A program made the position numbers and the translations under genes. The notes beneath the pieces are model-generated. The model was not told the origin of the DNA. It ran no database searches and worked only from the letters and a program-made list of their open reading frames with translations. This document shows positions 1-64,000 of a stretch of DNA of 64,000 nucleotides, one piece after another. This DNA comes from an uncultured Candidatus Binatia bacterium. GTDB lineage: Bacteria; Desulfobacterota; Binatia; UBA9968; JAJDTQ01. The stretch spans positions 1,952,001 to 2,016,000 of the forward strand of contig OZ244070.1 in the NCBI GenBank assembly GCA_965215605.1, given 5' to 3'. Position 1 is the stretch's first letter, and each line of letters opens with the position of its first letter.

Positions 1-2
1 GC

Positions 3-488
3 ATCGTCCCCATGCCGGATAGTGCCGTTCGGCTCTTCCGAACCGACGTAGCCGGGAGGACATCACAGGTTCAACTGGACGAGATCAAGGCCTTCGATGA
101 AGGTTTGCGCAACGCTATAGCGCTCTTGGCCGGACGAGGTGATTGGGAACAGGTCCGCCAGGACCAGTATGCGAGGTCGAGATCAGCGAGGGAGCGTTTC
201 GACCGCGTCGCTGACCGGATGTTTTTCCCCTACCTTTGGCAACGAATCCAGGCGGCAGATTCAGGTGACGTTGAGGCGGAGGAACGGACCCGGCGCGCGT
301 TCCAGCGCACTCTCTTCGACGCCGCCAACGCGGAACTGGAAGGCGCAATGTCCAGCGTCCCTTGCGCGACCTTGCAGCGCCCGAAGGCGGAAGCGCGGGC
401 TCGTCGGGCGTTCCTTTCCCGAGTATGGAAGCTCGACCCGCAACTTCACCAAACCGGGAGGCAGGAGGATGTCGATGCCGAAGACTGA
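3..488 (+). CDS. cse1: Type I-E Cascade large subunit Cas8e/Cse1, C-terminal part (gene begins before the window)
   Basis: Open frame from the window edge that overlaps the cse2 start; helical C-terminus; first position in the cse1-cse2-cas7-cas5-cas6e order. Confidence 0.75.
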   Translation: MVPMPDSAVRLFRTDVAGRTSQVQLDEIKAFDEGLRNAIALLAGRGDWEQVRQDQYARSRSARERFDRVADRMFFPYLWQRIQAADSGDVEAEERTRRAFQRTLFDAANAELEGAMSSVPCATLQRPKAEARARRAFLSRVWKLDPQLHQTGRQEDVDAED

Positions 489-1053
489 CGACGTGAACCA
501 GAGTGCGGTCGCCGCGGCCCGGATGCTGCAAGGGCTTGAACCGGGACCATTGGCCGAACTGCGCCGGATGGAAACCGGCGCGGGGGCGGCCGGGTTCTGG
601 CGCCTGGCAGCGCAGCATCCCGAAACCATCGGACGCGACCAGGAGCCATGGATGGCCATCATCCGCATCATGGCCATCCTGACTACCAGGGGCGAGCCGG
701 CGTCACGCCGGCCTTTGCATGACGCCAAGCGGCGTTTGGGCGCGGTATTGTGTGACGGCGGCGATCCAGGTTGGCCGGGGTCCGCGCCACCCCGCGCGGT
801 ACTGAGCGAGCCTCGCCTCGGACGGCTCATTGCCTCCCGTGGCAAACAGCGCGCGGTGTTGTTGACCCGCGCCGTGCGCGCCATCGCCCGCACCCGGCAG
901 CCAGACAGCGGGGTCAACGTCACCGACATCGCCTGGGCATTGCTGGATTCGGATTCCGACCGTAGCGGGCGTCAGCTCGCTGAACCGTACTACCGCCGGC
1001 TGGACCGGGCCGAGCGCGAACACCGAACCGACGAAGAAGGAGCCAAAGAATGA
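475..1053 (+). CDS. cse2: Type I-E Cascade small subunit Cas11/Cse2
   Basis: AGGAGG at 463-468 before ATG 475; 'PGPLAELRR' and 'LSEPRLGRL' Cse2-like motifs; ATGA overlap with cas7. Confidence 0.8.
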   Translation: MPKTDDVNQSAVAAARMLQGLEPGPLAELRRMETGAGAAGFWRLAAQHPETIGRDQEPWMAIIRIMAILTTRGEPASRRPLHDAKRRLGAVLCDGGDPGWPGSAPPRAVLSEPRLGRLIASRGKQRAVLLTRAVRAIARTRQPDSGVNVTDIAWALLDSDSDRSGRQLAEPYYRRLDRAEREHRTDEEGAKE

Positions 1054-2168
1054 CCGCACCCCGTTTTCTCCAGATCCATACGCTGAGCCCCTATACCGGC
1101 GCTCTCCTGAACCGCGATGACGCGGGGCTGGCCAAGCGCCTGCCCTATGGAGACGTGCTGCGCACGCGCGTTTCGTCCCAGTGCCTCAAGCGTCACTGGG
1201 CGAAAGCGGACGACCCGCACGCGCTTACCCGGATTGACGGGGCGGAAGCCGCCTATCGTTCCCGTGAGTTGGTGACACATAAGGTCGTTGACCCGTTGCG
1301 CGATCATTTCCCGGACGACGTGGTCAACGCACTGGAGCCCGAAGTGCAGCAGGCCGTGTACGGCGACAAGGGTACGACAAAAAAGGGCCGCCAGACGCTC
1401 CTGTTGGGCGCGCCGGAAATCGCCTGGCTGTCCAGGGAAGCGGAGCGTTTGGCCAAGGAGGCCAACGGCGACGCCGACGCGGCCAAGAAAGGGGCAGCGG
1501 ATTGGAGGAAGACGTTCCAGGCCAACATCAAAGCCATGCGCGAGGGCGCGACGCTCCCCGCGGGACTTACGGCGGCGTTGTTCGGACGTATGGTGACCTC
1601 TGATCCCGGCGCCAATATCACCGCGCCGGTCCACGTCGCCCACGCATTCACGGTGCACGGGGAGGAGGCGGAGAGCGACTACTTCACGGCCGTGGACGAC
1701 TTGTCCGAGGATGAGCCTGGAGCCGATACCATCCAGGAGACCGAGCTGACCTCGGGTCTGTTCTACGGCTACGTCGTCGTCGACCTGCCGCTCCTGATCG
1801 AGAATCTCAACGATGTCGAGTTGGCGGGCGCCGTCCTTCACAATCTCATCTATCTCATCGCCGAGGTTTCTCCGGGCGCTAAGCTCGGCTCTACAGCTCC
1901 CTACGGCCGGGCCTCTTTGGTGTTGCTGGAGGCCGGCGACCGGCAACCCCGTTCCTTGGCCGAGGCGTACCGTCGTCCTTGCAGGCCGGATACCGCGGCT
2001 GCCGCCGACGCCATGCGGGCGTACCTGACTCGGCTCGACGAGGCGTACGACACAGGCGAAGAGAGGCAGGTAATGACTCTGGTCGACGTGGAGCTTCCTC
2101 GTGTGCAACGGGGCTCCCTCTCAACTCTGGCCAACTGGGCGAAGACGTTGCCGGGAGGCCTCGGATGA
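1050..2168 (+). CDS. cas7: Type I-E Cas7/Cse4
   Basis: 'LNRDDAGLAK', 'RTRVSSQCLKR', 'ALFGRM', 'HVAHAFTVH..E.DYFTAVDD' motifs. Confidence 0.95.
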   Translation: MTAPRFLQIHTLSPYTGALLNRDDAGLAKRLPYGDVLRTRVSSQCLKRHWAKADDPHALTRIDGAEAAYRSRELVTHKVVDPLRDHFPDDVVNALEPEVQQAVYGDKGTTKKGRQTLLLGAPEIAWLSREAERLAKEANGDADAAKKGAADWRKTFQANIKAMREGATLPAGLTAALFGRMVTSDPGANITAPVHVAHAFTVHGEEAESDYFTAVDDLSEDEPGADTIQETELTSGLFYGYVVVDLPLLIENLNDVELAGAVLHNLIYLIAEVSPGAKLGSTAPYGRASLVLLEAGDRQPRSLAEAYRRPCRPDTAAAADAMRAYLTRLDEAYDTGEERQVMTLVDVELPRVQRGSLSTLANWAKTLPGGLG

Positions 2169-2878
2169 GTCACAAGTGGCTCGTCGTGCGCCTTGAGGCG
2201 CCGCTGATTGCCTTCGGCGGCGTCGCCGTGGACCAGGAGGGTCCCACACGAGATTTTCCAGCGGCTTCGATGCTCACCGGCCTTGCGGCCAACGCCTTCG
2301 GACTGCATTGGTCCGACCGCGCCGCGCACCAAGCCTTGCAGGACCGGCTGATCTTCGCCGCGCGGCGTGAACGTGAGCCGCGTGCGTCGGGCGTCGTCAC
2401 GGACGTGCAGAACGTACAGCTTAACAAGGCGGACAAGGGCTGGACGACTTTCGGTGTACCGGAGGGACGTGACGGGGCAAACCATCGCGCCCCGCATCGT
2501 CGTACCCGGCACTACCTGGCAGACCAGGCGGTGCGGGTCGTCCTGCGCTTCCACCCGGCGGAGCCCCACCCGACCCTGGAAGCGTTGGCCGAGGCGCTCG
2601 ACCGTCCGGCTCGCCCGCTCTTTATCGGACGCAAACCATGCCTTCCCTCGTGCCGTCTAGTGGACGGATGGGTCGATGGGGACACGGCCCATGAGGCTCT
2701 ATGCGCAGTTCCGGGCTTGGGGACTTTCCGGGCCTTGTGGCCCGCGCGCGAGGGGCCGGAGACCGGCGACGAGGTAGAGCGCGTCATCGATCTCGCCGAC
2801 ATGCGGAACTGGCGGACGGGGCTGCACGGGGGATCGCGGCAGGTCGTGGAAGGACGTGTGAAGGGAGCGGATTCATGA
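2165..2878 (+). CDS. cas5: Type I-E Cas5
   Basis: 'LVVRLEAPLIAFGG', 'RHYLAD', 'PARPLFIGRKPCLPS'; ATGA-coupled to cas7. Confidence 0.93.
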   Translation: MSHKWLVVRLEAPLIAFGGVAVDQEGPTRDFPAASMLTGLAANAFGLHWSDRAAHQALQDRLIFAARREREPRASGVVTDVQNVQLNKADKGWTTFGVPEGRDGANHRAPHRRTRHYLADQAVRVVLRFHPAEPHPTLEALAEALDRPARPLFIGRKPCLPSCRLVDGWVDGDTAHEALCAVPGLGTFRALWPAREGPETGDEVERVIDLADMRNWRTGLHGGSRQVVEGRVKGADS

Positions 2879-3660
2879 AACCTCTGTTCCTGATCCGTAT
2901 GCCCGTAGCCATGGACAAGCTGGCGCTCTGTGCGGGAGAGCGCGGTTGGCTGCGGCATCGTGACCGCGTGGCGGGTTTCGATGAAGGTCGCGCCCTTCAT
3001 CACCTGCTGGATGAAACGTTCAGCCCGGGGGCGCTGCGTCCGTTTCGCTTGCTGGTGGCCGGTCGCCAAACCGTGGGAAGCCTCTACGGTTATTGTGTGA
3101 GCGACGTTGACAGCCTGCGCGAAGACAGTCGTATCCACGCTCCTCCCGAGCATCTGAGCGTTCTGAGGCTCGAACGCCTGGAGGGCAAACCGATGCCGAG
3201 CGCATGGACGGAAGGGTGGCGGCTTGGTTTCGATGTGCGGGCGAGGCCCGTTCGAAGGCTGAAGAACGACCTCGTGGACGGTCAGACGGCGTTCCACAAG
3301 GGGGCGGAAGTCGACGCCTTTCGGGTGGAAGCATTGCGCCGATATCCGGACAACCCGGAAGGCATGGAACAGCATGGCCAAACGAGAGAAGGTGTCTATC
3401 TCGACTGGCTTGCGGACCGGCTGGCACCGGCGGCAGAACTCGACCGCGATGCGACGCGACTGGTCCGTTTCCAGCGGGTTCGGGTCTCGCGCGGCAGCGG
3501 GGGACCCGAAGGGCCGGACGCAACCTTCCATGGCGCGTTAACAGTCAAGGACCCCGAAAGCTTCGCGACGTTGCTTGCCAAGGGCGTCGGGCGGCATCGA
3601 GCCTATGGTTACGGCATGCTTCTCCTTCGCCCGGCTTCGAAGCCCGCACCGAGGCGATGA
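2875..3660 (+). CDS. cas6e: Type I-E Cas6e/Cse3 crRNA endoribonuclease
   Basis: C-terminal G-rich loop 'KGVGRHRAYGYGMLLL'; operon position. Confidence 0.92.
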   Translation: MKPLFLIRMPVAMDKLALCAGERGWLRHRDRVAGFDEGRALHHLLDETFSPGALRPFRLLVAGRQTVGSLYGYCVSDVDSLREDSRIHAPPEHLSVLRLERLEGKPMPSAWTEGWRLGFDVRARPVRRLKNDLVDGQTAFHKGAEVDAFRVEALRRYPDNPEGMEQHGQTREGVYLDWLADRLAPAAELDRDATRLVRFQRVRVSRGSGGPEGPDATFHGALTVKDPESFATLLAKGVGRHRAYGYGMLLLRPASKPAPRR

Positions 3661-4544
3661 TGCTCAAGGGTCGGCTCGGTCTCGACAGCGCGAGGGTCCC
3701 CCACGGTGATCGCGCCGGGCTCCTCTACCTGGCGCGGGGTGCGTTGACCGCTCGGGACGGGACGCTGGCATTCCTCCAGGGCGAGGCAACCAACGCGGAC
3801 GCGTTGTCGCCCGGAGATTATGCCATCCCGCTCCAAGGGATATCCATGATACTCCTGGGTCCCGGCTCCACCGTGAGCCACGACGCCTTGCGACTCCTCG
3901 CGCGTGCCCGCACGGCACTGGCTGCGATAGGCGAAGACGGAGTCCGGATGTACACGGCCCCGCCTCTGATTCCGGATCGTTCGGGCCTTGCCCGGACCCA
4001 GGCCCGCCTATGGGCGGATGACAAGAAGCGACTGGACATCGCGCGACGCATGTACGCGTGGAGGTTGGGCGAAGTGCTGCCGCATCGCGATTTCGACGTG
4101 CTTCGCGGGATTGAAGGCGCGCGCATGAAGCAGTCTTATCGTCTCCTCGCCCAGCAGATCGGGGTCGAATGGAAGGGTCGGCATTATGACCGTGCCCGCC
4201 CTGACGCTGCCGACCTCCCCAATCAAGCCCTGAATCATGCCTCGAGCGCCGTCGAGGCCGCTGCGGCGATCGCCGTGGCTTCGACGGGTACGGTCCCGCA
4301 ACTCGGCTTCATACACGAAGACCCGGGCCAGTCTTTCGTCCTCGACATTGCCGATCTTTACCGGGACAACGTAACCATCCCGTGCGCCTTTCGGGCGGCC
4401 AAGCGCGTCTCTGAGCGACCCTTTGAAAACATCGAACGTACGACCCGCCGCATGACCGGCGAAACTTTGGCGCGCGAGAGAATCATCCCGGCGATGATCG
4501 ATCGAATCAAGTCGGTGTTCGAGCAGGCCGACTCGAAAGCATGA
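3657..4544 (+). CDS. cas1: Type I-E Cas1
   Basis: 'LLGPGSTVSHDAL', 'LRGIEGARMK', 'PQLGFIH...SFVLDIADLY'; start at ATG 3657 or 3660. Confidence 0.95.
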   Translation: MMLKGRLGLDSARVPHGDRAGLLYLARGALTARDGTLAFLQGEATNADALSPGDYAIPLQGISMILLGPGSTVSHDALRLLARARTALAAIGEDGVRMYTAPPLIPDRSGLARTQARLWADDKKRLDIARRMYAWRLGEVLPHRDFDVLRGIEGARMKQSYRLLAQQIGVEWKGRHYDRARPDAADLPNQALNHASSAVEAAAAIAVASTGTVPQLGFIHEDPGQSFVLDIADLYRDNVTIPCAFRAAKRVSERPFENIERTTRRMTGETLARERIIPAMIDRIKSVFEQADSKA

Positions 4545-4554
4545 GAGGCCGAAA

Positions 4555-4848
4555 ATGCCGATGACTATCGTCGTGACACGCGACGTTGAGGCCCGTTATC
4601 GCGGGTTTCTCACGTCAGTCATGCTGGAGGTCGCCCCCGGTGTGTATGTTGCCCCTGACCTGTCGGCGGGCGTACGCCAACGTGTCTGGGACGTTGTCGA
4701 GGCCTGGTGGTGGTCTCTTGGCCGCGGGACGATCGTAATGGTCTGGCGTGACGTGGCCGCCTCAGGACACCTGCGGATCGAGACTCTCGGAGAGCCGCCT
4801 AAAGAGATTGTCGATGCCGACGGCGTTCTACTCTTGAAGCGAAATTGA
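4555..4848 (+). CDS. cas2: Type I-E Cas2 (stand-alone, no DnaQ fusion)
   Basis: 'RGFLTSVMLEVAPGVYV', 'IVDADGVLL'; 97 aa. Confidence 0.93.
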   Translation: MPMTIVVTRDVEARYRGFLTSVMLEVAPGVYVAPDLSAGVRQRVWDVVEAWWWSLGRGTIVMVWRDVAASGHLRIETLGEPPKEIVDADGVLLLKRN

Positions 4849-4909
4849 GGGGCGATCTTCGTTCCCTTGTTCTTTGAAAACTCGTAATATCAACGGGTTA
4901 GGTACAAGG
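4849..4909 (+). promoter_or_regulatory. CRISPR leader with IHF site
   Basis: AT-rich 61 bp between cas2 and repeat 1; TATCAACGGGTTA (4888-4900) matches the IHF consensus WATCAANNNNTTR exactly, 9 nt before the first repeat. Confidence 0.8.
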
Positions 4910-5660
4910 GGTTCCCCCGCATGCGCGGGGATAGACCCAACGGCCTCGCGGCCTGGGCTTACGCCTGTCAGGTTCCCCCGCATGCGCGGGGATAGACCCG
5001 AGTGATGCCAGTGGGCATCCCTGACGTCATTGGTTCCCCCGCATGCGCGGGGATAGACCCCTCGAGGCTCAAACATGGAGCGAGATTATCGCGGTTCCCC
5101 CGCATGCGCGGGGATAGACCCCCACCATTCTTGGCGGCCGCTTGGGTATTCGAGGTTCCCCCGCATGCGCGGGGATAGACCTCTACGCCGTCTCAACGTG
5201 CCAGCTTCGATAGTGGTTCCCCCGCATGCGCGGGGATAGACCCCCCTAGAGCCCAGCTTCGAGGCTACGCCAAACGGTTCCCCCGCATGCGCGGGGATAG
5301 ACCCCAGTCTCGCATTTCGGTATCCCCCATGCGACCGGTTCCCCCGCATGCGCGGGGATAGACCCCCGACGTGGCGCCCCAGGGCCTCGGACGCCTTGGT
5401 TCCCCCGCATGCGCGGGGATAGACCCCCAGCCACCGCCGGCGTGAATCTGGTCCGGGGGGTTCCCCCGCATGCGCGGGGATAGACCCCGGGAAAGGAAAC
5501 GCCATGACAACACCTGCCCGGTTCCCCCGCATGCGCGGGGATAGACCCTACCCGGGTGATTGAGGGGGTGGTGGGCAAGCGGTTCCCCCGCATGCGCGGG
5601 GATAGACCCTCTGACACTGTGGACTTTTGGCGGGAGCTAGAGGTTCCCCCGCATGCGCGG
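4910..5660 (+). CRISPR. Type I-E CRISPR array, leader-proximal part: 12 full repeats, 5' part of repeat 13, 12 spacers
   Basis: Repeat GGTTCCCCCGCATGCGCGGGGATAGACC(C), 29 bp, with 32-bp spacers and an exact 61-bp period from 4910 to 5642. Confidence 0.98.
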
Positions 5661-5780
5661 TGTTGGTGGCAACTGTAAATTTCCCATTTATGGCAATCGA
5701 AAACTGCACACATTGATTGCTGGCGTGAGTGCTCGGGTCCAGGCTGTTGGCAAGACCAACAGGAACGGAGCGGAGCACAG

Positions 5781-6803
5781 ATGCACGGATGGGAGACGAG
5801 GATGCTGCTTAGGCACTATCTGGAACGGGGTGTAACGAAGACGGAGCTGTCGCGGCGGTTCGGGGTGAGTCGCCGGACGATCCACGAGTGGATCGAGACA
5901 GGACAGTTGGACCGGGATCTGTCGGGAGGCGGGACGCGATACAGGGCGAGGCCGCCGGTGTGTCACAAGCTGGATCCGTACAAGGGGATCATCGAGGCGC
6001 GACTGGAGGAGTATCCGCGGTTGTCGGCGAAGCGGCTGTACGACGAGGTACGAGGGGCAGGCTACACGGGCGGGTACGTCCGTGTGAGGGAGTACGTTCG
6101 GGCGGTGCGGCCAAGGGAGCCGGCGGAGGCGGTGGTGCGGTTCGAGACGCCGGCGGGACGGCAGGGGCAGGTGGACTTTGCGACGTTCACGCTTCCCTGG
6201 GGGCGGCGGCATGCTTTGGTGATGGTTCTGAGCCACTCCCGGCTGTTGTGGCTGCGGTTTTACCGGCGGCAGACGATGGCAGTGCTGATCGAAGGGCTGG
6301 AGAGCGCCTTCGAGTGCTTCGGCGGGGTGCCGCAGGAGCTCTTGTTCGACCAGATGCGGACGGTGGTGCTGTCGGACGGCCGCGCGGGCGGGGGCGAGTT
6401 GGTGTTGAACGCGGACTTCTTGCGGTTCGCCGCGCACTGGGGGTTCCGGCCTCGGGCATGCCGGCCGTACCGAGCCCAAACCAAGGGCAAGGTGGAGCGG
6501 CCGATCCGCTACATCCGCAACAACTTCTTCTACGGCCGGGAGTTCCTGAACGACGAGGACCTGAACGAGCAGGCGCGCTTGTGGCTTGAGGGAACCGCGA
6601 ACCGGCGCTGGCACGGCACCACCAGGGAGCGCCCGGTGGACCGCTTCGAGCGCGACGAGCAGCAGGCGCTGCTGCCGTTGGCGAGTTGCCCGTATCGGCG
6701 CCTTGGTATGCACAGGCTTCCACAGCAAGCCCGGCGCCCCCTGCCCGTCACCGTAGACGTCGAGCGGCGCTCGCTCAGGGTCTACGCGGAGGCGGTGTCA
6801 TGA
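5781..6803 (+). CDS. istA: IS21 transposase IstA
   Basis: N-terminal HTH, 'RFETPAGRQGQVDF', 'FGGVPQELLFDQM', 'CRPYRAQTKGKVER'. Confidence 0.95.
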   Translation: MHGWETRMLLRHYLERGVTKTELSRRFGVSRRTIHEWIETGQLDRDLSGGGTRYRARPPVCHKLDPYKGIIEARLEEYPRLSAKRLYDEVRGAGYTGGYVRVREYVRAVRPREPAEAVVRFETPAGRQGQVDFATFTLPWGRRHALVMVLSHSRLLWLRFYRRQTMAVLIEGLESAFECFGGVPQELLFDQMRTVVLSDGRAGGGELVLNADFLRFAAHWGFRPRACRPYRAQTKGKVERPIRYIRNNFFYGREFLNDEDLNEQARLWLEGTANRRWHGTTRERPVDRFERDEQQALLPLASCPYRRLGMHRLPQQARRPLPVTVDVERRSLRVYAEAVS

Positions 6804-7597
6804 GGGCCGAGGCAGGCAACCGGCGCGACCGGCTGCGGGCGATGCTGGCGGATCTGAAGATGCCGGGCGCGCTCGAGGCCGTCGACGACGTCCTGGCCCA
6901 GGCCGACAGCGGGGCGGCCACCGCCAGCGAGGCTATCGAGCAGTTGTTGGACGCCCAGATCGGGTTGCGCAACAACCGCCGCCTCCAGACCGCCATGCGC
7001 TCGTCGCGGCTGCCGGCCGTGAAGACCCTGGCCCAGTTCGACTTCGCCTTCCAGCCCAGCATCAAGCGCGAGCAGATCGAGAGCCTCCACGAACTCGGCT
7101 TCCTGGATCGCCGCGAAAACGTCATTTTTCTCGGGCCGCCCGGGGTCGGCAAGACTCATCTGGCTATCAGCCTAGCCGTCGCCGCCGCCGAATCCGGCCG
7201 CCGCGTCTACTACGGAACCCTGGCCGGACTGATCGAGTCGCTGCTGGAGGCCAAGGCCGCAGGCGAGCTCTCCCGCCGGCTGCGGGTCCTCACCTATCCC
7301 GCCTTGCTCTTGGTGGACGAGATCGGCTACCTGCCGGTTACCCAGGACGGCGCCGTGCTCTTCTTCCAGCTCATCAACGCCAGGCACGAACGCGCCTCCA
7401 CCGTGCTCACCTCCAACAAGGGCTTCGAGGACTGGGGCAGCGTCCTCGGCGACGAGGTCATGGCTGCTGCCCTCATCGACCGGCTCCTCCACCACTGCCA
7501 CATCGTCAACATCCGCGGCAACAGCTACAGGATGCGCGAACACCGCAACCTCATGCGGTCAGCCGACGAGCAGCCTCGCCAGGGAGGCGTCCTGTGA
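6800..7597 (+). CDS. istB: IS21 helper AAA+ ATPase IstB
   Basis: 'GPPGVGKTHLA', 'LLVDEIGY', 'LTSNK', 'DRLLHH', 'GNSYR'; ATGA overlap with istA. Confidence 0.95.
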   Translation: MRAEAGNRRDRLRAMLADLKMPGALEAVDDVLAQADSGAATASEAIEQLLDAQIGLRNNRRLQTAMRSSRLPAVKTLAQFDFAFQPSIKREQIESLHELGFLDRRENVIFLGPPGVGKTHLAISLAVAAAESGRRVYYGTLAGLIESLLEAKAAGELSRRLRVLTYPALLLVDEIGYLPVTQDGAVLFFQLINARHERASTVLTSNKGFEDWGSVLGDEVMAAALIDRLLHHCHIVNIRGNSYRMREHRNLMRSADEQPRQGGVL

Positions 7598-7779
7598 GCG
7601 CCATGTCCTGCCGATCTGCAACCCGTCATGGCCTGGACTCCGCTCGCTCCGCTCCCTCCGTCCAGACCATGACCCATGAACCGAACCAACCGCAGAGCGT
7701 CACTTCTGCACGGACGCTCTTCTCGAAAGTGTGCAGTTTTCGATTGCCAAATGTGTGCAGTTTTCGGTTGCCATTGACA

Positions 7780-8343
7780 CGCGGGGATAGACCCGAGGAT
7801 AGAGCAACGAGGAAACGGGAACGCACGGTTCCCCCGCATGCGCGGGGATAGACCCAGCGGAGACGCCGTGTCGCAAGCGCACGTCGAGGTTCCCCCGCAT
7901 GCGCGGGGATAGACCGCCGTGGGGTGCTTCGGGCCATCCCACGATTGAGGTTCCCCCGCATGCGCGGGGATAGACCCGGAGGCAAACGTTGATGGCGCAG
8001 TATCTACAGGGTTCCCCCGCATGCGCGGGGATAGACCCAGCAGGGCTACGACCTGTTGCAGCGCCCGGACGGTTCCCCCGCATGCGCGGGGATAGACCCG
8101 TGGGATTGAAGCTCACCACCGAGGAAGTGGCGGTTCCCCCGCATGCGCGGGGATAGACCCGGTTAGGTCGGTGTCACGGATGATATCTACGCGGTTCCCC
8201 CGCATGCGCGGGGATAGACCGGGCTCGGCGCCCTTGCCTTCCTGGCGGCCTTGGGTTCCCCCGCATGCGCGGGGATAGACCCGCTGTCACTTACGCTCTC
8301 CAGATCAAGTCGCCGGTTCCCCCGCGCACGCGGGGATAGACCC
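7780..8343 (+). CRISPR. Type I-E CRISPR array, distal part: 3' part of repeat 13, 9 full repeats, 9 spacers
   Basis: Repeats at 7827 to 8315 with 61-bp period; terminal repeat has a variant loop (GCAC instead of ATGC), consistent with the trailer end. Confidence 0.97.
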
Positions 8344-8389
8344 ATATGGGGGACACAATTCATAGATGAAACCGGCGTACGAGGGTGAT

Positions 8390-9034
8390 ATGAGAACACG
8401 ACGACAGACGCGTTCACACGCGAATTTGCGGAAGCTTCATGCACAGCTTGTAGAATGTTCGCGATATCCTGAACGGATTCTCTTTCTGGATGTCGAGACT
8501 ACCGGGTTAAATCCCCACCACCACGAGATCACTGTGATCGGATGGTCGTTCGGCGGCTGCGCAAGGACCATAGTAAGGGGGGCAGATCCAAGCCTGCTCC
8601 GTAGTGACCTTGGATACGCCAAATTCCTGATAACCTTCAATGGCGGTCGCTTCGATACCAAGTTCGTCACGCGGGAACTTCCGGGAATCATGTTGCCGAA
8701 GGTTCATTTCGACCTCATGTATCTTTGTCGGCATGTCGGACTCATAGGTGGCCAAAAGGAAATCGAAAAGACCCTCGGAATAGACTTCCGATGTGAGGCG
8801 TCCGCAATCACCGGCGTCACCGCGGTTGCGCTTTGGCGCAAGTATCTACTGGGCGACCGTGAGGCGCTGCAAAGATTGATCCTGTACAATCGGGTCGACA
8901 TAGCCGCGATGGGTGCCATCCTTGATGAGGTCATTTTTAGAATGAGTGCTCGCTTCGCGTTGCCGATGAACGATGTGCGTTTCAGGGATTGGTCGGCGCC
9001 AGCAGGCTGGCGGGCGTTGCCGGATGTCCCATAG
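8390..9034 (+). CDS. RNase H-like DEDDy 3'-5' exonuclease (YprB/RNase_H_2-like)
   Basis: ExoI 'LFLDVETTG', ExoII 'ITFNGGRFD', ExoIII 'YNRVD'; GAGGGTG before ATG 8390 (alternative start 8366). Confidence 0.8.
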   Translation: MRTRRQTRSHANLRKLHAQLVECSRYPERILFLDVETTGLNPHHHEITVIGWSFGGCARTIVRGADPSLLRSDLGYAKFLITFNGGRFDTKFVTRELPGIMLPKVHFDLMYLCRHVGLIGGQKEIEKTLGIDFRCEASAITGVTAVALWRKYLLGDREALQRLILYNRVDIAAMGAILDEVIFRMSARFALPMNDVRFRDWSAPAGWRALPDVP

Positions 9035-9129
9035 CTTGCGGACGACCCCTTCGCCAAACAAGATTGCAAGGATTTCGTTAGGCGTCGTCCGACCATAGCC
9101 AGATGGCTGTACGGGATATTATGAGTTCC

Positions 9130-9870
9130 ATGATCAAGACGGTACACCTCGCCTTTGTCGCCGTCGGCTGTGCGGTTCTGTTGTCCGGAGCCGCCGGCGC
9201 GCAGTCGATGGACAAGGTGCGGGAGGTGTACGCGGAGGGCCGGTTCGCCGCCGCGGCGGAGCTCGGAGCGGCGATCAAGACCTCCGAGGGCTACGCCTTG
9301 GCGGCGCAGTCACTGGCGGTGCAGGGTCACTTTTTCGCCGAGGGGGAAGAAAAGAAGGCCCTGTTCGAACGCGCCGTGGAGTTGGCGCAGGAGGCGGTCC
9401 GGCTCGATACGGCCAATCCGGAGGCGCACATCCAACTGGCCCATGCCACGGGTCGGTATGCCCAGGTCATCGGGTTCCTGCAGGCGGTGGCCGGAGGCTA
9501 TGCCACGAGAGTGCGGGAATCGATCGAAGAGGCGTTGCGGCTGGACCCCGACAAGGCGGCTGCTCACCTGAGTCTGGCTACCTGGCAGGCCGAAGTCGTC
9601 AACGCCGCCGGTCCGATGGCCGGGTTCCTGTACGGTGCCACGAGTGAGAAGGCTCGCCGGCACTACGCCCGGACCCTGGATCTCGTGCCCGACGCCAAGG
9701 TGGTCTATGTCGAATATGCCTTCGGTTTGTTGTTGATGGACGAGGACCGCAACCGGGAGGAGGCGGTCCGTCTGCTCGAAAGCGCCCTCCAGAAACCCTC
9801 CAAGGACGCCCTCGACCGTCTCTACCACGAGCAGGCGGTGGCGCGGTTGGCCTCCCTCAAGGGCGGCTAG
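9130..9870 (+). CDS. Exported TPR-like helical-repeat protein
   Basis: Signal-peptide-like N-terminus ending 'AGAQ'; TPR-like 'EAVRLDTANPEAH' and 'EALRLDPDKAAAH'. Confidence 0.65.
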   Translation: MIKTVHLAFVAVGCAVLLSGAAGAQSMDKVREVYAEGRFAAAAELGAAIKTSEGYALAAQSLAVQGHFFAEGEEKKALFERAVELAQEAVRLDTANPEAHIQLAHATGRYAQVIGFLQAVAGGYATRVRESIEEALRLDPDKAAAHLSLATWQAEVVNAAGPMAGFLYGATSEKARRHYARTLDLVPDAKVVYVEYAFGLLLMDEDRNREEAVRLLESALQKPSKDALDRLYHEQAVARLASLKGG

Positions 9871-9876
9871 TGCAAA

Positions 9877-9903
9877 CAGGGGCGGGTTCGATACCCGCCC
9901 CTG
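9877..9903. repeat. REP-like palindrome (GGGCGGGTTCGA.aCCCGCCC family)
   Basis: CAGGGGCGGGT-TCGAT-ACCCGCCCCTG between convergent genes; related copy at 28145-28170. Confidence 0.6.
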
Positions 9904-9948
9904 CCTTCATCACACGCCGCCGCCGGCCCGAAAGCCGTCTCGCCCGCC

Positions 9949-11406
9949 TCACGCGGCGCCGGGCAACCCCAAGGCATGGCGCACGCCCTCCGAATAGGCC
10001 GGGTCGGCCTTGGCGAAGTGCGCGAGCTGCTTGTCGATGATACTCCGCGGGACACCCTGCATGGCCGCGGCGATGTTGCCGAACAGGCGTTGCTTCTGGT
10101 GGTCGTCGAACAACCGGAACAGGTTCCCGGCCTGGGTGTAGTCGTCGTTGCCCTCCCGGTGGTCGTAGCGGGAGGCGTCGCCCGAGATCCTGAGCGGCGG
10201 CTCCGCGTAGCGCTTGTCCTGCACCGGCCCGCCGAAGCTGTTGGGCTCGTAGTAGGCGTCAACGTTGCCGTGCCGGGGCTCGAAGAACCGCATGGGGCCG
10301 TCCTTGTGGTAGTGGCGCACGGGGCACCGCGGCGCGTTCACCGGCAGCGCCTCGTAGTGCGTGCCCAGCCGGTAGCGGTGCGCGTCGGCGTAGGAGAAGA
10401 TGCGCGCCTGCAGCATCTTGTCCGGTGAGAAGCCGATGCCCGGCACGATGTTGGAGGGGGAGAAGGCCGCCTGCTCCACCTCGGCGAAGTAGTTCTCCGG
10501 GTTCCGGTTCAGTTCCATCACCCCGGCGTCGATCAGCGGGTAGTCGGCGTGGGGCCAGACCTTGGTGAGGTCGAACGGATTGTACGAGGTCTTCTCCGCG
10601 TCCTCTTCCGGCATGAGCTGTATCTTGAGATCCCATTTCGGAAACTCGCCGCGGTCGACGGCGCCGAACAGGGCTTCCTGGTAGGACTCACGGGTCCGGC
10701 CGATGACCTCGGCGCTCTCCGCGTTGGTGTAGTGCCGGTGCCCCTGCCGGGTCTTGAAGTGGAACTTGACCCAGAAGCGCTCGTTGTCGGCGTTGATGAA
10801 GCTGAAGGTGTGCGAGCCGTAGCCGTTCATGTACATGGGCGCCGTGGGGCAGCCCCGGTCGGACATGACGATGGTGATCTGGTGCAGCGACTCGGGCGAC
10901 TGCGACCAGAAATCCCACATGGCGATGGGGCTCCGCAGGTGCGTCTTGGGATGGCGTTTCTGGGTGCGGATGAAGTCCGGGAACTTGTAGGGATCGCGGA
11001 TGAAGAAGACCGGCGTGTTGTTGCCCACCAGGTCCCAGTTGCCTTCCTCGGTGTAGAACTTCACCGCGAAGCCCCGCACGTCGCGTTCGGCGTCCGCCGC
11101 CCCGAGCTCGCCGGCCACGGTGGAGAACCGCACCAGCACCTCGCATTTGGCGCCGGGCTGGAGGACCCTGGCCCGGGTGTAGCGCGAGATGTCGTGGTTG
11201 ACCGTGAAGGTCCCGTACGCGCCCCAGCCCTTGGCGTGCACCACCCGCTCGGGGATGCGCTCGCGGTTCTGGTGGGCCAGCTTCTCGATAAGCTGGTAGT
11301 CCTGCAGCAGGATCGGCCCGCGCTCTCCGGCGGTGAGGGCGTTCTGGTTGTCGGACACGGGCGCGCCCGCGCTGGTGGTCATCACCGGGCATTGCTTCCG
11401 GGACAT
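9949..11406 (-). CDS. katA: Monofunctional heme catalase
   Basis: '[13 protein letters not shown]' and heme ligand '[12 protein letters not shown]'; AAGGAG RBS before ATG 11406; 485 aa. Confidence 0.95.
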
Positions 11407-11531
11407 GGGTATCTCCTTTCTCCTGAACGAACCGCTGTAGTGTCTTTCAGTATAGTCGATAAATCCGAGAATTATCCGCCACCCTGCGGCGCTGGGGGTC
11501 ATCCCCACCATGGCGCCCTGGCGTCGCGCGT

Positions 11532-11912
11532 CTACCAGATCGTCTGTGAATAGAATGACCGGATGGCGGCGTCGGAGGTGACGAGTGGGCAGGTGTGCAG
11601 ACTGGCGGTGGCCACGATGGTGCGGTCGGCAGGGTCGCGATGGTTCCAGTCGAGCTCGAGGTTCTTTGCCCAGGTGCGGACGTCTACCGGAAGAATATCG
11701 AGGCGGTCGATCCGTTCCAGCCTGTCCGCGAACTCCTGGAGGGGAACCGGGATGAAGAGCTTTTGCCTCTTGACCTTCAGGCCGATCTCCCAAATGGAGA
11801 TGGAGCTCACGATAATGCAGTCGGCGTCGTCGATGGCCCATGAAGCGGCCCGAGAGAGACGCTCCTTGTCCAGGGTCCAGAAGATGAGGGCGGAAGTGTC
11901 CAGTACGATCAT
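11532..11912 (-). CDS. PIN-domain (VapC-type) toxin
   Basis: '[10 protein letters not shown]', 'SISIWEI', '[13 protein letters not shown]', 'LVTSD'. Confidence 0.9.
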
Positions 11913-12143
11913 TTACGATTCGGCCCATTCGTCCGCGGTGGGGGTGTCGATGTCCTCATGGTAAAGGACCTTGCCCTGAATCGTTCCGAACACTTCCTCC
12001 ACGGATCGCTTTCGAGCGATGGGCTGAATGCGCAAGACGGGTCGATTGTGGTCGGTGACGACTAGCTCCTCGCCACTTTCTTCGATCTCGCGAAAGACGC
12101 GAAGCATATTGGCCTTGAGCTTGCTTTTCGAGATGGAAATCAT
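11913..12143 (-). CDS. Phd/YefM-family antitoxin
   Basis: 'ISKSKLKA...[21 protein letters not shown]'; directly upstream of the PIN gene. Confidence 0.85.
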
Positions 12144-12335
12144 GGTTGCTCTCCAAATATGTCCGCAGTTATGACCGGGGTCATTTCTATCAAGAGCGGG
12201 CCACCTTCGTCAAATGTCATTTGGTCCGGCCAGAGTGTGCTTGCCGTTCGTCCCACCGTGTCCGTCTCGCGCACGAATGTGTGCTATCATGTGGGATGTC
12301 GGCCATGACCCTCGTCCGTGCCCCACGGTAGTTGA

Positions 12336-14795
12336 ATGAACTCGCCGTCCGATACGTCCTCGAACATCGTCACGAGAGATCCCGTGTGCGGGATGGAGGT
12401 TTCTCTTTCGGCCGGGAAGCCCACGCTGGAACATCTCGGCCAGCAGTACCATTTCTGCTGCGACGGGTGCATGCGAAAGTTCGAGGGTGCGCCGGAGGAT
12501 TACATCGAGGCCAGGGATCCGGTCTGCGGCATGACGGTCCAACGCGCCACCGCGCGGTACATGGCCCGGCACGACGGGGAACGGTTCTACTTCTGTTCCG
12601 GGCACTGTCAGGCGCGCTTCGAGGCCTCGCCGGAAGAACATCTCGGTCCCCGTTCCGAACCCGAGCCGGCGCCCGAGGGCGTCAAGTACACGTGCCCGAT
12701 GGACCCGGAGATCGTACGTGATGCTCCGGGCGACTGCCCCGTTTGCGGCATGGCCCTCGAACCCATGATGCCCGCCGCGGATGCCGGCCCCAATCCGGAG
12801 CTGGCGGACTTCCGGCGGCGCCTGTGGATCGGCGCGCCCCTCGGTCTGGCCACCCTTGTCCTGGAGATGGGCGGACACCTCGGGCTGCCCATGGCGGAAT
12901 GGCTCGGGCCGCTCTTGCATGTCTGGCTCCAGTTTCTGCTGGCGACCCCGGTGGTGGTGTGGGTGGCGCTGCCGTTTTTCAAGCGCGGCTGGGCGTCGGT
13001 GGTCAATCGCAGCCCCAACATGTGGACCCTGATCGCCCTCGGCGCGGGGGCGTCCTACGTTTTCAGCGTGGCGGCCGTGCTGGCGCCGGCGCTCTTCCCG
13101 GAATCGGTGCTCGGGCCGCACGGGTTGCCCCCGGTCTACTTCGAGGCCGCGGCGGTCATTCTCATCCTGGTGCTGGTGGGCCAGATATTCGAGCTCTCCG
13201 CCCGGGAGCGTACCGGCGGCGCGATCCGGGCGCTGCTCGACCTCGCGCCCAAGACCGCCCGGCGGGTGACCGACGACGGCGACGAGGACGTGCCGCTGGA
13301 GGCGGTCAAGGTCGGCGACCGGCTGCTGGTGCGGCCGGGGGAGAGTGTGCCGGTGGACGGCACCGTCCTCGACGGACGCTCGGCGGTGGACGAAAGGCTG
13401 CTCACGGGCGAGCCGATCCCGGTGGAGAAGGGGGCGGGGGACCCCGTGACCGGCGGCACCATCAACCAGTCGGGATCGTTCACCCTGCGCGCCGAGGGGG
13501 TCGGCGCCGATACGGTGCTGGCGCGCATCGTCGACATGGTGGCCGCGGCCCAGCGCAGCCGCGCTCCGGTCCAGGCCCTGGTGGACCGCGTCGCGAGCTG
13601 GTTCGTGCCGGCGGTAGTGGCGGTCTCGGTGATCTCGTTCGTCCTGTGGCTGGCCATCGGCCCCGTGCCCGCCCTCGCCCATGCCGTGGTGGCGGCCGTC
13701 AGCGTCCTCGTCATCGCCTGCCCGTGCGCCCTCGGGCTCGCCACGCCCATGTCGATCATGGTGGCGACCGGGCGCGGCGCCCAGGCGGGTGTGCTGGTGC
13801 GGGATGCCGCGGCGCTGGAGAGCCTCGCCAAGGTGGACGTGCTGATCGTGGACAAGACCGGCACCCTGACGGAAGGGAAGCCCGAGCTGACCGACGTGAT
13901 CGCCGCCGATGGCGGCATGGACGAGGCGGAGGTCCTCTCGTTGGCGGCTTCTCTCGAACGCGGGTCGGAGCACCCGCTGGCGGAGGCGATCCTCGCCGGC
14001 GCCCAGGCGCGGGGCGCCGTGCTCCAGGAGACCGCGGACTTCGAGGCTGTCCCGGGAAAAGGCGTCCGCGGCCGGGTCGCGGGCCGGGCGGTGGCCCTTG
14101 GCAACCTGGCGCTGATGCACGAGCTGGACGCCGACCTCGGCGAGGTCACAAGCGTCGCCGAGGGGCTGCAGGAGGCAGGCAAGACCGTCATGTTCGTTGC
14201 CGTGGACGGCAGCCCCCGGGGTCTCGTGGCGGCGGCGGACCGGGTCAAGCCCACCACGCGGGAGGCCATCGGCAGGCTCCGCCGCTCGGGGCTCGGCATC
14301 ATGATGTTGACCGGCGACAGCCCGAGGGCGGCGCGGGCGGTGGCCGCCGGCCTCGACATCGACGACTGGCGGGCGGAAGCGACGCCGGAGGACAAGCGGG
14401 ACGTCGTCGCCGAGTTGAGGGCCGGCGGCCGTCACGTGGCCATGGCGGGCGACGGCATCAACGACGCGCCCGCCCTCGCCGCCGCCGATACCGGCATCGC
14501 CATGGGCACCGGCGCGGACGTGGCCATCAAGAGCGCCGGAGTCACCCTGATGCGCGGCGACTTGAACGGCATCGTCCGCGCCCGCCTGCTGGCCCGCGCC
14601 ACCTTGGGCAACATTCGGCAGAACCTGTTCTTCGCCTTCGTCTACAACACGGTGGGGGTCACCATCGCGGCCGGCGTCTTCTACCCGATGTTCGGTGTGC
14701 TGCTGTCGCCCATGGTCGCCGCCGCCGCCATGAGCCTGTCATCGGTGTCGGTGGTGGGAAACGCGCTGCGGCTGACGCGCATCCGGCTCGGGTGA
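12336..14795 (+). CDS. copA: Cu(I)/Ag(I)-type P1B ATPase with two N-terminal YHS domains and a metal-binding domain
   Basis: 'DPVCGM' twice, 'YTCPM', [26 protein letters not shown] and MSLSS motifs. Confidence 0.9.
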
Positions 14796-14825
14796 ACGCT
14801 ATCCGCTAACTCCAGGGTTTGACCC

Positions 14826-15983
14826 TCACAGCCAGGTCAACAGACCTTTATCCGGCACGATGCCGCGCAGAAACTCCTGTACCGGCAGACACCAGATGCC
14901 GTCGATCCGCAAGCGTTCCCGGCCACGATAGAGCACGGCGGTCTCGGCCTCGGGATAGTCCTCGCGAAACGCCTTCAGCGCGCGCAGGTCTTTGGAATAC
15001 ACGTTGGCGGCGTTCTTGACCTCGAATGCCTGGAGCCCCGATTCCCCGTAGACCACGAAGTCGACTTCGGTCCCGCTGCGCGTGCGCCAGAAGAATAACT
15101 CCACCTCGTGCCTGGAATACGCGGCCCACGCCCGGAGATGCTGAGCCACCAACCCCTCCAGCGCCTGCCCGTCTATCTCCTCGGGACGGTCCAACGGTCC
15201 CTTGGGGCGCAACGAGCGGAACACGCCGGCGTCGAACAGGTAGATTTTCTCGTGGTTGACGGTTGCGCGCTTGGCGCGCTTGCGAAAGACGGGCAGCCGG
15301 AAAGCCAGCAGAAGGTCCTCCAGGATGCCGGCATATCCGGCCACCACCTTGCGCTCGACCTCGCATTCCCTGGCCACCGCCGAGACGTTCAGTTGTGCCC
15401 CGTGGGAGAAGCTGACCGCTTCCAGAAATCGGGTGAAGTTCCCGACGTTCCGCGTCAATCCCTCGGCCTGTACCTCCTGTTCGAGATAAAGGCTCGCGTA
15501 AGCGCTCAGGACGTCCGCCGGGTCGGTAGCTCCCATGACCAGGGGCAGCAACCCGATCCGCAGTGCTTGTGCGAGGTCGAAGTCCGATAACTCTGCGGCC
15601 ATGAAGGGATGCATGGTGCGGCGCGCCGCCCGTCCCCCCAGAAGGTCGACACCCTCGCGCCGAAGCTTTCGGGCACTCGATCCAGTCAATATGAAACGCG
15701 GCGGCGAAGGCTCCTCCATCAGCGCGTGAACCACGGTCAACAACTCCGGGATCCGCTGGATCTCGTCGATGACCACGGTGTCCGTCCGGGGCGAGCCGGC
15801 GAGCAGCTCCCGGAGGCGCTCGGGCCGGGCGTTCAGGCTGCGATGAAGGGCGGGTTCGAGCAGGTCCAGGAACAGGGCATCAGGGAGCCGGTTGCGCAAC
15901 CAAGTGGACTTTCCGGTCCCGCGGGGACCGAACAGAAAGCAACTCTGTCCCGGAATGTTGAAAAAACGACTTCTAAATTCCAT
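14826..15983 (-). CDS. AAA_14/DUF4143-type ATPase with C-terminal nuclease-like domain
   Basis: 'GPRGTGKST', 'IDEIQR', 'LTGSS', 'FWRTRSGTEVDFV...FEVK'. Confidence 0.85.
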   Translation of the reverse strand: MEFRSRFFNIPGQSCFLFGPRGTGKSTWLRNRLPDALFLDLLEPALHRSLNARPERLRELLAGSPRTDTVVIDEIQRIPELLTVVHALMEEPSPPRFILTGSSARKLRREGVDLLGGRAARRTMHPFMAAELSDFDLAQALRIGLLPLVMGATDPADVLSAYASLYLEQEVQAEGLTRNVGNFTRFLEAVSFSHGAQLNVSAVARECEVERKVVAGYAGILEDLLLAFRLPVFRKRAKRATVNHEKIYLFDAGVFRSLRPKGPLDRPEEIDGQALEGLVAQHLRAWAAYSRHEVELFFWRTRSGTEVDFVVYGESGLQAFEVKNAANVYSKDLRALKAFREDYPEAETAVLYRGRERLRIDGIWCLPVQEFLRGIVPDKGLLTWL

Positions 15984-16060
15984 TTTGCGTCCAAAATTGG
16001 AATTACTATATCCAATAATGGAGCACCTGGAACTGGAAATCAAATGTCAACGCGAGTTTC

Positions 16061-17371
16061 TCACACCTCGTAGTACCCGTTCATGATCGCGTCGTGCCAT
16101 ACCTTCGTGATCACCGGGCAGACGCCCAGGGGCAGACCTTCCTCGGTGGCCCAGTAGGAATGGATGCCGGTGCCGATCTCGACCACGCGTACCTTGGGGG
16201 CCGGGTTCATGGCGGCGTACTCCTTCTTGACGATCTGGTTGTACTTCTCGGGGGTGTGGTCGCGGCTGAACTTGTTGATGCCGTAGAGAAGCGGCGGGAT
16301 CGGCTTTCCGGGCAGCGGGCGGCCGTAGCCCAGGTAGCGGTCCACCAGGGCCTGGGTCTCCTCGGCGTTCATGTTGAGGCGTTCGGCGGTGACCTTGGCG
16401 GCTTCGGTGAGGCACGGGTGGCTGTCGCTGTGGAGCCAGTTCTCGGCCTTGAACTGGGGGAAACGCTTGGCCCGCTCCCACATCTCGAAGACCTCCTCCA
16501 TCAACTGCGCCAGTCTGAAGAGCGGCTTCGCCCCTTCCTGCATCGCCACTTCGGCGCCCTTGTAGCGCGCCAGCTCACGCCAGTTCCGGATCAGCACGTG
16601 ATCGAAGGGGGTGGGCCAGTCGTGGCCGCTCATCTTGCGGAAGATGAATGCGAACGGCGAGTTCTCGATGCCGATGAGCCCCTTGCCGTTCTCGATGCGC
16701 TGCAGCAGGTAGTGGCTGAAGGGTCCGCCGGTGGAGTGGCCGTGGGTGAACACCGAGTACTCGCCCACGGGCAGGTGCCGGCGGCAGATGTCCAGCATGC
16801 CTTCCTCGAAGGCCACCGGCCAGGCCGCCATGCGATAGTAGAAGTTGCTTCCCTTCTTGGCCCTGGCGTACTTCCGGGAGCCGTAGATCTCCCGCAGGGC
16901 GGCGTCGTCGACCACGTCGTACTCGTCCCTGCCGATGAACTCGCCGTCCAGCCAGATGGGCGTACGCACGCTGCCGTCCTCGTGGAAGGTGTCGCCGGGC
17001 CAGTCGCGGCTCGGGTCCGGCAGGTAGAGGCGGCCCGGGTAGGTCATGTTGCACACCTTGTAGCCGCGCTTCCCGGCGAAGGTCTGCGCCAGCCGCTCGA
17101 TGGAGCGCCAGTCGCTGGCGCCGCCGTGGGCCATGAAGATGCCGAGCTTGTTGCCGTCCGGCCCAGTGGGGATCTTGGCCGGGTCCTCGGGCTCGTACAC
17201 CATGCAGCCGATGTCCCAGTCCATGCCGTTGGCGTGGATGCGGAAGACGTCCTCGGTTTCGGTGTAGGGGATGTCCGGCTCCGCCAGTATCCCGTCGGAG
17301 ATCTTGACCAACTCTTCCTTGGACAGGCTGGCGGGGGGCTCCCAAGTATCGGCGGTCTGTGTCTTGGCCAT
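16061..17371 (-). CDS. Uncharacterised alpha/beta-hydrolase-fold protein
   Basis: 'HGGASD', nucleophile elbow 'GHSTGG', C-terminal His; host-like codon usage; GGAG RBS. Confidence 0.6.
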   Translation of the reverse strand: MAKTQTADTWEPPASLSKEELVKISDGILAEPDIPYTETEDVFRIHANGMDWDIGCMVYEPEDPAKIPTGPDGNKLGIFMAHGGASDWRSIERLAQTFAGKRGYKVCNMTYPGRLYLPDPSRDWPGDTFHEDGSVRTPIWLDGEFIGRDEYDVVDDAALREIYGSRKYARAKKGSNFYYRMAAWPVAFEEGMLDICRRHLPVGEYSVFTHGHSTGGPFSHYLLQRIENGKGLIGIENSPFAFIFRKMSGHDWPTPFDHVLIRNWRELARYKGAEVAMQEGAKPLFRLAQLMEEVFEMWERAKRFPQFKAENWLHSDSHPCLTEAAKVTAERLNMNAEETQALVDRYLGYGRPLPGKPIPPLLYGINKFSRDHTPEKYNQIVKKEYAAMNPAPKVRVVEIGTGIHSYWATEEGLPLGVCPVITKVWHDAIMNGYYEV

Positions 17372-17457
17372 GGCAACGGTCTCCTTGTGGTTGATGCGGG
17401 GACTCTACCACGCCTCGACGTGTCGAACCACATTCGGTGACGCCGGGCGCGCGCGAG

Positions 17458-17590
17458 CGTCATATCCACGCAACCGTCACACTCGCGCAAGCGTCATACG
17501 TGCGAAAGCGTGATGTCCGCGCAACCGTCACGTGAAGCTCCACCGCCCCTGGATTCCCGCCTTCGAAGGAATGACGGTTGCGCGGGTATG
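17458..17590. repeat. Tandem 17-bp degenerate REP half-sites followed by an inverted CGTC-type REP
   Basis: Units at 17458, 17475, 17492, 17509 and 17526 resemble CGTCATTCCCGCGAAAG; full REP on the minus strand at 17548-17577. Confidence 0.65.
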
Positions 17591-17614
17591 TGTCATTTCG
17601 TATCAACGAAAAGC

Positions 17615-18628
17615 ATGCGACCTCGACTGACTCTGTCCTGTGGTGAATACAGGCGCACCCGGCCGTTGCTGGACGGGCGCGTGGCCGTGGCCGGCTACGA
17701 CATCGACATCCTCCCCGACCCGTTCCCGCCCACCGGCATCCTGGGCGACTACCAGTACCCGCGCACCCTCCGCATGCTCGACGAGAAGGCCTTCGACATC
17801 TGCGAGATGGGCATGGCGCCGCTGGTGACCGCACTCTCGCAGGGCGCACCGCTCGTGGCCATCCCGGTCTTTCACTACCGCCGCTTCCGGCACCGCTACA
17901 TCTTCTGCCGCGGCGCGGCGGGCATCGAAACTCCCGCCGACCTCGCCGGGCGTCGCGTGGGCGTGCGCCGTATCAACCAGAGCGCTGCCGTGTGGGCCCG
18001 GGCGCTACTGCAGCACGACTACGGCGTCGACCTGAAAGACATCACCTGGGTGGTGACCCTGGACGTGCCGCTGCGCGACGCGGTGCGCAACGAGCTCGAC
18101 CTGGAGGTGGCGCGTCCGGGAGAGAGTCTGGAGGAGTTGTTGGTGCGGGGCGACATCGACGCCATGATTGAGGCCTCCAATCTGAGCCCGGCCGGGCGCG
18201 AAGCCGCCGGCATGCGCCGCCTGCTGGGCGAGGACACGCGCCAGCTCGAAGTGGACTACTACGCCCGCACCGGCTTCTTCCCCATCATGCACGCCATCGC
18301 GCTGTGGCGGGACGTGGCCGAGCGCCACGAGGGCCTGTGCCAGGCGCTCTACGACGCGTTCCTTCAGGCCAGAGCGGTGGGGAACGAGGGCGGCGAGCCG
18401 TCCTCGCGGTACGTTCTGGCATCCGAGGAGGAAGAGTGGTGGGAGTCGCTCACGCCGGAACAGGCGGAGATCCTGTGCGGCGGCCCCGGACGTCCACGGG
18501 ACCCCTGGCGCTACTCCCTCGATGAGGACGGCAAGACCGTCGAGGCGTTCCTCGACTATGCCTGTGAGCAGGGGCTCACGCCGGAGCGCTACCGGACCGA
18601 GGATCTGTTCGTCGTGCCCGGGAAATGA
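17615..18628 (+). CDS. 4,5-dihydroxyphthalate decarboxylase-like / SsuA-fold protein
   Basis: 'LTLSCGEYRRTRPLLDGRV', 'FDICEM', 'AIPVF..RRFRH', 'TGFFPIMH'. Confidence 0.75.
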   Translation: MRPRLTLSCGEYRRTRPLLDGRVAVAGYDIDILPDPFPPTGILGDYQYPRTLRMLDEKAFDICEMGMAPLVTALSQGAPLVAIPVFHYRRFRHRYIFCRGAAGIETPADLAGRRVGVRRINQSAAVWARALLQHDYGVDLKDITWVVTLDVPLRDAVRNELDLEVARPGESLEELLVRGDIDAMIEASNLSPAGREAAGMRRLLGEDTRQLEVDYYARTGFFPIMHAIALWRDVAERHEGLCQALYDAFLQARAVGNEGGEPSSRYVLASEEEEWWESLTPEQAEILCGGPGRPRDPWRYSLDEDGKTVEAFLDYACEQGLTPERYRTEDLFVVPGK

Positions 18629-18650
18629 CGGGTCCGAGGCTTGAGTACCG

Positions 18651-19175
18651 CTACCCTGCGGCGGTTCTTCTCGTGGTGCCCGGGAGGTCCGGCGCGTAGG
18701 CGCCTTCGGTGTCCCATTCCACGGTGTCGCCGACGCGGATGGTGCCGCTGTTGAGCACCTGGGCGCGCACGCCGCCCCGGTGGACCAACCCCTGCATCAC
18801 GTTCTTGCCCGTGAGCTTGACGAGGTTGACGCAGGGCTCGCACACGCGCAGCCCGCGCATCCGTACCTCACCCACCGAGAACTCCCGGCCCAGCACCAGG
18901 TGGTTGAGGGGAACGCCGCGGGTGGTGATGTTGCGACGGCTGTCCTTGGGGTCCAGCGTGGTGCCGTAGTCCCGCTCCATGGCCTCGAGCGCTTCCGCCT
19001 CGATGAGCGTCACCTCCCGGTCCGGACCCGGGTTGTGCGAGTAGCTGCCCACCTGTTTGCAGTAGCGGTCCCCTTCGAGTCCTTTGCCTTCTATCGCGAG
19101 GACCTCCTGACGATTCTCCATGTCGCCCTTGGCGTCCTTCGCGATCTGTATCGAGACAACCGTTCCTTTGGCCAT
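18651..19175 (-). CDS. MOSC-domain protein
   Basis: 'GKGLEGDRY', 'RRNITTRG', 'CEPC', 'GTIRVGD'. Confidence 0.88.
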   Translation of the reverse strand: MAKGTVVSIQIAKDAKGDMENRQEVLAIEGKGLEGDRYCKQVGSYSHNPGPDREVTLIEAEALEAMERDYGTTLDPKDSRRNITTRGVPLNHLVLGREFSVGEVRMRGLRVCEPCVNLVKLTGKNVMQGLVHRGGVRAQVLNSGTIRVGDTVEWDTEGAYAPDLPGTTRRTAAG

Positions 19176-19249
19176 GACGTCTCCTTGATCTGTTGGGGTC
19201 ATACCTTGGACTCCGTTCACCCTGGAAATAGTGTGCGTTTTCCAGTGGG

Positions 19250-20359
19250 TTAGAGCCGGTCCTGCATCCAGTCAAGCATGAAGGGCACGTTGTGCCCCCA
19301 GTAGTCGTGGCTGCAATGGATGGCGCCGCCGGCAGCCGCGTCTTCGTAGATCCTGAGGGTCTTGTCCTCGCTGCCGATGGCTCCGTGAAGCCGCCTGGCG
19401 CCTTCGACATCCATCAGCCGGTCGGCGGCGCCGTGGGTGATGAGGGTCGGGCAGGTGATGTTCCCGGCGGCGCCCTCCATGGTGAAGTCCTTGAGGCGCT
19501 CCCGGGCCTCTTCGTCGCTCACGCCGCCCAGCAGCCGCTGCACCACGGGCCGGAGGTGCTCGCAGAAGATGTACAGGTCGTGCAGCACGCTGTAGCAGCC
19601 GCTCCAGCCCACCAGCGCCTTGATGCGCGGGTCGAAGGCGGCGAGACGTGGGGCGTAGTAGCCGGCCATGCTGATGCCGATGAGGCCGATGCGATCCGGG
19701 TCCACCTCCGGCCGGGATGCCAGGTAGTCGATGCAGGCCTTGCCGGGCACCTCGTAGTCGGGCCGTGTCGGGATGCCCTTGACGTACATGGAGGAGCCCC
19801 GTCCGGGGGTGTCCACCAGCAGCAGCGCCCAGCCGTACTCCGTCACCTGCCGGCCGCTGAAGAATATCTCCTCGGCGAAGGCGTCGGCGCCGCCGATGAG
19901 GAACACCGCGGGCCACTTGCCCGGCGCCGGGTACTTGGGGTGGCAGAAGTAGCCGTCGTACTCCTCGTCGCCGCAGCGCACGGTGATGACCTCCATGGGC
20001 GGGTTGTGCAGCGCCGCGGCCTCCCGGAAGCTGGCCTGGGACAGCTTGAACCGCTCGGCCTTGACGTCGTTCTCGGCGATGGTGAGGAACACGTCGGACA
20101 TGCGGTAGTACTGGTTGGCGTGGAAGAAGAACAGCAGGGCCGTGCGCTGGTGGCCCTTGGACAGGGCCTCCCGCGCCTTGTCCTCGGTCCGCCGGGCGAG
20201 GTCGAGCCAGGCCCGCTCCCAGCCCTTCCGGTCGTTGGGGTCCAGGTCGCGGCACAGCCGCGCGATGTCGAAGGCGTCGCCACCCCCCTGCTGAGCCTCG
20301 GCCACGAGCCGAAGCGTCTGGGAACCCATGACGTTGGTGGGGAAGAAGAAGTCGATCAT
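19250..20359 (-). CDS. Alpha/beta hydrolase (2,6-dihydroxypseudooxynicotine hydrolase/FrsA-like)
   Basis: 'GGADAFAEE', 'GISMAGYYAPR', 'HGAAD', 'HC'. Confidence 0.8.
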   Translation of the reverse strand: MIDFFFPTNVMGSQTLRLVAEAQQGGGDAFDIARLCRDLDPNDRKGWERAWLDLARRTEDKAREALSKGHQRTALLFFFHANQYYRMSDVFLTIAENDVKAERFKLSQASFREAAALHNPPMEVITVRCGDEEYDGYFCHPKYPAPGKWPAVFLIGGADAFAEEIFFSGRQVTEYGWALLLVDTPGRGSSMYVKGIPTRPDYEVPGKACIDYLASRPEVDPDRIGLIGISMAGYYAPRLAAFDPRIKALVGWSGCYSVLHDLYIFCEHLRPVVQRLLGGVSDEEARERLKDFTMEGAAGNITCPTLITHGAADRLMDVEGARRLHGAIGSEDKTLRIYEDAAAGGAIHCSHDYWGHNVPFMLDWMQDRL

Positions 20360-20381
20360 GAATTGCTCCGGTGCGGGCGGC

Positions 20382-21368
20382 TCACGGCAGGTTGTAAAGC
20401 CGCCTGGCGTTGCCCTCGGTGATGTTGTAGCGGTCCTCGTCGCTCAGGCCCGGGACCGACTCGAAGATGGGGACCACTTCCTCGAAGTTGCGCCCGGTCT
20501 GGGGGTCGGTGGCGTTCACCGCGCCGAACATCTCGGTGGCGAACAGCACGCGGTCGGCCCCGACCCGCTTGATCAGCAGCTCCATGCCCTCGGCGTCGTA
20601 GATGGCCATGTCCCAGTAGACCCGGCGGGCCGCCTCCTCGAAGGGCTCCAGGCCCTCCTTCACGTGCATGCCCCGGTGGCGGTTCCACTGGTAGGGCACG
20701 GCGCCGCCGCCGTGGGGGATGACGATCTTGAGCTTGGGGAAGTCCTGGAACACGCGCGAGCTCAGCAACTCCACGGCGCCGTTGTGGTGCTGCCCGATGT
20801 AGTACGAGCTGGTGGTGTGGAAGGCCGGGTTCAGGGACGCGCTGGCATGGATGGTGCCCGGTATGTCCAGTTCCACCATCTTCTCCCACAGGGGGTACCA
20901 CCACTCGTCCCCCAGGGACGGCGTCCAGGGCTCCCGGCCGCTGCACAGATCCGGGTTGATGTTGCAGGCGATGAAGCCCTGTTCCTTGACGCAGCGCTCC
21001 AGCTCCTCCACCCAGCTCTTCGGATCGACCCCCGGCGACTGCGGAAGCTGGCAAACCGGCGAGACCTTGTCGGGCCACAGCCTGGCGACGCGGGCGATAA
21101 GGTCGTTGCACGCCTCGCTCCAGTACCGGCTGATGAGCTCGGAGCCGAAGTGGTGGCCCATGGCCGAGGCCTGGGGCGAGAACAGCAGCCGGTCGATGCC
21201 GGTATCGGCCATTCTCTCGAACTGCGAGCGCATGGACTGTTCGAGTTCTTCGTCGCTGACGTTGAGGTTGGCGGGCGTCGGACGCGCCTGGTTGACGATC
21301 TGGCGGGCGCGAAAGGACTGAAGTGTTGCCGGCGCCGTGGTGAAATGTGCGTGAGCGTCGATGATCAC
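20382..21368 (-). CDS. Amidohydrolase_2, LigJ (4-oxalomesaconate hydratase)-like
   Basis: 'IIDAHAH', 'CNINPD', 'YPLWEKMVELD', 'PHGGGAVPY', 'LFATEMFGAV'. Confidence 0.75.
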   Translation of the reverse strand: MIIDAHAHFTTAPATLQSFRARQIVNQARPTPANLNVSDEELEQSMRSQFERMADTGIDRLLFSPQASAMGHHFGSELISRYWSEACNDLIARVARLWPDKVSPVCQLPQSPGVDPKSWVEELERCVKEQGFIACNINPDLCSGREPWTPSLGDEWWYPLWEKMVELDIPGTIHASASLNPAFHTTSSYYIGQHHNGAVELLSSRVFQDFPKLKIVIPHGGGAVPYQWNRHRGMHVKEGLEPFEEAARRVYWDMAIYDAEGMELLIKRVGADRVLFATEMFGAVNATDPQTGRNFEEVVPIFESVPGLSDEDRYNITEGNARRLYNLP

Positions 21369-21549
21369 GAGGGTAAACCTCCAGGGAGTCCATGTGCCGT
21401 CCGGTGCAGAACGGCAGTGCCTGCAGGAACAGGAGACTACACTAGCAAAGCCCGGTAGGACAGGCTATAGGCTTAGGCCGACCGGGTCCGCAAAGGAGGG
21501 CAGAAGCCGGCGCTTTCGCCGGTACCGGAACCCCCTCAAGGAGCGACAC

Positions 21550-22410
21550 ATGGCCGAAATCCCACGTCTCAACGGTGTCATCAAGGCGCTGGAGGAAGGC
21601 AAGACGGCCTTCGTGAGCTTTACTTCCAACGATATCGAGACCGCCATCGCCATGGCCGGCGCGAAGCTTGACGGCGTGGCTTTCGAGATGGAGCACGCGC
21701 CCTTGGACATCCCTGGCTTGAGGCACTCGTTGCAGTACATGCTGGACCGGCGGCAGTTGGTGGACCGCGGCACCCTCGGCCCCGCCGTGACGCCAATGGT
21801 GCGGATCCCGCCCAACGGCAACGAGATGAACCAGTGGCTGGCCAAGCAGGTGCTGGACATCGGCGTCTACGGCATCATCTTCCCCCACGTCAGCTCGGTG
21901 GAGGAGGCGCGCAACGCGGTGTCGGCGTGCCGCTACCCGCGGCTTTCGTCCGAGCCGCTCTACGATCCGCCGGGCATCCGCGGCGACGCGCCCACCCGCG
22001 CCGCCCGCTACTGGGGGCTGACGCAGCAGGAATACTACAAGCGCGCGGACGTGTGGCCGCTGGCGCCGGACGGCGAGATCCTGGTGGTGATCCAGTGCGA
22101 GGAGGTCCGCGCCATCGAGAACCTGCCGGCGATGCTCAAGGAGGTCCCGGGCATCGGCGTGGTGCTGATCGGGGAAGGGGACCTGAGCCAGGAACTGGGC
22201 CACCCGCGCGACTACGACCACCCGGTGGTGGCCGACCACATCAACCGGATCCTGGACATCTGCAAGGAACACGACGTCCCCTGCGGCCACCCGCATCCGA
22301 GCGCCGGCAACCTGGAGCGGCTGGTGGAGGCGGGCTTCCGCTTCCTCATGCCCGGCGCGCCGCGCTCCTTCGAGGTGCTGAACCGTGCGCGGGAACTGAC
22401 AGGACGTTAG
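21550..22410 (+). CDS. HpcH/HpaI aldolase family protein
   Basis: 'FEMEH', 'VRIP', 'KQVLDIGVYGIIFPHV', 'IGEGDLS'. Confidence 0.85.
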   Translation: MAEIPRLNGVIKALEEGKTAFVSFTSNDIETAIAMAGAKLDGVAFEMEHAPLDIPGLRHSLQYMLDRRQLVDRGTLGPAVTPMVRIPPNGNEMNQWLAKQVLDIGVYGIIFPHVSSVEEARNAVSACRYPRLSSEPLYDPPGIRGDAPTRAARYWGLTQQEYYKRADVWPLAPDGEILVVIQCEEVRAIENLPAMLKEVPGIGVVLIGEGDLSQELGHPRDYDHPVVADHINRILDICKEHDVPCGHPHPSAGNLERLVEAGFRFLMPGAPRSFEVLNRARELTGR

Positions 22411-22426
22411 AAAGGGGACCAACGCA

Positions 22427-23056
22427 ATGGCCATGGTAAAGCTCGATCCGCCCGAACAACTCAACATGAGCCTCGGCGAGGCCATGTTCACCCAGCGGGC
22501 CATCCGCAGGCTGAAGCCGGACCCCATCAGCGACGAAGACCTCAAGACGCTGATGGATGCGGCGTCCAAGGCGCCCAGTTCGCGAAACGAGCAGAGCGGG
22601 CGGTTTCTGGTGGTGCGGGATCGGGACAGGATCTGCAGGTTCGGGGAGCTGTATCGTGAGGCGTGGTGGGCGAAGCGGCCCGCCGGCTGGACTCCGGAAG
22701 GCGTTCCGGAGGGGGACCTGCATCTCTCGGCTATGCGCCTGGCGGACGCGATGAAGGACGTTCCGCTGGTGGTGCTGGCAGTCTCCACGTCTCAAGGACA
22801 GGCCAGCTCGGTCCTTCCCGCGGTGCAGAACCTGATGCTGGCGGCGCGGGCGCTGGGTATCGGGTCGGTCTTGACCACCCTCCATGCCTGCGTCACCGAC
22901 CGGATCCACGAGCTGTTCAGGATTCCGGCGGAAGCCCAGGTCCACTGCTGCATCCCGCTGGGTTATCCCGAGGGCCGGTTCGGCACGACCACGCGCCGCC
23001 CCACCGCCGAGACTACCTACTACGAGGAGTGGGGCACCCCGCCGCCCTGGGAGTAG
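22427..23056 (+). CDS. Nitroreductase family protein
   Basis: 'QRAIRR', 'APSSRNEQ', 'AVQNLMLAARALGIGS', 'LGYP'. Confidence 0.88.
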   Translation: MAMVKLDPPEQLNMSLGEAMFTQRAIRRLKPDPISDEDLKTLMDAASKAPSSRNEQSGRFLVVRDRDRICRFGELYREAWWAKRPAGWTPEGVPEGDLHLSAMRLADAMKDVPLVVLAVSTSQGQASSVLPAVQNLMLAARALGIGSVLTTLHACVTDRIHELFRIPAEAQVHCCIPLGYPEGRFGTTTRRPTAETTYYEEWGTPPPWE

Positions 23057-23074
23057 ACGGGCCGGCCGCCTTGC

Positions 23075-24094
23075 CTACAGCCCGTACAACGCCCGCGCGT
23101 TGTCGCCGAGGATCTTGTCGACGATGGCGGCCGGCACCGAGCCGTCGGTGCGGAGCATGCGCAGCGCCTCGATCTGGCTCGATGTGTCGTTGTGGCCGTA
23201 GTCGGTGCCGATGACGAGGTTGTCCTCGCCCGCGTCCTTGAGGATCACCGGCAGGTCGTCGGTGGTCTGGCAGGCCACGTACATGTGGTTCTCGGCCATG
23301 ATGTTGTCGGGGATGGGCCTCCCGAACTTCTGCAGGCGGAGCCGGAGGTCGTTCAGGGCGTAGGGCACCCACTGGGCGCTCACCTCCACGAAGCCCCAGC
23401 GGAGCTTGGGGAACAGCGCCGGAGTGCCGTCCATGAGCAGCGAGTGGAATGTCCCCACCACCGGCAGCTTGAAGCGCGAGAAGCCGGTCTCGCCTTCGTA
23501 GAGGTCGTGGATGGCGGTGCTGTTGGTGCCGGCGTGGACGCAGATGGGGAGGTCCAACTCGGTGGCGATCTCGTAGAGCGGGAACAGCTCGGGGTTGCTC
23601 AGGCGCTTCTCGTGCTCGACCCCGCGCATGAAGATGCCGCAGGCGCCGTTGTCCCTGGCGAATTCCAGCTCTCCGCGCAGCGCGTCCATGGATAGCAGGG
23701 GCGGCATGCACACCCACCGCAGCCGGCCCTGGCCCTTCTTCCAGACTTCCGCCAGCCAGCGGTTGTAGCTCTTGCACATGGCCATTTCGGTGAGCCGGTT
23801 CTGGGTGCAGGGGCGCAGCATCAGCGTGGGGTAGAGCACCTGCACGTCCACTTCCAGCTCGTCCATGTGCTTGACCCGGGCGTCGACATCGCGCATCTCG
23901 CGCTGGTCGGCGGAGGTGTTGGGGCCGATGTTGTTGTTCTTGACGTGCAGCCGGTTGTCCACCACCCAGTACTCGGGGCCGCCTTCCTGCTTGACCGCGA
24001 ACGGCGCGTGGGCGCGTTCCTGCTCGGTCATGAACTCCCAGGTAAACGGTGTTTCGACGACATGGGCGTCCGCGTCGATGGTTCTCGGGGTCAT
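23075..24094 (-). CDS. Amidohydrolase_2 family protein
   Basis: 'IDADAHVVE', 'PICVH', 'IGTDYGH', 'DNARALY'. Confidence 0.85.
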   Translation of the reverse strand: MTPRTIDADAHVVETPFTWEFMTEQERAHAPFAVKQEGGPEYWVVDNRLHVKNNNIGPNTSADQREMRDVDARVKHMDELEVDVQVLYPTLMLRPCTQNRLTEMAMCKSYNRWLAEVWKKGQGRLRWVCMPPLLSMDALRGELEFARDNGACGIFMRGVEHEKRLSNPELFPLYEIATELDLPICVHAGTNSTAIHDLYEGETGFSRFKLPVVGTFHSLLMDGTPALFPKLRWGFVEVSAQWVPYALNDLRLRLQKFGRPIPDNIMAENHMYVACQTTDDLPVILKDAGEDNLVIGTDYGHNDTSSQIEALRMLRTDGSVPAAIVDKILGDNARALYGL

Positions 24095-24134
24095 GGCTTG
24101 TCTCCGTCTTGTCGGGTTCCTGCCCGCTCTCGGC

Positions 24135-25226
24135 TTAGTTGGGCGCGATGTCGTAGAGCCGCCGTGCGTTCTGGCCCATGATCTTGGGGAGCGAGTCCGC
24201 GGCGATGTCGTCCCGGTCCAGCACTTCCTTGACCACGTTGGGGAACTTGCAGTCGCCGTGGTTGTAGTCCGAGGCGAATACTAGGCGGTCGTCGCCGATG
24301 AAGTCCATGACGTAGGGCAGGGTGGTCTCGTCGGGCTCGAAGGAGAAGTAGACGTCCCGCTGCCGGATGTACTCGCTCGGCGGCATGGTCAGCAGCGGCA
24401 CGGCGGCCTGCATGTACTCGTAGTGCTCGTCAAGCCGCTCCATCCAGAACGGCACCCAGCCGGCGCCGGCTTCCAGAAACGCCACCTTGAGCTTCGGGAA
24501 CTTCTCCAGCACGCCGCCGCCGATGACGCACATGACGCCGATCATCTGCTCGAAGGGATGGGTGGTGGCGTGCACGAACAGCGCGTTGTCGAAGCGGTCG
24601 GCGGCGGCCGCCGGCCGGCCCGAGCCCACGTGGACGCACACGGGCACGCCCAGCTCCTCGGCGGTGGCGTAGAACGGGTCGAAGTCGGGATGGTCGAGGT
24701 TGCGCCCGGCGGAGTGGGCCGAGGTGGCCGCGGCCACGAAGCCGAGGTCCTGGACGCAACGCCGCAACTCGGCGGCGGCCTCCGCCGGATCCTGCATGGG
24801 CACGCAGGCCACGCCCTTGAGCCGTTCCGGCGCATGTTGGCAGTACTCGTGGAGCCAGTTGTTGTAGGCCTTGGCGACGGCGCAGGCGTAGTCCTTGTCT
24901 TCCAGGAACGGCAGGCTCAGGAACACCGTGGTGCCGAAGTTGACCGAGGTCGTGATTTGCTCGAGGTCCATGTCCTTGAGCCGTTGCACCGGGTCCCACA
25001 TGCCGGTGGTGGGCTGAGGCGAGCGGTTGTGGGGCACGGCGCCGATGCCGCAGCCCACCCCCGAGGGCTTGGCCCAGATGCGGCCTTCCATGAGCAGTTG
25101 CTCGCGGCCGTCGGCCTTGACCACCCGGGGCGCCTTCTTCTTGTAAGGCCCCTCCAGCAGTTCCTCCCAAGGGGCGAACTTCTCCTGCACGTGACCGTCG
25201 GCGTCGATGATCGGGAAACTTGCCAT
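24135..25226 (-). CDS. Amidohydrolase_2 family protein
   Basis: 'IDADGH', 'FLEAGAGW', 'FASDYNH', 'NARRLY'. Confidence 0.87.
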   Translation of the reverse strand: MASFPIIDADGHVQEKFAPWEELLEGPYKKKAPRVVKADGREQLLMEGRIWAKPSGVGCGIGAVPHNRSPQPTTGMWDPVQRLKDMDLEQITTSVNFGTTVFLSLPFLEDKDYACAVAKAYNNWLHEYCQHAPERLKGVACVPMQDPAEAAAELRRCVQDLGFVAAATSAHSAGRNLDHPDFDPFYATAEELGVPVCVHVGSGRPAAAADRFDNALFVHATTHPFEQMIGVMCVIGGGVLEKFPKLKVAFLEAGAGWVPFWMERLDEHYEYMQAAVPLLTMPPSEYIRQRDVYFSFEPDETTLPYVMDFIGDDRLVFASDYNHGDCKFPNVVKEVLDRDDIAADSLPKIMGQNARRLYDIAPN

Positions 25227-25324
25227 GGCTGTCTCCTGTTCGTCGTGAGGGCAAACGAGGCGGCCTGCATCGGGGGTGCGGATACAGGCCGCCCGTGTCT
25301 AGCCGTCAACAGCGGAAAAGCCGG

Positions 25325-25984
25325 TTACTTGAGGTGCTTGGCCAGGAACTCGGTGCTCCGCTCCCACGCCAGGTTGGCGGCGTCGGCGTTGTAGGCCGCG
25401 CCGGTCTCGTTACCGAACGCGTGCTGCGCCTGATATCGGTAGATCTCGTGGGTGACGTTGCCCTCCTTGAGGCGCGTTTCCAGGGCATCCACTTTGTCCG
25501 GGGTGAAGAACCCGTCCTCCAGCGCGAAGTGGCCCTGGAAGGGGATTGAGATGGTGCGCGTGTCGGCCGCTTCCTCGGGCGGAACGCCGTACCAGCAGCA
25601 GGCCGCGTCCGCGGCCTTGGAGTACACCGCCGCCAGCACGGTGAGTGCGCCGCCCATGCAGAAGCCGATGACCCCCACCTTGGGGCAGCTCTGCTTCAGG
25701 TGCTCCACCGCGCTGCATACGTCCGTGTTGGCATCCCCGAAGTCGAGGTTCTGCATCATGTGGCTGGCTTCTTCCGCCTCCACCGTCACCTTGCCCTTGT
25801 AGAGATCCGGAACCACGGAGGTGTATCCCAAACCCGCCAGCCGGTCGGCCACGCCCTTGATCTGGTCGTTGACGCCCCACCACTCCTGGATCACCACCAT
25901 ACCCGGCGCGTTGTCGCCGGCCGAAGCACAATAGCCCGAGGCCTCCTTGCCGTCGGGCCGCTTGAACGTGATTGTCTCTCCCAT
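25325..25984 (-). CDS. Dienelactone hydrolase family protein
   Basis: 'VIQEWWG', 'GFCMGG', 'HAF'. Confidence 0.9.
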   Translation of the reverse strand: MGETITFKRPDGKEASGYCASAGDNAPGMVVIQEWWGVNDQIKGVADRLAGLGYTSVVPDLYKGKVTVEAEEASHMMQNLDFGDANTDVCSAVEHLKQSCPKVGVIGFCMGGALTVLAAVYSKAADAACCWYGVPPEEAADTRTISIPFQGHFALEDGFFTPDKVDALETRLKEGNVTHEIYRYQAQHAFGNETGAAYNADAANLAWERSTEFLAKHLK

Positions 25985-26239
25985 GACTCTACCTCCTCCT
26001 GGAGTTTTCTGGATATCGTCCGGCGTCGGACGCTGAACGAAGCGAGTCAGAATAGTACGTCTCCGCTAGAGAGTCTAGTGTCTCCCGGTGTCCCCGCGCG
26101 GAGTATCGGGAGCGCCGTTTGCGCAGTTGACGCACGATTCCGATTCTTGTTAAGAAATACCGCGCATTCAGGGCTTTCGCGTCTTCACGCCCGCCACGGC
26201 GGTCCGGAATCAGCGGAACAGGAAGAGAGGGACACGCAA

Positions 26240-26737
26240 TTGACCGAGGATGAAGTACTACAGATATTGGACTTGGTGGAGAAATCGAACTTCGATTATC
26301 TCGACCTTGAGATCGGCGATCTGAAGCTCACGGTCAGCAAGTCGGGAGTACCTGCCGTCCCCGCAACCGTCAGCGTGGCCCAAGCGGCCCCCGCGCCCGC
26401 CGCAGCGGCCGCGGCTCCGGCTCCCGCGGCTCCCGAGCCGGCCCCGGCGGCGGAGAGCGCGCCCGCGGCCCAGCCGGTCACCGTCAAGGAAGGCACCGTA
26501 GCCATTCCCGCACCCATGGTCGGCACTTTTTACGCCACGCCGGAGCCCGGCGCGGCGGCGTTCGTCAAGCTGGGCGACCATGTGGATGCCGAGACCACGG
26601 TGGGCCTCGTGGAGGTCATGAAGGTCTTCAACGCGGTGAGCTCCAACGTTGCCGGCACCATCGACGAGGTCTGCGTGGAGAGCGGCCAGTTCGTCGAGCA
26701 TGGTCAGACCCTCTTCCTGGTCCGTCCGGATGCCTAA
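26240..26737 (+). CDS. accB: Biotin carboxyl carrier protein
   Basis: Ala/Pro linker, 'APMVGTFY', biotinylation motif 'EVMK'; probable TTG start. Confidence 0.88.
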   Translation: MTEDEVLQILDLVEKSNFDYLDLEIGDLKLTVSKSGVPAVPATVSVAQAAPAPAAAAAAPAPAAPEPAPAAESAPAAQPVTVKEGTVAIPAPMVGTFYATPEPGAAAFVKLGDHVDAETTVGLVEVMKVFNAVSSNVAGTIDEVCVESGQFVEHGQTLFLVRPDA

Positions 26738-26760
26738 ACAGGGTTTCGAGGGTTCCCCCC

Positions 26761-28125
26761 GTGGCCGTTAACCGTCTCTTGGTCGCCAACCGGGGCGAGA
26801 TCGCGGTCCGTATCATCCGGGCCTGCCAGTCCCTGGGCATCGAGTCGGTGGCGGTGGTTTCGGAGGCCGACCGGGACAGCATGCCGGCCCGCTTGGCGAA
26901 CCGTGCCGTCTGCATCGGCCCGGCCCGTTCCACCGAGAGCTACCTCAAGGTCGAGGCGCTGGTGGCCACGGCCCTGGGCACCGGTTGCGACGCCCTCCAT
27001 CCGGGCTACGGTTTTCTGGCCGAGAAGTCCGAGCTGGCCGAGGCCTGCGCCAAGCACGGCGTCACGTTCGTGGGCCCGCGCGCCGACAGTATCCGGCAGA
27101 TGGGCAACAAGCTGCTGGCACGGGCTACCGTGGGCGCCTTCGGCATCCCGCTGGTGCCCGGCTCCGACAACGTCCGCGGCTTCGAGGACGCGGCCGGTGT
27201 GGCGGCGGAGGTAGGCTACCCGGTGTTGCTGAAAGCGGCGGCCGGAGGCGGCGGCAAGGGCATCAAGATCGTCCGGGAGGACGGCGAGCTCCAGACCGCC
27301 TTCGAAACCGCTTCGGCGGAGGCCCGGGCGGCCTTCGGCGATCCCACCTTGTACATGGAGCGGTACGTCCCCAACGCCCGGCACATCGAGGTGCAGGTCA
27401 TCGGCGACCGTTTCGGCAACGTGGTGCACGTGGGCGAGCGCGACTGCTCGCTGCAACGGCGCTACCAGAAGGTGGTGGAGGAGGCGCCGGCGGCGTGCAT
27501 CCCGGTGGAGTTGAGGGAACGCATCCGCGAGGCCGGGCACAGGGTCGCCAAGGAGATCAAGTACGAGAACGCCGGCACCGTGGAGTTCATCTATGACGAA
27601 GACCGGCAGGACTTCTTCTTCCTGGAGATGAACACCCGCATCCAGGTGGAGCATCCCGTCACCGAGATGGTCACGGGGCTCGACCTCGTGCGGGAGCAGA
27701 TTCGCGTGGCCGGCGGCGAACGGCTGTCGTTCTCCCAGGAGGACGTCCGCTTCAGCGGCCACGCCATCGAGTGCCGCATCACAGCCGAGGCCCCGTGGCA
27801 GGGGTTCCGGCCGTGTCCCGGCGTGCTCACGGAGTGGCGCCCGCCGGAGGGGCCGGGCATCCGGGTGGACACCCAGTGCTTCCCGGGCTACCGCGTCCCG
27901 CCGTTCTACGACTCGCTGCTGGCCAAGCTCATCGTCCATGCCGACGACCGCGAGCAGGCGGTGGCGCGCATGAGGCAGTCGCTCGCCCAGTTCGCCGCCG
28001 CCGGCATCGACACCACCATCCCGTTCCTGAGCGCGGTCATGGATGAGCCGGACTACGTCAGCGGCAAGATCAGCACCCGCTGGCTGGAAGGGCACCTGGA
28101 CGACCTGACGGCCCGCCACGCGTAG
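26761..28125 (+). CDS. accC: Biotin carboxylase
   Basis: 'VANRGEIA', 'HPGYGFLAE', 'GGGGKG', 'FLEMNTRIQVEH', 'YDSLLAKLI'. Confidence 0.93.
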   Translation: MAVNRLLVANRGEIAVRIIRACQSLGIESVAVVSEADRDSMPARLANRAVCIGPARSTESYLKVEALVATALGTGCDALHPGYGFLAEKSELAEACAKHGVTFVGPRADSIRQMGNKLLARATVGAFGIPLVPGSDNVRGFEDAAGVAAEVGYPVLLKAAAGGGGKGIKIVREDGELQTAFETASAEARAAFGDPTLYMERYVPNARHIEVQVIGDRFGNVVHVGERDCSLQRRYQKVVEEAPAACIPVELRERIREAGHRVAKEIKYENAGTVEFIYDEDRQDFFFLEMNTRIQVEHPVTEMVTGLDLVREQIRVAGGERLSFSQEDVRFSGHAIECRITAEAPWQGFRPCPGVLTEWRPPEGPGIRVDTQCFPGYRVPPFYDSLLAKLIVHADDREQAVARMRQSLAQFAAAGIDTTIPFLSAVMDEPDYVSGKISTRWLEGHLDDLTARHA

Positions 28126-28144
28126 GGCGGCGGACACCCGGCGC

Positions 28145-28170
28145 GGGCGGGTTCGAAGCCCGCCCCTGCA
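28145..28170. repeat. REP-like palindrome
   Basis: GGGCGGGTTCGAAGCCCGCCCCTGCA, same family as 9877-9903, between convergent genes. Confidence 0.55.
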
Positions 28171-28173
28171 CGT

Positions 28174-28980
28174 TCATTCCCTGATGAATTCCCGAATGGC
28201 CCTGTGCGAGGCTTCCGGGTTCGAGAAAAAGTAGCTGTGCCGCTCACCCGGCAGGATTACCAGCTTCGCGTTGGGAATCCCCTCGGTGAGGATCTCGGCC
28301 CCCTTGCGGTGTGACATGTCGCTGACCACCGCGTGGTCGTCATCGCCCACCAGCACCAGCGTCGGCACGGCGATGTCCTTGAGACGGTGCCGGGTATCGT
28401 GCTCCTGGCGCGCGATCACGTGCCGGAAGTAGCACTCCACCGACGACAGGTTGGCCATGCGCACCTTGAGGCAGTTCTCGATCTCTTCCGGGTGGTCCTT
28501 CTGGTACTGCTCGGTCCAGCCCACCTCGATGGTGTGGTCTCGCACGTATTTCTTGTAACCCATCTCCACCATCTGCGTGGCGATCCTCAGCGGGATGCCG
28601 TGGGCGCCGGGATGAGCGGCGCCGGACGAGGCGAGGATGAGCTTCTTCACCCGCTCCGGGTGCTCCAGCGCCAGCAACTGCGCCACCCGGCCGCCCATGG
28701 AATGGCCACAGACGATGGCGTCGGTGGCGTCGATGTGGTCCATCACCGCGGCGATGTCGTCGGCGAACATGCGGGTGGTATAGCGCATGGGCGCGCGGGT
28801 GGAGCGGCCGGTGCCGCGGAAGTCCGTGATGATGGTGCGGTGGTCCCGCGAGAACTCGGGCACCTGGAAGATGTTCCAGACGTCGCCGTCGCAGGCCGTT
28901 TCCGAGATGAAGACGAAAGGCGGCCCGTCTCCCTGGACTTCGTAGTAGATGTCCGCGTCGCCGACGTTCAGTGTTGGCAT
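28174..28980 (-). CDS. Alpha/beta hydrolase (PcaD/CatD-like fold)
   Basis: 'IYYEVQGDGPP', 'DFRGTGRS', 'GHSMGG', 'PTLVLVGDDD'. Confidence 0.85.
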   Translation of the reverse strand: MPTLNVGDADIYYEVQGDGPPFVFISETACDGDVWNIFQVPEFSRDHRTIITDFRGTGRSTRAPMRYTTRMFADDIAAVMDHIDATDAIVCGHSMGGRVAQLLALEHPERVKKLILASSGAAHPGAHGIPLRIATQMVEMGYKKYVRDHTIEVGWTEQYQKDHPEEIENCLKVRMANLSSVECYFRHVIARQEHDTRHRLKDIAVPTLVLVGDDDHAVVSDMSHRKGAEILTEGIPNAKLVILPGERHSYFFSNPEASHRAIREFIRE

Positions 28981-29149
28981 GATGACCTCCGGGAACTCTC
29001 GTACGATGCTTTGCGTGAAGCCATTAGCACAAACCGCCGGCCGGAAACAGTAGCCGCTGGCAGAACCCGGCAGGGTGCTGGCGTTTGTTCCGTTGATGTG
29101 CAAAACTGCCCGGTTTATCTTGGGTAAACAAAATCTAAAGGGGGTTCAT

Positions 29150-30202
29150 ATGATCAGGAGGACAGGATTGGCAGTCGTGCTTGTGGCGGTGCTCGGCTTG
29201 GCCGCGGGCAACGTTGCGGTGGCCGCCGACGATTTCTACAAGGGTAAGACTATCCGGGTCATCGTCGGCTATTCCCCTGGTGGCGGGTACGACACCTATA
29301 CGCGCCAGATCGTGCGGCACATGGGCAAGTACATTCCGGGGAATCCGAATTTCATCGTGCAGAACATGACTGGCGCCGGGAGCCTCGTGTCCGCGAACTA
29401 CATCCAGAAGCGGGCCAAGCCTGACGGCACGGTGCTCGGCGTCTGGAACAGCGGCTACGTGACGTTTCAGGCTCTCGGTGATTCGAAGGTACGGATCAAG
29501 GCGGAGGACCTGACCTGGATCGGCGCTCCGGTCAAGGGCATCCCGGCATGTGTGTTCATGGCTTGGTCCGGGGCGAAGACCCTGAAGGACATCACCGATC
29601 CCAACAAGCCGGTCAAGGTCGGCGGTACACGGGCGGGCTCCACCGGGATCGATCTGCCGAAGCTCCTCAACAAGACCATCGGAACGAACTTCGACGTGGT
29701 AGCGGGTTATCCCGGAACCGCCGCGTCGCGGATCGCCATGCAGTCCAGGGAGGTCGCCGGCGCCTGCTGGGGCTGGGAATCCATTCGGGTCACGGCCCGG
29801 GCGATGCTGGACGCCAAGGGAGACGAGAAGTTGCTCGCCGTGCTCACGCACCGGAAGATCCCCGACCCTGAGCTCAAGGATGCGCTGATCATTCCGGATC
29901 TGATCGAGAAGCGGGGCGGCAAGGCGGCACTCGCGACATACAGGGGCTGGGTCAACCAGTATGAGTTCCAGCGCCCGTTGTCGGGCCCGCCGGGAATCCC
30001 TGCCGATCGCGTTCAGATGCTCAGGGACGCGCTCCAGAAGACGATGAAGGATCCGCAGTTCCTCAAGGAAGCCAATGAGGCCAAGCTCATCATCGAGCCG
30101 GTCACCGGCAAGGAGATCGAGGGCTACGTCGCCCAGATACTGGGAATGCCCCAGGAGGCAAAGGACGCGCTGTCGCCCATCCTGTTGCGGAAGAAGAAGT
30201 AG
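29150..30202 (+). CDS. Bug/TctC-family tripartite tricarboxylate transporter substrate-binding protein
   Basis: Signal peptide, 'FYKGKTIRVIVGYSPGGGYD', 'VQNMTGAG', 'KPDG'. Confidence 0.88.
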   Translation: MIRRTGLAVVLVAVLGLAAGNVAVAADDFYKGKTIRVIVGYSPGGGYDTYTRQIVRHMGKYIPGNPNFIVQNMTGAGSLVSANYIQKRAKPDGTVLGVWNSGYVTFQALGDSKVRIKAEDLTWIGAPVKGIPACVFMAWSGAKTLKDITDPNKPVKVGGTRAGSTGIDLPKLLNKTIGTNFDVVAGYPGTAASRIAMQSREVAGACWGWESIRVTARAMLDAKGDEKLLAVLTHRKIPDPELKDALIIPDLIEKRGGKAALATYRGWVNQYEFQRPLSGPPGIPADRVQMLRDALQKTMKDPQFLKEANEAKLIIEPVTGKEIEGYVAQILGMPQEAKDALSPILLRKKK

Positions 30203-30238
30203 TAGTCGTAGGCCTTCCTCGGGTCTACCATTGACGCG

Positions 30239-30270
30239 GGTCGGGAGAGGGCGACTGCCCTCTTCCGACC
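30239..30270 (+). terminator. Stem-loop after the TctC gene
   Basis: GGTCGGGAGAGGGC-GACT-GCCCTCTTCCGACC; weak U-tract. Confidence 0.5.
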
Positions 30271-30319
30271 TTCATCCCTCCTGCCCAACCCATCACAGGG
30301 CCCGCCGGCCGCCCACCGG

Positions 30320-30430
30320 GTTGCCGCGGTACTTCGCACCGAGCGGCTCGCGATCCTGGGGCTCCTCGGCGCCGTCGTCGTCGTTCTGACGGGAATCGTC
30401 ATCGCGCGGCGCGGGAGTGTACGGCGGTGA
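30320..30430 (+). pseudogene. 3' stub of an EamA/DMT-like transporter
   Basis: Reads VAAVLRTERLAILGLLGAVVVVLTGIVIARR*; stop overlaps the next GTG; no start or upstream body. Confidence 0.45.
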
Positions 30431-31671
30431 CCGGGATGGACGAAAGAAGCCTGCTCCGGGGCTTGTTCGAGGCGGCGGTCGCCACCGCCGAACCGGCCAA
30501 GGTGATCCCGCCGCATCTGCCTTCGCCGCCGCCCGGCCGCACCCTCGTGCTGGCCGCCGGCAAGGCGGCGGCTTCCATGGCCCGGGCCGTCGAGCAAAGC
30601 TGGCCGAACGACGTCGAAGGCATCGCCGTTACCCGGTACGGCCATGGCGTCGATTGCGAACGAATCGAGGTCGTCGAGGCCGGCCATCCGTTGCCCGACG
30701 AGGCGGGGCAGGGCGCGGCATCGCGCTTTCTCTCGACTGCCGCCGGGCTGGGGCTGGACGACCTGCTGCTGTTTCTGCTTTCCGGCGGCGCGTCCGCACT
30801 GCTGGTGGAACCGCAACCTGGCCTCAGCCTGGATGACAAGCGGGCCATCAACCGCGCGTTGCTGGCCGCCGGCGCTCCCATCGCCGAGATCAACTGCCTG
30901 CGCAAGCACCTGTCCGCCATCAAGGGAGGGCGCCTCGCAGCAACGGCCGCCCCGGCGCGCGTCGTGACCCTCGCCATCTCGGACGTACCCGGCGACGACC
31001 CGACGGTCATCGGTTCCGGTCCGACCTTGGCGGACCCCACCTCCTGCGCCGACGCGCTCGCGGTGGCCGGCCGCTACGGCGTCGAGCTGCCGGAGGGGGC
31101 ACGGACGGCACTGGAGGAGGGTGGATGGGAAACCGTGAAGCCCGGGGACTCTTGCCTGACGCGGGCCGACTATGTGCTGGTGGCGCGTCCCGCGGACGCG
31201 CTCGCGGCGGCTGCCGCCAAGGCGCGTGAGATGGGTCTCGATGTAGTCCAGCTCGGCGACGACCTTCAGGGCGAGGCGAGGGAAATGGGTGCGGCACATG
31301 CGGAGCTAGCACTGCAACAGGGCCGCGGCGTGTTGATTTCAGGGGGCGAAGCCACGGTCATGGTCAACGGACCGGGCGGAAGGGGCGGCCCCAACTGCGA
31401 ATACCTCCTGGCACTGGCCGTGGCCCTCGACGGCGCGCCGAATGTCCATGCCATCGCCTGCGACACCGACGGCATCGACGGCTCTGCGGACGCCGCCGGC
31501 GCCTTCATCGGTCCCGACACCTTGGCGCGCGCCTATGCCGTTGGAGTGGAGCCGCGGGATATGCTGGCCCGGCACGACAGCTACGAATTTTTTCGGCGGC
31601 TCGGCGATCTGGTGATGACCGGCCCGTCACGCACCAACGTCAACGATTTTCGCGCTGTCCTGATCGCCTGA
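30427..31671 (+). CDS. Glycerate 2-kinase (MOFRL family)
   Basis: 'AGKAA', 'EAGHPLPD', 'LSGGASAL', 'KHLSAIKGG', 'SDVPGD', 'TDGIDG', 'TNVND'. Confidence 0.9.
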   Translation: MTGMDERSLLRGLFEAAVATAEPAKVIPPHLPSPPPGRTLVLAAGKAAASMARAVEQSWPNDVEGIAVTRYGHGVDCERIEVVEAGHPLPDEAGQGAASRFLSTAAGLGLDDLLLFLLSGGASALLVEPQPGLSLDDKRAINRALLAAGAPIAEINCLRKHLSAIKGGRLAATAAPARVVTLAISDVPGDDPTVIGSGPTLADPTSCADALAVAGRYGVELPEGARTALEEGGWETVKPGDSCLTRADYVLVARPADALAAAAAKAREMGLDVVQLGDDLQGEAREMGAAHAELALQQGRGVLISGGEATVMVNGPGGRGGPNCEYLLALAVALDGAPNVHAIACDTDGIDGSADAAGAFIGPDTLARAYAVGVEPRDMLARHDSYEFFRRLGDLVMTGPSRTNVNDFRAVLIA

Positions 31672-31727
31672 AGACAATCGCTGGGCGTTGGGAACCAGTC
31701 GTTCATTGATGCAAGGGAGTTTGAACC

Positions 31728-32127
31728 ATGATTTATGCGTACCCGTGTAATCTGATTCCCGACGAAGACGGGGCTCTGGTAGTCACCTTCCCTGACGTGC
31801 CTGAGGCGATCACCGGTGGAGAGAACCGGTCTCAGGCTCTGGAAAGAGGGGAGGACGCCCTCGCCACCGCTTTGGCTGGTTACGTCCATGAGAGATGAAG
31901 GCCAGGACTTGGTCGTTGTACCCACTGTCGTGGCCGCCAAGCTTGCGCTCTACTCTGCCATGCGCACTCAACACGTTACCAAAGTAGAGCTTGCCGTCAG
32001 GCTCGGCATCAGTGAGTCCGCCGTGCGGAAGCTGGTCGACCCGGACCACCGGTCGCACATCAGTCAGGTGCAAAAGGCGCTCCGCGCCGTAGGGCAAAAT
32101 TTGGTCATCGAAGTAATCGCTGCATGA
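31728..32127 (+). pseudogene. hicB: Frameshifted HicB-family antitoxin (no hicA present)
   Basis: N-terminal frame 'VVTFPDVPEAITGG...EDALATAL' stops at TGA 31896; HTH half 'AAKLALYSAM...ELAVRLGISE' is in another frame. Confidence 0.75.
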
Positions 32128-32166
32128 CGGCGCCATTTCAGGACGAAGTTCATGCCGCCCGACAAA

Positions 32167-33216
32167 TCAGGCCAACCGCACCCCGAACTCCTCCCGCCCG
32201 GTTACATGCCCGACGATGGTGGCCGCCGGCACGTCGCGTTCCACGAGCGCCTTGACCAGGCTCTCGCCGTCCTTTTCCGCCACGGCGATCAGCAAACCGC
32301 CGGAGGTCTGGGGGTCGAGGGCGACCTCGGCGAGGGCGTCGGAGACGGTGTCGGCGATGAGGGTCTTGCCGTCGAGGTACTCGCGGTTGCGCTTGCAGCC
32401 GCCGGTGAGGTTGCCGCCGGCCTCGGCGAGTTCGGCGATGTCTTGAAACACGGGCAGCCGGGCGGCTTCGAAGACGATGCTGACGCGGCCGTCGAGGGTC
32501 ATCTCCAGGCCGTGGCCCAGCAGGCCGTAGCCGGTGATGTCCGAGCAGGCATGGACGTCGTAGTCCTTCATGACCGCGGCGGCGTACTTGTTGAGGGTGG
32601 CCATGGACGCCACCGCCTGATCGATGCTGGCCTGGGAGGCGTTGCCGCGCTTGAGGGCGGTGGTGGCGATGCCGGTTCCCAGGGGCTTGGTGAGGATCAG
32701 CACGTCGCCTTCCTTGGCGCCGATGTTGCGCAGGATGCGATCGGGGTGAACGGTGCCGGTCACCGCCAGCCCGTACTTGATCTCTTCGTCGATGATGGAG
32801 TGGCCGCCGACGATGACCGCGCCGGACTCGATGACCTTGTCGGCGCCGCCCCGCAGCACTTCGCCCAGCACCTCGATCTCCATCTTCCCCTTGGGGAAGC
32901 AGACGATGTTGAGGGCGGTGGCGGGCTCGCCGCCCATGGCGTAGACGTCGCTCAGCGAGTTGGTGGCGGCGATCTGGCCGAACATGTACGGGTCGTCCAC
33001 GATGGGCGTGAAGAAGTCCACCGTGTTGACGATGGCCAGGTCGGGACGCAACTGGAACACGCCGGCGTCGTCGGCCGTCTCGGTTCCTACGAGCAGTTCC
33101 GGGGATGCGAACTTGGGAAGTTGGTGCAGGACCTGCACCAGGTCGGCGGGGCCGAGCTTGGCCGCTCAGCCGGCGGCCTTGACTTCCTGGGTCAGTCGGA
33201 TGGCTTCCGTGGACAT
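32167..33216 (-). CDS. selD: Selenophosphate synthetase, selenoprotein (Sec17 encoded by UGA)
   Basis: MSTEAIRLTQEVKAAG-UGA(33168-33166)-AAKLG; 'DDAGV', 'TVDFFTPIVDDP', 'DPQTSGGLL'; GGAG RBS; follows selA and selB. Confidence 0.93.
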
Positions 33217-33256
33217 TCCAGACTCCTTCGGACCGTGGGTCCGGGCCTACGGTCCA

Positions 33257-35167
33257 TCAGCTTCTTCCCGCCTTGAGCTTTCTCACGTCGCCCACCCGCA
33301 TGGTCACGCCGGTACGGTCGAAGTGCTCCAGGACCGGGATGGTGTACTTGCGGCTCGACTGCAGGATGTCCCTGAAGGTGGCCGCGCTCATCTCCTCGTG
33401 GGTCTCGAAGTAGCTATATAAATCGGCCTTGATCCTGTCAATGGAAGCCTTGAGATAGTAGAGCTCGGTGGTCACTCGGACCACTTCCCCCTGCCGTTCC
33501 ATGACCCGGATTACCTCGTTGAGCTTCGGCCGCTGGACGCCCAGGGCCTTCTCGATCTCCTTCAGGTAGGGCGGGGCGAGGGGGTTCCTGGCCAGCGCGG
33601 CGGTGATGTCCGCGGAAAGGGACTTCTCCCGGCCCCCCAACTCCACGCGGTGGTCCGGTAGACGCAGGTGGTTGCCGTCCCGGACGCACACGCCCTCGGC
33701 CGCCAGGAGATCCGCCAGGTCGCGGAACAGCCGCGCCGATACGCCGGCGGCGAGTCTCGCCCGGACCTCCTCCAGGTCCATGCCCGGCGCCAGCGTATGG
33801 CTCTTGTGGAAAGCCTCCAGGGCCGAGCGGAGGCGCTCCCGGAAACCGTTCCACTTGTCCTCGGTGGTGTAGACTCGCTCCCGCTCGGAATCGAAGGAGC
33901 GGAGCCCCTCGGTCCGCTCGAGCCAGTCGCGGGTCTCGTCCCGCTTCAGGTTGAGGAACTGGCAGATGGAGTCGAGTCCCGTGGCCAGGCTGGCGTCCCC
34001 GTCCAGAAAGCCCCGGATCATTTCCGGCGTGTCGCCCTCGCGCAGGGTCCGCAGCCGCTCCTCGACATCCTTCTCCCGGCGCCGGTGCCGCCGCGCCCGG
34101 GGGTCCACGACCTCGCCGCCGCCCAGGGTCCGTTGCGCGGTCTCGTCCCGCACGATGAAATGGTCGCCGCGCATGACCAGCAGCGGCTCGGTCAGCAGCA
34201 CTTGGCAGTAGGCCGTCTCCTTGGGCTCCACCTTCTCGATGTCTCCCAGGAAGATGAGCTTTCCCATGCGTTCGGCGGTGCCCAGGTGGATGCGTACGCG
34301 CTGATGATTATTGATCCCCTTGGCGGCCGCGGGCCGCACTTCCAGGTGCGCGTCGAATCGGGTGGATGCAAGGGTCAGTTCCTCGTGGCAGATCATGTGG
34401 CCGCGTTCCAGGGCGCCGCGGTCCTGGCCGGTGAGGTTCAGGGCCACGCGCTGGCCCCAGCCCGCGGACTCCACCGACTGGCCGTGCACCTGAATGCTGC
34501 GCACCCGGAACTTCTGGCCGCCGGGCACCGCGTGCACGTGGTCGCCGGCGCGCACCTCCCCCGCCAGCCCGGTGCCCGTGACGATGACCCCGTGGCCCTG
34601 GAGCACGAACACCCGGTCCACCGGCAGCCGGAAGAAGCCGCTGGGCGCCGGCCGGTCGATGCGTTCCAGCAGCTCGACGATGCCGCTCCGGACCTGCTCC
34701 AGCCCTTCACCCGAGACCGCCGAGAAGTGCGCCACCCGGGAGCCTTCCAATGCGGTCTCGAAGGTCAGGATTTCGATCTCTTCCTCCACTTCCCGCACCC
34801 TCGCCTCGGAAACCAGGTCCACCTTGGTGATGACGAACAGGGCGGTACGCACTCCCAGGAGATGGACGATGTCCAGGTGCTCCTCGGTCTGCGGCATGAC
34901 GCCGTCGTCCGCGGCCACCGTGAACAGCACCATGTCGATGCCGTGGGCGCCGGCGAGCATGTTCCGGATGAAGCGCTCGTGCCCGGGCACGTCTACGATG
35001 CCTGCCTCGCCGCCGTCCGGAAGCGCCAGGTGGGCGAACCCCAGGTCGATGGAGATGCCGCGTTCCTTCTCCTCCTTGAGGCGGTCGGTGTCTTTGCCGG
35101 TGAGGGCCTTGATGAGGCTCGTCTTGCCGTGGTCGATGTGGCCGGCGGTGCCGATGATAAAGGGCAT
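33257..35167 (-). CDS. selB: Selenocysteine-specific elongation factor
   Basis: 'GTAGHIDHGKT', 'DVPGHERF', C-terminal winged helix 'SRKYTIPVLEHFD'. Confidence 0.96.
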   Translation of the reverse strand: MPFIIGTAGHIDHGKTSLIKALTGKDTDRLKEEKERGISIDLGFAHLALPDGGEAGIVDVPGHERFIRNMLAGAHGIDMVLFTVAADDGVMPQTEEHLDIVHLLGVRTALFVITKVDLVSEARVREVEEEIEILTFETALEGSRVAHFSAVSGEGLEQVRSGIVELLERIDRPAPSGFFRLPVDRVFVLQGHGVIVTGTGLAGEVRAGDHVHAVPGGQKFRVRSIQVHGQSVESAGWGQRVALNLTGQDRGALERGHMICHEELTLASTRFDAHLEVRPAAAKGINNHQRVRIHLGTAERMGKLIFLGDIEKVEPKETAYCQVLLTEPLLVMRGDHFIVRDETAQRTLGGGEVVDPRARRHRRREKDVEERLRTLREGDTPEMIRGFLDGDASLATGLDSICQFLNLKRDETRDWLERTEGLRSFDSERERVYTTEDKWNGFRERLRSALEAFHKSHTLAPGMDLEEVRARLAAGVSARLFRDLADLLAAEGVCVRDGNHLRLPDHRVELGGREKSLSADITAALARNPLAPPYLKEIEKALGVQRPKLNEVIRVMERQGEVVRVTTELYYLKASIDRIKADLYSYFETHEEMSAATFRDILQSSRKYTIPVLEHFDRTGVTMRVGDVRKLKAGRS

Positions 35168-35201
35168 GGCGTTGGCGGCGCGGCGCGCGTCAGAGCGGCC
35201 G

Positions 35202-36593
35202 TTACCGGTCCGGGAGGTTGGGCACCAGCGACTCGGGCTCGCCCGCGCTCCTCAGGTCGAGGATGAAGCGGTCGCTGTTGATGCGGCCGATGACGGGCGG
35301 TTCGGCGCGGCGGAAGACGCGAGACACGTCTTCGGCGCTCATGCCGCGGCCGCTCACCGCGATGCCCTTGCTCGGGATCTCTTCGGTGGGGAGGGCGCCG
35401 CTGCCGATCTGGCAGGTGGAGTCCACCATCTCCGCCTCGTAGTCCGGACCCAGCCGGTCCCGCAACAGCGGCAGCACCCTCCGGCCGCCCTCCGCGATCT
35501 CGCCGAGAGGGCGGCTGAAGGCCCGCAGGGTCGGGATCTCGTTCAGCAGGTCCGGGGACTGGACGTAGCTCCGGAGCGTGGCCTCCAGCGCCGCCAGGGT
35601 GAGCTTGTCGCAGCGCAGGGCGCGCTTGAGGGGGTTGCGGTTCATGCGCTCGATCCAGAGTCGGGTCCCGGCCACGAGCCCCGCCTGCGGTCCGCCGAGA
35701 ATCTTGTCGCCGCTGAAGGTGACCACGTCGGCTCCCATGGCCACGCGCTCCGCCACCAGCGGCTCCCGGGGCAGCCCCAGCTTCGACAGGTCCACCAGCG
35801 CGCCGCTGCCCAGATCCTCCATCACCGGCACTCCCCGCTCCCGGCCGATGGCCACCAGGTCCTTGAGCTCCACCTCCGCGGCGAAGCCCACCACCCGGTA
35901 GTTGCTGGTGTGAACCTTGAGCAGCAGCCCGGTGTTCTCGTCGATGGCCTCGGCGTAGTCCCGCGGGTGGGTGCGGTTGGTGGTGCCGACTTCCCGGAGC
36001 AGGGCGCCGCTCTTGGCCATGACCTCCGGGATCCGGAACGAGCCGCCGATCTCGATGAGCTCGCCGCGGGACACGATGACGTGCTTGCCTTCGGCCATGG
36101 AGTTGAGCCCCAGCAGCACCGCCGCGGCGTTGTTGTTCACCACCGCCGCGGCCGCGGCCCCGGTCAGCTCCCGGAGCAGCGACTCGATGGCGTCCTCCCG
36201 CTGGCCGCGCTTGCCCCGGTGGAGGTCGAACTCCAGGTTGACCGGGTGGCGCGCGGCGAGGCTCGCGGCTTCCGCCGCAGCCTCCGAAAGCAGCGCCCGT
36301 CCCAGGTTGGTGTGCAGGATGGTCCCGGAAGCGTTCACCACCCGGACCATGCCCGGGCGGGCGGCCAGAGCGAGCTTCTTTTCCAGGTCCGTTATGATAG
36401 ATTCGTCCTGCAGCCGGTCGGGTGGAAGGCCGTCGCCGGACTTGATGGCCTGCCTCAATTCGTCGATGAGGTCGCGGAGGGTTTCCGTCACGAACGGCCG
36501 GCTGAACCGCTCCAGCAACGGCGCCGCGGCAGGGTGGCTCATGACGCGGTCCACGGAGGGCAGCTCACGCAGCAGGTTCGTTTCCGGTTTCAT
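35202..36593 (-). CDS. selA: L-seryl-tRNA(Sec) selenium transferase
   Basis: 'HTNLGRA', 'VNNNAAA', 'IEIGGSFRIP', 'FSGDKILGGPQAG'. Confidence 0.96.
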   Translation of the reverse strand: MKPETNLLRELPSVDRVMSHPAAAPLLERFSRPFVTETLRDLIDELRQAIKSGDGLPPDRLQDESIITDLEKKLALAARPGMVRVVNASGTILHTNLGRALLSEAAAEAASLAARHPVNLEFDLHRGKRGQREDAIESLLRELTGAAAAAVVNNNAAAVLLGLNSMAEGKHVIVSRGELIEIGGSFRIPEVMAKSGALLREVGTTNRTHPRDYAEAIDENTGLLLKVHTSNYRVVGFAAEVELKDLVAIGRERGVPVMEDLGSGALVDLSKLGLPREPLVAERVAMGADVVTFSGDKILGGPQAGLVAGTRLWIERMNRNPLKRALRCDKLTLAALEATLRSYVQSPDLLNEIPTLRAFSRPLGEIAEGGRRVLPLLRDRLGPDYEAEMVDSTCQIGSGALPTEEIPSKGIAVSGRGMSAEDVSRVFRRAEPPVIGRINSDRFILDLRSAGEPESLVPNLPDR

Positions 36594-36676
36594 GAGTTCG
36601 TGACGCGGCCCCGGTGTCCTGTCCGGTTCATGCGCACCAAGCTCAAACTAGCCCTTCGGCAGGGTAGACGCAAATC

Positions 36677-37879
36677 TTGACAACCCCCCCTCCAGCCGAG
36701 CCGCGGCGCTGGTTCTTCCTGTTCATCGCCACGCTGTCGCAGACGGCGATGTCCACCATCCACATGGGCATCCCGACCATCGTGCCGCTCATCCAGTCGG
36801 AGCTCGGCCTGAACCTCACCGAGGTCGGAATCCTGGTTTCGATGATCAACGTCGGGGTGGTGGCCGCGGTCCTGGGAATGGGCAAGGCGGCGGACCGCTA
36901 CGGCGAGCGGCGCATCATCGGCTACGGTACCGCGGCGTGCGGACTGCTGGTCCTGAGCGTCCACTTCGCCGGCGGCTTCATCGCGCTGCTGCTGGTGTTT
37001 CTGCTCCTGGGGGTGCCGGTGGCCACCAGCACGCCGGCGGGCAGCAAGGCGGTGGCGGGATGGTTCCCGGACCGGGAACGGGGCATGGCCATGGGCGTGC
37101 GCCAGACCGGCATACCGCTGGGCGGCACCATCGGCGCCCTCACGCTGCCGGCCATGGGCTTGGTCTTCGGCTGGCGGTGGGCGTTGTCCCTGGTGGGCGT
37201 GGTCACCATCCTCGCGGGACTGCTGGTGCTGGTCTGCTACAAGGAACCCCGGCGGCCTCCGGCGGCGGGCGGCGCCGAGCCCGCGGGCGGCCTCAAGGAC
37301 ATCGCGCGGCGCTCGGGCATCTGGGCCGCGGCGTTCTATGCCGCGGTGCTGGCGGGGTGCCAGTGGTGCTACATCAGCTACATCGAACTCTACCTCACCG
37401 AGCACATCTTCTATCCGCTGGTGTTCGCCGCCCACCTGCTGGCGGTGGGACAGGCCTGCGGCGGCACCGGCCGCATCGTCTTCGGCATCGCCAGCGACCG
37501 GGTCTTCTTCGGGCGGCGGGTGCCGGTGCTGGTGATGCTCGGGGTCGTCGGCACCGTCGCCGGAGTGGCCACGGCCCTGCTGTCGCCGGACATGCCGGCG
37601 TGGCTCGTGGCCCTGGTGGTCTGGCTTCTCGGACTCGGCACCATGAGCTGGCAGGGCTTGTATCTCGCCCTGGTCGCCAAGATCGCCGGCACCCGCGTGG
37701 CCGGGGTCGCCATCGGCATGACCAACACCGTGGCGTTCGTGGGCGTGGTGGCGCTGCCGCCCATCTTCGGCTCCATCGCGGACTACACGGAATCCTACCG
37801 GATGGCCTGGATCGCCATGGCCGTCGCCATCGCGCTGCCGCTGCCGTTCCTTTGGAGAGTCAGGGAGGACTCGCTGTAG
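36677..37879 (+). CDS. MFS transporter
   Basis: About 12 hydrophobic segments; 'GKAADRYGER', 'WFPDRERG'. Confidence 0.85.
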   Translation: MTTPPPAEPRRWFFLFIATLSQTAMSTIHMGIPTIVPLIQSELGLNLTEVGILVSMINVGVVAAVLGMGKAADRYGERRIIGYGTAACGLLVLSVHFAGGFIALLLVFLLLGVPVATSTPAGSKAVAGWFPDRERGMAMGVRQTGIPLGGTIGALTLPAMGLVFGWRWALSLVGVVTILAGLLVLVCYKEPRRPPAAGGAEPAGGLKDIARRSGIWAAAFYAAVLAGCQWCYISYIELYLTEHIFYPLVFAAHLLAVGQACGGTGRIVFGIASDRVFFGRRVPVLVMLGVVGTVAGVATALLSPDMPAWLVALVVWLLGLGTMSWQGLYLALVAKIAGTRVAGVAIGMTNTVAFVGVVALPPIFGSIADYTESYRMAWIAMAVAIALPLPFLWRVREDSL

Positions 37880-37988
37880 GCCGGATGCGGTGCGAAGGGC
37901 TTCTTCCAAGGCGCCCCTGTCGTGTGTCCATCGTTGGCGTCTGGCGGCCCTCCAGCAATTGGCACGTGACCATCCGAGGACGCGCATC

Positions 37989-38996
37989 GTGAACATCCCC
38001 GTTCTGACATTCTTCAACAACAAGAGTGGTGTCGGGAAAACGTCTCTTGTCTACCACTTGGCCTGGATACTGTCACAGACGGGGCATCGAGTCCTCACTT
38101 GTGATCTGGACCCGCAGGCCAACCTCTCCGCGGCGTTCCTTAACGAAGATCGACTGGAAAGACTGTGGGAAGGGGAAGATGGCGGCAAGACGATTTTCAA
38201 GAGCGTCAAACCACTGTTGGAGGTCGGCGATCTGTTGCCTCCCGTACTTCAGGAAATCACCCCGGAACTCAGCCTGATACCTGGCGATCTGGCCCTGTCC
38301 GGGTTTGAGGACACCTTGTCCGGGCAGTGGCCGGATGCGCTCGGCTCCGGCGACCTGTATCGTCCGTTTCGGATTCTCACGTCGTTCTGGACGGTGATGC
38401 AAGCAGGTGCGAGTGCCATGAAGGCTACCGTCATTCTCGCCGATGTGGGCCCCAACCTGGGTGCCATCAACCGTTCCGCCCTGATCGCCACGGATCATGT
38501 CGTCGTCCCACTCGGATCCGATCTCTTCTCATTCCAAGGGCTCCGCAACCTTGGCCCGACCCTCCGGCGCTGGCGCGAAGATTGGACCAAACGGATGGAC
38601 AACTGGGATTCCCTGCAATTCCCGTTGCCCGGCGGTCGGATGAAACCGCTCGGTTACATCGTTCAACAGCACAGTGTCCGACTGAGCCGCCCGGTCAAGG
38701 CGTATGACCGGTGGGTCAACAGGATGCCGGAAGAATATGGCCGTAATCTGCTTGAACAGGAGGCCCCATTCCCCGCCTCTCCACGGGAGGATGAGCATTG
38801 CCTCGCCACCGTCAAGCACTACCGGAGCCTCGTCCGCATGGGGCAGGAGAGCCGCAAGCCGATTTTCGACCTCACCACGGCGGATGGCGCAATCGGCAGC
38901 CATGCCGCCGCGGTGCACGAAGCACGCCGCGATTTCAGGGCGCTGGCGAAGTTGATTGTCGAGAAAGCGGGCCTCGCGGCCGACGGCGGTTCCTGA
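37989..38996 (+). CDS. Orphan ParA/Soj-family ATPase
   Basis: Deviant Walker A 'NNKSGVGKTS', 'DLDPQANLS', 'ADVGPNLG'; GAGGA RBS before GTG. Confidence 0.85.
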   Translation: MNIPVLTFFNNKSGVGKTSLVYHLAWILSQTGHRVLTCDLDPQANLSAAFLNEDRLERLWEGEDGGKTIFKSVKPLLEVGDLLPPVLQEITPELSLIPGDLALSGFEDTLSGQWPDALGSGDLYRPFRILTSFWTVMQAGASAMKATVILADVGPNLGAINRSALIATDHVVVPLGSDLFSFQGLRNLGPTLRRWREDWTKRMDNWDSLQFPLPGGRMKPLGYIVQQHSVRLSRPVKAYDRWVNRMPEEYGRNLLEQEAPFPASPREDEHCLATVKHYRSLVRMGQESRKPIFDLTTADGAIGSHAAAVHEARRDFRALAKLIVEKAGLAADGGS

Positions 38997-39053
38997 CAAC
39001 AGACGTGGAACTCCATCCCGCGTCGCTGATCCAGGCTGGCCGGCTCTCTAGGG

Positions 39054-39890
39054 TCAACTCCCCAGACAGTACTCCGCGATCTCTCGGTACGTGGGTTGCC
39101 AGATCTCGTCGAGGTGCCGGTTGACGTACTCGATGATGCGCTCGAAGCCGGCGGCGAGATAGGGCCGGCCGCCCAACTCGGCGTGGACGCAGGCGTCGAT
39201 CATGCCCGGGCGCCCTCGCTGGGCTTCGTCGTAGACAAAGTCGAAACCGTCCTTGAACCCGGTGAAGAACGTGCCGGCGTTGCCCAGGCCGTTGCCCCAG
39301 GCGCGCCAGTCGTTGGCGTACCAGGTCTTGGGAATGACGCAGATGCGCCGGCCGTCGACCGACTCCACGTGGGGGATGTCGTCGTCCGACGGGTCCCCGG
39401 ACCACAGGTAGCCCGCCTCGGCAAGGAGCCCCAACGTGACGTCGGTGTGATGGCCGCCCGGACCGAACCAGCCCACCGGCCGCGCTCCGGTGATATCCTC
39501 CAGTATCCGGGTGCAGGAGGCGATCTCCTCCTTCTGCTCTTCCGGGGTCAGCTCGATCATGCTGACCTCGTTGGTGGTACCGTGGCCGGCGATCTCGTGG
39601 CCTGCCTCGTGCAGCGCGCGCACCGCGTCCGGCCATTTCTCCGCCGCCAGCGAGTTCACCAGGATCATGGCGCGGACCTGCTGCCGTTCGAGGATATCGA
39701 GGATGCGCCAGATGCCGGCGTTGCCCCCGTAGTCCGCATGAGACAGCGAGCTGTAGTTCACGTCGATGCGCGAATCCATCTTGAAGCGGCCGGTCTTGCG
39801 GAAGGCTTCCAGGGCCACGCTATAGGTACAGCACACGAGCTTGCCCTCGGGCCACTGAATGGTGCGCCGGAAAGCGGAGTCGTTCGCCAT
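39054..39890 (-). CDS. Polysaccharide deacetylase / PuuE-like protein
   Basis: 'DYGGNAGIWRIL', 'GHEIAGHG', 'RPVGW', 'DDIP'. Confidence 0.82.
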   Translation of the reverse strand: MANDSAFRRTIQWPEGKLVCCTYSVALEAFRKTGRFKMDSRIDVNYSSLSHADYGGNAGIWRILDILERQQVRAMILVNSLAAEKWPDAVRALHEAGHEIAGHGTTNEVSMIELTPEEQKEEIASCTRILEDITGARPVGWFGPGGHHTDVTLGLLAEAGYLWSGDPSDDDIPHVESVDGRRICVIPKTWYANDWRAWGNGLGNAGTFFTGFKDGFDFVYDEAQRGRPGMIDACVHAELGGRPYLAAGFERIIEYVNRHLDEIWQPTYREIAEYCLGS

Positions 39891-39917
39891 GGTGGTTTCC
39901 TTTCGTGACTCGCGGCC

Positions 39918-39946
39918 CCTGGATTCCCGCTTTCGCGGGAATGACG
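39918..39946 (-). repeat. CGTC-type REP palindrome
   Basis: Reverse complement CGTCATTCCCGCGAAAGCGGGAATCCAGG. Confidence 0.8.
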
Positions 39947-39977
39947 CCCCGGGGCGTGGGTGCTATTGCTCTTGTCG

Positions 39978-41087
39978 TTACGCCGCCCGCGACGACAGCC
40001 TGGCGTAGCGCTTGCGGTGTGAATCGGCGTTGCCATATTGGGCCGACAGCGACATGGCCCGGCGCAGGTACAGGCTTGCGTCGTATTCGTCGGTGAAGCC
40101 GATGGCGCCGTGCATCTGCACCATGGACTTGGTCACGGAGAGCACCGCGTCCGAGGCCCGCGCCTTGACCGCGGCCACCATGGCGCGGTTGCCGCGCCCC
40201 TCGTCCATGGCGACGCACACTTGGTAGAGCAGCGAGCGGGTGAGCTCGATGTCGACGTGGTCGTTGACGGCCCGGTGCTGCAGCGCCTGGAAGGAGCCTA
40301 TGGCCCGGCCGAACTGTTCGCGCGTTCCGAGATAGTCTACCGCCAGGGTCAGCCCCTGCTCCATGATGCCCAGCATTTCCGCGGAGGTTCCCAGAAGCAC
40401 CAGGTCCAGGGTCGCCGCCGCCAGCTCCGTGCCCTGGGCGCCGGACGCGACGACCCGGTCCGCCGGGACGGGGACATCCGCCAGCACCAGCGCCGCGTGC
40501 CCGGTGCCGTCCACGCGGGCGCGCCGCACGATTTCGAGCCCCGGGGCGTCGCGCGGCACCAGGCACACGACGGTGCCGTCCCCGCTCCGGGCGCCGACGA
40601 TGAAGCCGTCGGCCGCGGCCGCGCCGGGAACCGCGTCCTTACGCCCGCCAAGCGTGAAACCGTCACCGGCGGCGACGGCCTGGATACGTGCACCTTCGGG
40701 GTCCTCGGCCGCCGGGTCACTCAGCGCGGGAACGATGACGGCGCGGCCGGCCACCAACGCCTCCAGGGTTGCGTTCATGGCCGCGGGTCCCGCAGCCACG
40801 GCCCGCGCCGCCGCCATCACGGCCGCGACGGGCTCGGTCATGAGGCCGTGGCCCGCCGCTTCCAGCACCAGCGCCGCCTCGGTGGTCCCCAGGCCCAGGC
40901 CGTCGCGCTCTTCCGGCACCAGCAGCGAAAGCCAGCCGGCCTCCGCCACCTCCACGAGCCGCGCCCGGTCGAACCCGTGCTCGGTGGCACGCAGCTCACG
41001 GAACCGGCCCGGTCCCGCGTGCCGCTCGATGAGCTTGTCCGCGCTCTCCCGAAGAATCGTTTGTGCCTCATCAAGGACGAGTTCCAT
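39978..41087 (-). CDS. Acyl-CoA dehydrogenase (beta-subunit type)
   Basis: 'REQFGRAIGSFQALQH', 'QMHGAIGFTDE'. Confidence 0.88.
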   Translation of the reverse strand: MELVLDEAQTILRESADKLIERHAGPGRFRELRATEHGFDRARLVEVAEAGWLSLLVPEERDGLGLGTTEAALVLEAAGHGLMTEPVAAVMAAARAVAAGPAAMNATLEALVAGRAVIVPALSDPAAEDPEGARIQAVAAGDGFTLGGRKDAVPGAAAADGFIVGARSGDGTVVCLVPRDAPGLEIVRRARVDGTGHAALVLADVPVPADRVVASGAQGTELAAATLDLVLLGTSAEMLGIMEQGLTLAVDYLGTREQFGRAIGSFQALQHRAVNDHVDIELTRSLLYQVCVAMDEGRGNRAMVAAVKARASDAVLSVTKSMVQMHGAIGFTDEYDASLYLRRAMSLSAQYGNADSHRKRYARLSSRAA

Positions 41088-41150
41088 GCCTTTGCCTTTC
41101 TACGGCCAATACATCTCAATACATCGACCGATGACCCTTGCCCCGCCGCC

Positions 41151-41179
41151 CCTGGATTCCCGCTTCCGCGGGAATGACG
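41151..41179 (-). repeat. CGTC-type REP palindrome
   Basis: Reverse complement CGTCATTCCCGCGGAAGCGGGAATCCAGG; partial copy near 41235. Confidence 0.8.
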
Positions 41180-41270
41180 ATTCGGGGCGCTCGTGCCGGT
41201 TCTCGTTCGGGCGAGGTCTCGAAACAACCTGTTGCGCGGGAATGATCAATTCCAGCCTGGGGCGGACGAT

Positions 41271-43460
41271 TCAACCGCCTGCTCCCGGTCCCACCACCGC
41301 CAGCGCGTCCAGCGCCAGCGCTCCGGCGCCCTGGGGCAGCGCCAGGAACGGGTTGATGTCCAGGCTTTCGATGACGTCGCCGGCCGCGGCCGCGAGCCGG
41401 CCCAGGGCCACCAGCGCGTCGATGACGGCGTCGCGGTCGTAGGGGTCCTGGCCTCGGTATCCGTCCAGCAGCCTGCCGACGCGGGTGGCGTCGATGAGCC
41501 GGGCGGCGCCGTCCCGGCTGATTCCCGGGGGACCGACGGCCACGTCCTTCACCAGTTCCAGCCAGACGCCGCCGGCGCCGAACATCACCACCGGTCCCAT
41601 CTCGGGGTCCCGCTGCATGCCCAGCACCAGTTCCAGGCCGGCCGGCGCCATCCGTGCCACCAGCCAGCCGTCCAGGCGGATGTCCGGGTCGTGGGCGGCG
41701 ACGTTGCGCGCGATGTCGCGGCAGGCCCGCCGCACGGCCGCGGCGTCGCCGACGTGGATGCGCACCGCGCCGGCGTCGCTCTTGTGGGTGAGGTCCGCGG
41801 CCACCCCCTTGACCACCACCGGACAACCGATGCGTTCGGCCAGGTCGCAGGCTTCCTCCTCGGTGCGCGCCAGCCCTTCGTCGATCAAGGGCACGCCGAA
41901 GGCGTTCACCAGTGCTTTCGAGTCCGGCTCGGAAAGGGGGAAGGCAGTGGCGGCCTCCGCGGCCCGCCGTCGTAGCGCCTCCACGCGTGCCGTCAAGGCC
42001 TCCGGCAAGGCGGCGGGCGGCGCAACTTCCGCCTCGCGGCCGCGCCGCCGGTAGTCCTGGACCGCGCGGATGGCGCGGAACGCGCGCTCGGGCTCGTTCA
42101 GGCAGGGAACGTGGGGGAAGCGGCGCCGGGCGCTGCGGCTGAACTCCGTGAGGTCGTAGGACGCCGGCGAGATGAGCACGAAGGGTTTCTGTCCGGGTCC
42201 GAGGAAGCGCTGGTCGATGGCCTCGATGGTGGCCAGCACCCGCGCGGCGCGCCGGCGGTTGGCGTCGTTGATGCCTTCGTGGGGCGGCAGGTCCTCCTGG
42301 AACACCAGCATGTCCACGCCGGGGTCGTTGTAGACCGCGTCGACGACCTTGAGCGCGTCCTCCCTGGGGCGGTTGAGATAGCCGTCGGCGTCCAGGGGGT
42401 TGCTGATGGTCATGCCGTCGCCAAGGAGGTCGCGCAGGCGTGTCCGGGTCTCGGGGGCGAACTCGGGCAGCGGCACCCGGTGCCGGTCCGCGGCGTCTTC
42501 CGCGAGCCCGCGCACCCCGCCGGAGTAGACCAGGCAGCCCACGTTCTCACCGCGCGCCTCGCTGGCGTAGAGCAGCATCTCGATGACGTCCACGGCGCGG
42601 TCGGCGCTGTCCACGCGGATCACGCCCGCGGGGCCGGCCACCGCGTCAAAGGCTTCCACCCGGCCGGCCAGGGAGCCGGTGTGGGACAGGGCGGCCCGGC
42701 GCCCGCCCTCGGACACGCCCATCTTGAGCACCACCACCGGCTTGCCCGCGTCCCGCGCCGCGCGGCAGGCGGCGAGAAATTCCTCCGAGCGGCGCACCGC
42801 CTCCACCAGGCAGAAGATCAGGCGCACTTCCGGGTCGGTGACGAAATAGCGGATGTAGTCCGCGGTAATGAGCCCGGCCTCGTTGCCGCTGGTGATGACG
42901 TAGCTCACGTCGATGCCCCGGTCCATGAGCGTGCGTGCGATGCTGGGCGTGGTGGTGCCGCTCTGGCCCACCATGGCCACCGGGCCCGGCACCAGCTCCT
43001 GCACCCGGTCGTCGGGCAGGGTCAGCACCCGCGCGCGGGCCGACAGGTTGCCGAGACAGTTGGGACCGGAGATGGCGAGGCCGGTGTCCTCGATGGCCTC
43101 GCGCAGTTCCGCCTCGAGGGCGCGGCCGGCGTCGGTGCCGGCTTCCGAGAAGCCGGTGGCGTAGAGGGTGGCGCTGCGCGTCCCCATGGCCGCGGCCTCC
43201 CGCAGGATCCCCGGAACGCTGGCCGCCGCCCGCATGACCACGAGGTGGTCGGGCACCGTCGGGAGCGAGCGCAGGTCGGGGAAGCACTCCATCCCCCAGA
43301 TGCGCTCGTGGTTGGGGTTTACGGGATAGACCGGCCCGTCGAACTTGAAACGTATCAGGTTGGCGAAGATGCGCGCGGTCCATCCGGAGGGGTTTCCCCT
43401 CGCGCCCAGGATGGCGACGCTCGTGGGATTCAGCAGTGCGGCGACCTTGTCGTTGCTCAT
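41271..43460 (-). CDS. Acyl-CoA synthetase (NDP-forming), acetate-CoA ligase family
   Basis: 'YPVNP', 'GPNCLG', 'SGNEA', phospho-His 'SHTGSLAG', ATP-grasp 'HKSDAGAV'. Confidence 0.9.
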   Translation of the reverse strand: MSNDKVAALLNPTSVAILGARGNPSGWTARIFANLIRFKFDGPVYPVNPNHERIWGMECFPDLRSLPTVPDHLVVMRAAASVPGILREAAAMGTRSATLYATGFSEAGTDAGRALEAELREAIEDTGLAISGPNCLGNLSARARVLTLPDDRVQELVPGPVAMVGQSGTTTPSIARTLMDRGIDVSYVITSGNEAGLITADYIRYFVTDPEVRLIFCLVEAVRRSEEFLAACRAARDAGKPVVVLKMGVSEGGRRAALSHTGSLAGRVEAFDAVAGPAGVIRVDSADRAVDVIEMLLYASEARGENVGCLVYSGGVRGLAEDAADRHRVPLPEFAPETRTRLRDLLGDGMTISNPLDADGYLNRPREDALKVVDAVYNDPGVDMLVFQEDLPPHEGINDANRRRAARVLATIEAIDQRFLGPGQKPFVLISPASYDLTEFSRSARRRFPHVPCLNEPERAFRAIRAVQDYRRRGREAEVAPPAALPEALTARVEALRRRAAEAATAFPLSEPDSKALVNAFGVPLIDEGLARTEEEACDLAERIGCPVVVKGVAADLTHKSDAGAVRIHVGDAAAVRRACRDIARNVAAHDPDIRLDGWLVARMAPAGLELVLGMQRDPEMGPVVMFGAGGVWLELVKDVAVGPPGISRDGAARLIDATRVGRLLDGYRGQDPYDRDAVIDALVALGRLAAAAGDVIESLDINPFLALPQGAGALALDALAVVGPGAGG

Positions 43461-43540
43461 GAGACCGGAGGGCAGTATAGGTCAGGCCTCCCGGCCGTGG
43501 CAACTTTGCAACCGTTGCCGGCTCTGCTAGTGTCGGCGGC

Positions 43541-44701
43541 ATGAGCACCATCAGCTTCATCGCGGACACCCCGGAGGACGCGGCGTTTCGGCTGGAAGTG
43601 CGGAGCTGGCTGGAAGGGAACCTGCCGCGGGAACTCGTGGGCTGGTCCACCCGGCCGCCGCCGGAGATGATCCGGCCATGGCAGCGAAAGCTCTACGACC
43701 GGGGTTGGATCGCGCCCAACTGGCCGAAGCAGTACGGCGGCATGGAGGCGACCCTCAACCAGCAGTTGATCCTGCAGGAAGAGTTCGGCCGGGCCGAGGC
43801 GCCGGTGCTGTCGCGGCAGGCGGTGGGGCACGTCGGGCCGATCCTGATACACCACGGCACCGAGGAACAGAAGGCCGAGCACCTGCCCAAGATGCTCTCC
43901 GGCGAGGTGCTGTGGGCCCAGGGGTATTCCGAGCCGGGTTCGGGTTCCGATCTGGCGAGCCTGCGCACCCGCGGCGAGATCGACGGTGACCACCTGGTCA
44001 TCAACGGCCACAAGATCTGGACCACCGGCGGCCACTACGCCGACTGGATGTATGCGCTCATCCGCACCGACCCGGACGCGCCGCGCAAGCAGTTGGGCAT
44101 CTCCATGGTGCTGATCGACTTGAGGACGCCGGGCATCACCATCCGCCCCATCAGGACCCTGGCGGACGACGAGGAGTTCGCCGAGGAGTTCTTCGACAAC
44201 GTGCGCGTACCCCTCTCCAACGTGGTGGGGAAGCTCAACGACGGCTGGCGCGTGGCCAAGGCGCTGCTGGACTCGGAACGCCTCGGCAATGCCAACCCGC
44301 AACTGGCGCTGGACATGCTGGAGCGGGTGCGCAAGGTGGCGCGGGCCACCGGCGCCTTCGACGACCCGGGGTTCCAGGACCGGCTGACGCAGGCGGAACT
44401 GGATGTGCTGGCGCAGTCGGCCGTGTTCGGCCACGCGGTCCAGATGACCCGGGCCGGCAAGGAGATCGGCGCGGCCTCGTCGTTCATCAAGATCGTCTCC
44501 ACCGACATCGTGCAGCGCATCGCCGACCTCCTGCTGGACGCGGCCGGCGAGCACGCCGCCGATACCGGTCCGCTGGAGACGCCGGAGGGTCCGGTGGACG
44601 TGTCGGTGCTATGGCGCGAGGTCCGGCGCATCTCCATCTACGCCGGTACCAGCGAGATCCAGCGCAACGTCACCGCCAAGCGGGTACTGGGTCTTCCGTA
44701 G
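43541..44701 (+). CDS. Acyl-CoA dehydrogenase (alpha-subunit type)
   Basis: 'WAQGYSEPGSGSDLASL', 'NGHKIWT', 'IYAGTSEIQRN'. Confidence 0.92.
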   Translation: MSTISFIADTPEDAAFRLEVRSWLEGNLPRELVGWSTRPPPEMIRPWQRKLYDRGWIAPNWPKQYGGMEATLNQQLILQEEFGRAEAPVLSRQAVGHVGPILIHHGTEEQKAEHLPKMLSGEVLWAQGYSEPGSGSDLASLRTRGEIDGDHLVINGHKIWTTGGHYADWMYALIRTDPDAPRKQLGISMVLIDLRTPGITIRPIRTLADDEEFAEEFFDNVRVPLSNVVGKLNDGWRVAKALLDSERLGNANPQLALDMLERVRKVARATGAFDDPGFQDRLTQAELDVLAQSAVFGHAVQMTRAGKEIGAASSFIKIVSTDIVQRIADLLLDAAGEHAADTGPLETPEGPVDVSVLWREVRRISIYAGTSEIQRNVTAKRVLGLP

Positions 44702-44744
44702 CAAAACGGGTTTCAAGCCCGCCGTGCCCGCATCGAGAGGCGCC

Positions 44745-45506
44745 ATGCCCGAGCTCCAGGACGTCCTGCTCTACATCCATGCGCTGGAGCCCCGGGTCGT
44801 GGGCGCGACCCTCGATAAGGTCCGCCTCGCGAGCCCGTTCCTGGTCCGGTCCGTGGACCCGCCCGTGGACCAAGCGGAAAACCGCAAGATCCTGGGCCTG
44901 CGCCGGCTGGGCAAGCGCATCGTGTTCGAGCTGGAGGACGATCTCTTCCTGGTTTTCCATCTGATGATCGCCGGGCGGTTCCGCTGGCGCCCTCCGGGGG
45001 CGCGCATCCCCGGCAAGCTCGGCCTGGCCGCCTTCGACCTCTCCTCGGGCACCCTGGTCCTCACCGAGGCCGCCTCCATGAAGCGTGCGTCGTTGCATCT
45101 GGTACGTGGCGCCGCGGGGCTGCGGGAGCATGATCCCGGCGGCATCGAGGTGCTGGAATGCGGCCTGGAAGAGTTCCGGCGGGCGCTGCGGAGCGAGAAC
45201 CAAACGCTCAAGCGGTCCCTCACCGACCCGCGCCTGTTCAGCGGCATCGGCAACGCCTACTCCGACGAGATCCTGCACCGTGCCCGTCTGTCGCCCATGA
45301 AGCAGACGCGCGGTCTCGACGAAACGGAGACCGAAGCCCTCCACGCCGCCGTGCGGGAGGTGTTGCAGGACTGGTGCCGCAGACTCCGGGAGGGGGCCGG
45401 CGCCGGCTTCCCCGACAAGGTCACGGCGTTCCGTCCGGGCATGGCCGTGCACGGCCGCTACCGCGAGCCGTGTCCCGACTGCGGCGCCCGCGTGCAGCAG
45501 ATCCGT
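44745..45506 (+). pseudogene. Fpg/Nei-family DNA glycosylase, 3'-truncated
   Basis: 'MPELQ', 'GKRI', 'HLMIAG', H2TH 'SGIGNAYSDEIL', first zinc-finger pair 'CPDC'; homology ends at the trmJ stop and the frame runs on antisense to 46316. Confidence 0.7.
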
Positions 45507-46286
45507 TTACCGCAATTTGATACCCCGCTGTCGCTTTTCTTCGGCGACCTCCCAGCCACCCCGCGTGTACCACTCCACCTGCCGGAACAGTCCGCTCAGG
45601 ATCTTCACGTCCCGCTCCTCGAGGCCGGCGCGGCCGAGCACGCGGCGCAATGCCAGGAGGATGTGTTCGGGGTTCTGGGGGTCCAGGAAGCCCACCTTGA
45701 GGAGGGTCTCCTTCATGCGGTCGAACAGGGCTTCCACCGCCTCCGCCGGCGCGCGCTTGATGCGCTCTTCCCGTGGCGGGCCGAGGACGGCGGCCAGGTA
45801 GATCTCGTAGAGACACACCATCACGGCCTGAGCCAGGTTCAGCGACGGCTGGTCCGGATGGCTCGGGATGGTGACGAGGCGCTGGCAGTGCTTGAGGTCG
45901 GCGTTGCTGAGGCCGTGGTCTTCGGGGCCGAAAATGAGCGCCGCCGGCCTGGCGTCTTCGGGCCGCACGGCCGCCGCCAGGTCTTGCGCCGCCTCCCGCG
46001 GCAGTTCGACGTGGTCGCGGTACAGGCCCTTGCGGCAGGTGGTGCCCACCACGAGGCCGCAGTCCGCGACGGCGTCGCGTATGGTTTCGAATCGGTGGGC
46101 GCCGTCCAGGATGTCGCGGGCATGCACGGCCATGGATCGGGCCGACAGGCTGTCGGTGCGACCACCGCCCACCAGCGCCAGGTCCCGGAGGCCGGTGTTT
46201 TTCATGGCCCGGGCCACGGAGCCGATGTTGCCGGACCCCTTGGGCCGCACCAGCACCACGCGAATCTTCTGGAGCGTTTCAGTCAC
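45507..46286 (-). CDS. trmJ: TrmJ/LasT-family tRNA methyltransferase
   Basis: 'VVLVRPKGSGNIGSVARAMKN', 'FGPEDHGLSN', 'SLNLAQAV'. Confidence 0.88.
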   Translation of the reverse strand: MTETLQKIRVVLVRPKGSGNIGSVARAMKNTGLRDLALVGGGRTDSLSARSMAVHARDILDGAHRFETIRDAVADCGLVVGTTCRKGLYRDHVELPREAAQDLAAAVRPEDARPAALIFGPEDHGLSNADLKHCQRLVTIPSHPDQPSLNLAQAVMVCLYEIYLAAVLGPPREERIKRAPAEAVEALFDRMKETLLKVGFLDPQNPEHILLALRRVLGRAGLEERDVKILSGLFRQVEWYTRGGWEVAEEKRQRGIKLR

Positions 46287-46329
46287 GGTGGAATCAGCCG
46301 CGAGCGGGCGCGGTAACGAATCGGCCCGG

Positions 46330-47076
46330 TCAGGAGCCTTTGGATCTGGCCCGGGCGATGAGCGCCGTAAGCTGTTCGATGGGGATGGCGCCCCGGACAA
46401 TCTCATCCCCGACGACCACCGTGGGAGTGCCGTCGATGGCCAGAGCTTCGGCAAGCCGGTGGTTGTTGTCGATGACGTCAAGCACCTTGGGCTTCTCCAT
46501 GTCTCTTTTCAGCCGGCCGGTGTCCAGGCCGACGGAGTCCGCCACCTTCATGAGCACCTCTTCGGTCAACGTCCCGCGGACCTTCATCAAGGCATCGTGG
46601 AACTCCAGATAGTAACCCTGGTTCCGTGCCGCCAGCGCCGCCTGAGCCGCCCGGAACGAGTCCTCGCCCAGCACCGGGAACTCCTTGTAGACCACCCGGA
46701 GCTTCGGGTCCTGCTTGGTGATGCTCGCCAGGGTCGGCGCGAACTGCTTGCAGTAGCCGCAGCGGTAGTCGAAGAACTCCACCAGGGTCACGTCGCCGTC
46801 GGGATTGCCGCCCACGAAGGAGTCCGGGTCCGCAAGGAGAGCTTTCGCGTGTTGCCTGACGGCCGTCCGGTCGCGCTCCGCTTGCCGTCGCTGCTGCTTC
46901 GCCCGGTGTCGCTGAACGGCCTCGAAGATCACTTCCGGGTTCTCGAGGAGATACTCGCGGACGATCTTCTCGATGTCCTCCACCGAGCGTTGCGCCGAGG
47001 CCTGTTGGGCCCCGGCCATGGCGGCCAAACCGAGAAACAGCAGCAATGCCGCGATGCGGAGCATTTGGCGTGGCAT
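46330..47076 (-). CDS. DsbA-family thiol-disulfide oxidoreductase (Com1/ScsC-like)
   Basis: Signal peptide, 'VREYLLENPEV', 'EFFDYRCGYC', 'GTPT'. Confidence 0.9.
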   Translation of the reverse strand: MPRQMLRIAALLLFLGLAAMAGAQQASAQRSVEDIEKIVREYLLENPEVIFEAVQRHRAKQQRRQAERDRTAVRQHAKALLADPDSFVGGNPDGDVTLVEFFDYRCGYCKQFAPTLASITKQDPKLRVVYKEFPVLGEDSFRAAQAALAARNQGYYLEFHDALMKVRGTLTEEVLMKVADSVGLDTGRLKRDMEKPKVLDVIDNNHRLAEALAIDGTPTVVVGDEIVRGAIPIEQLTALIARARSKGS

Positions 47077-47198
47077 GGGCGTCCTTCCTTGAATGACGGA
47101 AACAAGCCTGAAACGGATCGGCTCAGTCTACAGGACATCCCCGTGCCCTGCCAGCGGCCAGGGCACGGGAGGCCGCAATTCAGGGTGGGAGCCCGCCC

Positions 47199-47240
47199 TT
47201 GAAACTCTCATTAAGATTCCATAATACTGGAAATATGGAA
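47199..47240 (+). promoter_or_regulatory. Putative ars promoter and ArsR operator
   Basis: TTGAAA at 47199; inverted repeat TTCCA-TAATAC-TGGAA just before ATG 47235. Confidence 0.55.
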
Positions 47241-47612
47241 CATAAGGACGCGGTGGGCGCGCTGGCCGCGCTCGCGCAGGACACACGGCTGGATATCTTC
47301 CGCCTGCTGGTGGAGGTGGGGCCGGAGGGGCTGCCCGCCGGCCAGATCGGGAAGCGGCTCGGGCTGCCGCTGGCCACCCTGTCGTTTCACCTCAATACGC
47401 TGAAGCAGGCCGGGCTGGTGGAGTTCAGGCGGGAGTCGCGCTCGCTGATCTACCGGTCCAACTTCGCAACCATGACCGAGTTGCTCGGCTATCTCACGGA
47501 GAACTGTTGCGGCGGTAACCCGGAGGCGTGCGGCGTACCGGTCTGTGAGCCTTCCCGGGACGATCCATGGAACAACCCGAAACCAACCCGAAAGACTTCC
47601 CGCGTCGCCTGA
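47235..47612 (+). CDS. arsR: ArsR-family arsenic-responsive repressor
   Basis: 'ALAQDTRLDIFRLLV', 'TLSFHL', C-terminal 'ENCCGG..C'. Confidence 0.9.
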   Translation: MEHKDAVGALAALAQDTRLDIFRLLVEVGPEGLPAGQIGKRLGLPLATLSFHLNTLKQAGLVEFRRESRSLIYRSNFATMTELLGYLTENCCGGNPEACGVPVCEPSRDDPWNNPKPTRKTSRVA

Positions 47613-48304
47613 CCGCCGAGGCCGTCGGCACGGCGTTCCTGCTGGCCGCGGTGGTGGGCTCGGGCATCATGGGGGAGCGGCTGGCCGGCGGCAACGTGGC
47701 GGTGGCGCTGCTCGCCAACACCGTGTCCACCGGCGCGGCGCTGACGGTGCTGATCCTGACCTTCGGACCCATCTCCGGCGCCCACTTCAACCCGGCGGTG
47801 ACGGTGGCCGAGGGTTTCCTGGGCGGGCTGGCGTGGCGTGACGTCCCCGGCTACGTGGCCGCGCAGATCATCGGCGCCGTCGCCGGCGTCATCGTCGCCA
47901 ACCTGATGTTCGACGAGCCCGCGGTGTTCTTCTCGCAGAAGCATCGTGTCGGGGCGGGGCAATGGCTCGGCGAGTTCGTCGCCACCTTCGGGCTGCTGTC
48001 GGTGATCCAGGGCTGCGTCAGGCTCCGGAGCCCGGCGGTGCCGTTCGCCGTGGGCGGCTACATCACGGCGGCCTACTGGTTCACGTCCTCCACGTCGTTC
48101 GCCAATCCGGCGGTGACCATCGCCCGCACCCTCTCGGACACCTTCGCGGGGATCTACCCGATGCATGCGCCGGCGTTCATCGTCATGCAGTTCATCGGCG
48201 CCGGCGCGGCCACGGCGTTGTTCTGGTGGCTGGTGCCGCCACCGCGGCCGGCCTTGTCCGAAAGGCCCGCAAGAACCCCCCAACCGTTGAGGAGGTCCGT
48301 ATGA
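47567..48304 (+). CDS. MIP/aquaporin (AqpS-like arsenite channel)
   Basis: 'SGAHFNPAVT', 'STSFANPAVT'; lies between arsR and arsC. Confidence 0.88.
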   Translation: MEQPETNPKDFPRRLTAEAVGTAFLLAAVVGSGIMGERLAGGNVAVALLANTVSTGAALTVLILTFGPISGAHFNPAVTVAEGFLGGLAWRDVPGYVAAQIIGAVAGVIVANLMFDEPAVFFSQKHRVGAGQWLGEFVATFGLLSVIQGCVRLRSPAVPFAVGGYITAAYWFTSSTSFANPAVTIARTLSDTFAGIYPMHAPAFIVMQFIGAGAATALFWWLVPPPRPALSERPARTPQPLRRSV

Positions 48305-48846
48305 GTGAAGACAAACCGAGCAACGGGAAACTGTTCAACGTGCTGTTCCTGTGCACCGGGAACTCCGCCCGCAGCGTCATGGGCGAGTGCATCCTGAACC
48401 GCCTGGGGCGGGGGCGGTTCCGGGCGTTCAGCGCGGGGAGCCACCCCAAGGGCGAGATCAACCCGCACACCATCGAGACGCTGAAGAAGCTCAACTACTT
48501 GACCGACGATCTCCGTTCCAAGAGCTGGGACGAGTTCGCGGCCCCCGGCGCTCCCGAGCTGCAGTTCGTCTTCACGGTCTGCGATCAGGCGGCGCAGGAG
48601 GTCTGTCCGCTCTGGCCGGGCCAGCCGATGTCCGCCCACTGGGGCATTCCCGACCCGGCGGCGGTGGAAGGCAACGAGGCCGAGCAAAGCATCGCTTTCG
48701 CGGATGCCTACCGCATGCTTTTCAACCGCATCTCGATCTTCGTGAACCTGCCCCTGACCTCTCTCGACCGGCTGTCGCTGCAGCGGCGTCTGGACGAAAT
48801 CGGCGAGGAAGGCAAGCCGCGGAGCGCCGCCGCGCCCTCGGCGTAA
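48301..48846 (+). CDS. arsC: Arsenate reductase, LMW-PTP family
   Basis: 'LFLCTGNSARS', 'TVCD', 'CP.WPG', 'HWGIPDPA'. Confidence 0.92.
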   Translation: MSEDKPSNGKLFNVLFLCTGNSARSVMGECILNRLGRGRFRAFSAGSHPKGEINPHTIETLKKLNYLTDDLRSKSWDEFAAPGAPELQFVFTVCDQAAQEVCPLWPGQPMSAHWGIPDPAAVEGNEAEQSIAFADAYRMLFNRISIFVNLPLTSLDRLSLQRRLDEIGEEGKPRSAAAPSA

Positions 48847-48907
48847 CGGGCGCGCTCCGGGTCACTTCGCTTTCCCGCCTCTTCCGGGGCCCTCGCGCCC
48901 CGGTCCC

Positions 48908-48969
48908 CTGTAACAGACTCGTAACAATCGTTTAATTCCGCTGTGATGTAGCCGTCATACAGTGATAAT
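48908..48969 (+). promoter_or_regulatory. Tandem Pho boxes upstream of pstS
   Basis: 11-bp-phased heptamers CTGTAAC, TCGTAAC, GTTTAAT, CTGTGAT, CCGTCAT, TGATAAT (consensus CTGTCAT). Confidence 0.75.
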
Positions 48970-49067
48970 CGCCGTCGGATAGATTCCTGCCAACACTGGC
49001 GCGGTCATGGGACCCTTCGGTCGGTGATCGGGCTGCGACAAAGGTTCAACCAAAGGAGGGTTTCCCC

Positions 49068-50111
49068 ATGTACCGGAAAGCCATGTTGACGGCGGCGGCC
49101 GTTGCACTGGCCGTGGCGGGTCTCGCGACCTCGGCGGCGGCGCAGCAGCGCGACTACATCCAGATCGTGGGATCGTCCACGGTCTATCCGTTTACCACCG
49201 TGGTGGCCGAGCAGTTCGGCAAGACCACCAAGTTCAAGACCCCCAAGGTCGAGTCTACCGGCTCCGGCGGCGGCCTCAAGCTCTTCTGCGCCGGCGTCGG
49301 CGTCGAGCACCCCGACCTGACCAACTCCTCGCGGCGCATCAAGAAGACCGAAGTCGAGCGTTGCGGCAAGAACGGCGTCAAGGAAATCGTCGAGCTGAAG
49401 GTGGGCTACGACGGCATCGCGGTGGCCAACTCGAAGAAGAGCAAGGCGCTGAGCCTCACGCCGCGCGACCTCTTCCTCGCCCTGGCCAAGGACGTGCCGG
49501 CCAACGCCGACGGCAGCAAGCGCCAGGCCAACCCCCACAAGACCTGGAAGGACGTCAACCCCAAGCTTCCGGCCCTGAAGATCGAGGTGTTGGGCCCTCC
49601 GCCCACCTCCGGCACCCGGGACGCCTTCGTCGAGCTGGTGATGGACGCGGGCTGCAAGGAGTTCGCCGCCATCAAGAAGATGTCCAAGAAGCCCAGACGG
49701 GCCGCTTGCCGCACCATGCGTGAGGACGGCGCCTTCGTCGAGGCCGGAGAGAACGACAACCTGATCGTGCAGAAGCTGGACGCCAACCCCGACGCCTTCG
49801 GGATCTTCGGCTTCAGCTTTCTCGACCAGAACACGGACAAGCTCCAGGGCGCGTCCATCAACGGCGTCAAGCCCGAGTTCGAGACCATCGCCGACGGCAG
49901 CTATCCGGTCTCGCGTCCGCTCTACGTCTACATCAAGAAGGCCCATCTGGACGTGATCTCCGGCATGCGCGAGTTCCTGGTCGAGTACACCAGCGAAAAG
50001 GCCTGGGGCGAAGACGGCTATCTCTCCGACAAGGGACTGATCCCGATGCCCGAGCAAGAGCGCCGGCAGTTCTCTTCGGACGTGAAGAACCTGAAGAACC
50101 TGGCTCTGTAA
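49068..50111 (+). CDS. pstS: Phosphate ABC transporter substrate-binding protein
   Basis: 'GSSTVYP', 'STGSGGG', 'SGTRD', 'YPVSRPL'; AGGAGG RBS. Confidence 0.93.
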   Translation: MYRKAMLTAAAVALAVAGLATSAAAQQRDYIQIVGSSTVYPFTTVVAEQFGKTTKFKTPKVESTGSGGGLKLFCAGVGVEHPDLTNSSRRIKKTEVERCGKNGVKEIVELKVGYDGIAVANSKKSKALSLTPRDLFLALAKDVPANADGSKRQANPHKTWKDVNPKLPALKIEVLGPPPTSGTRDAFVELVMDAGCKEFAAIKKMSKKPRRAACRTMREDGAFVEAGENDNLIVQKLDANPDAFGIFGFSFLDQNTDKLQGASINGVKPEFETIADGSYPVSRPLYVYIKKAHLDVISGMREFLVEYTSEKAWGEDGYLSDKGLIPMPEQERRQFSSDVKNLKNLAL

Positions 50112-50129
50112 CCGTTACCTTATCCGGGT

Positions 50130-50162
50130 CCGGCCGCGGCGAGAGTGATCCGCCGCGGCCGG
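50130..50162 (+). other. Strong intergenic hairpin between pstS and pstC (mRNA stabiliser or attenuator)
   Basis: 12-bp stem CCGGCCGCGGCG / CGCCGCGGCCGG, no U-tract. Confidence 0.45.
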
Positions 50163-50221
50163 GCTCCCAACCCGGCCGCCGTCGACGGCCGGCATGAACC
50201 GGCGAAGGTTCCCCTGACGCA

Positions 50222-51601
50222 ATGGGCTCCCCAAGTCTGATACTCGCGCTGCTGGGCCTGAGCTCCGTAAGCTACTACCTCGGCTGGCGGCGCTCCATCT
50301 CCCTGGCCCAGGGGACCGTCCGCAACCTGCACTCCCTTCCCGGATACCATGGCCTCTACACCGCCCTCTGGGCCGCGGTCCCGGCGCTCTTGCTGCTCTG
50401 CATCGGCGTGACCCTCAAGGGTCCCATCGTCACCTCGATCGTGGTCTCCGACCTGCCGGCGGAGGTCCAGAGCCTGCCGCCGGAACGGCTCAATCTGGTC
50501 ATCAACGACATCCGGAATCTGGCCTCGGGGAACATTGCTTCCCGGAAGAGCCCCGCCATGGTGGCCGCGGCGGACCGTTACGTCCGTCTCCAGGGATACG
50601 CAGCCATCGCCGTCACCGTGGCCGTCCTGGTATTGGGCGTGTTCTGCGGCGCCATCGCGTGGCGCACCATCCAGCCCGGGAAGCGGGCCCGAAACGCGGT
50701 CGAACGAACCATCCTGGGCTTCCTCATGGCGAGCTCCACCATCGCGATCCTCACCACCGTGGGGATCGTGCTTTCGGTGCTGTTCGAGTCGCTCCGTTTC
50801 TTCCAGGCGGTGCCGGTGACCGACTTCATCTTCGGCACCGAGTGGAGCCCGCAGATGGCCATTCGAGCCGACCAGGTGGGCGCGTCCGGCGCCTTCGGCG
50901 CCATTCCGTTGTTCGCCGGCACGCTGCTCATTTCCTTCATCGCCATGGTGGTGGCCGTACCGGTAGGCTTGATGTCGGCCATCTATCTGGCCGAGTACGC
51001 GCGGCCGCGGGTGCGGGCGGTGGTCAAGCCGTTGCTCGAGGTGCTGGCGGGCATCCCCACCGTGGTCTACGGCTTCTTTGCGGCCTTGACGGTGGCGCCG
51101 TTCATGCGTGGAATGGGCGAGAGCCTGGGCCTCGACGTGGCCTCCGAGAGCGCCCTGGCCGCCGGCCTGGTCATGGGGGTGATGATCATCCCGTTCGTTT
51201 CCTCGCTTTCCGATGACGTGATCAACGCGGTGCCGCAGGCCATGCGCGACGGCGCCTACGCGCTCGGCTCCACCCGGTCCGAGACCATCAAGAAGGTGGT
51301 CATCCCGGCGGCGCTCCCGGGCATCGTCGGCGGCGTTCTGCTGGCGGTCTCGCGCGCCATCGGGGAGACCATGATCGTCGTCATGGCCGCCGGCCTGGCC
51401 GCGAACCTCACCGCCAATCCGCTCAAGGCGGTGACCACCGTCACGGTCCAGATCGTGACGCTGCTGACCGGCGATCAGGAGTTCGACAGTCCGAAGACGC
51501 TGGCTGCATTCGCGTTGGGCCTGATGCTCTTCGTCGTCACCCTGGGCTTGAACGTCATCGCCCTGCAGGTGGTGCGCAAGTACCGCGAGCAGTACGAGTA
51601 G
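50222..51601 (+). CDS. pstC: Phosphate ABC permease PstC
   Basis: 'LAGIPTVVYG', 'SRAIGETM'. Confidence 0.93.
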   Translation: MGSPSLILALLGLSSVSYYLGWRRSISLAQGTVRNLHSLPGYHGLYTALWAAVPALLLLCIGVTLKGPIVTSIVVSDLPAEVQSLPPERLNLVINDIRNLASGNIASRKSPAMVAAADRYVRLQGYAAIAVTVAVLVLGVFCGAIAWRTIQPGKRARNAVERTILGFLMASSTIAILTTVGIVLSVLFESLRFFQAVPVTDFIFGTEWSPQMAIRADQVGASGAFGAIPLFAGTLLISFIAMVVAVPVGLMSAIYLAEYARPRVRAVVKPLLEVLAGIPTVVYGFFAALTVAPFMRGMGESLGLDVASESALAAGLVMGVMIIPFVSSLSDDVINAVPQAMRDGAYALGSTRSETIKKVVIPAALPGIVGGVLLAVSRAIGETMIVVMAAGLAANLTANPLKAVTTVTVQIVTLLTGDQEFDSPKTLAAFALGLMLFVVTLGLNVIALQVVRKYREQYE

Positions 51602-51603
51602 TC

Positions 51604-52893
51604 ATGACAACGCCCCCGAAAAGCACCATCGAACGCGTACGCGCCACCCTGGCCCGCCGGAACCGGGCGGAACGCCGCTTCAAGAACATGGGGCGCGGCG
51701 CGGTGCTCCTGGGGCTCGTGTTCCTGGTGCTGATGTTCGTCAACATCATCGCCACCGGCTACCCCGCCTTCTGGCAGACCTACGTGAAGCTGCCGGTCCA
51801 CTTCGACCCACAGGTGATCGACCCCCAGGGCCGGGGTGATCGTGAGACCCTCGGGTCCGCGGACTACGGCGCCCTGGTCAAGACGTCGGTGCGTTCGCTC
51901 TTCCCCGAAGTGAAGGGGAGACGGGACCGCCGGGACGTCGCCAAGCTGGCGAGCCGGGGAACCGTTTTCCAGCTTCGCCGCATGGTCCTGGACGATCCCT
52001 TGCTGGTAGGCGTCAGGACCGAGATCTGGGTGCCCGTCGACGACGACTACGACATGCTCCACAAGGGTAACGTCGACCGGACGCTGCCGGAGGCGGACCG
52101 GCGGCTGTCCGACAGAAAGATCGGGTGGTTCGATCGGCTCATCGCCGAAGGGCGCATCGAGTCCCGTTTCAACGCCACTTTCTTTCAGGCGGGCGACTCC
52201 CGGGAGCCGGAGCTTGCCGGCATCTGGGGTGCGGCCATGGGGTCGTTCTTCACGCTGCTGGTGACGCTGTCCTTGTCGTTCCCGCTCGGCGTGGCCACCG
52301 CCGTCTATCTGGAGGAGTTCGCTCCCAGGAATCGCGTGACCAGCCTGATCGAGGTCAACATCAACAACCTGGCCGCGGTGCCGTCCATCGTCTTCGGACT
52401 GCTGGGCCTGGCGGTGTTCATCAACCTGTTCGGCTTCCCGCGCTCCGCGCCGCTGGTGGGCGGGCTGGTCCTTACGCTGATGACCCTTCCCACCATCATC
52501 ATCGCCGGCCGGGCGGCGCTTACGTCGGTACCGCCCTCGATTCGGGAAGCGGCGTTGGGAGTGGGCGCGTCCAAGATGCAGATGATCGTGCACCACGTGT
52601 TGCCCCTGGCCATGCCCGGCATGCTGACCGGCACCATCATCGGCATGGCCCGGGCTCTGGGAGAGACCGCGCCGCTTCTGATGATCGGAATGGTGGCGTT
52701 CGTGGTGGATATCCCCGAGAGCGTGACGGATGCGGCGACCGCGCTGCCCGTGCAGATCTTTCTATGGTTGGACAGCCCCGAACGCGCCTTCGTGGAGCGG
52801 GCTTCCGCGGCGATCATGGTGCTGCTGGCGTTTCTCATCGCCATGAACGCCCTGGCCATCGTGCTGCGGCGGCGCTTTGAAAGACGCTGGTAG
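51604..52893 (+). CDS. pstA: Phosphate ABC permease PstA
   Basis: '[11 protein letters not shown]', '[10 protein letters not shown]'. Confidence 0.93.
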
Positions 52894-52943
52894 CAAGAGG
52901 CTGGCAAAACTGGCACAAACAAGCAGTTCAGGAGACGCCGATT

Positions 52944-53822
52944 ATGGCCGATCAACTGGGTGTCGCAGTCATGGAGGCAGGCGCGTTGGAGTTCCGGGCA
53001 GCCGAGGTGGAGGACATCGACGAGCGACGGGAGAGCCGCGAGACCGTGGGCACGCCGTTCGCGGACGACCCCCGCATGACCTGCCGCGACGTCAACGTCT
53101 ACTACGGTGACAACCACGCCATCAAGAACGTCAGCCTGGACATAGGCCGCGAACAGGTGCTCGCCATGATCGGGCCGTCGGGGTGCGGCAAGTCCACCTT
53201 CCTCCGGGCCCTCAACCGGATGAACGACACTATCGACGGCTGCCGCATGACGGGTGAGATCAGGCTCGACGGCCAGGACATCTACGACAAGGACATGGAC
53301 GTGGTGCCGCTGAGGGCGCTGGTGGGCATGGTGTTCCAGAAGCCCAATCCCTTCCCCAAGTCGATCTTCGACAACATCGCCTACGGCGTGCGCATCCACG
53401 GTTTGGCGGAGTCCAAGTCCGAGGTCGAAGGGATCGTCGAGCACAGCCTCAAGCGCGCCGGCCTGTGGGAAGAGGTCAACGACCGGCTGGACCAGCCCGG
53501 CACGGGCCTCTCCGGCGGGCAGCAGCAGCGGCTGTGCATCGCCCGGACCATCGCGGTGAGTCCCGAGGTCATCCTCATGGACGAGCCCTGCTCGGCCCTC
53601 GACCCCATCGCCACCGCCCGCGTCGAGGACCTCATCAACGAGATCGGCCAGGACTACACCATCGCCATCGTCACCCACTCCATGCAGCAGGCCGCTCGGG
53701 TGTCGCAGCGGACCGCCTACTTCCACCTGGGAGACTTGCTGGAGGTCGGCCCCACGGACCAGATCTTCACCAACCCCATCCACCCCCTCACCGAGGACTA
53801 CATCACCGGGCGTTTCGGCTGA
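52944..53822 (+). CDS. pstB: Phosphate ABC ATPase PstB
   Basis: 'GPSGCGKST', 'FQKPNPFP', 'LSGGQQQR', 'YITGRFG'. Confidence 0.95.
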
Positions 53823-53865
53823 TCGCCGGTCCCAAGATCCGGAACGGCATCCCCACACCCCTCTC

Positions 53866-53918
53866 CGTCATTCCCGCGAAAGCTTGTCCTCGACCCCGAT
53901 CGGGGACGGAAATCCAGG
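53866..53918 (+). repeat. CGTC-type REP with a 24-bp internal insertion
   Basis: CGTCATTCCCGCGAAAGC + TTGTCCTCGACCCCGATCGGGGAC + GGAAATCCAGG. Confidence 0.7.
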
Positions 53919-53941
53919 CGGGGTGGGGCGGTCGTGTGCGA

Positions 53942-54868
53942 TCAGTTGCCGGTCACCGAGTCCACGTCGCCGAACAGCGCTCCGAGCCGTTCCAGCGCTT
54001 CGGACGGCAACGGCGGCATGAGCGCGGCCGCGATGTTGGCCTCCAGGTGGCCCTCGTCGCCGGTGCCGGTCAGCACCACGTCGGCGCCCGGCTCGTGCAC
54101 GCAGAAGCGGTAGGCCGCCTCCGTGAGGCTTTCGGCGCAGCCGTTGTCGGTAAGGAACCCGAGGTCGGCGCCGGGTGCCAGGAGGGCGTTCCGCTCCATT
54201 TCCCGCAGCAGCTTCGCGAGGCTCGCCGGCTGGCTCAGCGCCCGCCGCACCGCGAACATCACCAGGGTCCCCACGCCCTTCTCCCGCGTGAGCGGGAACA
54301 CACTGTGGCGCGCCGACGGATTCAGCAGGTTGAACCCCACCATCACCACGTCCCACCAGGGGTCGCGCAGCCCTCGCCGCAGCATCTGGTGACGCGGGTT
54401 GGCCGGAAACTCCTCGGTGATGCCCACCGCGCGAATCTTGCCCTCCTCCCTCAACGCCATCAGGACAGGCGCCATCACACTCGCCGCGAACTCATAACGC
54501 TTCTCACTCACGCCGTGGAGATGAAAGACGTCCACGTAATCCGTGCCCAACCGCCGGAGGCTCGCCTCCACGCCAGCGCGCATGAACCTCGCCGGGTCCG
54601 GATCATCCGGCTCCGGCATGATTTTCTTGGTGGAGATCACCACCCGGTCCCGCGGCACGCCGCGGATGGCCGCCCCCACGATTTCCTCCGTGCCGTAGTT
54701 CTCCGCGGTGTCCAGGAAGTTCACTCCCAGGTCCAGCGCCCTCCGCACCAGCCGGACGGAATGTTCAGGGCTTTTGCCGGCACGCTGTCCGAGCCGGCTC
54801 GGACCGCCGCAACCCAGCCCGACGACGCTTACCCGGAGCCCGGTGTTGCCGAGATTGGTGTAGTTCAT
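53942..54868 (-). CDS. Aldo/keto reductase
   Basis: 'LGNTGLRVSVVGLG', 'DTAENYG', 'SLRRLGTDYVD'. Confidence 0.9.
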   Translation of the reverse strand: MNYTNLGNTGLRVSVVGLGCGGPSRLGQRAGKSPEHSVRLVRRALDLGVNFLDTAENYGTEEIVGAAIRGVPRDRVVISTKKIMPEPDDPDPARFMRAGVEASLRRLGTDYVDVFHLHGVSEKRYEFAASVMAPVLMALREEGKIRAVGITEEFPANPRHQMLRRGLRDPWWDVVMVGFNLLNPSARHSVFPLTREKGVGTLVMFAVRRALSQPASLAKLLREMERNALLAPGADLGFLTDNGCAESLTEAAYRFCVHEPGADVVLTGTGDEGHLEANIAAALMPPLPSEALERLGALFGDVDSVTGN

Positions 54869-54960
54869 GGTACTCCTTCGTTGGTCTGGACGCCCACTCG
54901 TTAGCAAAAGCAATCCGGAATTGCCCTTGTCTCGCTTTTTGTATGGTGTATTATGGGTGT

Positions 54961-55161
54961 ATGGTACGCACTAATATCAACATCGACGACGAGGCTTGTG
55001 CGGAGGTCATGCGCCGCTATCGCCTGAACACCAAGCGTGAAGCCGTGAACTTTGCGCTCCGAGCCCTTGCGGTAGAACCCTTCGGCGTCGACGAGGCTCG
55101 GCGTCTTCGTGGGTCAGGATGGGAGGGCGACCTCGACGACATGCGGACCGGCCGCTCGTGA
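54961..55161 (+). CDS. vapB: VapB-family antitoxin
   Basis: 'RTNINIDD...TKREAVNFALR...GWEGDLD'. Confidence 0.88.
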   Translation: MVRTNINIDDEACAEVMRRYRLNTKREAVNFALRALAVEPFGVDEARRLRGSGWEGDLDDMRTGRS

Positions 55162-55544
55162 TCCTGATCGACACTTCCGCGTGGGTCGAGTTTCTTCGCG
55201 ATACGGGCTCGGCGACGTGTAGTCGCGTCGACGCGGTACTCGATGACGAGATCGCGATCTGCGACGCCATTCGGATGGAGGTGCTCGCCGGAGCGCGCGA
55301 CGAGCGACATCTACAGTCACTCCGGCGTTTGCTTGCGCTTGCCACGGTGTTGCCAACGGAACCTGCCCACTACGACGACGCCGCAAGTCTCTACCGCGCC
55401 TGCCGCCGAAGAGGGGAGACCGTTCGCAAGTTGATCGATTGCCTTATCGGCGCCGTTGCCATCCGCGCCGACGCGCCTGTACTCCACAGCGATGCCGACT
55501 TTGATATCCTGGCTCGCCATACGGAACTGAAAACAGCAACATGA
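55158..55544 (+). CDS. vapC: VapC PIN toxin
   Basis: 'ILIDTSAWVEFLR', 'MEVLAGA', 'DCLIGA', 'LHSDADF'; GTGA overlap with vapB. Confidence 0.9.
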   Translation: MILIDTSAWVEFLRDTGSATCSRVDAVLDDEIAICDAIRMEVLAGARDERHLQSLRRLLALATVLPTEPAHYDDAASLYRACRRRGETVRKLIDCLIGAVAIRADAPVLHSDADFDILARHTELKTAT

Positions 55545-55557
55545 TAGGGACTTGGCA

Positions 55558-57054
55558 TCAGCCGGCCTCCTCGAACGCATACGCCGCTCGATAGATCGTG
55601 ATCTCGTCAAAGAGCCGGCCCACCAGCATCATTCCCACGGGCCGTCCGTCCTTGGTGGCGCCGCAGGGCAGGGAGATGGCCGGGTGGCCGGTGACGTTGA
55701 AGGGGCCGGTGTTGGCCAGCATTTCGCTGGCGCGCCGCGCGCGCTCGGCGGCATCGGCGCCGGCGGCGGGCAGGGGTGTGGCTGCCATGGGCGTGGTGGG
55801 CATGAGCAGCAGGTCGTGATCGGCGAAGACCTCGTCATAGCCCCGGCGGATGGCGCGGCGAAGCTGTTGCGCCTTGACGTAGTAGCGTCCCGGGTGGCGG
55901 CGCCGCACGAAGCCGCCGAACAGGAGCAGGGCCATCACGTTCTCGGGCAGCTCCCGCCAGCGTTGACGCCAAGCGGCGAAAGGCTCGGCAGGGCTTGACG
56001 AACCGAGACCCTCCGCGCCGGGCATGATGCCGCACATGCCCAGTGAGTGGGCCAGGCTCTCGACGTAGATGGGCTGGGCCAACAGCCAAGCCCGTTTGTG
56101 AACGGGCGCCGATACCTCGGCGACATCGAGACCGGCGGCAGCCAGGGCGCCGGCCGCGGCCCGCACGCTCTCGTCCACCTCGGCTTCCGTGTTGCGGTGT
56201 CCGAAGCCTTCCTTTACCACGGCCACTCGCAAGCCCTTGGCGCCGGCCCGGCGCGCGTGGGTGTATCGCACCGGTTGCCAGGAGCCGGGTTGACGCGGGT
56301 CCATGCCGTCGCGTCCGGCCAGGACTTCCAGTAGCAGGGCGTTGGTGTCCACGTCCCGCGTCATGGGGCCGCAGTGGTCCACGGCCGGGTCGAGGCCCAG
56401 GATGCCGGTGTAGGGGACCAGCCCGTGGCTGGGCTTGAGCCCGACGATGCCGCACCAGGCCGCCGGCACCCGGATGGAACCGGCTTGGTCGCAACCCAAG
56501 GCCATGTCCGCGTCGCCGGCCGCTACGGCCGCGGCGCTGCCCGATGACGAGCCGCCCGCGGAATAGCCGGCCTTGTGCGGATGGACGACGGGTCCATTGG
56601 CGCCGCTATGGCTGCCGCCCGAGAGGGACAAATACTCGCAGTTGGTCTTGCCGACGATCTCGGCGCCGGCGCGGAGCGCCCGGGTGACCACGGTGGCGTC
56701 GACGTCGGGTACGTAGCCCTCGACGAACGAGGCGCCGTTCATCGTGGGCAACCCTGCCACGCAGATGGAGTCCTTCACCGCCAGGGTCTTGCCCGCGAGC
56801 CGGCCGCGGTACGCTTCCCGGATGGACGTCTTCACGAACCAGGCGTTGCAGCGGTTCAGGTCCGGCTCCGGACGTTGCCAGGAGCGCCGCCGAGCCGTCG
56901 GCGCCGGTTCCGGTTCCTCGTCCACCGCCGCATAGGCGCGGGAGAGTCCTTCCATCCGCTCCAGATAACCGGCCAGTTCGTCGTCCGACAAATCAATGCC
57001 GAGATCGCCGGCCACGGCCCGCATCTGCTCCAGCGTCGGTCTGATGAAGGTCAC
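55558..57054 (-). CDS. Amidase-signature family enzyme
   Basis: 'AVKD', 'GGSSSGSA', 'DQAGSIRVPA', 'GLKP'. Confidence 0.9.
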   Translation of the reverse strand: MTFIRPTLEQMRAVAGDLGIDLSDDELAGYLERMEGLSRAYAAVDEEPEPAPTARRRSWQRPEPDLNRCNAWFVKTSIREAYRGRLAGKTLAVKDSICVAGLPTMNGASFVEGYVPDVDATVVTRALRAGAEIVGKTNCEYLSLSGGSHSGANGPVVHPHKAGYSAGGSSSGSAAAVAAGDADMALGCDQAGSIRVPAAWCGIVGLKPSHGLVPYTGILGLDPAVDHCGPMTRDVDTNALLLEVLAGRDGMDPRQPGSWQPVRYTHARRAGAKGLRVAVVKEGFGHRNTEAEVDESVRAAAGALAAAGLDVAEVSAPVHKRAWLLAQPIYVESLAHSLGMCGIMPGAEGLGSSSPAEPFAAWRQRWRELPENVMALLLFGGFVRRRHPGRYYVKAQQLRRAIRRGYDEVFADHDLLLMPTTPMAATPLPAAGADAAERARRASEMLANTGPFNVTGHPAISLPCGATKDGRPVGMMLVGRLFDEITIYRAAYAFEEAG

Positions 57055-57158
57055 CGCTTTGACACCACCCGCGTGCCCACGTCAGCCTCCCCGCGCAGGT
57101 TCCGCACGTACAACTCGTCGATGAAGCCGGAGTCGTCCGGATCCCAAACTTCGAAGGA

Positions 57159-57701
57159 TCAGCTCAGTAGCCGGGTGTTTGCCGTCAACATAGTCAGTCC
57201 TTCTCCGGCAAAGTCCCCGTCGTCCGTCACAAGCTTCATGCCTGTCCTCCTGCATGCTTCCCCGATAACCTGATCATTGAAATCGGTTCCGCCTTTCCCA
57301 TACTCGGTGGTCAACGCCTCCATGTCCAATGCCGTGAAGCCACTTTCCATGGGTATACATTGCTTAAGAATACGCCGAGTGTCGGCGGCGATGCCGGAAG
57401 CGCCCGACTTGAAAGCGTCGCTGTTGCGGAACGTCTTGAAGTTGACAACGGAACCTTGGTGGAATTTATGATAGTGGAATCTGGCCCAGCGGTTGATGAT
57501 CTCGGACAAGACAACCACGTCGATATGGATGCGGCTTCCCGCCTCCAGGATGCGCCGAAATGCGGAGGAGTAGTAGTCTTTTCTAACTCCAGCGTGGGGC
57601 CTCTGCGGCCCATAAATGTAAAGCCAGACATTGGCGTCAAAAAACAGGTCATCCTCCGACGTAAAACGGTAGTCTTCCACGTGCAGCACCTCACCTGCCA
57701 T
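57159..57701 (-). CDS. PIN-domain nuclease (about 180 aa)
   Basis: 'FFDANVWLY', 'VLSEIINR', 'DFNDQVI', 'LVTDDGDF': full acidic PIN set. Confidence 0.82.
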   Translation of the reverse strand: MAGEVLHVEDYRFTSEDDLFFDANVWLYIYGPQRPHAGVRKDYYSSAFRRILEAGSRIHIDVVVLSEIINRWARFHYHKFHQGSVVNFKTFRNSDAFKSGASGIAADTRRILKQCIPMESGFTALDMEALTTEYGKGGTDFNDQVIGEACRRTGMKLVTDDGDFAGEGLTMLTANTRLLS

Positions 57702-58062
57702 TGCCGCCGTCCTCGTCCTCCAAAGTCTCACGAGCCGCTTGCTTGAATCTCTCAGGGTCGCTGAAGTACAGTTTCGCGGTGTCGACGACACGCTTCAAGA
57801 GGGCTAGATCTTCGGCCTCCATGTCTTCGACCCTGAGCAATTCACGAATCTGGTTTTCCCCGAACTCACCGTACAACTGCCCGATAGCCGTGTTGAGGAA
57901 GGCTGACGTCAGCGTCGAGACGTTGAGAAACGACAGCACGACGTGGCGATTTCGCCTGAGCGTGGCTTCTAGCCGGTTGTAGACTTTCTGTCCGTCACCC
58001 GAGGCGACGCACAAGGGGCTACCGACCACACCGAATACGGATATCGCAACACTATTGTTCAT
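57691..58062 (-). CDS. STAS-like (DUF4325-type) protein
   Basis: 'DGQKVY', 'VVLSFLNVSTLTSAFLNTAIGQLY'. Confidence 0.78.
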   Translation of the reverse strand: MNNSVAISVFGVVGSPLCVASGDGQKVYNRLEATLRRNRHVVLSFLNVSTLTSAFLNTAIGQLYGEFGENQIRELLRVEDMEAEDLALLKRVVDTAKLYFSDPERFKQAARETLEDEDGGNGR

Positions 58063-58071
58063 CGGAGGACC

Positions 58072-58944
58072 TCAAAAAATATCGTCTGTCTCGGGTTCGG
58101 AGGAAAGGCTGTAAGAACTCCGATCCGAGGTATCGATTTCGATACTCACAACGGTGCCGGGGAACGCAGTCCCCAGTTGCCCCTTGTTGTTACGTCCGTC
58201 TTCCCGTCGCCAATAGCCGGCGTCAGACACGATCTGGAGGAAGCCGCCGTTCAGATCTACGAACTCGCGCAGCAATTTCAAACCCAATCCCCCAGGGACA
58301 CCGCCGCGTTTTGTCGTGTTGTTAGCTTGGGTCGCCCATTCGATGGCGTCCTCCGGATTCAAGTCAACTCCGATATAACGGTGTACGTTACTATGTATCC
58401 CTACTCCTAAATCGGCCACACAGAAGTTAAGTTTAGATCGGGTTGGAAAAAGTTGTCCGCAACTGAAGATGCCCAGTTTTGTCCGGGAATGTAGGACGGC
58501 GTTGCTGAATATCTCGAAGATGCTCTCGCAAAACTTCTTTCGGAGGCCGGTGGACATCTCCGGTATTTCCGAGCGCTGGATGAATTCGTCCTCAATGTAA
58601 CGAGCAAAGTAGCGATCATCGTCAGCGTCGAATCGTTTGTAGGAGATCGTCGTCCCCCAGTAATCGGGAATCTTGGTGCGGCCGTAATGACTGAGGAAAC
58701 CGTTTTTCTTGAGGACGCTTTCGATCATTGGGTGGATATGGGTCAAGCGGACTGTGTTCAGATTGTCTTCCATTCCGTACAAGATTGCGCCAAAAGCGGC
58801 GCACATGTCGGCGTCAAGCCAATCCGTCGCACGCATGTCGATCTCGATATCTTCCAGGAAACAGTCCGAGGTCCGGGCATGAAGATCTGCAAGGACCCGA
58901 AATCCAGAGGAACTGTGGTGGATCGCGGACAAAGGGATTCTCAT
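58072..58944 (-). CDS. STAS-like plus GHKL (HATPase) protein, RsbW-like kinase/ATPase
   Basis: N-box 'EIFSNAVLHS', G1 'ADLGVGI', G2 'GGLGL', G3 'PGT'; N-terminal 'IDMRATDWLDAD'. Confidence 0.78.
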   Translation of the reverse strand: MRIPLSAIHHSSSGFRVLADLHARTSDCFLEDIEIDMRATDWLDADMCAAFGAILYGMEDNLNTVRLTHIHPMIESVLKKNGFLSHYGRTKIPDYWGTTISYKRFDADDDRYFARYIEDEFIQRSEIPEMSTGLRKKFCESIFEIFSNAVLHSRTKLGIFSCGQLFPTRSKLNFCVADLGVGIHSNVHRYIGVDLNPEDAIEWATQANNTTKRGGVPGGLGLKLLREFVDLNGGFLQIVSDAGYWRREDGRNNKGQLGTAFPGTVVSIEIDTSDRSSYSLSSEPETDDIF

Positions 58945-58978
58945 GCCTGCATCCGGGCCGTTGTTGACGCGGTCCCGC

Positions 58979-60607
58979 TCACCCCCGCAGCCGCCGGTAA
59001 CGCCGGATCAACGCGTTGGTGGAGCTGTCGTGATCCAGCTCCGGCGCATCCTGGCTTTCGAGCTCCGGAACGATGCGCTGGGCCAGGGCCTTGCCGAGCT
59101 CCACGCCCCACTGGTCGAAGGAGTTGATGCCCCAGATGGAGCCCTGGACGAACACCTTGTGCTCGTAGAGGCCGATGATCTTGCCGAGGGTCTCGGGGGT
59201 CAGCCGCTCCGCCAGGATCGTGTTGGTGGGACGGTTGCCCTCGAAGGTCCGGTGCGGCACCTGGAAGTCCGGCATCCCTTCGGCGGCTGCTTCCACGCCG
59301 GTCTTGCCGAAGGCCAGCGCCTCAGTCTGCGCGAACAGGTTGGCCATCAGCAGGTCGTGGTGGTTCCCCAGGGGATTCAGGGTCCGGCAGAAGCCGATGA
59401 AGTCGCACGGGATGAGCTTCGTGCCCTGGTGGATCAACTGGTAGTAGGCGTGCTGGCCGTTGGTGCCCGGCTGTCCCCAGATGATCGGGCCGGTCTGGTA
59501 GTCCACGGCCTCGCCTTCCAGGGTGACGTGCTTGCCGTTGCTCTCCATGTCGAGTTGCTGGCAGTAGGCGCTCAGGCGCCACAGGTACTGGTCGTAGGGC
59601 AGGATGGAATGGGTCTCGGCGCCGAAGAAGTTGTTGTACCAGATGCCCAGGAGCCCCAGCAGCACCGGCAGGTTCTTCTCGAAGGGGGCAGTGCGGAAGT
59701 GCTCGTCCATGGCGTGGAGTCCGCCCAGCATGGACCGGAAGTTGTCCGGGCCGACCGCGATCATCAGCGACAGGCCGATGGCGGAGTCGTAGGAGTAGCG
59801 TCCCCCCACCCAGTCCCAGAAGCCGAACATGTTGTCGGTGTCGATGCCGAAGCGCCGTACTTCGTCGTGGTTGGTGGACACGGCCACGAAGTGACGGGCC
59901 ACGGCGGTCTCGTCCTTGAGGGCGGCCAGGCACCAGTCCCGCGCCGTGTGGGCGTTCTTCAGGGTCTCCAGGGTGGTGAAGGTCTTGGAGCTGACGATGA
60001 ACAGGGTCTCCGCCGGGTCCAGGCCCTGGGTGGTCTCGGCGAAGTCGGTGGCGTCGACGTTGGAGACGAAGCCCAAATCGAGGGAGCGGTCGCTGTAGTG
60101 GCGGAGGGCCTCGTAGGCCATCACCGGCCCCAGGTCCGAGCCGCCGATGCCGATGTTGACGACGTTGCGGATGCGCTTGCCGGTGTGACCTTTCCATTCA
60201 CCGGAGCGGACGCGGTCGGCGAAGGATGACATCCGGTCCAGCACGGCGTGCACGTCCGGCACCACATCCTCGCCGTCCGCCAGGATGCTCTGGCCGCGCG
60301 GCGCCCGCAGCGCCACGTGCAGCACCGGCCGCCCCTCGGTGACGTTGATCCGCTCGCCGCCGAACATGGCGTCGACGCGTTCCTTGACGCCGGTGGCCCG
60401 CGCCAGCTTCAGCAGCAGGCCCAGGGTCCCGTCGGTGATGCGGTTCTTGGAGTAGTCGAGGTAGAGCCCCGCGCCCTCGACGGCGAGCCGCTCGCCGCGG
60501 CTTGCGTCTTCCGCGAACAGCGCCCGCAGGTGCACGTCCTTGATCTTGTCGTAGTGCGCGGCGAGATCCTGCCACGCCGGCAGCTCGGTCAGGCGATGAG
60601 TGGCGAT
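58979..60607 (-). CDS. pgi: Glucose-6-phosphate isomerase (probable non-canonical ATC start)
   Basis: 'LDYSKN', '[10 protein letters not shown]', 'SSKTFTT', 'DWVGGRYS', '[10 protein letters not shown]', '[10 protein letters not shown]'. Confidence 0.95.
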
Positions 60608-60623
60608 GGCGGCTCCTCCTGCT

Positions 60624-62084
60624 CTATTCGGCCCGGTTCAGCGTTACCGAGACGTCGCCCTTGGTCACCCGCACGTGCGCCAAGTCGGATTTCCTGGCCA
60701 GTTGCTCCACCAGCGCCACCATCGGCGGGGTGGTGCTCACGTAGGCCTGAGGCGGCGCGGCCGCGCGCATCTGGGCGATCTCGTCTTCGCTCAGCAGCCA
60801 GCGCAGCAGCAGCTCTTCGTCCGAGACACCGTCGCCGCCCAGGCGGGCGCGCATTTCGGAGAGGGGCGTCTCCTCCGGCTCCTGCGCCGCGATCTCCCGG
60901 GCCCGGGGCCGGTCCAGGATCTTGTCCTTGACGTTGGGGTCCATGAGCCGGCCGCCTTCCTCTCCGGCCCGCCCCAAGGCGTAGCGGATCACCTGGTCGG
61001 TGACCTCCTTGTAGCGGTCGCCCACGATGACGTTGAGCGCCGCCTGGCTGCCCACGAACTGGGACAGCGGCGTCACCATGATGGGATAGCCGAACTCGGC
61101 GCGGACCTGGATGGACTCTTGCAGGGCCTGAGGGAAGCGGTCTCCGAGGCGGACCTTGTCGAGCTGGTGCTGCAGGTTGGACAGCATGCCGCCGGGCACC
61201 TGGTGCTGGTACTGGGCGTAGTCGTACTCCACCGGCTTGCCGATGGGGAAGCCCTCGCGCCGGGCGATGGTCATGAAATGCTCGGAAACGGGTTCCAGCA
61301 CCGACTCGTCCACGAGCGGGTTGTAGCCCAGCGCCCGGGCGTTCCGGGCGACGTTGAAGACGTTGGGATTGGAGGAGCTGTCCGCCAGCGGCGGCACCGC
61401 GGTGTTGACGCTCCGGATCCCCAGGTCCATGGCCTCCAGGCAGCACAGCGGCCCCAAACCGGTGGTGCAGTGGGTGTGCAGCTCGATGGGGATGCCGTTG
61501 CAGTTCTCGAACATCACCGGCACCAGCGTGCGCATGCGCTCGGGCGTCAGCAGGCCGCCGGGATCCTTGAGGCAGATGAGCGGCACGTCCAGCGAGGCCG
61601 CTTCGCGGGTCTTTCGGGCGAAGTACTCGTCGTTGTGCTTGGGCGACACCGAGTAGATCATGTTGATGATGGGCTTGATGCCCACTTCCCGCGACACCTG
61701 CACCTTGCGCGTCCACCCCGCCAGGTCGTTCCACTCCTCGGAGATGCGCGCCTCCCGGATGCCGTTGGCGGCCATGCGCTCCATGAACAGCCGGTACATG
61801 CACAGCGGGTTGAACTCGAAGGTGTTGACCCGCCCGGCGATGACCCGGAGCGGCGTCTCCGTGATTCGCTGCGCCACCAGCCGCACCCGCTCCCAGGGGT
61901 CCTCCTTCAGCTCCCGCACGCATTTCTTGAGGTGCGACCCGGAGATCAGCTCCATGGCCTCGAACCCCGCCCGGTCCATCTGCTCGGCCACGGAAAGCAT
62001 CATGCCCGTGGTCATGTTCTCCGCCCACAGGCTCTGGTGCCCGTCGCGCAGGGTGGTGTCGACGAAGGTGATGTCCTTGCTCAT
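60624..62084 (-). CDS. Pyruvate/oxaloacetate carboxyltransferase (OadA/PycB-like) without a biotinyl domain
   Basis: '[12 protein letters not shown]', 'LKDPGG', 'LHTH', 'HQVPGGM', '[11 protein letters not shown]'; no MK biotin site. Confidence 0.85.
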
Positions 62085-62174
62085 GTGGTCCTCCAAACCT
62101 GCACCTGAACTTATTGCGGCGACGGGTAAATCTCAACCGCTCCGACTGTGGAGTGGGTTGCCGAGTCGGCTGTT

Positions 62175-62513
62175 CTATGGCTTCGCGGGGCGGGCTTCGT
62201 TGTCGAGCGTGGCAATGCCGGTCAACGTAATCGGAGGACGGTCAGGGAATTCCGCCACAAGGCTTAGCTTGCCACCCATTGCTTCAACGTAGCCGCTGAG
62301 CGTGGATATCAGCAGGTCGCTGCGTTTCTCGATTCGCGACACGTTTTCCTGCTTGATTCCGAGTTCCTTGGCCACGTGCACTTGTGTCTTCTTGCGCGCC
62401 TTACGCAGGGCTTGTAAGGACATTTCCTCTGCGATCAGTATCTTCGCCCGCTCTTCTACTTTCTTCCGGCGTGCCTTCGGCAGCTTCTCAATTCTCTCCG
62501 CGAGGGTCGTCAT
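62175..62513 (-). CDS. XRE-HTH antitoxin (HigA-like)
   Basis: 'LRKARKKTQVHVAKELGIKQENVSRIEKRSDLLISTL..YVEAMGG'. Confidence 0.88.
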   Translation of the reverse strand: MTTLAERIEKLPKARRKKVEERAKILIAEEMSLQALRKARKKTQVHVAKELGIKQENVSRIEKRSDLLISTLSGYVEAMGGKLSLVAEFPDRPPITLTGIATLDNEARPAKP

Positions 62514-62581
62514 AATATAATCTTTCAATATATGGCTGGGTTTAGAGCCCTATTGTCCCAGTGTTCACTACGCCAGTTTTG

Positions 62582-62954
62582 TCATCGCGACCTCCTTCCC
62601 TGCGCTAACCGGTCCAAATGCGCGTCGAACCTCTCGTCAGCCTTCTTGATCAGCGCCCTATAAAAGCGTCTTGCGTTCACGCCCGACCTGCTTGTCACCC
62701 GCCACGAGGACAATCGCTTGCCGCCGCGGATCAAACGCGAAAGCGACTCGCCAAACTCCGTCATCGGCTTGAAAGCGCAACTCCTTCATGTTGGTGTGGC
62801 GTGATCCCTTCAGAGCGTCCACCTGGGGGCGACCCAGCGTCGGCCCAAACGCTTCCAGACGCCTCGCTTGTGCGAGCAGTTCATCCTGTACGGAGTTGGC
62901 CAAGGAATCGAATTCCGGGTCGAATGCAGGATCGAATTCGACTTTCCAAGCCAT
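62582..62954 (-). pseudogene. Frameshifted RelE/HigB (Gp49-like) toxin
   Basis: 'GPTLGRP', 'NMKELR', 'AFDPRRQAIVLVAGDK'; the natural continuation 'SG...FY..LIKKADERF' is shifted by 4 extra nt at 62687-62690. Confidence 0.82.
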
Positions 62955-62959
62955 GTTGA

Positions 62960-62988
62960 ATTATGCCGCAGGAGGCATATGCTGTCAA
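62960..62988 (-). promoter_or_regulatory. Sigma70 promoter and operator of the higBA-like operon
   Basis: TTGACA-17 nt-CATAAT on the minus strand; inverted repeat TATGCC-N6-GGCATA overlaps it. Confidence 0.75.
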
Positions 62989-63012
62989 GGTCATATTATG
63001 GGCCTGTGTCTC

Positions 63013-64000
63013 TCAGTCGAGCCCGTAGAACCGGCGCGGATTGTCGCAGAGGATCTTCTCCACCACCTGCGGGGGGACGTTCTCCTTGCGCCGCATCACC
63101 GCCACCATGCCGTCCTCCCGGGACTGGTCCTGGTGGCCGTAGTCGGATCCCATGATGATGTGGTCCTCGCCGATGTGGGTGAGCAGGTAGGGCAGGTCCT
63201 CGTCGGCTTCCGCGGCGACGTAGAGCCGGTAGTCCCGGAACAGGCCGGGTCCCCAGTCGAGGTTCGCGTCGGCGTCGCCGCCGGCGTTGAGGCGGGCGCC
63301 GCTGGCCCGTTGCAGGTGGTGCAGCACGTAGGGCACCCAGGAGGCGGAGGCCTCGATGAAGCCGAAGCGTAACGCCGGGAAACGCTCCGGGATCTTGTGG
63401 GCCACGAGGTCGCGGAAGGCGAACAGCGGCAGCGAGCGTACATGGGGCAGGTTGTGGCTGAAGTTCCGGTCGAACACCTTGGTGATCTCCGGGGCGCCGG
63501 CGCCGGTATGGATGCAGATGGCCATGTCCAGCCGGTTGGCCGCCTCGTACACGGGGAAGAAGTACGATTCCGCCAGCGAGCGGTCGCCCTCGACGCCGCG
63601 GAAGAACACCCCCACCGCGCCGTGGTCCCGTGCCGTCTCGATCTCCCGCACCGAGGCGTCCATGTCCCTGAGCGGCGGCACCACCACCCAGCGCAGCCGG
63701 TCCCCGGCCGTCTTCCAGGCCTCCGCGAGATAGCGGTTGTAGGCTTGGCAGATGGCCACCTCGAGGGCTACGTCCACCTCCAGGTAGCCCAGCAGCAGGG
63801 TAGGGTACACCACCTCCGCATCCACCCCGCGCTTGTCCATGTCCCGCACCCGCTCCACCGGATCGGTGACATACCGCACCGCCGCCGCGATGTCCGTCCG
63901 GGCATTCTCTCTGTCCGAGCCGCCCACCGCCACCAGCGCACTCCCTTTGCCGAAGCGCTTCGGCACCGCCGTGCCGTCGATGAGCCAGACTTGGTTGTTC
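63013..64000 (-). CDS. Amidohydrolase_2 family protein (5' end outside the window)
   Basis: 'EVVYPT', 'ICIHTG', 'FIEASASW', 'MGSDYGH', 'DNPRRFY'. Confidence 0.85.
   Translation of the reverse strand, partial: NNQVWLIDGTAVPKRFGKGSALVAVGGSDRENARTDIAAAVRYVTDPVERVRDMDKRGVDAEVVYPTLLLGYLEVDVALEVAICQAYNRYLAEAWKTAGDRLRWVVVPPLRDMDASVREIETARDHGAVGVFFRGVEGDRSLAESYFFPVYEAANRLDMAICIHTGAGAPEITKVFDRNFSHNLPHVRSLPLFAFRDLVAHKIPERFPALRFGFIEASASWVPYVLHHLQRASGARLNAGGDADANLDWGPGLFRDYRLYVAAEADEDLPYLLTHIGEDHIIMGSDYGHQDQSREDGMVAVMRRKENVPPQVVEKILCDNPRRFYGLD

Follow-up and report, generated by a model that had tools for sequence, protein, structure and literature searches.

The 64,000-nucleotide stretch of DNA analyzed here (hereafter, the window) comes from an uncultured Candidatus Binatia bacterium, and it raises a specific question: what is the compact, AT-rich cluster of three genes that lies between pgi and an amidase gene, and has such a system already been described? 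An earlier note, made from the sequence alone, interpreted the cluster as a kinase-STAS switch with a PIN RNase as its output and did not recognize it as a characterized system. The interpretation is essentially the published vapKSC model (PMC13373217), and the novelty does not stand: the trio is not new, having been named vapKSC in 2026 and partly characterized. We conclude with high confidence that it is an intact member of VapKSC, a three-component kinase-gated toxin-antitoxin and anti-phage system.

Published work on vapKSC

The name vapKSC was introduced in a bioRxiv preprint (February 2026) and in an EMBO J article (June 2026) (Chambers, Rani, Min, Villa, Corbett; PMC13373217), and a literature search found no VapKSC papers other than this preprint and paper from the Corbett laboratory. 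In that work, the PIN toxin VapC has VapS as its antitoxin, and the authors propose that, upon DNA damage, VapK phosphorylates a conserved serine of VapS and thereby releases VapC (PMC13373217). For Escherichia sp. E4736, VapC was toxic and its D28A mutant non-toxic, and VapS neutralized VapC, which C-terminally truncated VapS and VapS S48E failed to do (PMC13373217). The two proteins formed a 2:2 crystal complex (VapS2VapC2, PDB 9z7o), in which the C-terminal region of VapS, required for inhibition, reaches the VapC active site and does not displace its Mg2+ (PMC13373217). The operon gave E. coli ~100-fold (~2-log) protection against one phage, Bas42, which was abolished by VapC D28A, VapS S48A, or VapK F54A (PMC13373217). 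VapK was insoluble; its kinase activity and activation by ssDNA remained proposals there, and the trigger step was backed by an AlphaFold 3 model plus a single mutant (PMC13373217). In total, 289 vapKSC instances were published (PMC13373217).

The coupling of PIN and DUF4325 genes had appeared in 2017 as subfamily "PIN.4" (Matelska et al., NAR; PMC5499597), in a purely bioinformatic listing that mentions no kinase and gives no function. PADLOC-DB v2.0.0 (2023) holds no vapKSC model, and it yielded only a weak match to a GHKL-like piece of one DrmA model; because this release predates the paper, the trio looks uncatalogued to older tools. Likewise, NCBIfam returned nothing for the trio except far-below-cut-off noise (histidine kinases for VapK and aspartate kinases for VapC).

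A low-GC islet at a variable chromosomal site

The three genes are tightly packed on the minus strand (Table 1), and the coordinates in the earlier note were exact: vapK and vapS are separated by 9 bp, the vapC start lies over the vapS stop in an 11-bp overlap, and vapK starts 34 bp from the pgi stop codon (58979). Besides these three genes, the insertion, bounded on its other side by the amidase start codon (57054), contains nothing but spacers, 104 bp long next to the amidase gene and 34 bp long next to pgi. The AT-richness that had been noted was confirmed, with a GC content of 0.50-0.55 over positions 57200-58800 vs 0.65-0.72 in the flanks. In addition, GC3 was 0.62-0.66 for the trio vs 0.85-0.95 for neighboring genes. 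A repeat search found no flanking or terminal repeats around the islet.

Table 1. Features of the vapKSC locus, in window coordinates
Feature	Position	Strand	Product	Basis
vapK (gene 1)	58072..58944	-	290 aa	ORF
vapS (gene 2)	57691..58062	-	123 aa	ORF; Pfam DUF4325
vapC (gene 3)	57159..57701	-	180 aa from ATG	ORF; Pfam PIN
Low-GC insertion, ~1.9 kb	57055..58978	unstranded		GC profile; empty sites in same-genus genomes

Within the genus of the window's organism, the gap between pgi and the amidase gene behaves as a variable hotspot. In two genomes (G014 and G022), the site is empty, and 17 bp separate pgi from the amidase gene. The cassette is full-length in 3 of the 24 other genomes of the genus, G021 retains a deletion scar at the site, and the vapK of G041 has lost 86 codons, including those for the N and G1 boxes, with vapS and vapC intact. 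This loss of the kinase from an otherwise intact cassette fits the kinase-gated model. We conclude that the cassette in the window arrived by horizontal transfer and forms a stand-alone islet of three genes in a variable pgi-amidase site.

No recognized defense system was found within ~10 kb of the cassette in the window. Two ordinary type II toxin-antitoxin pairs were all that this stretch yielded. A canonical VapB-VapC pair, separate from the cassette, is located at 54943-55544.

VapS aligns with the antitoxin of the crystallized complex

Pfam assigned VapS to DUF4325 ("STAS-like", E 2.6e-16), which was the only domain found in its 123 residues, with no HTH or wHTH; a helical tail forms its C-terminus. 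A phmmer search of the PDB matched VapS to 9z7o_A, the Escherichia VapS (E 1.2e-15), with residues 12-116 aligned. The earlier note had pointed to the motif L-T-S-A-F-L-N at the place where anti-anti-sigma factors carry their phosphorylated serine; indeed, S53 within this motif lines up with the serine that is functional in Escherichia VapS (S48, FASPFFN), assuming an 18-residue tag offset in the PDB numbering. In 67 of 68 relatives, position 53 is occupied by Ser; the remaining one has Thr, and T52 is invariant. S53 is therefore the predicted phospho-acceptor, judging by this alignment. The tail is conserved as well, e.g., F100 (68/68), P103 (65/68), and F106 (65/68).

VapC is a PIN protein predicted to be bound by VapS

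VapC was recognized as a PIN protein by Pfam (E 1.9e-6). Since a single-sequence phmmer search of the PDB with VapC found nothing, we used a profile of 67 VapC relatives, which matched 9z7o_C, the Escherichia VapC, over nearly its full length (E 1.8e-11) and aligned D22 with the catalytic D28. The acidic residues described earlier as intact are conserved among these relatives: all 67 have E67, D140, D143, and D161, and D22 is missing from just one of them. The partner encoded upstream is a DUF4325/STAS protein, in agreement with the claim that no ordinary DNA-binding antitoxin accompanies the PIN gene.

Modeling of the STAS-PIN complex, which had been suggested as a check, gave VapC plus VapS a score of 0.83, and the best of three controls scored 0.00. 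In a benchmark, a score of 0.83 was attained by 116 of 157 solved complexes and by 2 of 215 mismatched pairs. At least 81% of the contacts agreed between runs, and the partner pLDDT was at least 85. The predicted VapS interface comprises residues 50, 52-55 (including S53), and 105-114 of the C-terminal tail. The prediction used alignments made in this analysis and may partly mirror likeness to the solved 9z7o complex. Binding of VapC by VapS is thus predicted here, in the sense that the modeled pair resembles a solved complex. Catalytic and regulatory residues are intact across all three open, full-length frames. In public records (e.g., for Deinococcus gobiensis), the three products are named "ATP-binding protein," "STAS-like domain-containing protein," and "PIN domain-containing protein."

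VapK combines a STAS-like domain with a GHKL kinase domain

VapK comprises a STAS-like region (~residues 1-85), a linker, and an ATP-binding domain of the GHKL Ser/Thr-kinase type (~residues 130-272). Pfam detected HATPase_c only weakly (E 0.001, under the curated cut-off), and the sole phmmer match in the PDB was a weak GHKL match to an ethylene receptor. The GHKL boxes, which the earlier note had called complete, do not vary among the 22 homologues aligned (E144/N148, D178xGxG182, G218-G221, and G263-T264). A Foldseek search with the whole VapK model retrieved GHKL folds exclusively, with 45 matches at E <= 0.001, SpoIIAB (1til_E) among them.

This whole-protein search left the N-terminal domain of VapK unresolved, and the first 128 residues were folded alone. 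They gave no Foldseek match at E <= 0.001; the 13 best rows were all STAS-domain structures (E 0.019-0.069, probability 0.99-1.0), which upholds the STAS-like N-terminus noted earlier at the fold level. Since a profile-profile comparison of VapK with VapS, made in search of a DUF4325-like STAS domain in the VapK N-terminus, found no similarity, the assignment is made from the fold, and the modeled structure supports the N-terminus being a STAS domain. Pfam found no HTH in VapK, and the protein begins directly with the STAS-like fold. Homologues back the 290-aa version of VapK; the existing database entry for the window has 254 aa.

The link of VapK to the published family runs through an intermediate rather than directly to Escherichia VapK: the kinase of the K-S-C trio on plasmid P5 of D. 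gobiensis I-0 is 34% identical to it over 261 residues (pairwise E 3e-54). VapK W42 is conserved at >=90% in the clade and is also W in the D. gobiensis VapK alignment. W42 may be the counterpart of Escherichia VapK F54, which, like CapK W68, is a conserved aromatic at the putative ssDNA site (PMC13373217).

Several genomes named in the available part of Dataset EV3 (PMC13373217) carry a trio homologous to that in the window: Nitrosomonas nitrosa Nm90 (L024), Zetaproteobacteria CG_4_9_14_3_um_filter_49_83 (L051), the "DeMMO2_3" MAG (L009), and D. gobiensis I-0 (L081), all matched by genome name and not by IMG gene id. The VapK of N. nitrosa Nm90 is ~62% identical to that of the window. No "Binat" entry was found in the same part of the dataset. 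Kinship to the experimentally studied Escherichia proteins is remote, and the window copy belongs to a distant clade.

The gene trio is conserved across phyla

A search with VapK yielded 1368 sequence clusters at E <= 1e-3, and among the best 120 of these, nearly all have 290 aa. There were 197 relatives among species-representative genomes, and the neighborhood counts cover the 80 loci kept from this set. A DUF4325 gene adjoins vapK in all 80 loci and a PIN gene in 78, with both misses at contig ends. In line with the suggestion that homologs be examined for a conserved three-gene order, we found K-S-C on one strand in 76 of the 80 loci, S-C-K in 2, and a contig end after vapS in the remaining 2. 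Adjacency of the DUF4325 and PIN genes is far beyond chance. In no locus (0/80) does vapC occur without vapS, and the 11-bp overlap of vapS and vapC recurs in 44 of 78 related loci. A VapK tree, built with a quick tree method, carries 13 phylum labels, and VapK identity is 56-85% across these 13 phyla.

Among viral sequences, a scan of IMG/VR contigs with the VapK alignment found no relative; it gave 14 pattern matches, none of them confirmed, and by this method the close clade was not seen to be carried by phages. A tblastn search of GenBank phages found one UNVERIFIED phage-labeled contig and prophage K-S pairs.

Many relatives are nested within type III restriction-modification operons

Many of the related cassettes are flanked by type III restriction-modification (R-M) genes. 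A mod gene runs up to the vapK start in 42 of the 80 loci (full-length in 21), and 27 have a res gene beginning downstream of vapC (full-length in 17), most of these no more than ~10 bp from the vapC stop. Full-length mod and res occur together in 12 of the 80 loci, and short remnants of mod and res flank the trio in further loci. R-M-flanked forms occur in both halves of the VapK tree, and 34 of the 80 loci bear no R-M trace whatever.

The window and its two nearest relatives carry no mod or res trace. No mod or res remnants were found in the window at 1e-3, and all matches in positions 56001-60000 had E > 0.9. The only mod and res matches in the genome of the window are a distant pair, res-like and mod-like, located ~1 Mb away.

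The main text of PMC13373217 has no use of the term "type III," the available part of Dataset EV3 has no RM_type_III entry, and literature searches found nothing relevant to the nested R-M arrangement. As far as we checked, both the type III nesting and the variable pgi-amidase hotspot go beyond that paper.

PrrC, an anticodon nuclease, is a latent RNase within the EcoprrI type Ic R-M locus, where it serves as a second line of defense. We draw on it only as an analogy for the mod-vapKSC-res layout of the relatives, with no homology implied; PrrC/EcoprrI differs in its proteins, in its R-M type, and in its activation by a phage peptide that acts on the R-M enzyme. Tentatively, we propose that vapKSC in this clade, rather than being a system in its own right, may form the second layer of a five-gene operon, mod-vapK-vapS-vapC-res. 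DNA breaks and ssDNA left by Res cleavage of incoming DNA, or of the cell's own unmethylated DNA, would be the physiological trigger of VapK, and failed or overwhelmed restriction would hand over to the RNase. The islet in the window might then be a cut-loose derivative that has kept the ssDNA sensor and reports any DNA damage. This extension is possible rather than probable.

Proposed mechanism and alternative explanations

We postulate that the cassette works as its published relative does. In a resting cell, the STAS domain of VapS would bind VapC, and the C-terminal helix of VapS, lying by the active site, would silence the toxin; this step was shown for the Escherichia homologue, and homology together with the complex prediction suggests it here. 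Upon DNA damage or phage infection, VapK would bind ssDNA between its STAS and GHKL domains, as proposed in the paper. Phosphorylated VapS would release VapC, and the freed VapC would cleave RNA, stop growth, and limit phage spread.

The alternative that survives best retains this mechanism and assigns it a main role other than stand-alone phage defense, i.e., a selfish addiction module, a general DNA-damage responder, or, originally in this clade, a back-up built into a type III R-M operon, from which the window copy would be an orphan derivative of doubtful benefit. We regard it as unlikely. Such a role would suit the frequency of mod and res flanks in the 80 related loci, the patchy and decaying state of the cassette within the genus (with few full-length copies, the G021 scar, and the broken G041 vapK), and the authors' own description of VapKSC as answering a global stress signal (PMC13373217). 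However, the Escherichia homologue protects as a three-gene unit without an R-M partner (PMC13373217), the three genes are intact here with their catalytic residues conserved, and the R-M-free loci are numerous (34/80). Moreover, addiction, stress response, and defense are compatible with one another.

It is improbable that the cassette is present and dead in this organism, either unexpressed or being lost. A promoter scan recognized no promoter in the 34-bp spacer between pgi and vapK, promoter-like and terminator-like matches across positions 56900-59300 were no more frequent than in shuffled sequence, and the scar of G021 and truncated vapK of G041 lie at the same site. On the other hand, the frames are open and full-length, every conserved catalytic and regulatory residue is retained, and the tight packing behind pgi permits read-through or a promoter in the pgi 3' end. 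Coordinated expression is also the simpler state because any expression of vapC with a silent vapS would be lethal.

That vapK and vapS form a transcriptional switch of the CapK/CapS type, or an anti-sigma/anti-anti-sigma pair, with the PIN gene a mere neighbor or regulated target, is very improbable: CapK/CapS, the closest characterized relatives of VapK/VapS, do act on transcription and PIN-less kinase-STAS pairs do occur in prophages (Streptococcus phage Javan172, and one table entry for a Francisella prophage), but VapS is without a wHTH and VapK without an N-terminal HTH, no sigma factor gene is present in the operon or among 17 neighboring ORFs, the vapS/vapC overlap is widely kept, VapS matches the crystallized VapC-bound VapS, and the VapS-VapC interface is predicted far above the controls. 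Nearby, Sigma70_r4 gave a single, weak HTH match, to a HigA-like protein (62178-62528).

Comparison with known systems

The VapKSC system of Escherichia E4736 shares with the window the three genes and their order, a VapK with STAS and GHKL domains and no HTH, a VapS made of a STAS domain and short C-terminal helix with a conserved serine (S48; S53 here), and a PIN protein of ~180-200 aa with a conserved first aspartate (D28; D22 here). It differs in that a type III R-M operon surrounds many members of the window's clade.

CapK/CapS is a DNA-damage-activated kinase with a STAS-wHTH repressor, found upstream of CBASS, Bub, Thoeris, and other operons (PMC13373217). As proposed for VapKSC, a STAS-bearing GHKL kinase phosphorylates a conserved helix-2 serine of its STAS partner, with ssDNA as the proposed activator. 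However, CapK carries an additional HTH at its N-terminus and CapS a wHTH at its C-terminus, neither of which is present in VapK/VapS here, and the output of CapK/CapS is transcriptional de-repression, whereas that of VapKSC is the release of a bound nuclease.

A GHKL serine kinase with a STAS substrate is also found in SpoIIAB/SpoIIAA and RsbW/RsbV, and SpoIIAB and SpoIIAA/RsbV were among the fold matches. In those systems, the kinase also sequesters a sigma factor and is countered by the STAS protein, whereas here no sigma factor takes part and the STAS protein sequesters the toxin; VapK, unlike SpoIIAB/RsbW, is fused to a STAS-like sensor domain of its own. Canonical VapBC likewise has a PIN RNase neutralized, through direct binding, by a small protein from an upstream overlapping gene. 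Its antitoxin is the DNA-binding VapB (RHH/AbrB/PHD or similar) instead of DUF4325/STAS, and the toxin is released by antitoxin proteolysis, whereas VapKSC would rely on phosphorylation by a dedicated third component.

Biological significance

Where the window is concerned, the main outcome is a correct annotation of the three genes as a VapKSC toxin-antitoxin and defense module. For the family, our counts reveal a group much larger and wider in its spread than the 289 published instances, and one under strong constraint, as identity is kept across phyla and even the 11-bp overlap is conserved. The succession of decay states at a single place in the chromosome (intact, kinase-less, scar, and empty) gives an evolutionary view of how such a module is gained and lost, and the R-M nesting offers a testable source for the ssDNA signal of VapK.

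A distant member of the VapKSC family beside pgi

Three minus-strand ORFs lie in close succession next to pgi, whose stop codon is 34 bp from the start of gene 1; 9 bp separate genes 1 and 2, and genes 2 and 3 share an 11-bp overlap, so their positions and spacing are as the earlier note gave them. The lower GC it described was also found, at 0.50-0.55 inside the trio and 0.65-0.72 outside, and third-position GC is 0.62-0.66 versus 0.85-0.95 in neighboring genes. A search around this islet revealed no repeats, integrase, promoter, or terminator at its boundaries. The protein collection's entry for gene 1 is a 254-aa version (P0004, 88% coverage); the longer start at 58944 is backed by 290-aa homologs with 100% coverage.

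Features of the cassette, its surroundings, and related loci
Feature	Location	Strand	Details
vapK (gene 1)	58072-58944	-	ORF, 290 aa
vapS (gene 2)	57691-58062	-	ORF, 123 aa
vapC (gene 3)	57159-57701	-	ORF, 180 aa counted from its ATG
Canonical VapB antitoxin and VapC PIN toxin	54943-55544	+	Overlapping pair; 72 aa (Pfam VapB_antitoxin, E 1.4e-14) and 141 aa (PIN, E 2.6e-16)
Gp49-like/HigB-type toxin and HTH_3 protein	62178-62954	-	98 aa (E 5.7e-18) and 117 aa
Full mod-vapK-vapS-vapC-res	L003, L005, L006, L016, L017, L018, L024, L028, L032, L053, L065, L069; ~1700-8500 in each		Relatives
DNA methylases	L102, L104, L105		pgi-amidase cargo, Pfam
GmrSD, SNF2, ParB_N, class-V aminotransferase	L105		pgi-amidase cargo, Pfam
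PAPS reductase, class-V aminotransferase	L102		pgi-amidase cargo, Pfam
NERD-UvrD helicase	L103		pgi-amidase cargo, Pfam
HicB	L104		pgi-amidase cargo, Pfam
M78 peptidase with HTH	L107, L108		pgi-amidase cargo, Pfam

The earlier note did not recognize the trio as a characterized system; it has in fact been named vapKSC (Chambers et al., EMBO J 2026, PMC13373217; bioRxiv preprint February 2026). That paper reports 289 instances, 36% of them ≤10 kb from a PADLOC hit. In Escherichia sp. E4736, VapC is toxic, and D28A abolishes the toxicity; VapS neutralizes VapC, an effect abolished by C-terminal deletion or phosphomimetic S48E; and the VapS-VapC crystal structure is 2:2, with S48 buried within the interface. 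The E4736 operon gives ~2-log protection against phage Bas42, which is lost in VapC D28A, VapS S48A, and VapK F54A. VapK kinase activity and its activation by ssDNA were not demonstrable with the insoluble protein, and this step is based on an AlphaFold 3 model (PMC13373217). The kinase-gated STAS/PIN toxin mechanism put forward in the earlier note therefore agrees with the published model and is no longer new.

Our data place the window cassette in this family as a new, distant member. Gene 1 shares 34% identity (pairwise E 3e-54) with the "ATP-binding protein" of Deinococcus gobiensis I-0 plasmid P5, where the trio is annotated ATP-binding/STAS-like/PIN. Dataset EV3 of the paper includes D. 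gobiensis I-0, Nitrosomonas nitrosa Nm90, Zetaproteobacteria CG_4_9_14_3_um_filter_49_83, and a "DeMMO2_3" MAG; the last three correspond to our loci L024, L051, and L009, whose VapK is 62-66% identical to that of the window.

Three other identities were considered. Features defining a sigma-factor partner switch are absent at the locus, and those of an ordinary VapBC pair are absent from genes 2 and 3. In the CapK/CapS pair, ssDNA activates CapK, an HTH-STAS-GHKL kinase whose phosphorylation target is a serine of CapS, a STAS-wHTH repressor (PMC13373217); the window VapK and VapS lack the defining HTH and wHTH, respectively.

The three proteins

The complete GHKL boxes noted earlier in VapK are invariant in 22/22 aligned homologs. 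Its Pfam HATPase_c match is only sub-threshold (E 0.001), and its AlphaFold2 model (pLDDT 73.9) matches GHKL folds only (45 matches at E≤0.001, including the anti-sigma kinase SpoIIAB). The proposed STAS-like N-terminus held at the level of fold. Folded alone (pLDDT 74.2), residues 1-128 gave no structure match at E≤0.001, and the 13 top-ranked matches were all STAS domains (E 0.019-0.069, probability 0.99-1.0), among them SpoIIAA, RsbV, RsbS, and SulP STAS. Since no match reached E≤0.001 and comparing the family profiles of genes 1 and 2 revealed no similarity, the STAS-like assignment applies to the predicted fold only. Conservation of VapK W42 is at least 90% within the clade, and D. gobiensis VapK also has it; we infer that it may be the equivalent of the ssDNA-site aromatic residue (Escherichia F54, CapK W68).

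VapS carries the Pfam DUF4325 "STAS-like domain" (E 2.6e-16) and matches "Escherichia VapS" in the PDB (9z7o_A, E 1.2e-15). S53 in "LTSAFLN", singled out earlier as the phospho-site position, is paired in the alignment with the "FASPFFN" serine, corresponding to S48 provided that the 9z7o_A chain has an 18-residue tag; of 68 relatives, 67 have Ser at this position and one has Thr. VapC has a Pfam PIN match (E 1.9e-6). Searched against the PDB, its single sequence gave no match, and a profile built from 67 relatives matched "Escherichia VapC" (9z7o_C, E 1.8e-11) along almost the entire sequence. The acidic residues described as intact are indeed so, with E67, D140, D143, and D161 invariant in the 67 relatives and D22 aligned with residue 28 of 9z7o_C, the catalytic D28.

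Modeling of the STAS-PIN complex, which the earlier note had proposed, gave a score of 0.83 (best control, 0.00), a value reached by 116/157 solved complexes and 2/215 mismatched pairs. At least 81% of contacts were shared between runs, with partner pLDDT of at least 85, and the predicted VapS interface comprises residues 50, 52-55, and 105-114, which cover the serine surface and C-terminal tail. Because the prediction used our own alignments and a like complex has already been solved, it shows likeness to that complex rather than binding.

Co-occurrence and spread of the relatives

Gene 1 has 1368 homologs at E≤1e-3 in a large protein collection, and nearly all of the best 120 are exactly 290 aa long and at least 63% identical. 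With one GTDB genome per species, 197 stretches encode a relative, of which the best 80 loci were kept. Among these, tblastn placed a gene 2 homolog beside gene 1 in 80/80 and found gene 3 in 78/80, the contig edge following directly after gene 2 in the other two (L012 and L050). The order 1-2-3 occurs in 76/80, so the co-occurrence on which the earlier note had staked its reading is borne out. In two Thermodesulfobacteriota MAGs (L049 and L064), the order is 2-3-1, with vapS-vapC preceding a same-strand vapK by ~200 bp, and in L033 and L038 the PIN gene is partial. Genes 2 and 3 overlap by the identical 11 bp in 44/78 loci. The 80 loci carry 13 different phylum labels; gene 1 identity nevertheless stays within 56-85%, as would be expected if the trio spread horizontally and is strongly constrained.

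Occasional pseudogenization of vapC or vapK is seen as in-frame stops, hits that are split, or a shortened PIN gene in L062 (vapC), L067 (vapK and vapC), L033, and L038.

Relatives also occur in prophages and on one phage-labeled contig. Streptococcus phage Javan172 (L082, 2860-4138) has a kinase-like (~300 aa) and DUF4325-like (~112 aa) pair with no PIN gene, and a Francisella phage KIRK table (PMC7924643) contains a like pair, also without a PIN gene. Such PIN-less prophage pairs adjoin the integrase and repressor region and may act as CapKS-like regulators or else as orphan antitoxins carried by phages. A complete K-S-C trio (39%, 42%, and 33% identity to the window proteins) lies at 1435-3183 of L114 (MT837343.1, UNVERIFIED Bacteriophage sp.), on a 7-kb contig labeled phage from a fecal metagenome. 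An IMG/VR scan with the close-clade VapK alignment found no relative.

A variable site between pgi and amidase

The cassette's housekeeping neighbors are a pst phosphate transporter, aldo-keto reductase, amidase, pgi, and carboxylase. Nearby, the canonical VapB-VapC pair has GC slightly below its flanks, and a second low-GC islet (0.53-0.57), between the carboxylase and an amidohydrolase gene, is probably an inserted HigBA-like TA pair. PADLOC gave only generic ATPase or HTH matches on the window neighbors.

We searched 27 other same-genus genomes with window DNA 56300-59700 and found that the pgi-amidase gap (57055-58978; L097-L113 in same-genus genomes) is a variable hotspot. Full-length VapK is encoded in 3/24 other genomes, and one more has only a 31-residue fragment. 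G004, G012, and G009 carry the cassette in the same position as the window does; the site is empty in G014 and G022 (17-bp gap), and the gap is 64-198 bp in four others. G021 (L091/L112) bears a deletion scar where only the first ~88 nt of vapK (~31 codons) and the final ~33 nt of vapC are left, joined together. About a dozen genomes hold 3-17 kb of other cargo, in which Pfam (93 ORFs from 15 regions, E≤1e-5) revealed metabolic genes mixed with defense-type genes (Table). In G041 (L092/L110), vapK lacks ~86 codons (VapK residues ~111-196, with the N and G1 boxes) and changes frame; vapS (88% identity) and vapC (73%) are full-length. The G021 scar and the broken G041 vapK thus show the cassette at different points of decay in one and the same site.

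Proposed working of the cassette

By analogy with its homolog, for which this has been shown, VapS would keep VapC inactive. According to the published proposal, VapK would sense ssDNA and then phosphorylate VapS, here at S53; phosphorylated VapS would dissociate, and VapC would cleave RNA and stop growth. Natural variants agree with a logic in which the kinase would be a dispensable trigger and the antitoxin indispensable, because G041 retains vapS and vapC beside its broken vapK and vapC without vapS occurs in 0/80 loci.

Nesting within type III restriction-modification genes

A scan of the flanks of 24 related loci covered 130 ORFs. In six, a ~900-aa ResIII protein begins just 3' of vapC, and in L017 a 699-aa N6_N4 methylase ends immediately ahead of vapK; PADLOC models identify the methylase as MTase_III (E 6e-113) and the ResIII protein as REase_III (E 3e-19). 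Using tblastn, we found mod-like sequence that runs up to the start of vapK in 42/80 loci (21 full-length, 14 remnants, 7 contig-end cuts) and res-like sequence 3' of vapC in 27/80 (17 full-length, 9 partial, 1 cut). Some of the "partial" res genes are in fact interrupted where the locus stops or, as in L036, shifted away by additional genes. Mod and res are both full-length in 12/80, and neither was traced in 34/80. In the 12 fully flanked loci, mod ends at the vapK start, and res starts at most ~10 bp past the vapC stop in most.

A quick tree of VapK, with SH-aLRT supports and rooted at the midpoint purely for display, has fully flanked loci on both sides, 7 in one half and 5 in the other. 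The window clusters with two Binatia-labeled loci without R-M trace (support 96), and these three adjoin a group in which some loci are fully flanked. No mod or res remnant was found in the window, and the only mod-like/res-like match in its genome is a distant pair ~1 Mb away.

An AAA_15/AAA_21 ATPase gene and a ~200-aa ORF follow vapC in L034 (5916-7888) and L036 (5815-7811), lying in L036 between vapC and the displaced res; for this reason, the mod-res gap may collect several defense modules.

The mod-vapKSC-res arrangement is apparently unreported, since it is absent from the paper's main text ("type III," zero occurrences) and Dataset EV3 ("RM_type_III," zero), and literature searches found nothing on vapKSC nested in type III R-M. 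Nm90, where mod and res are both present, is entered in Dataset EV3 with "PDC-S01" only. The gene order suggests that restriction-generated DNA ends could feed the VapK sensor. What merits follow-up is this nesting among the relatives, together with the series of gains and losses seen beside pgi.
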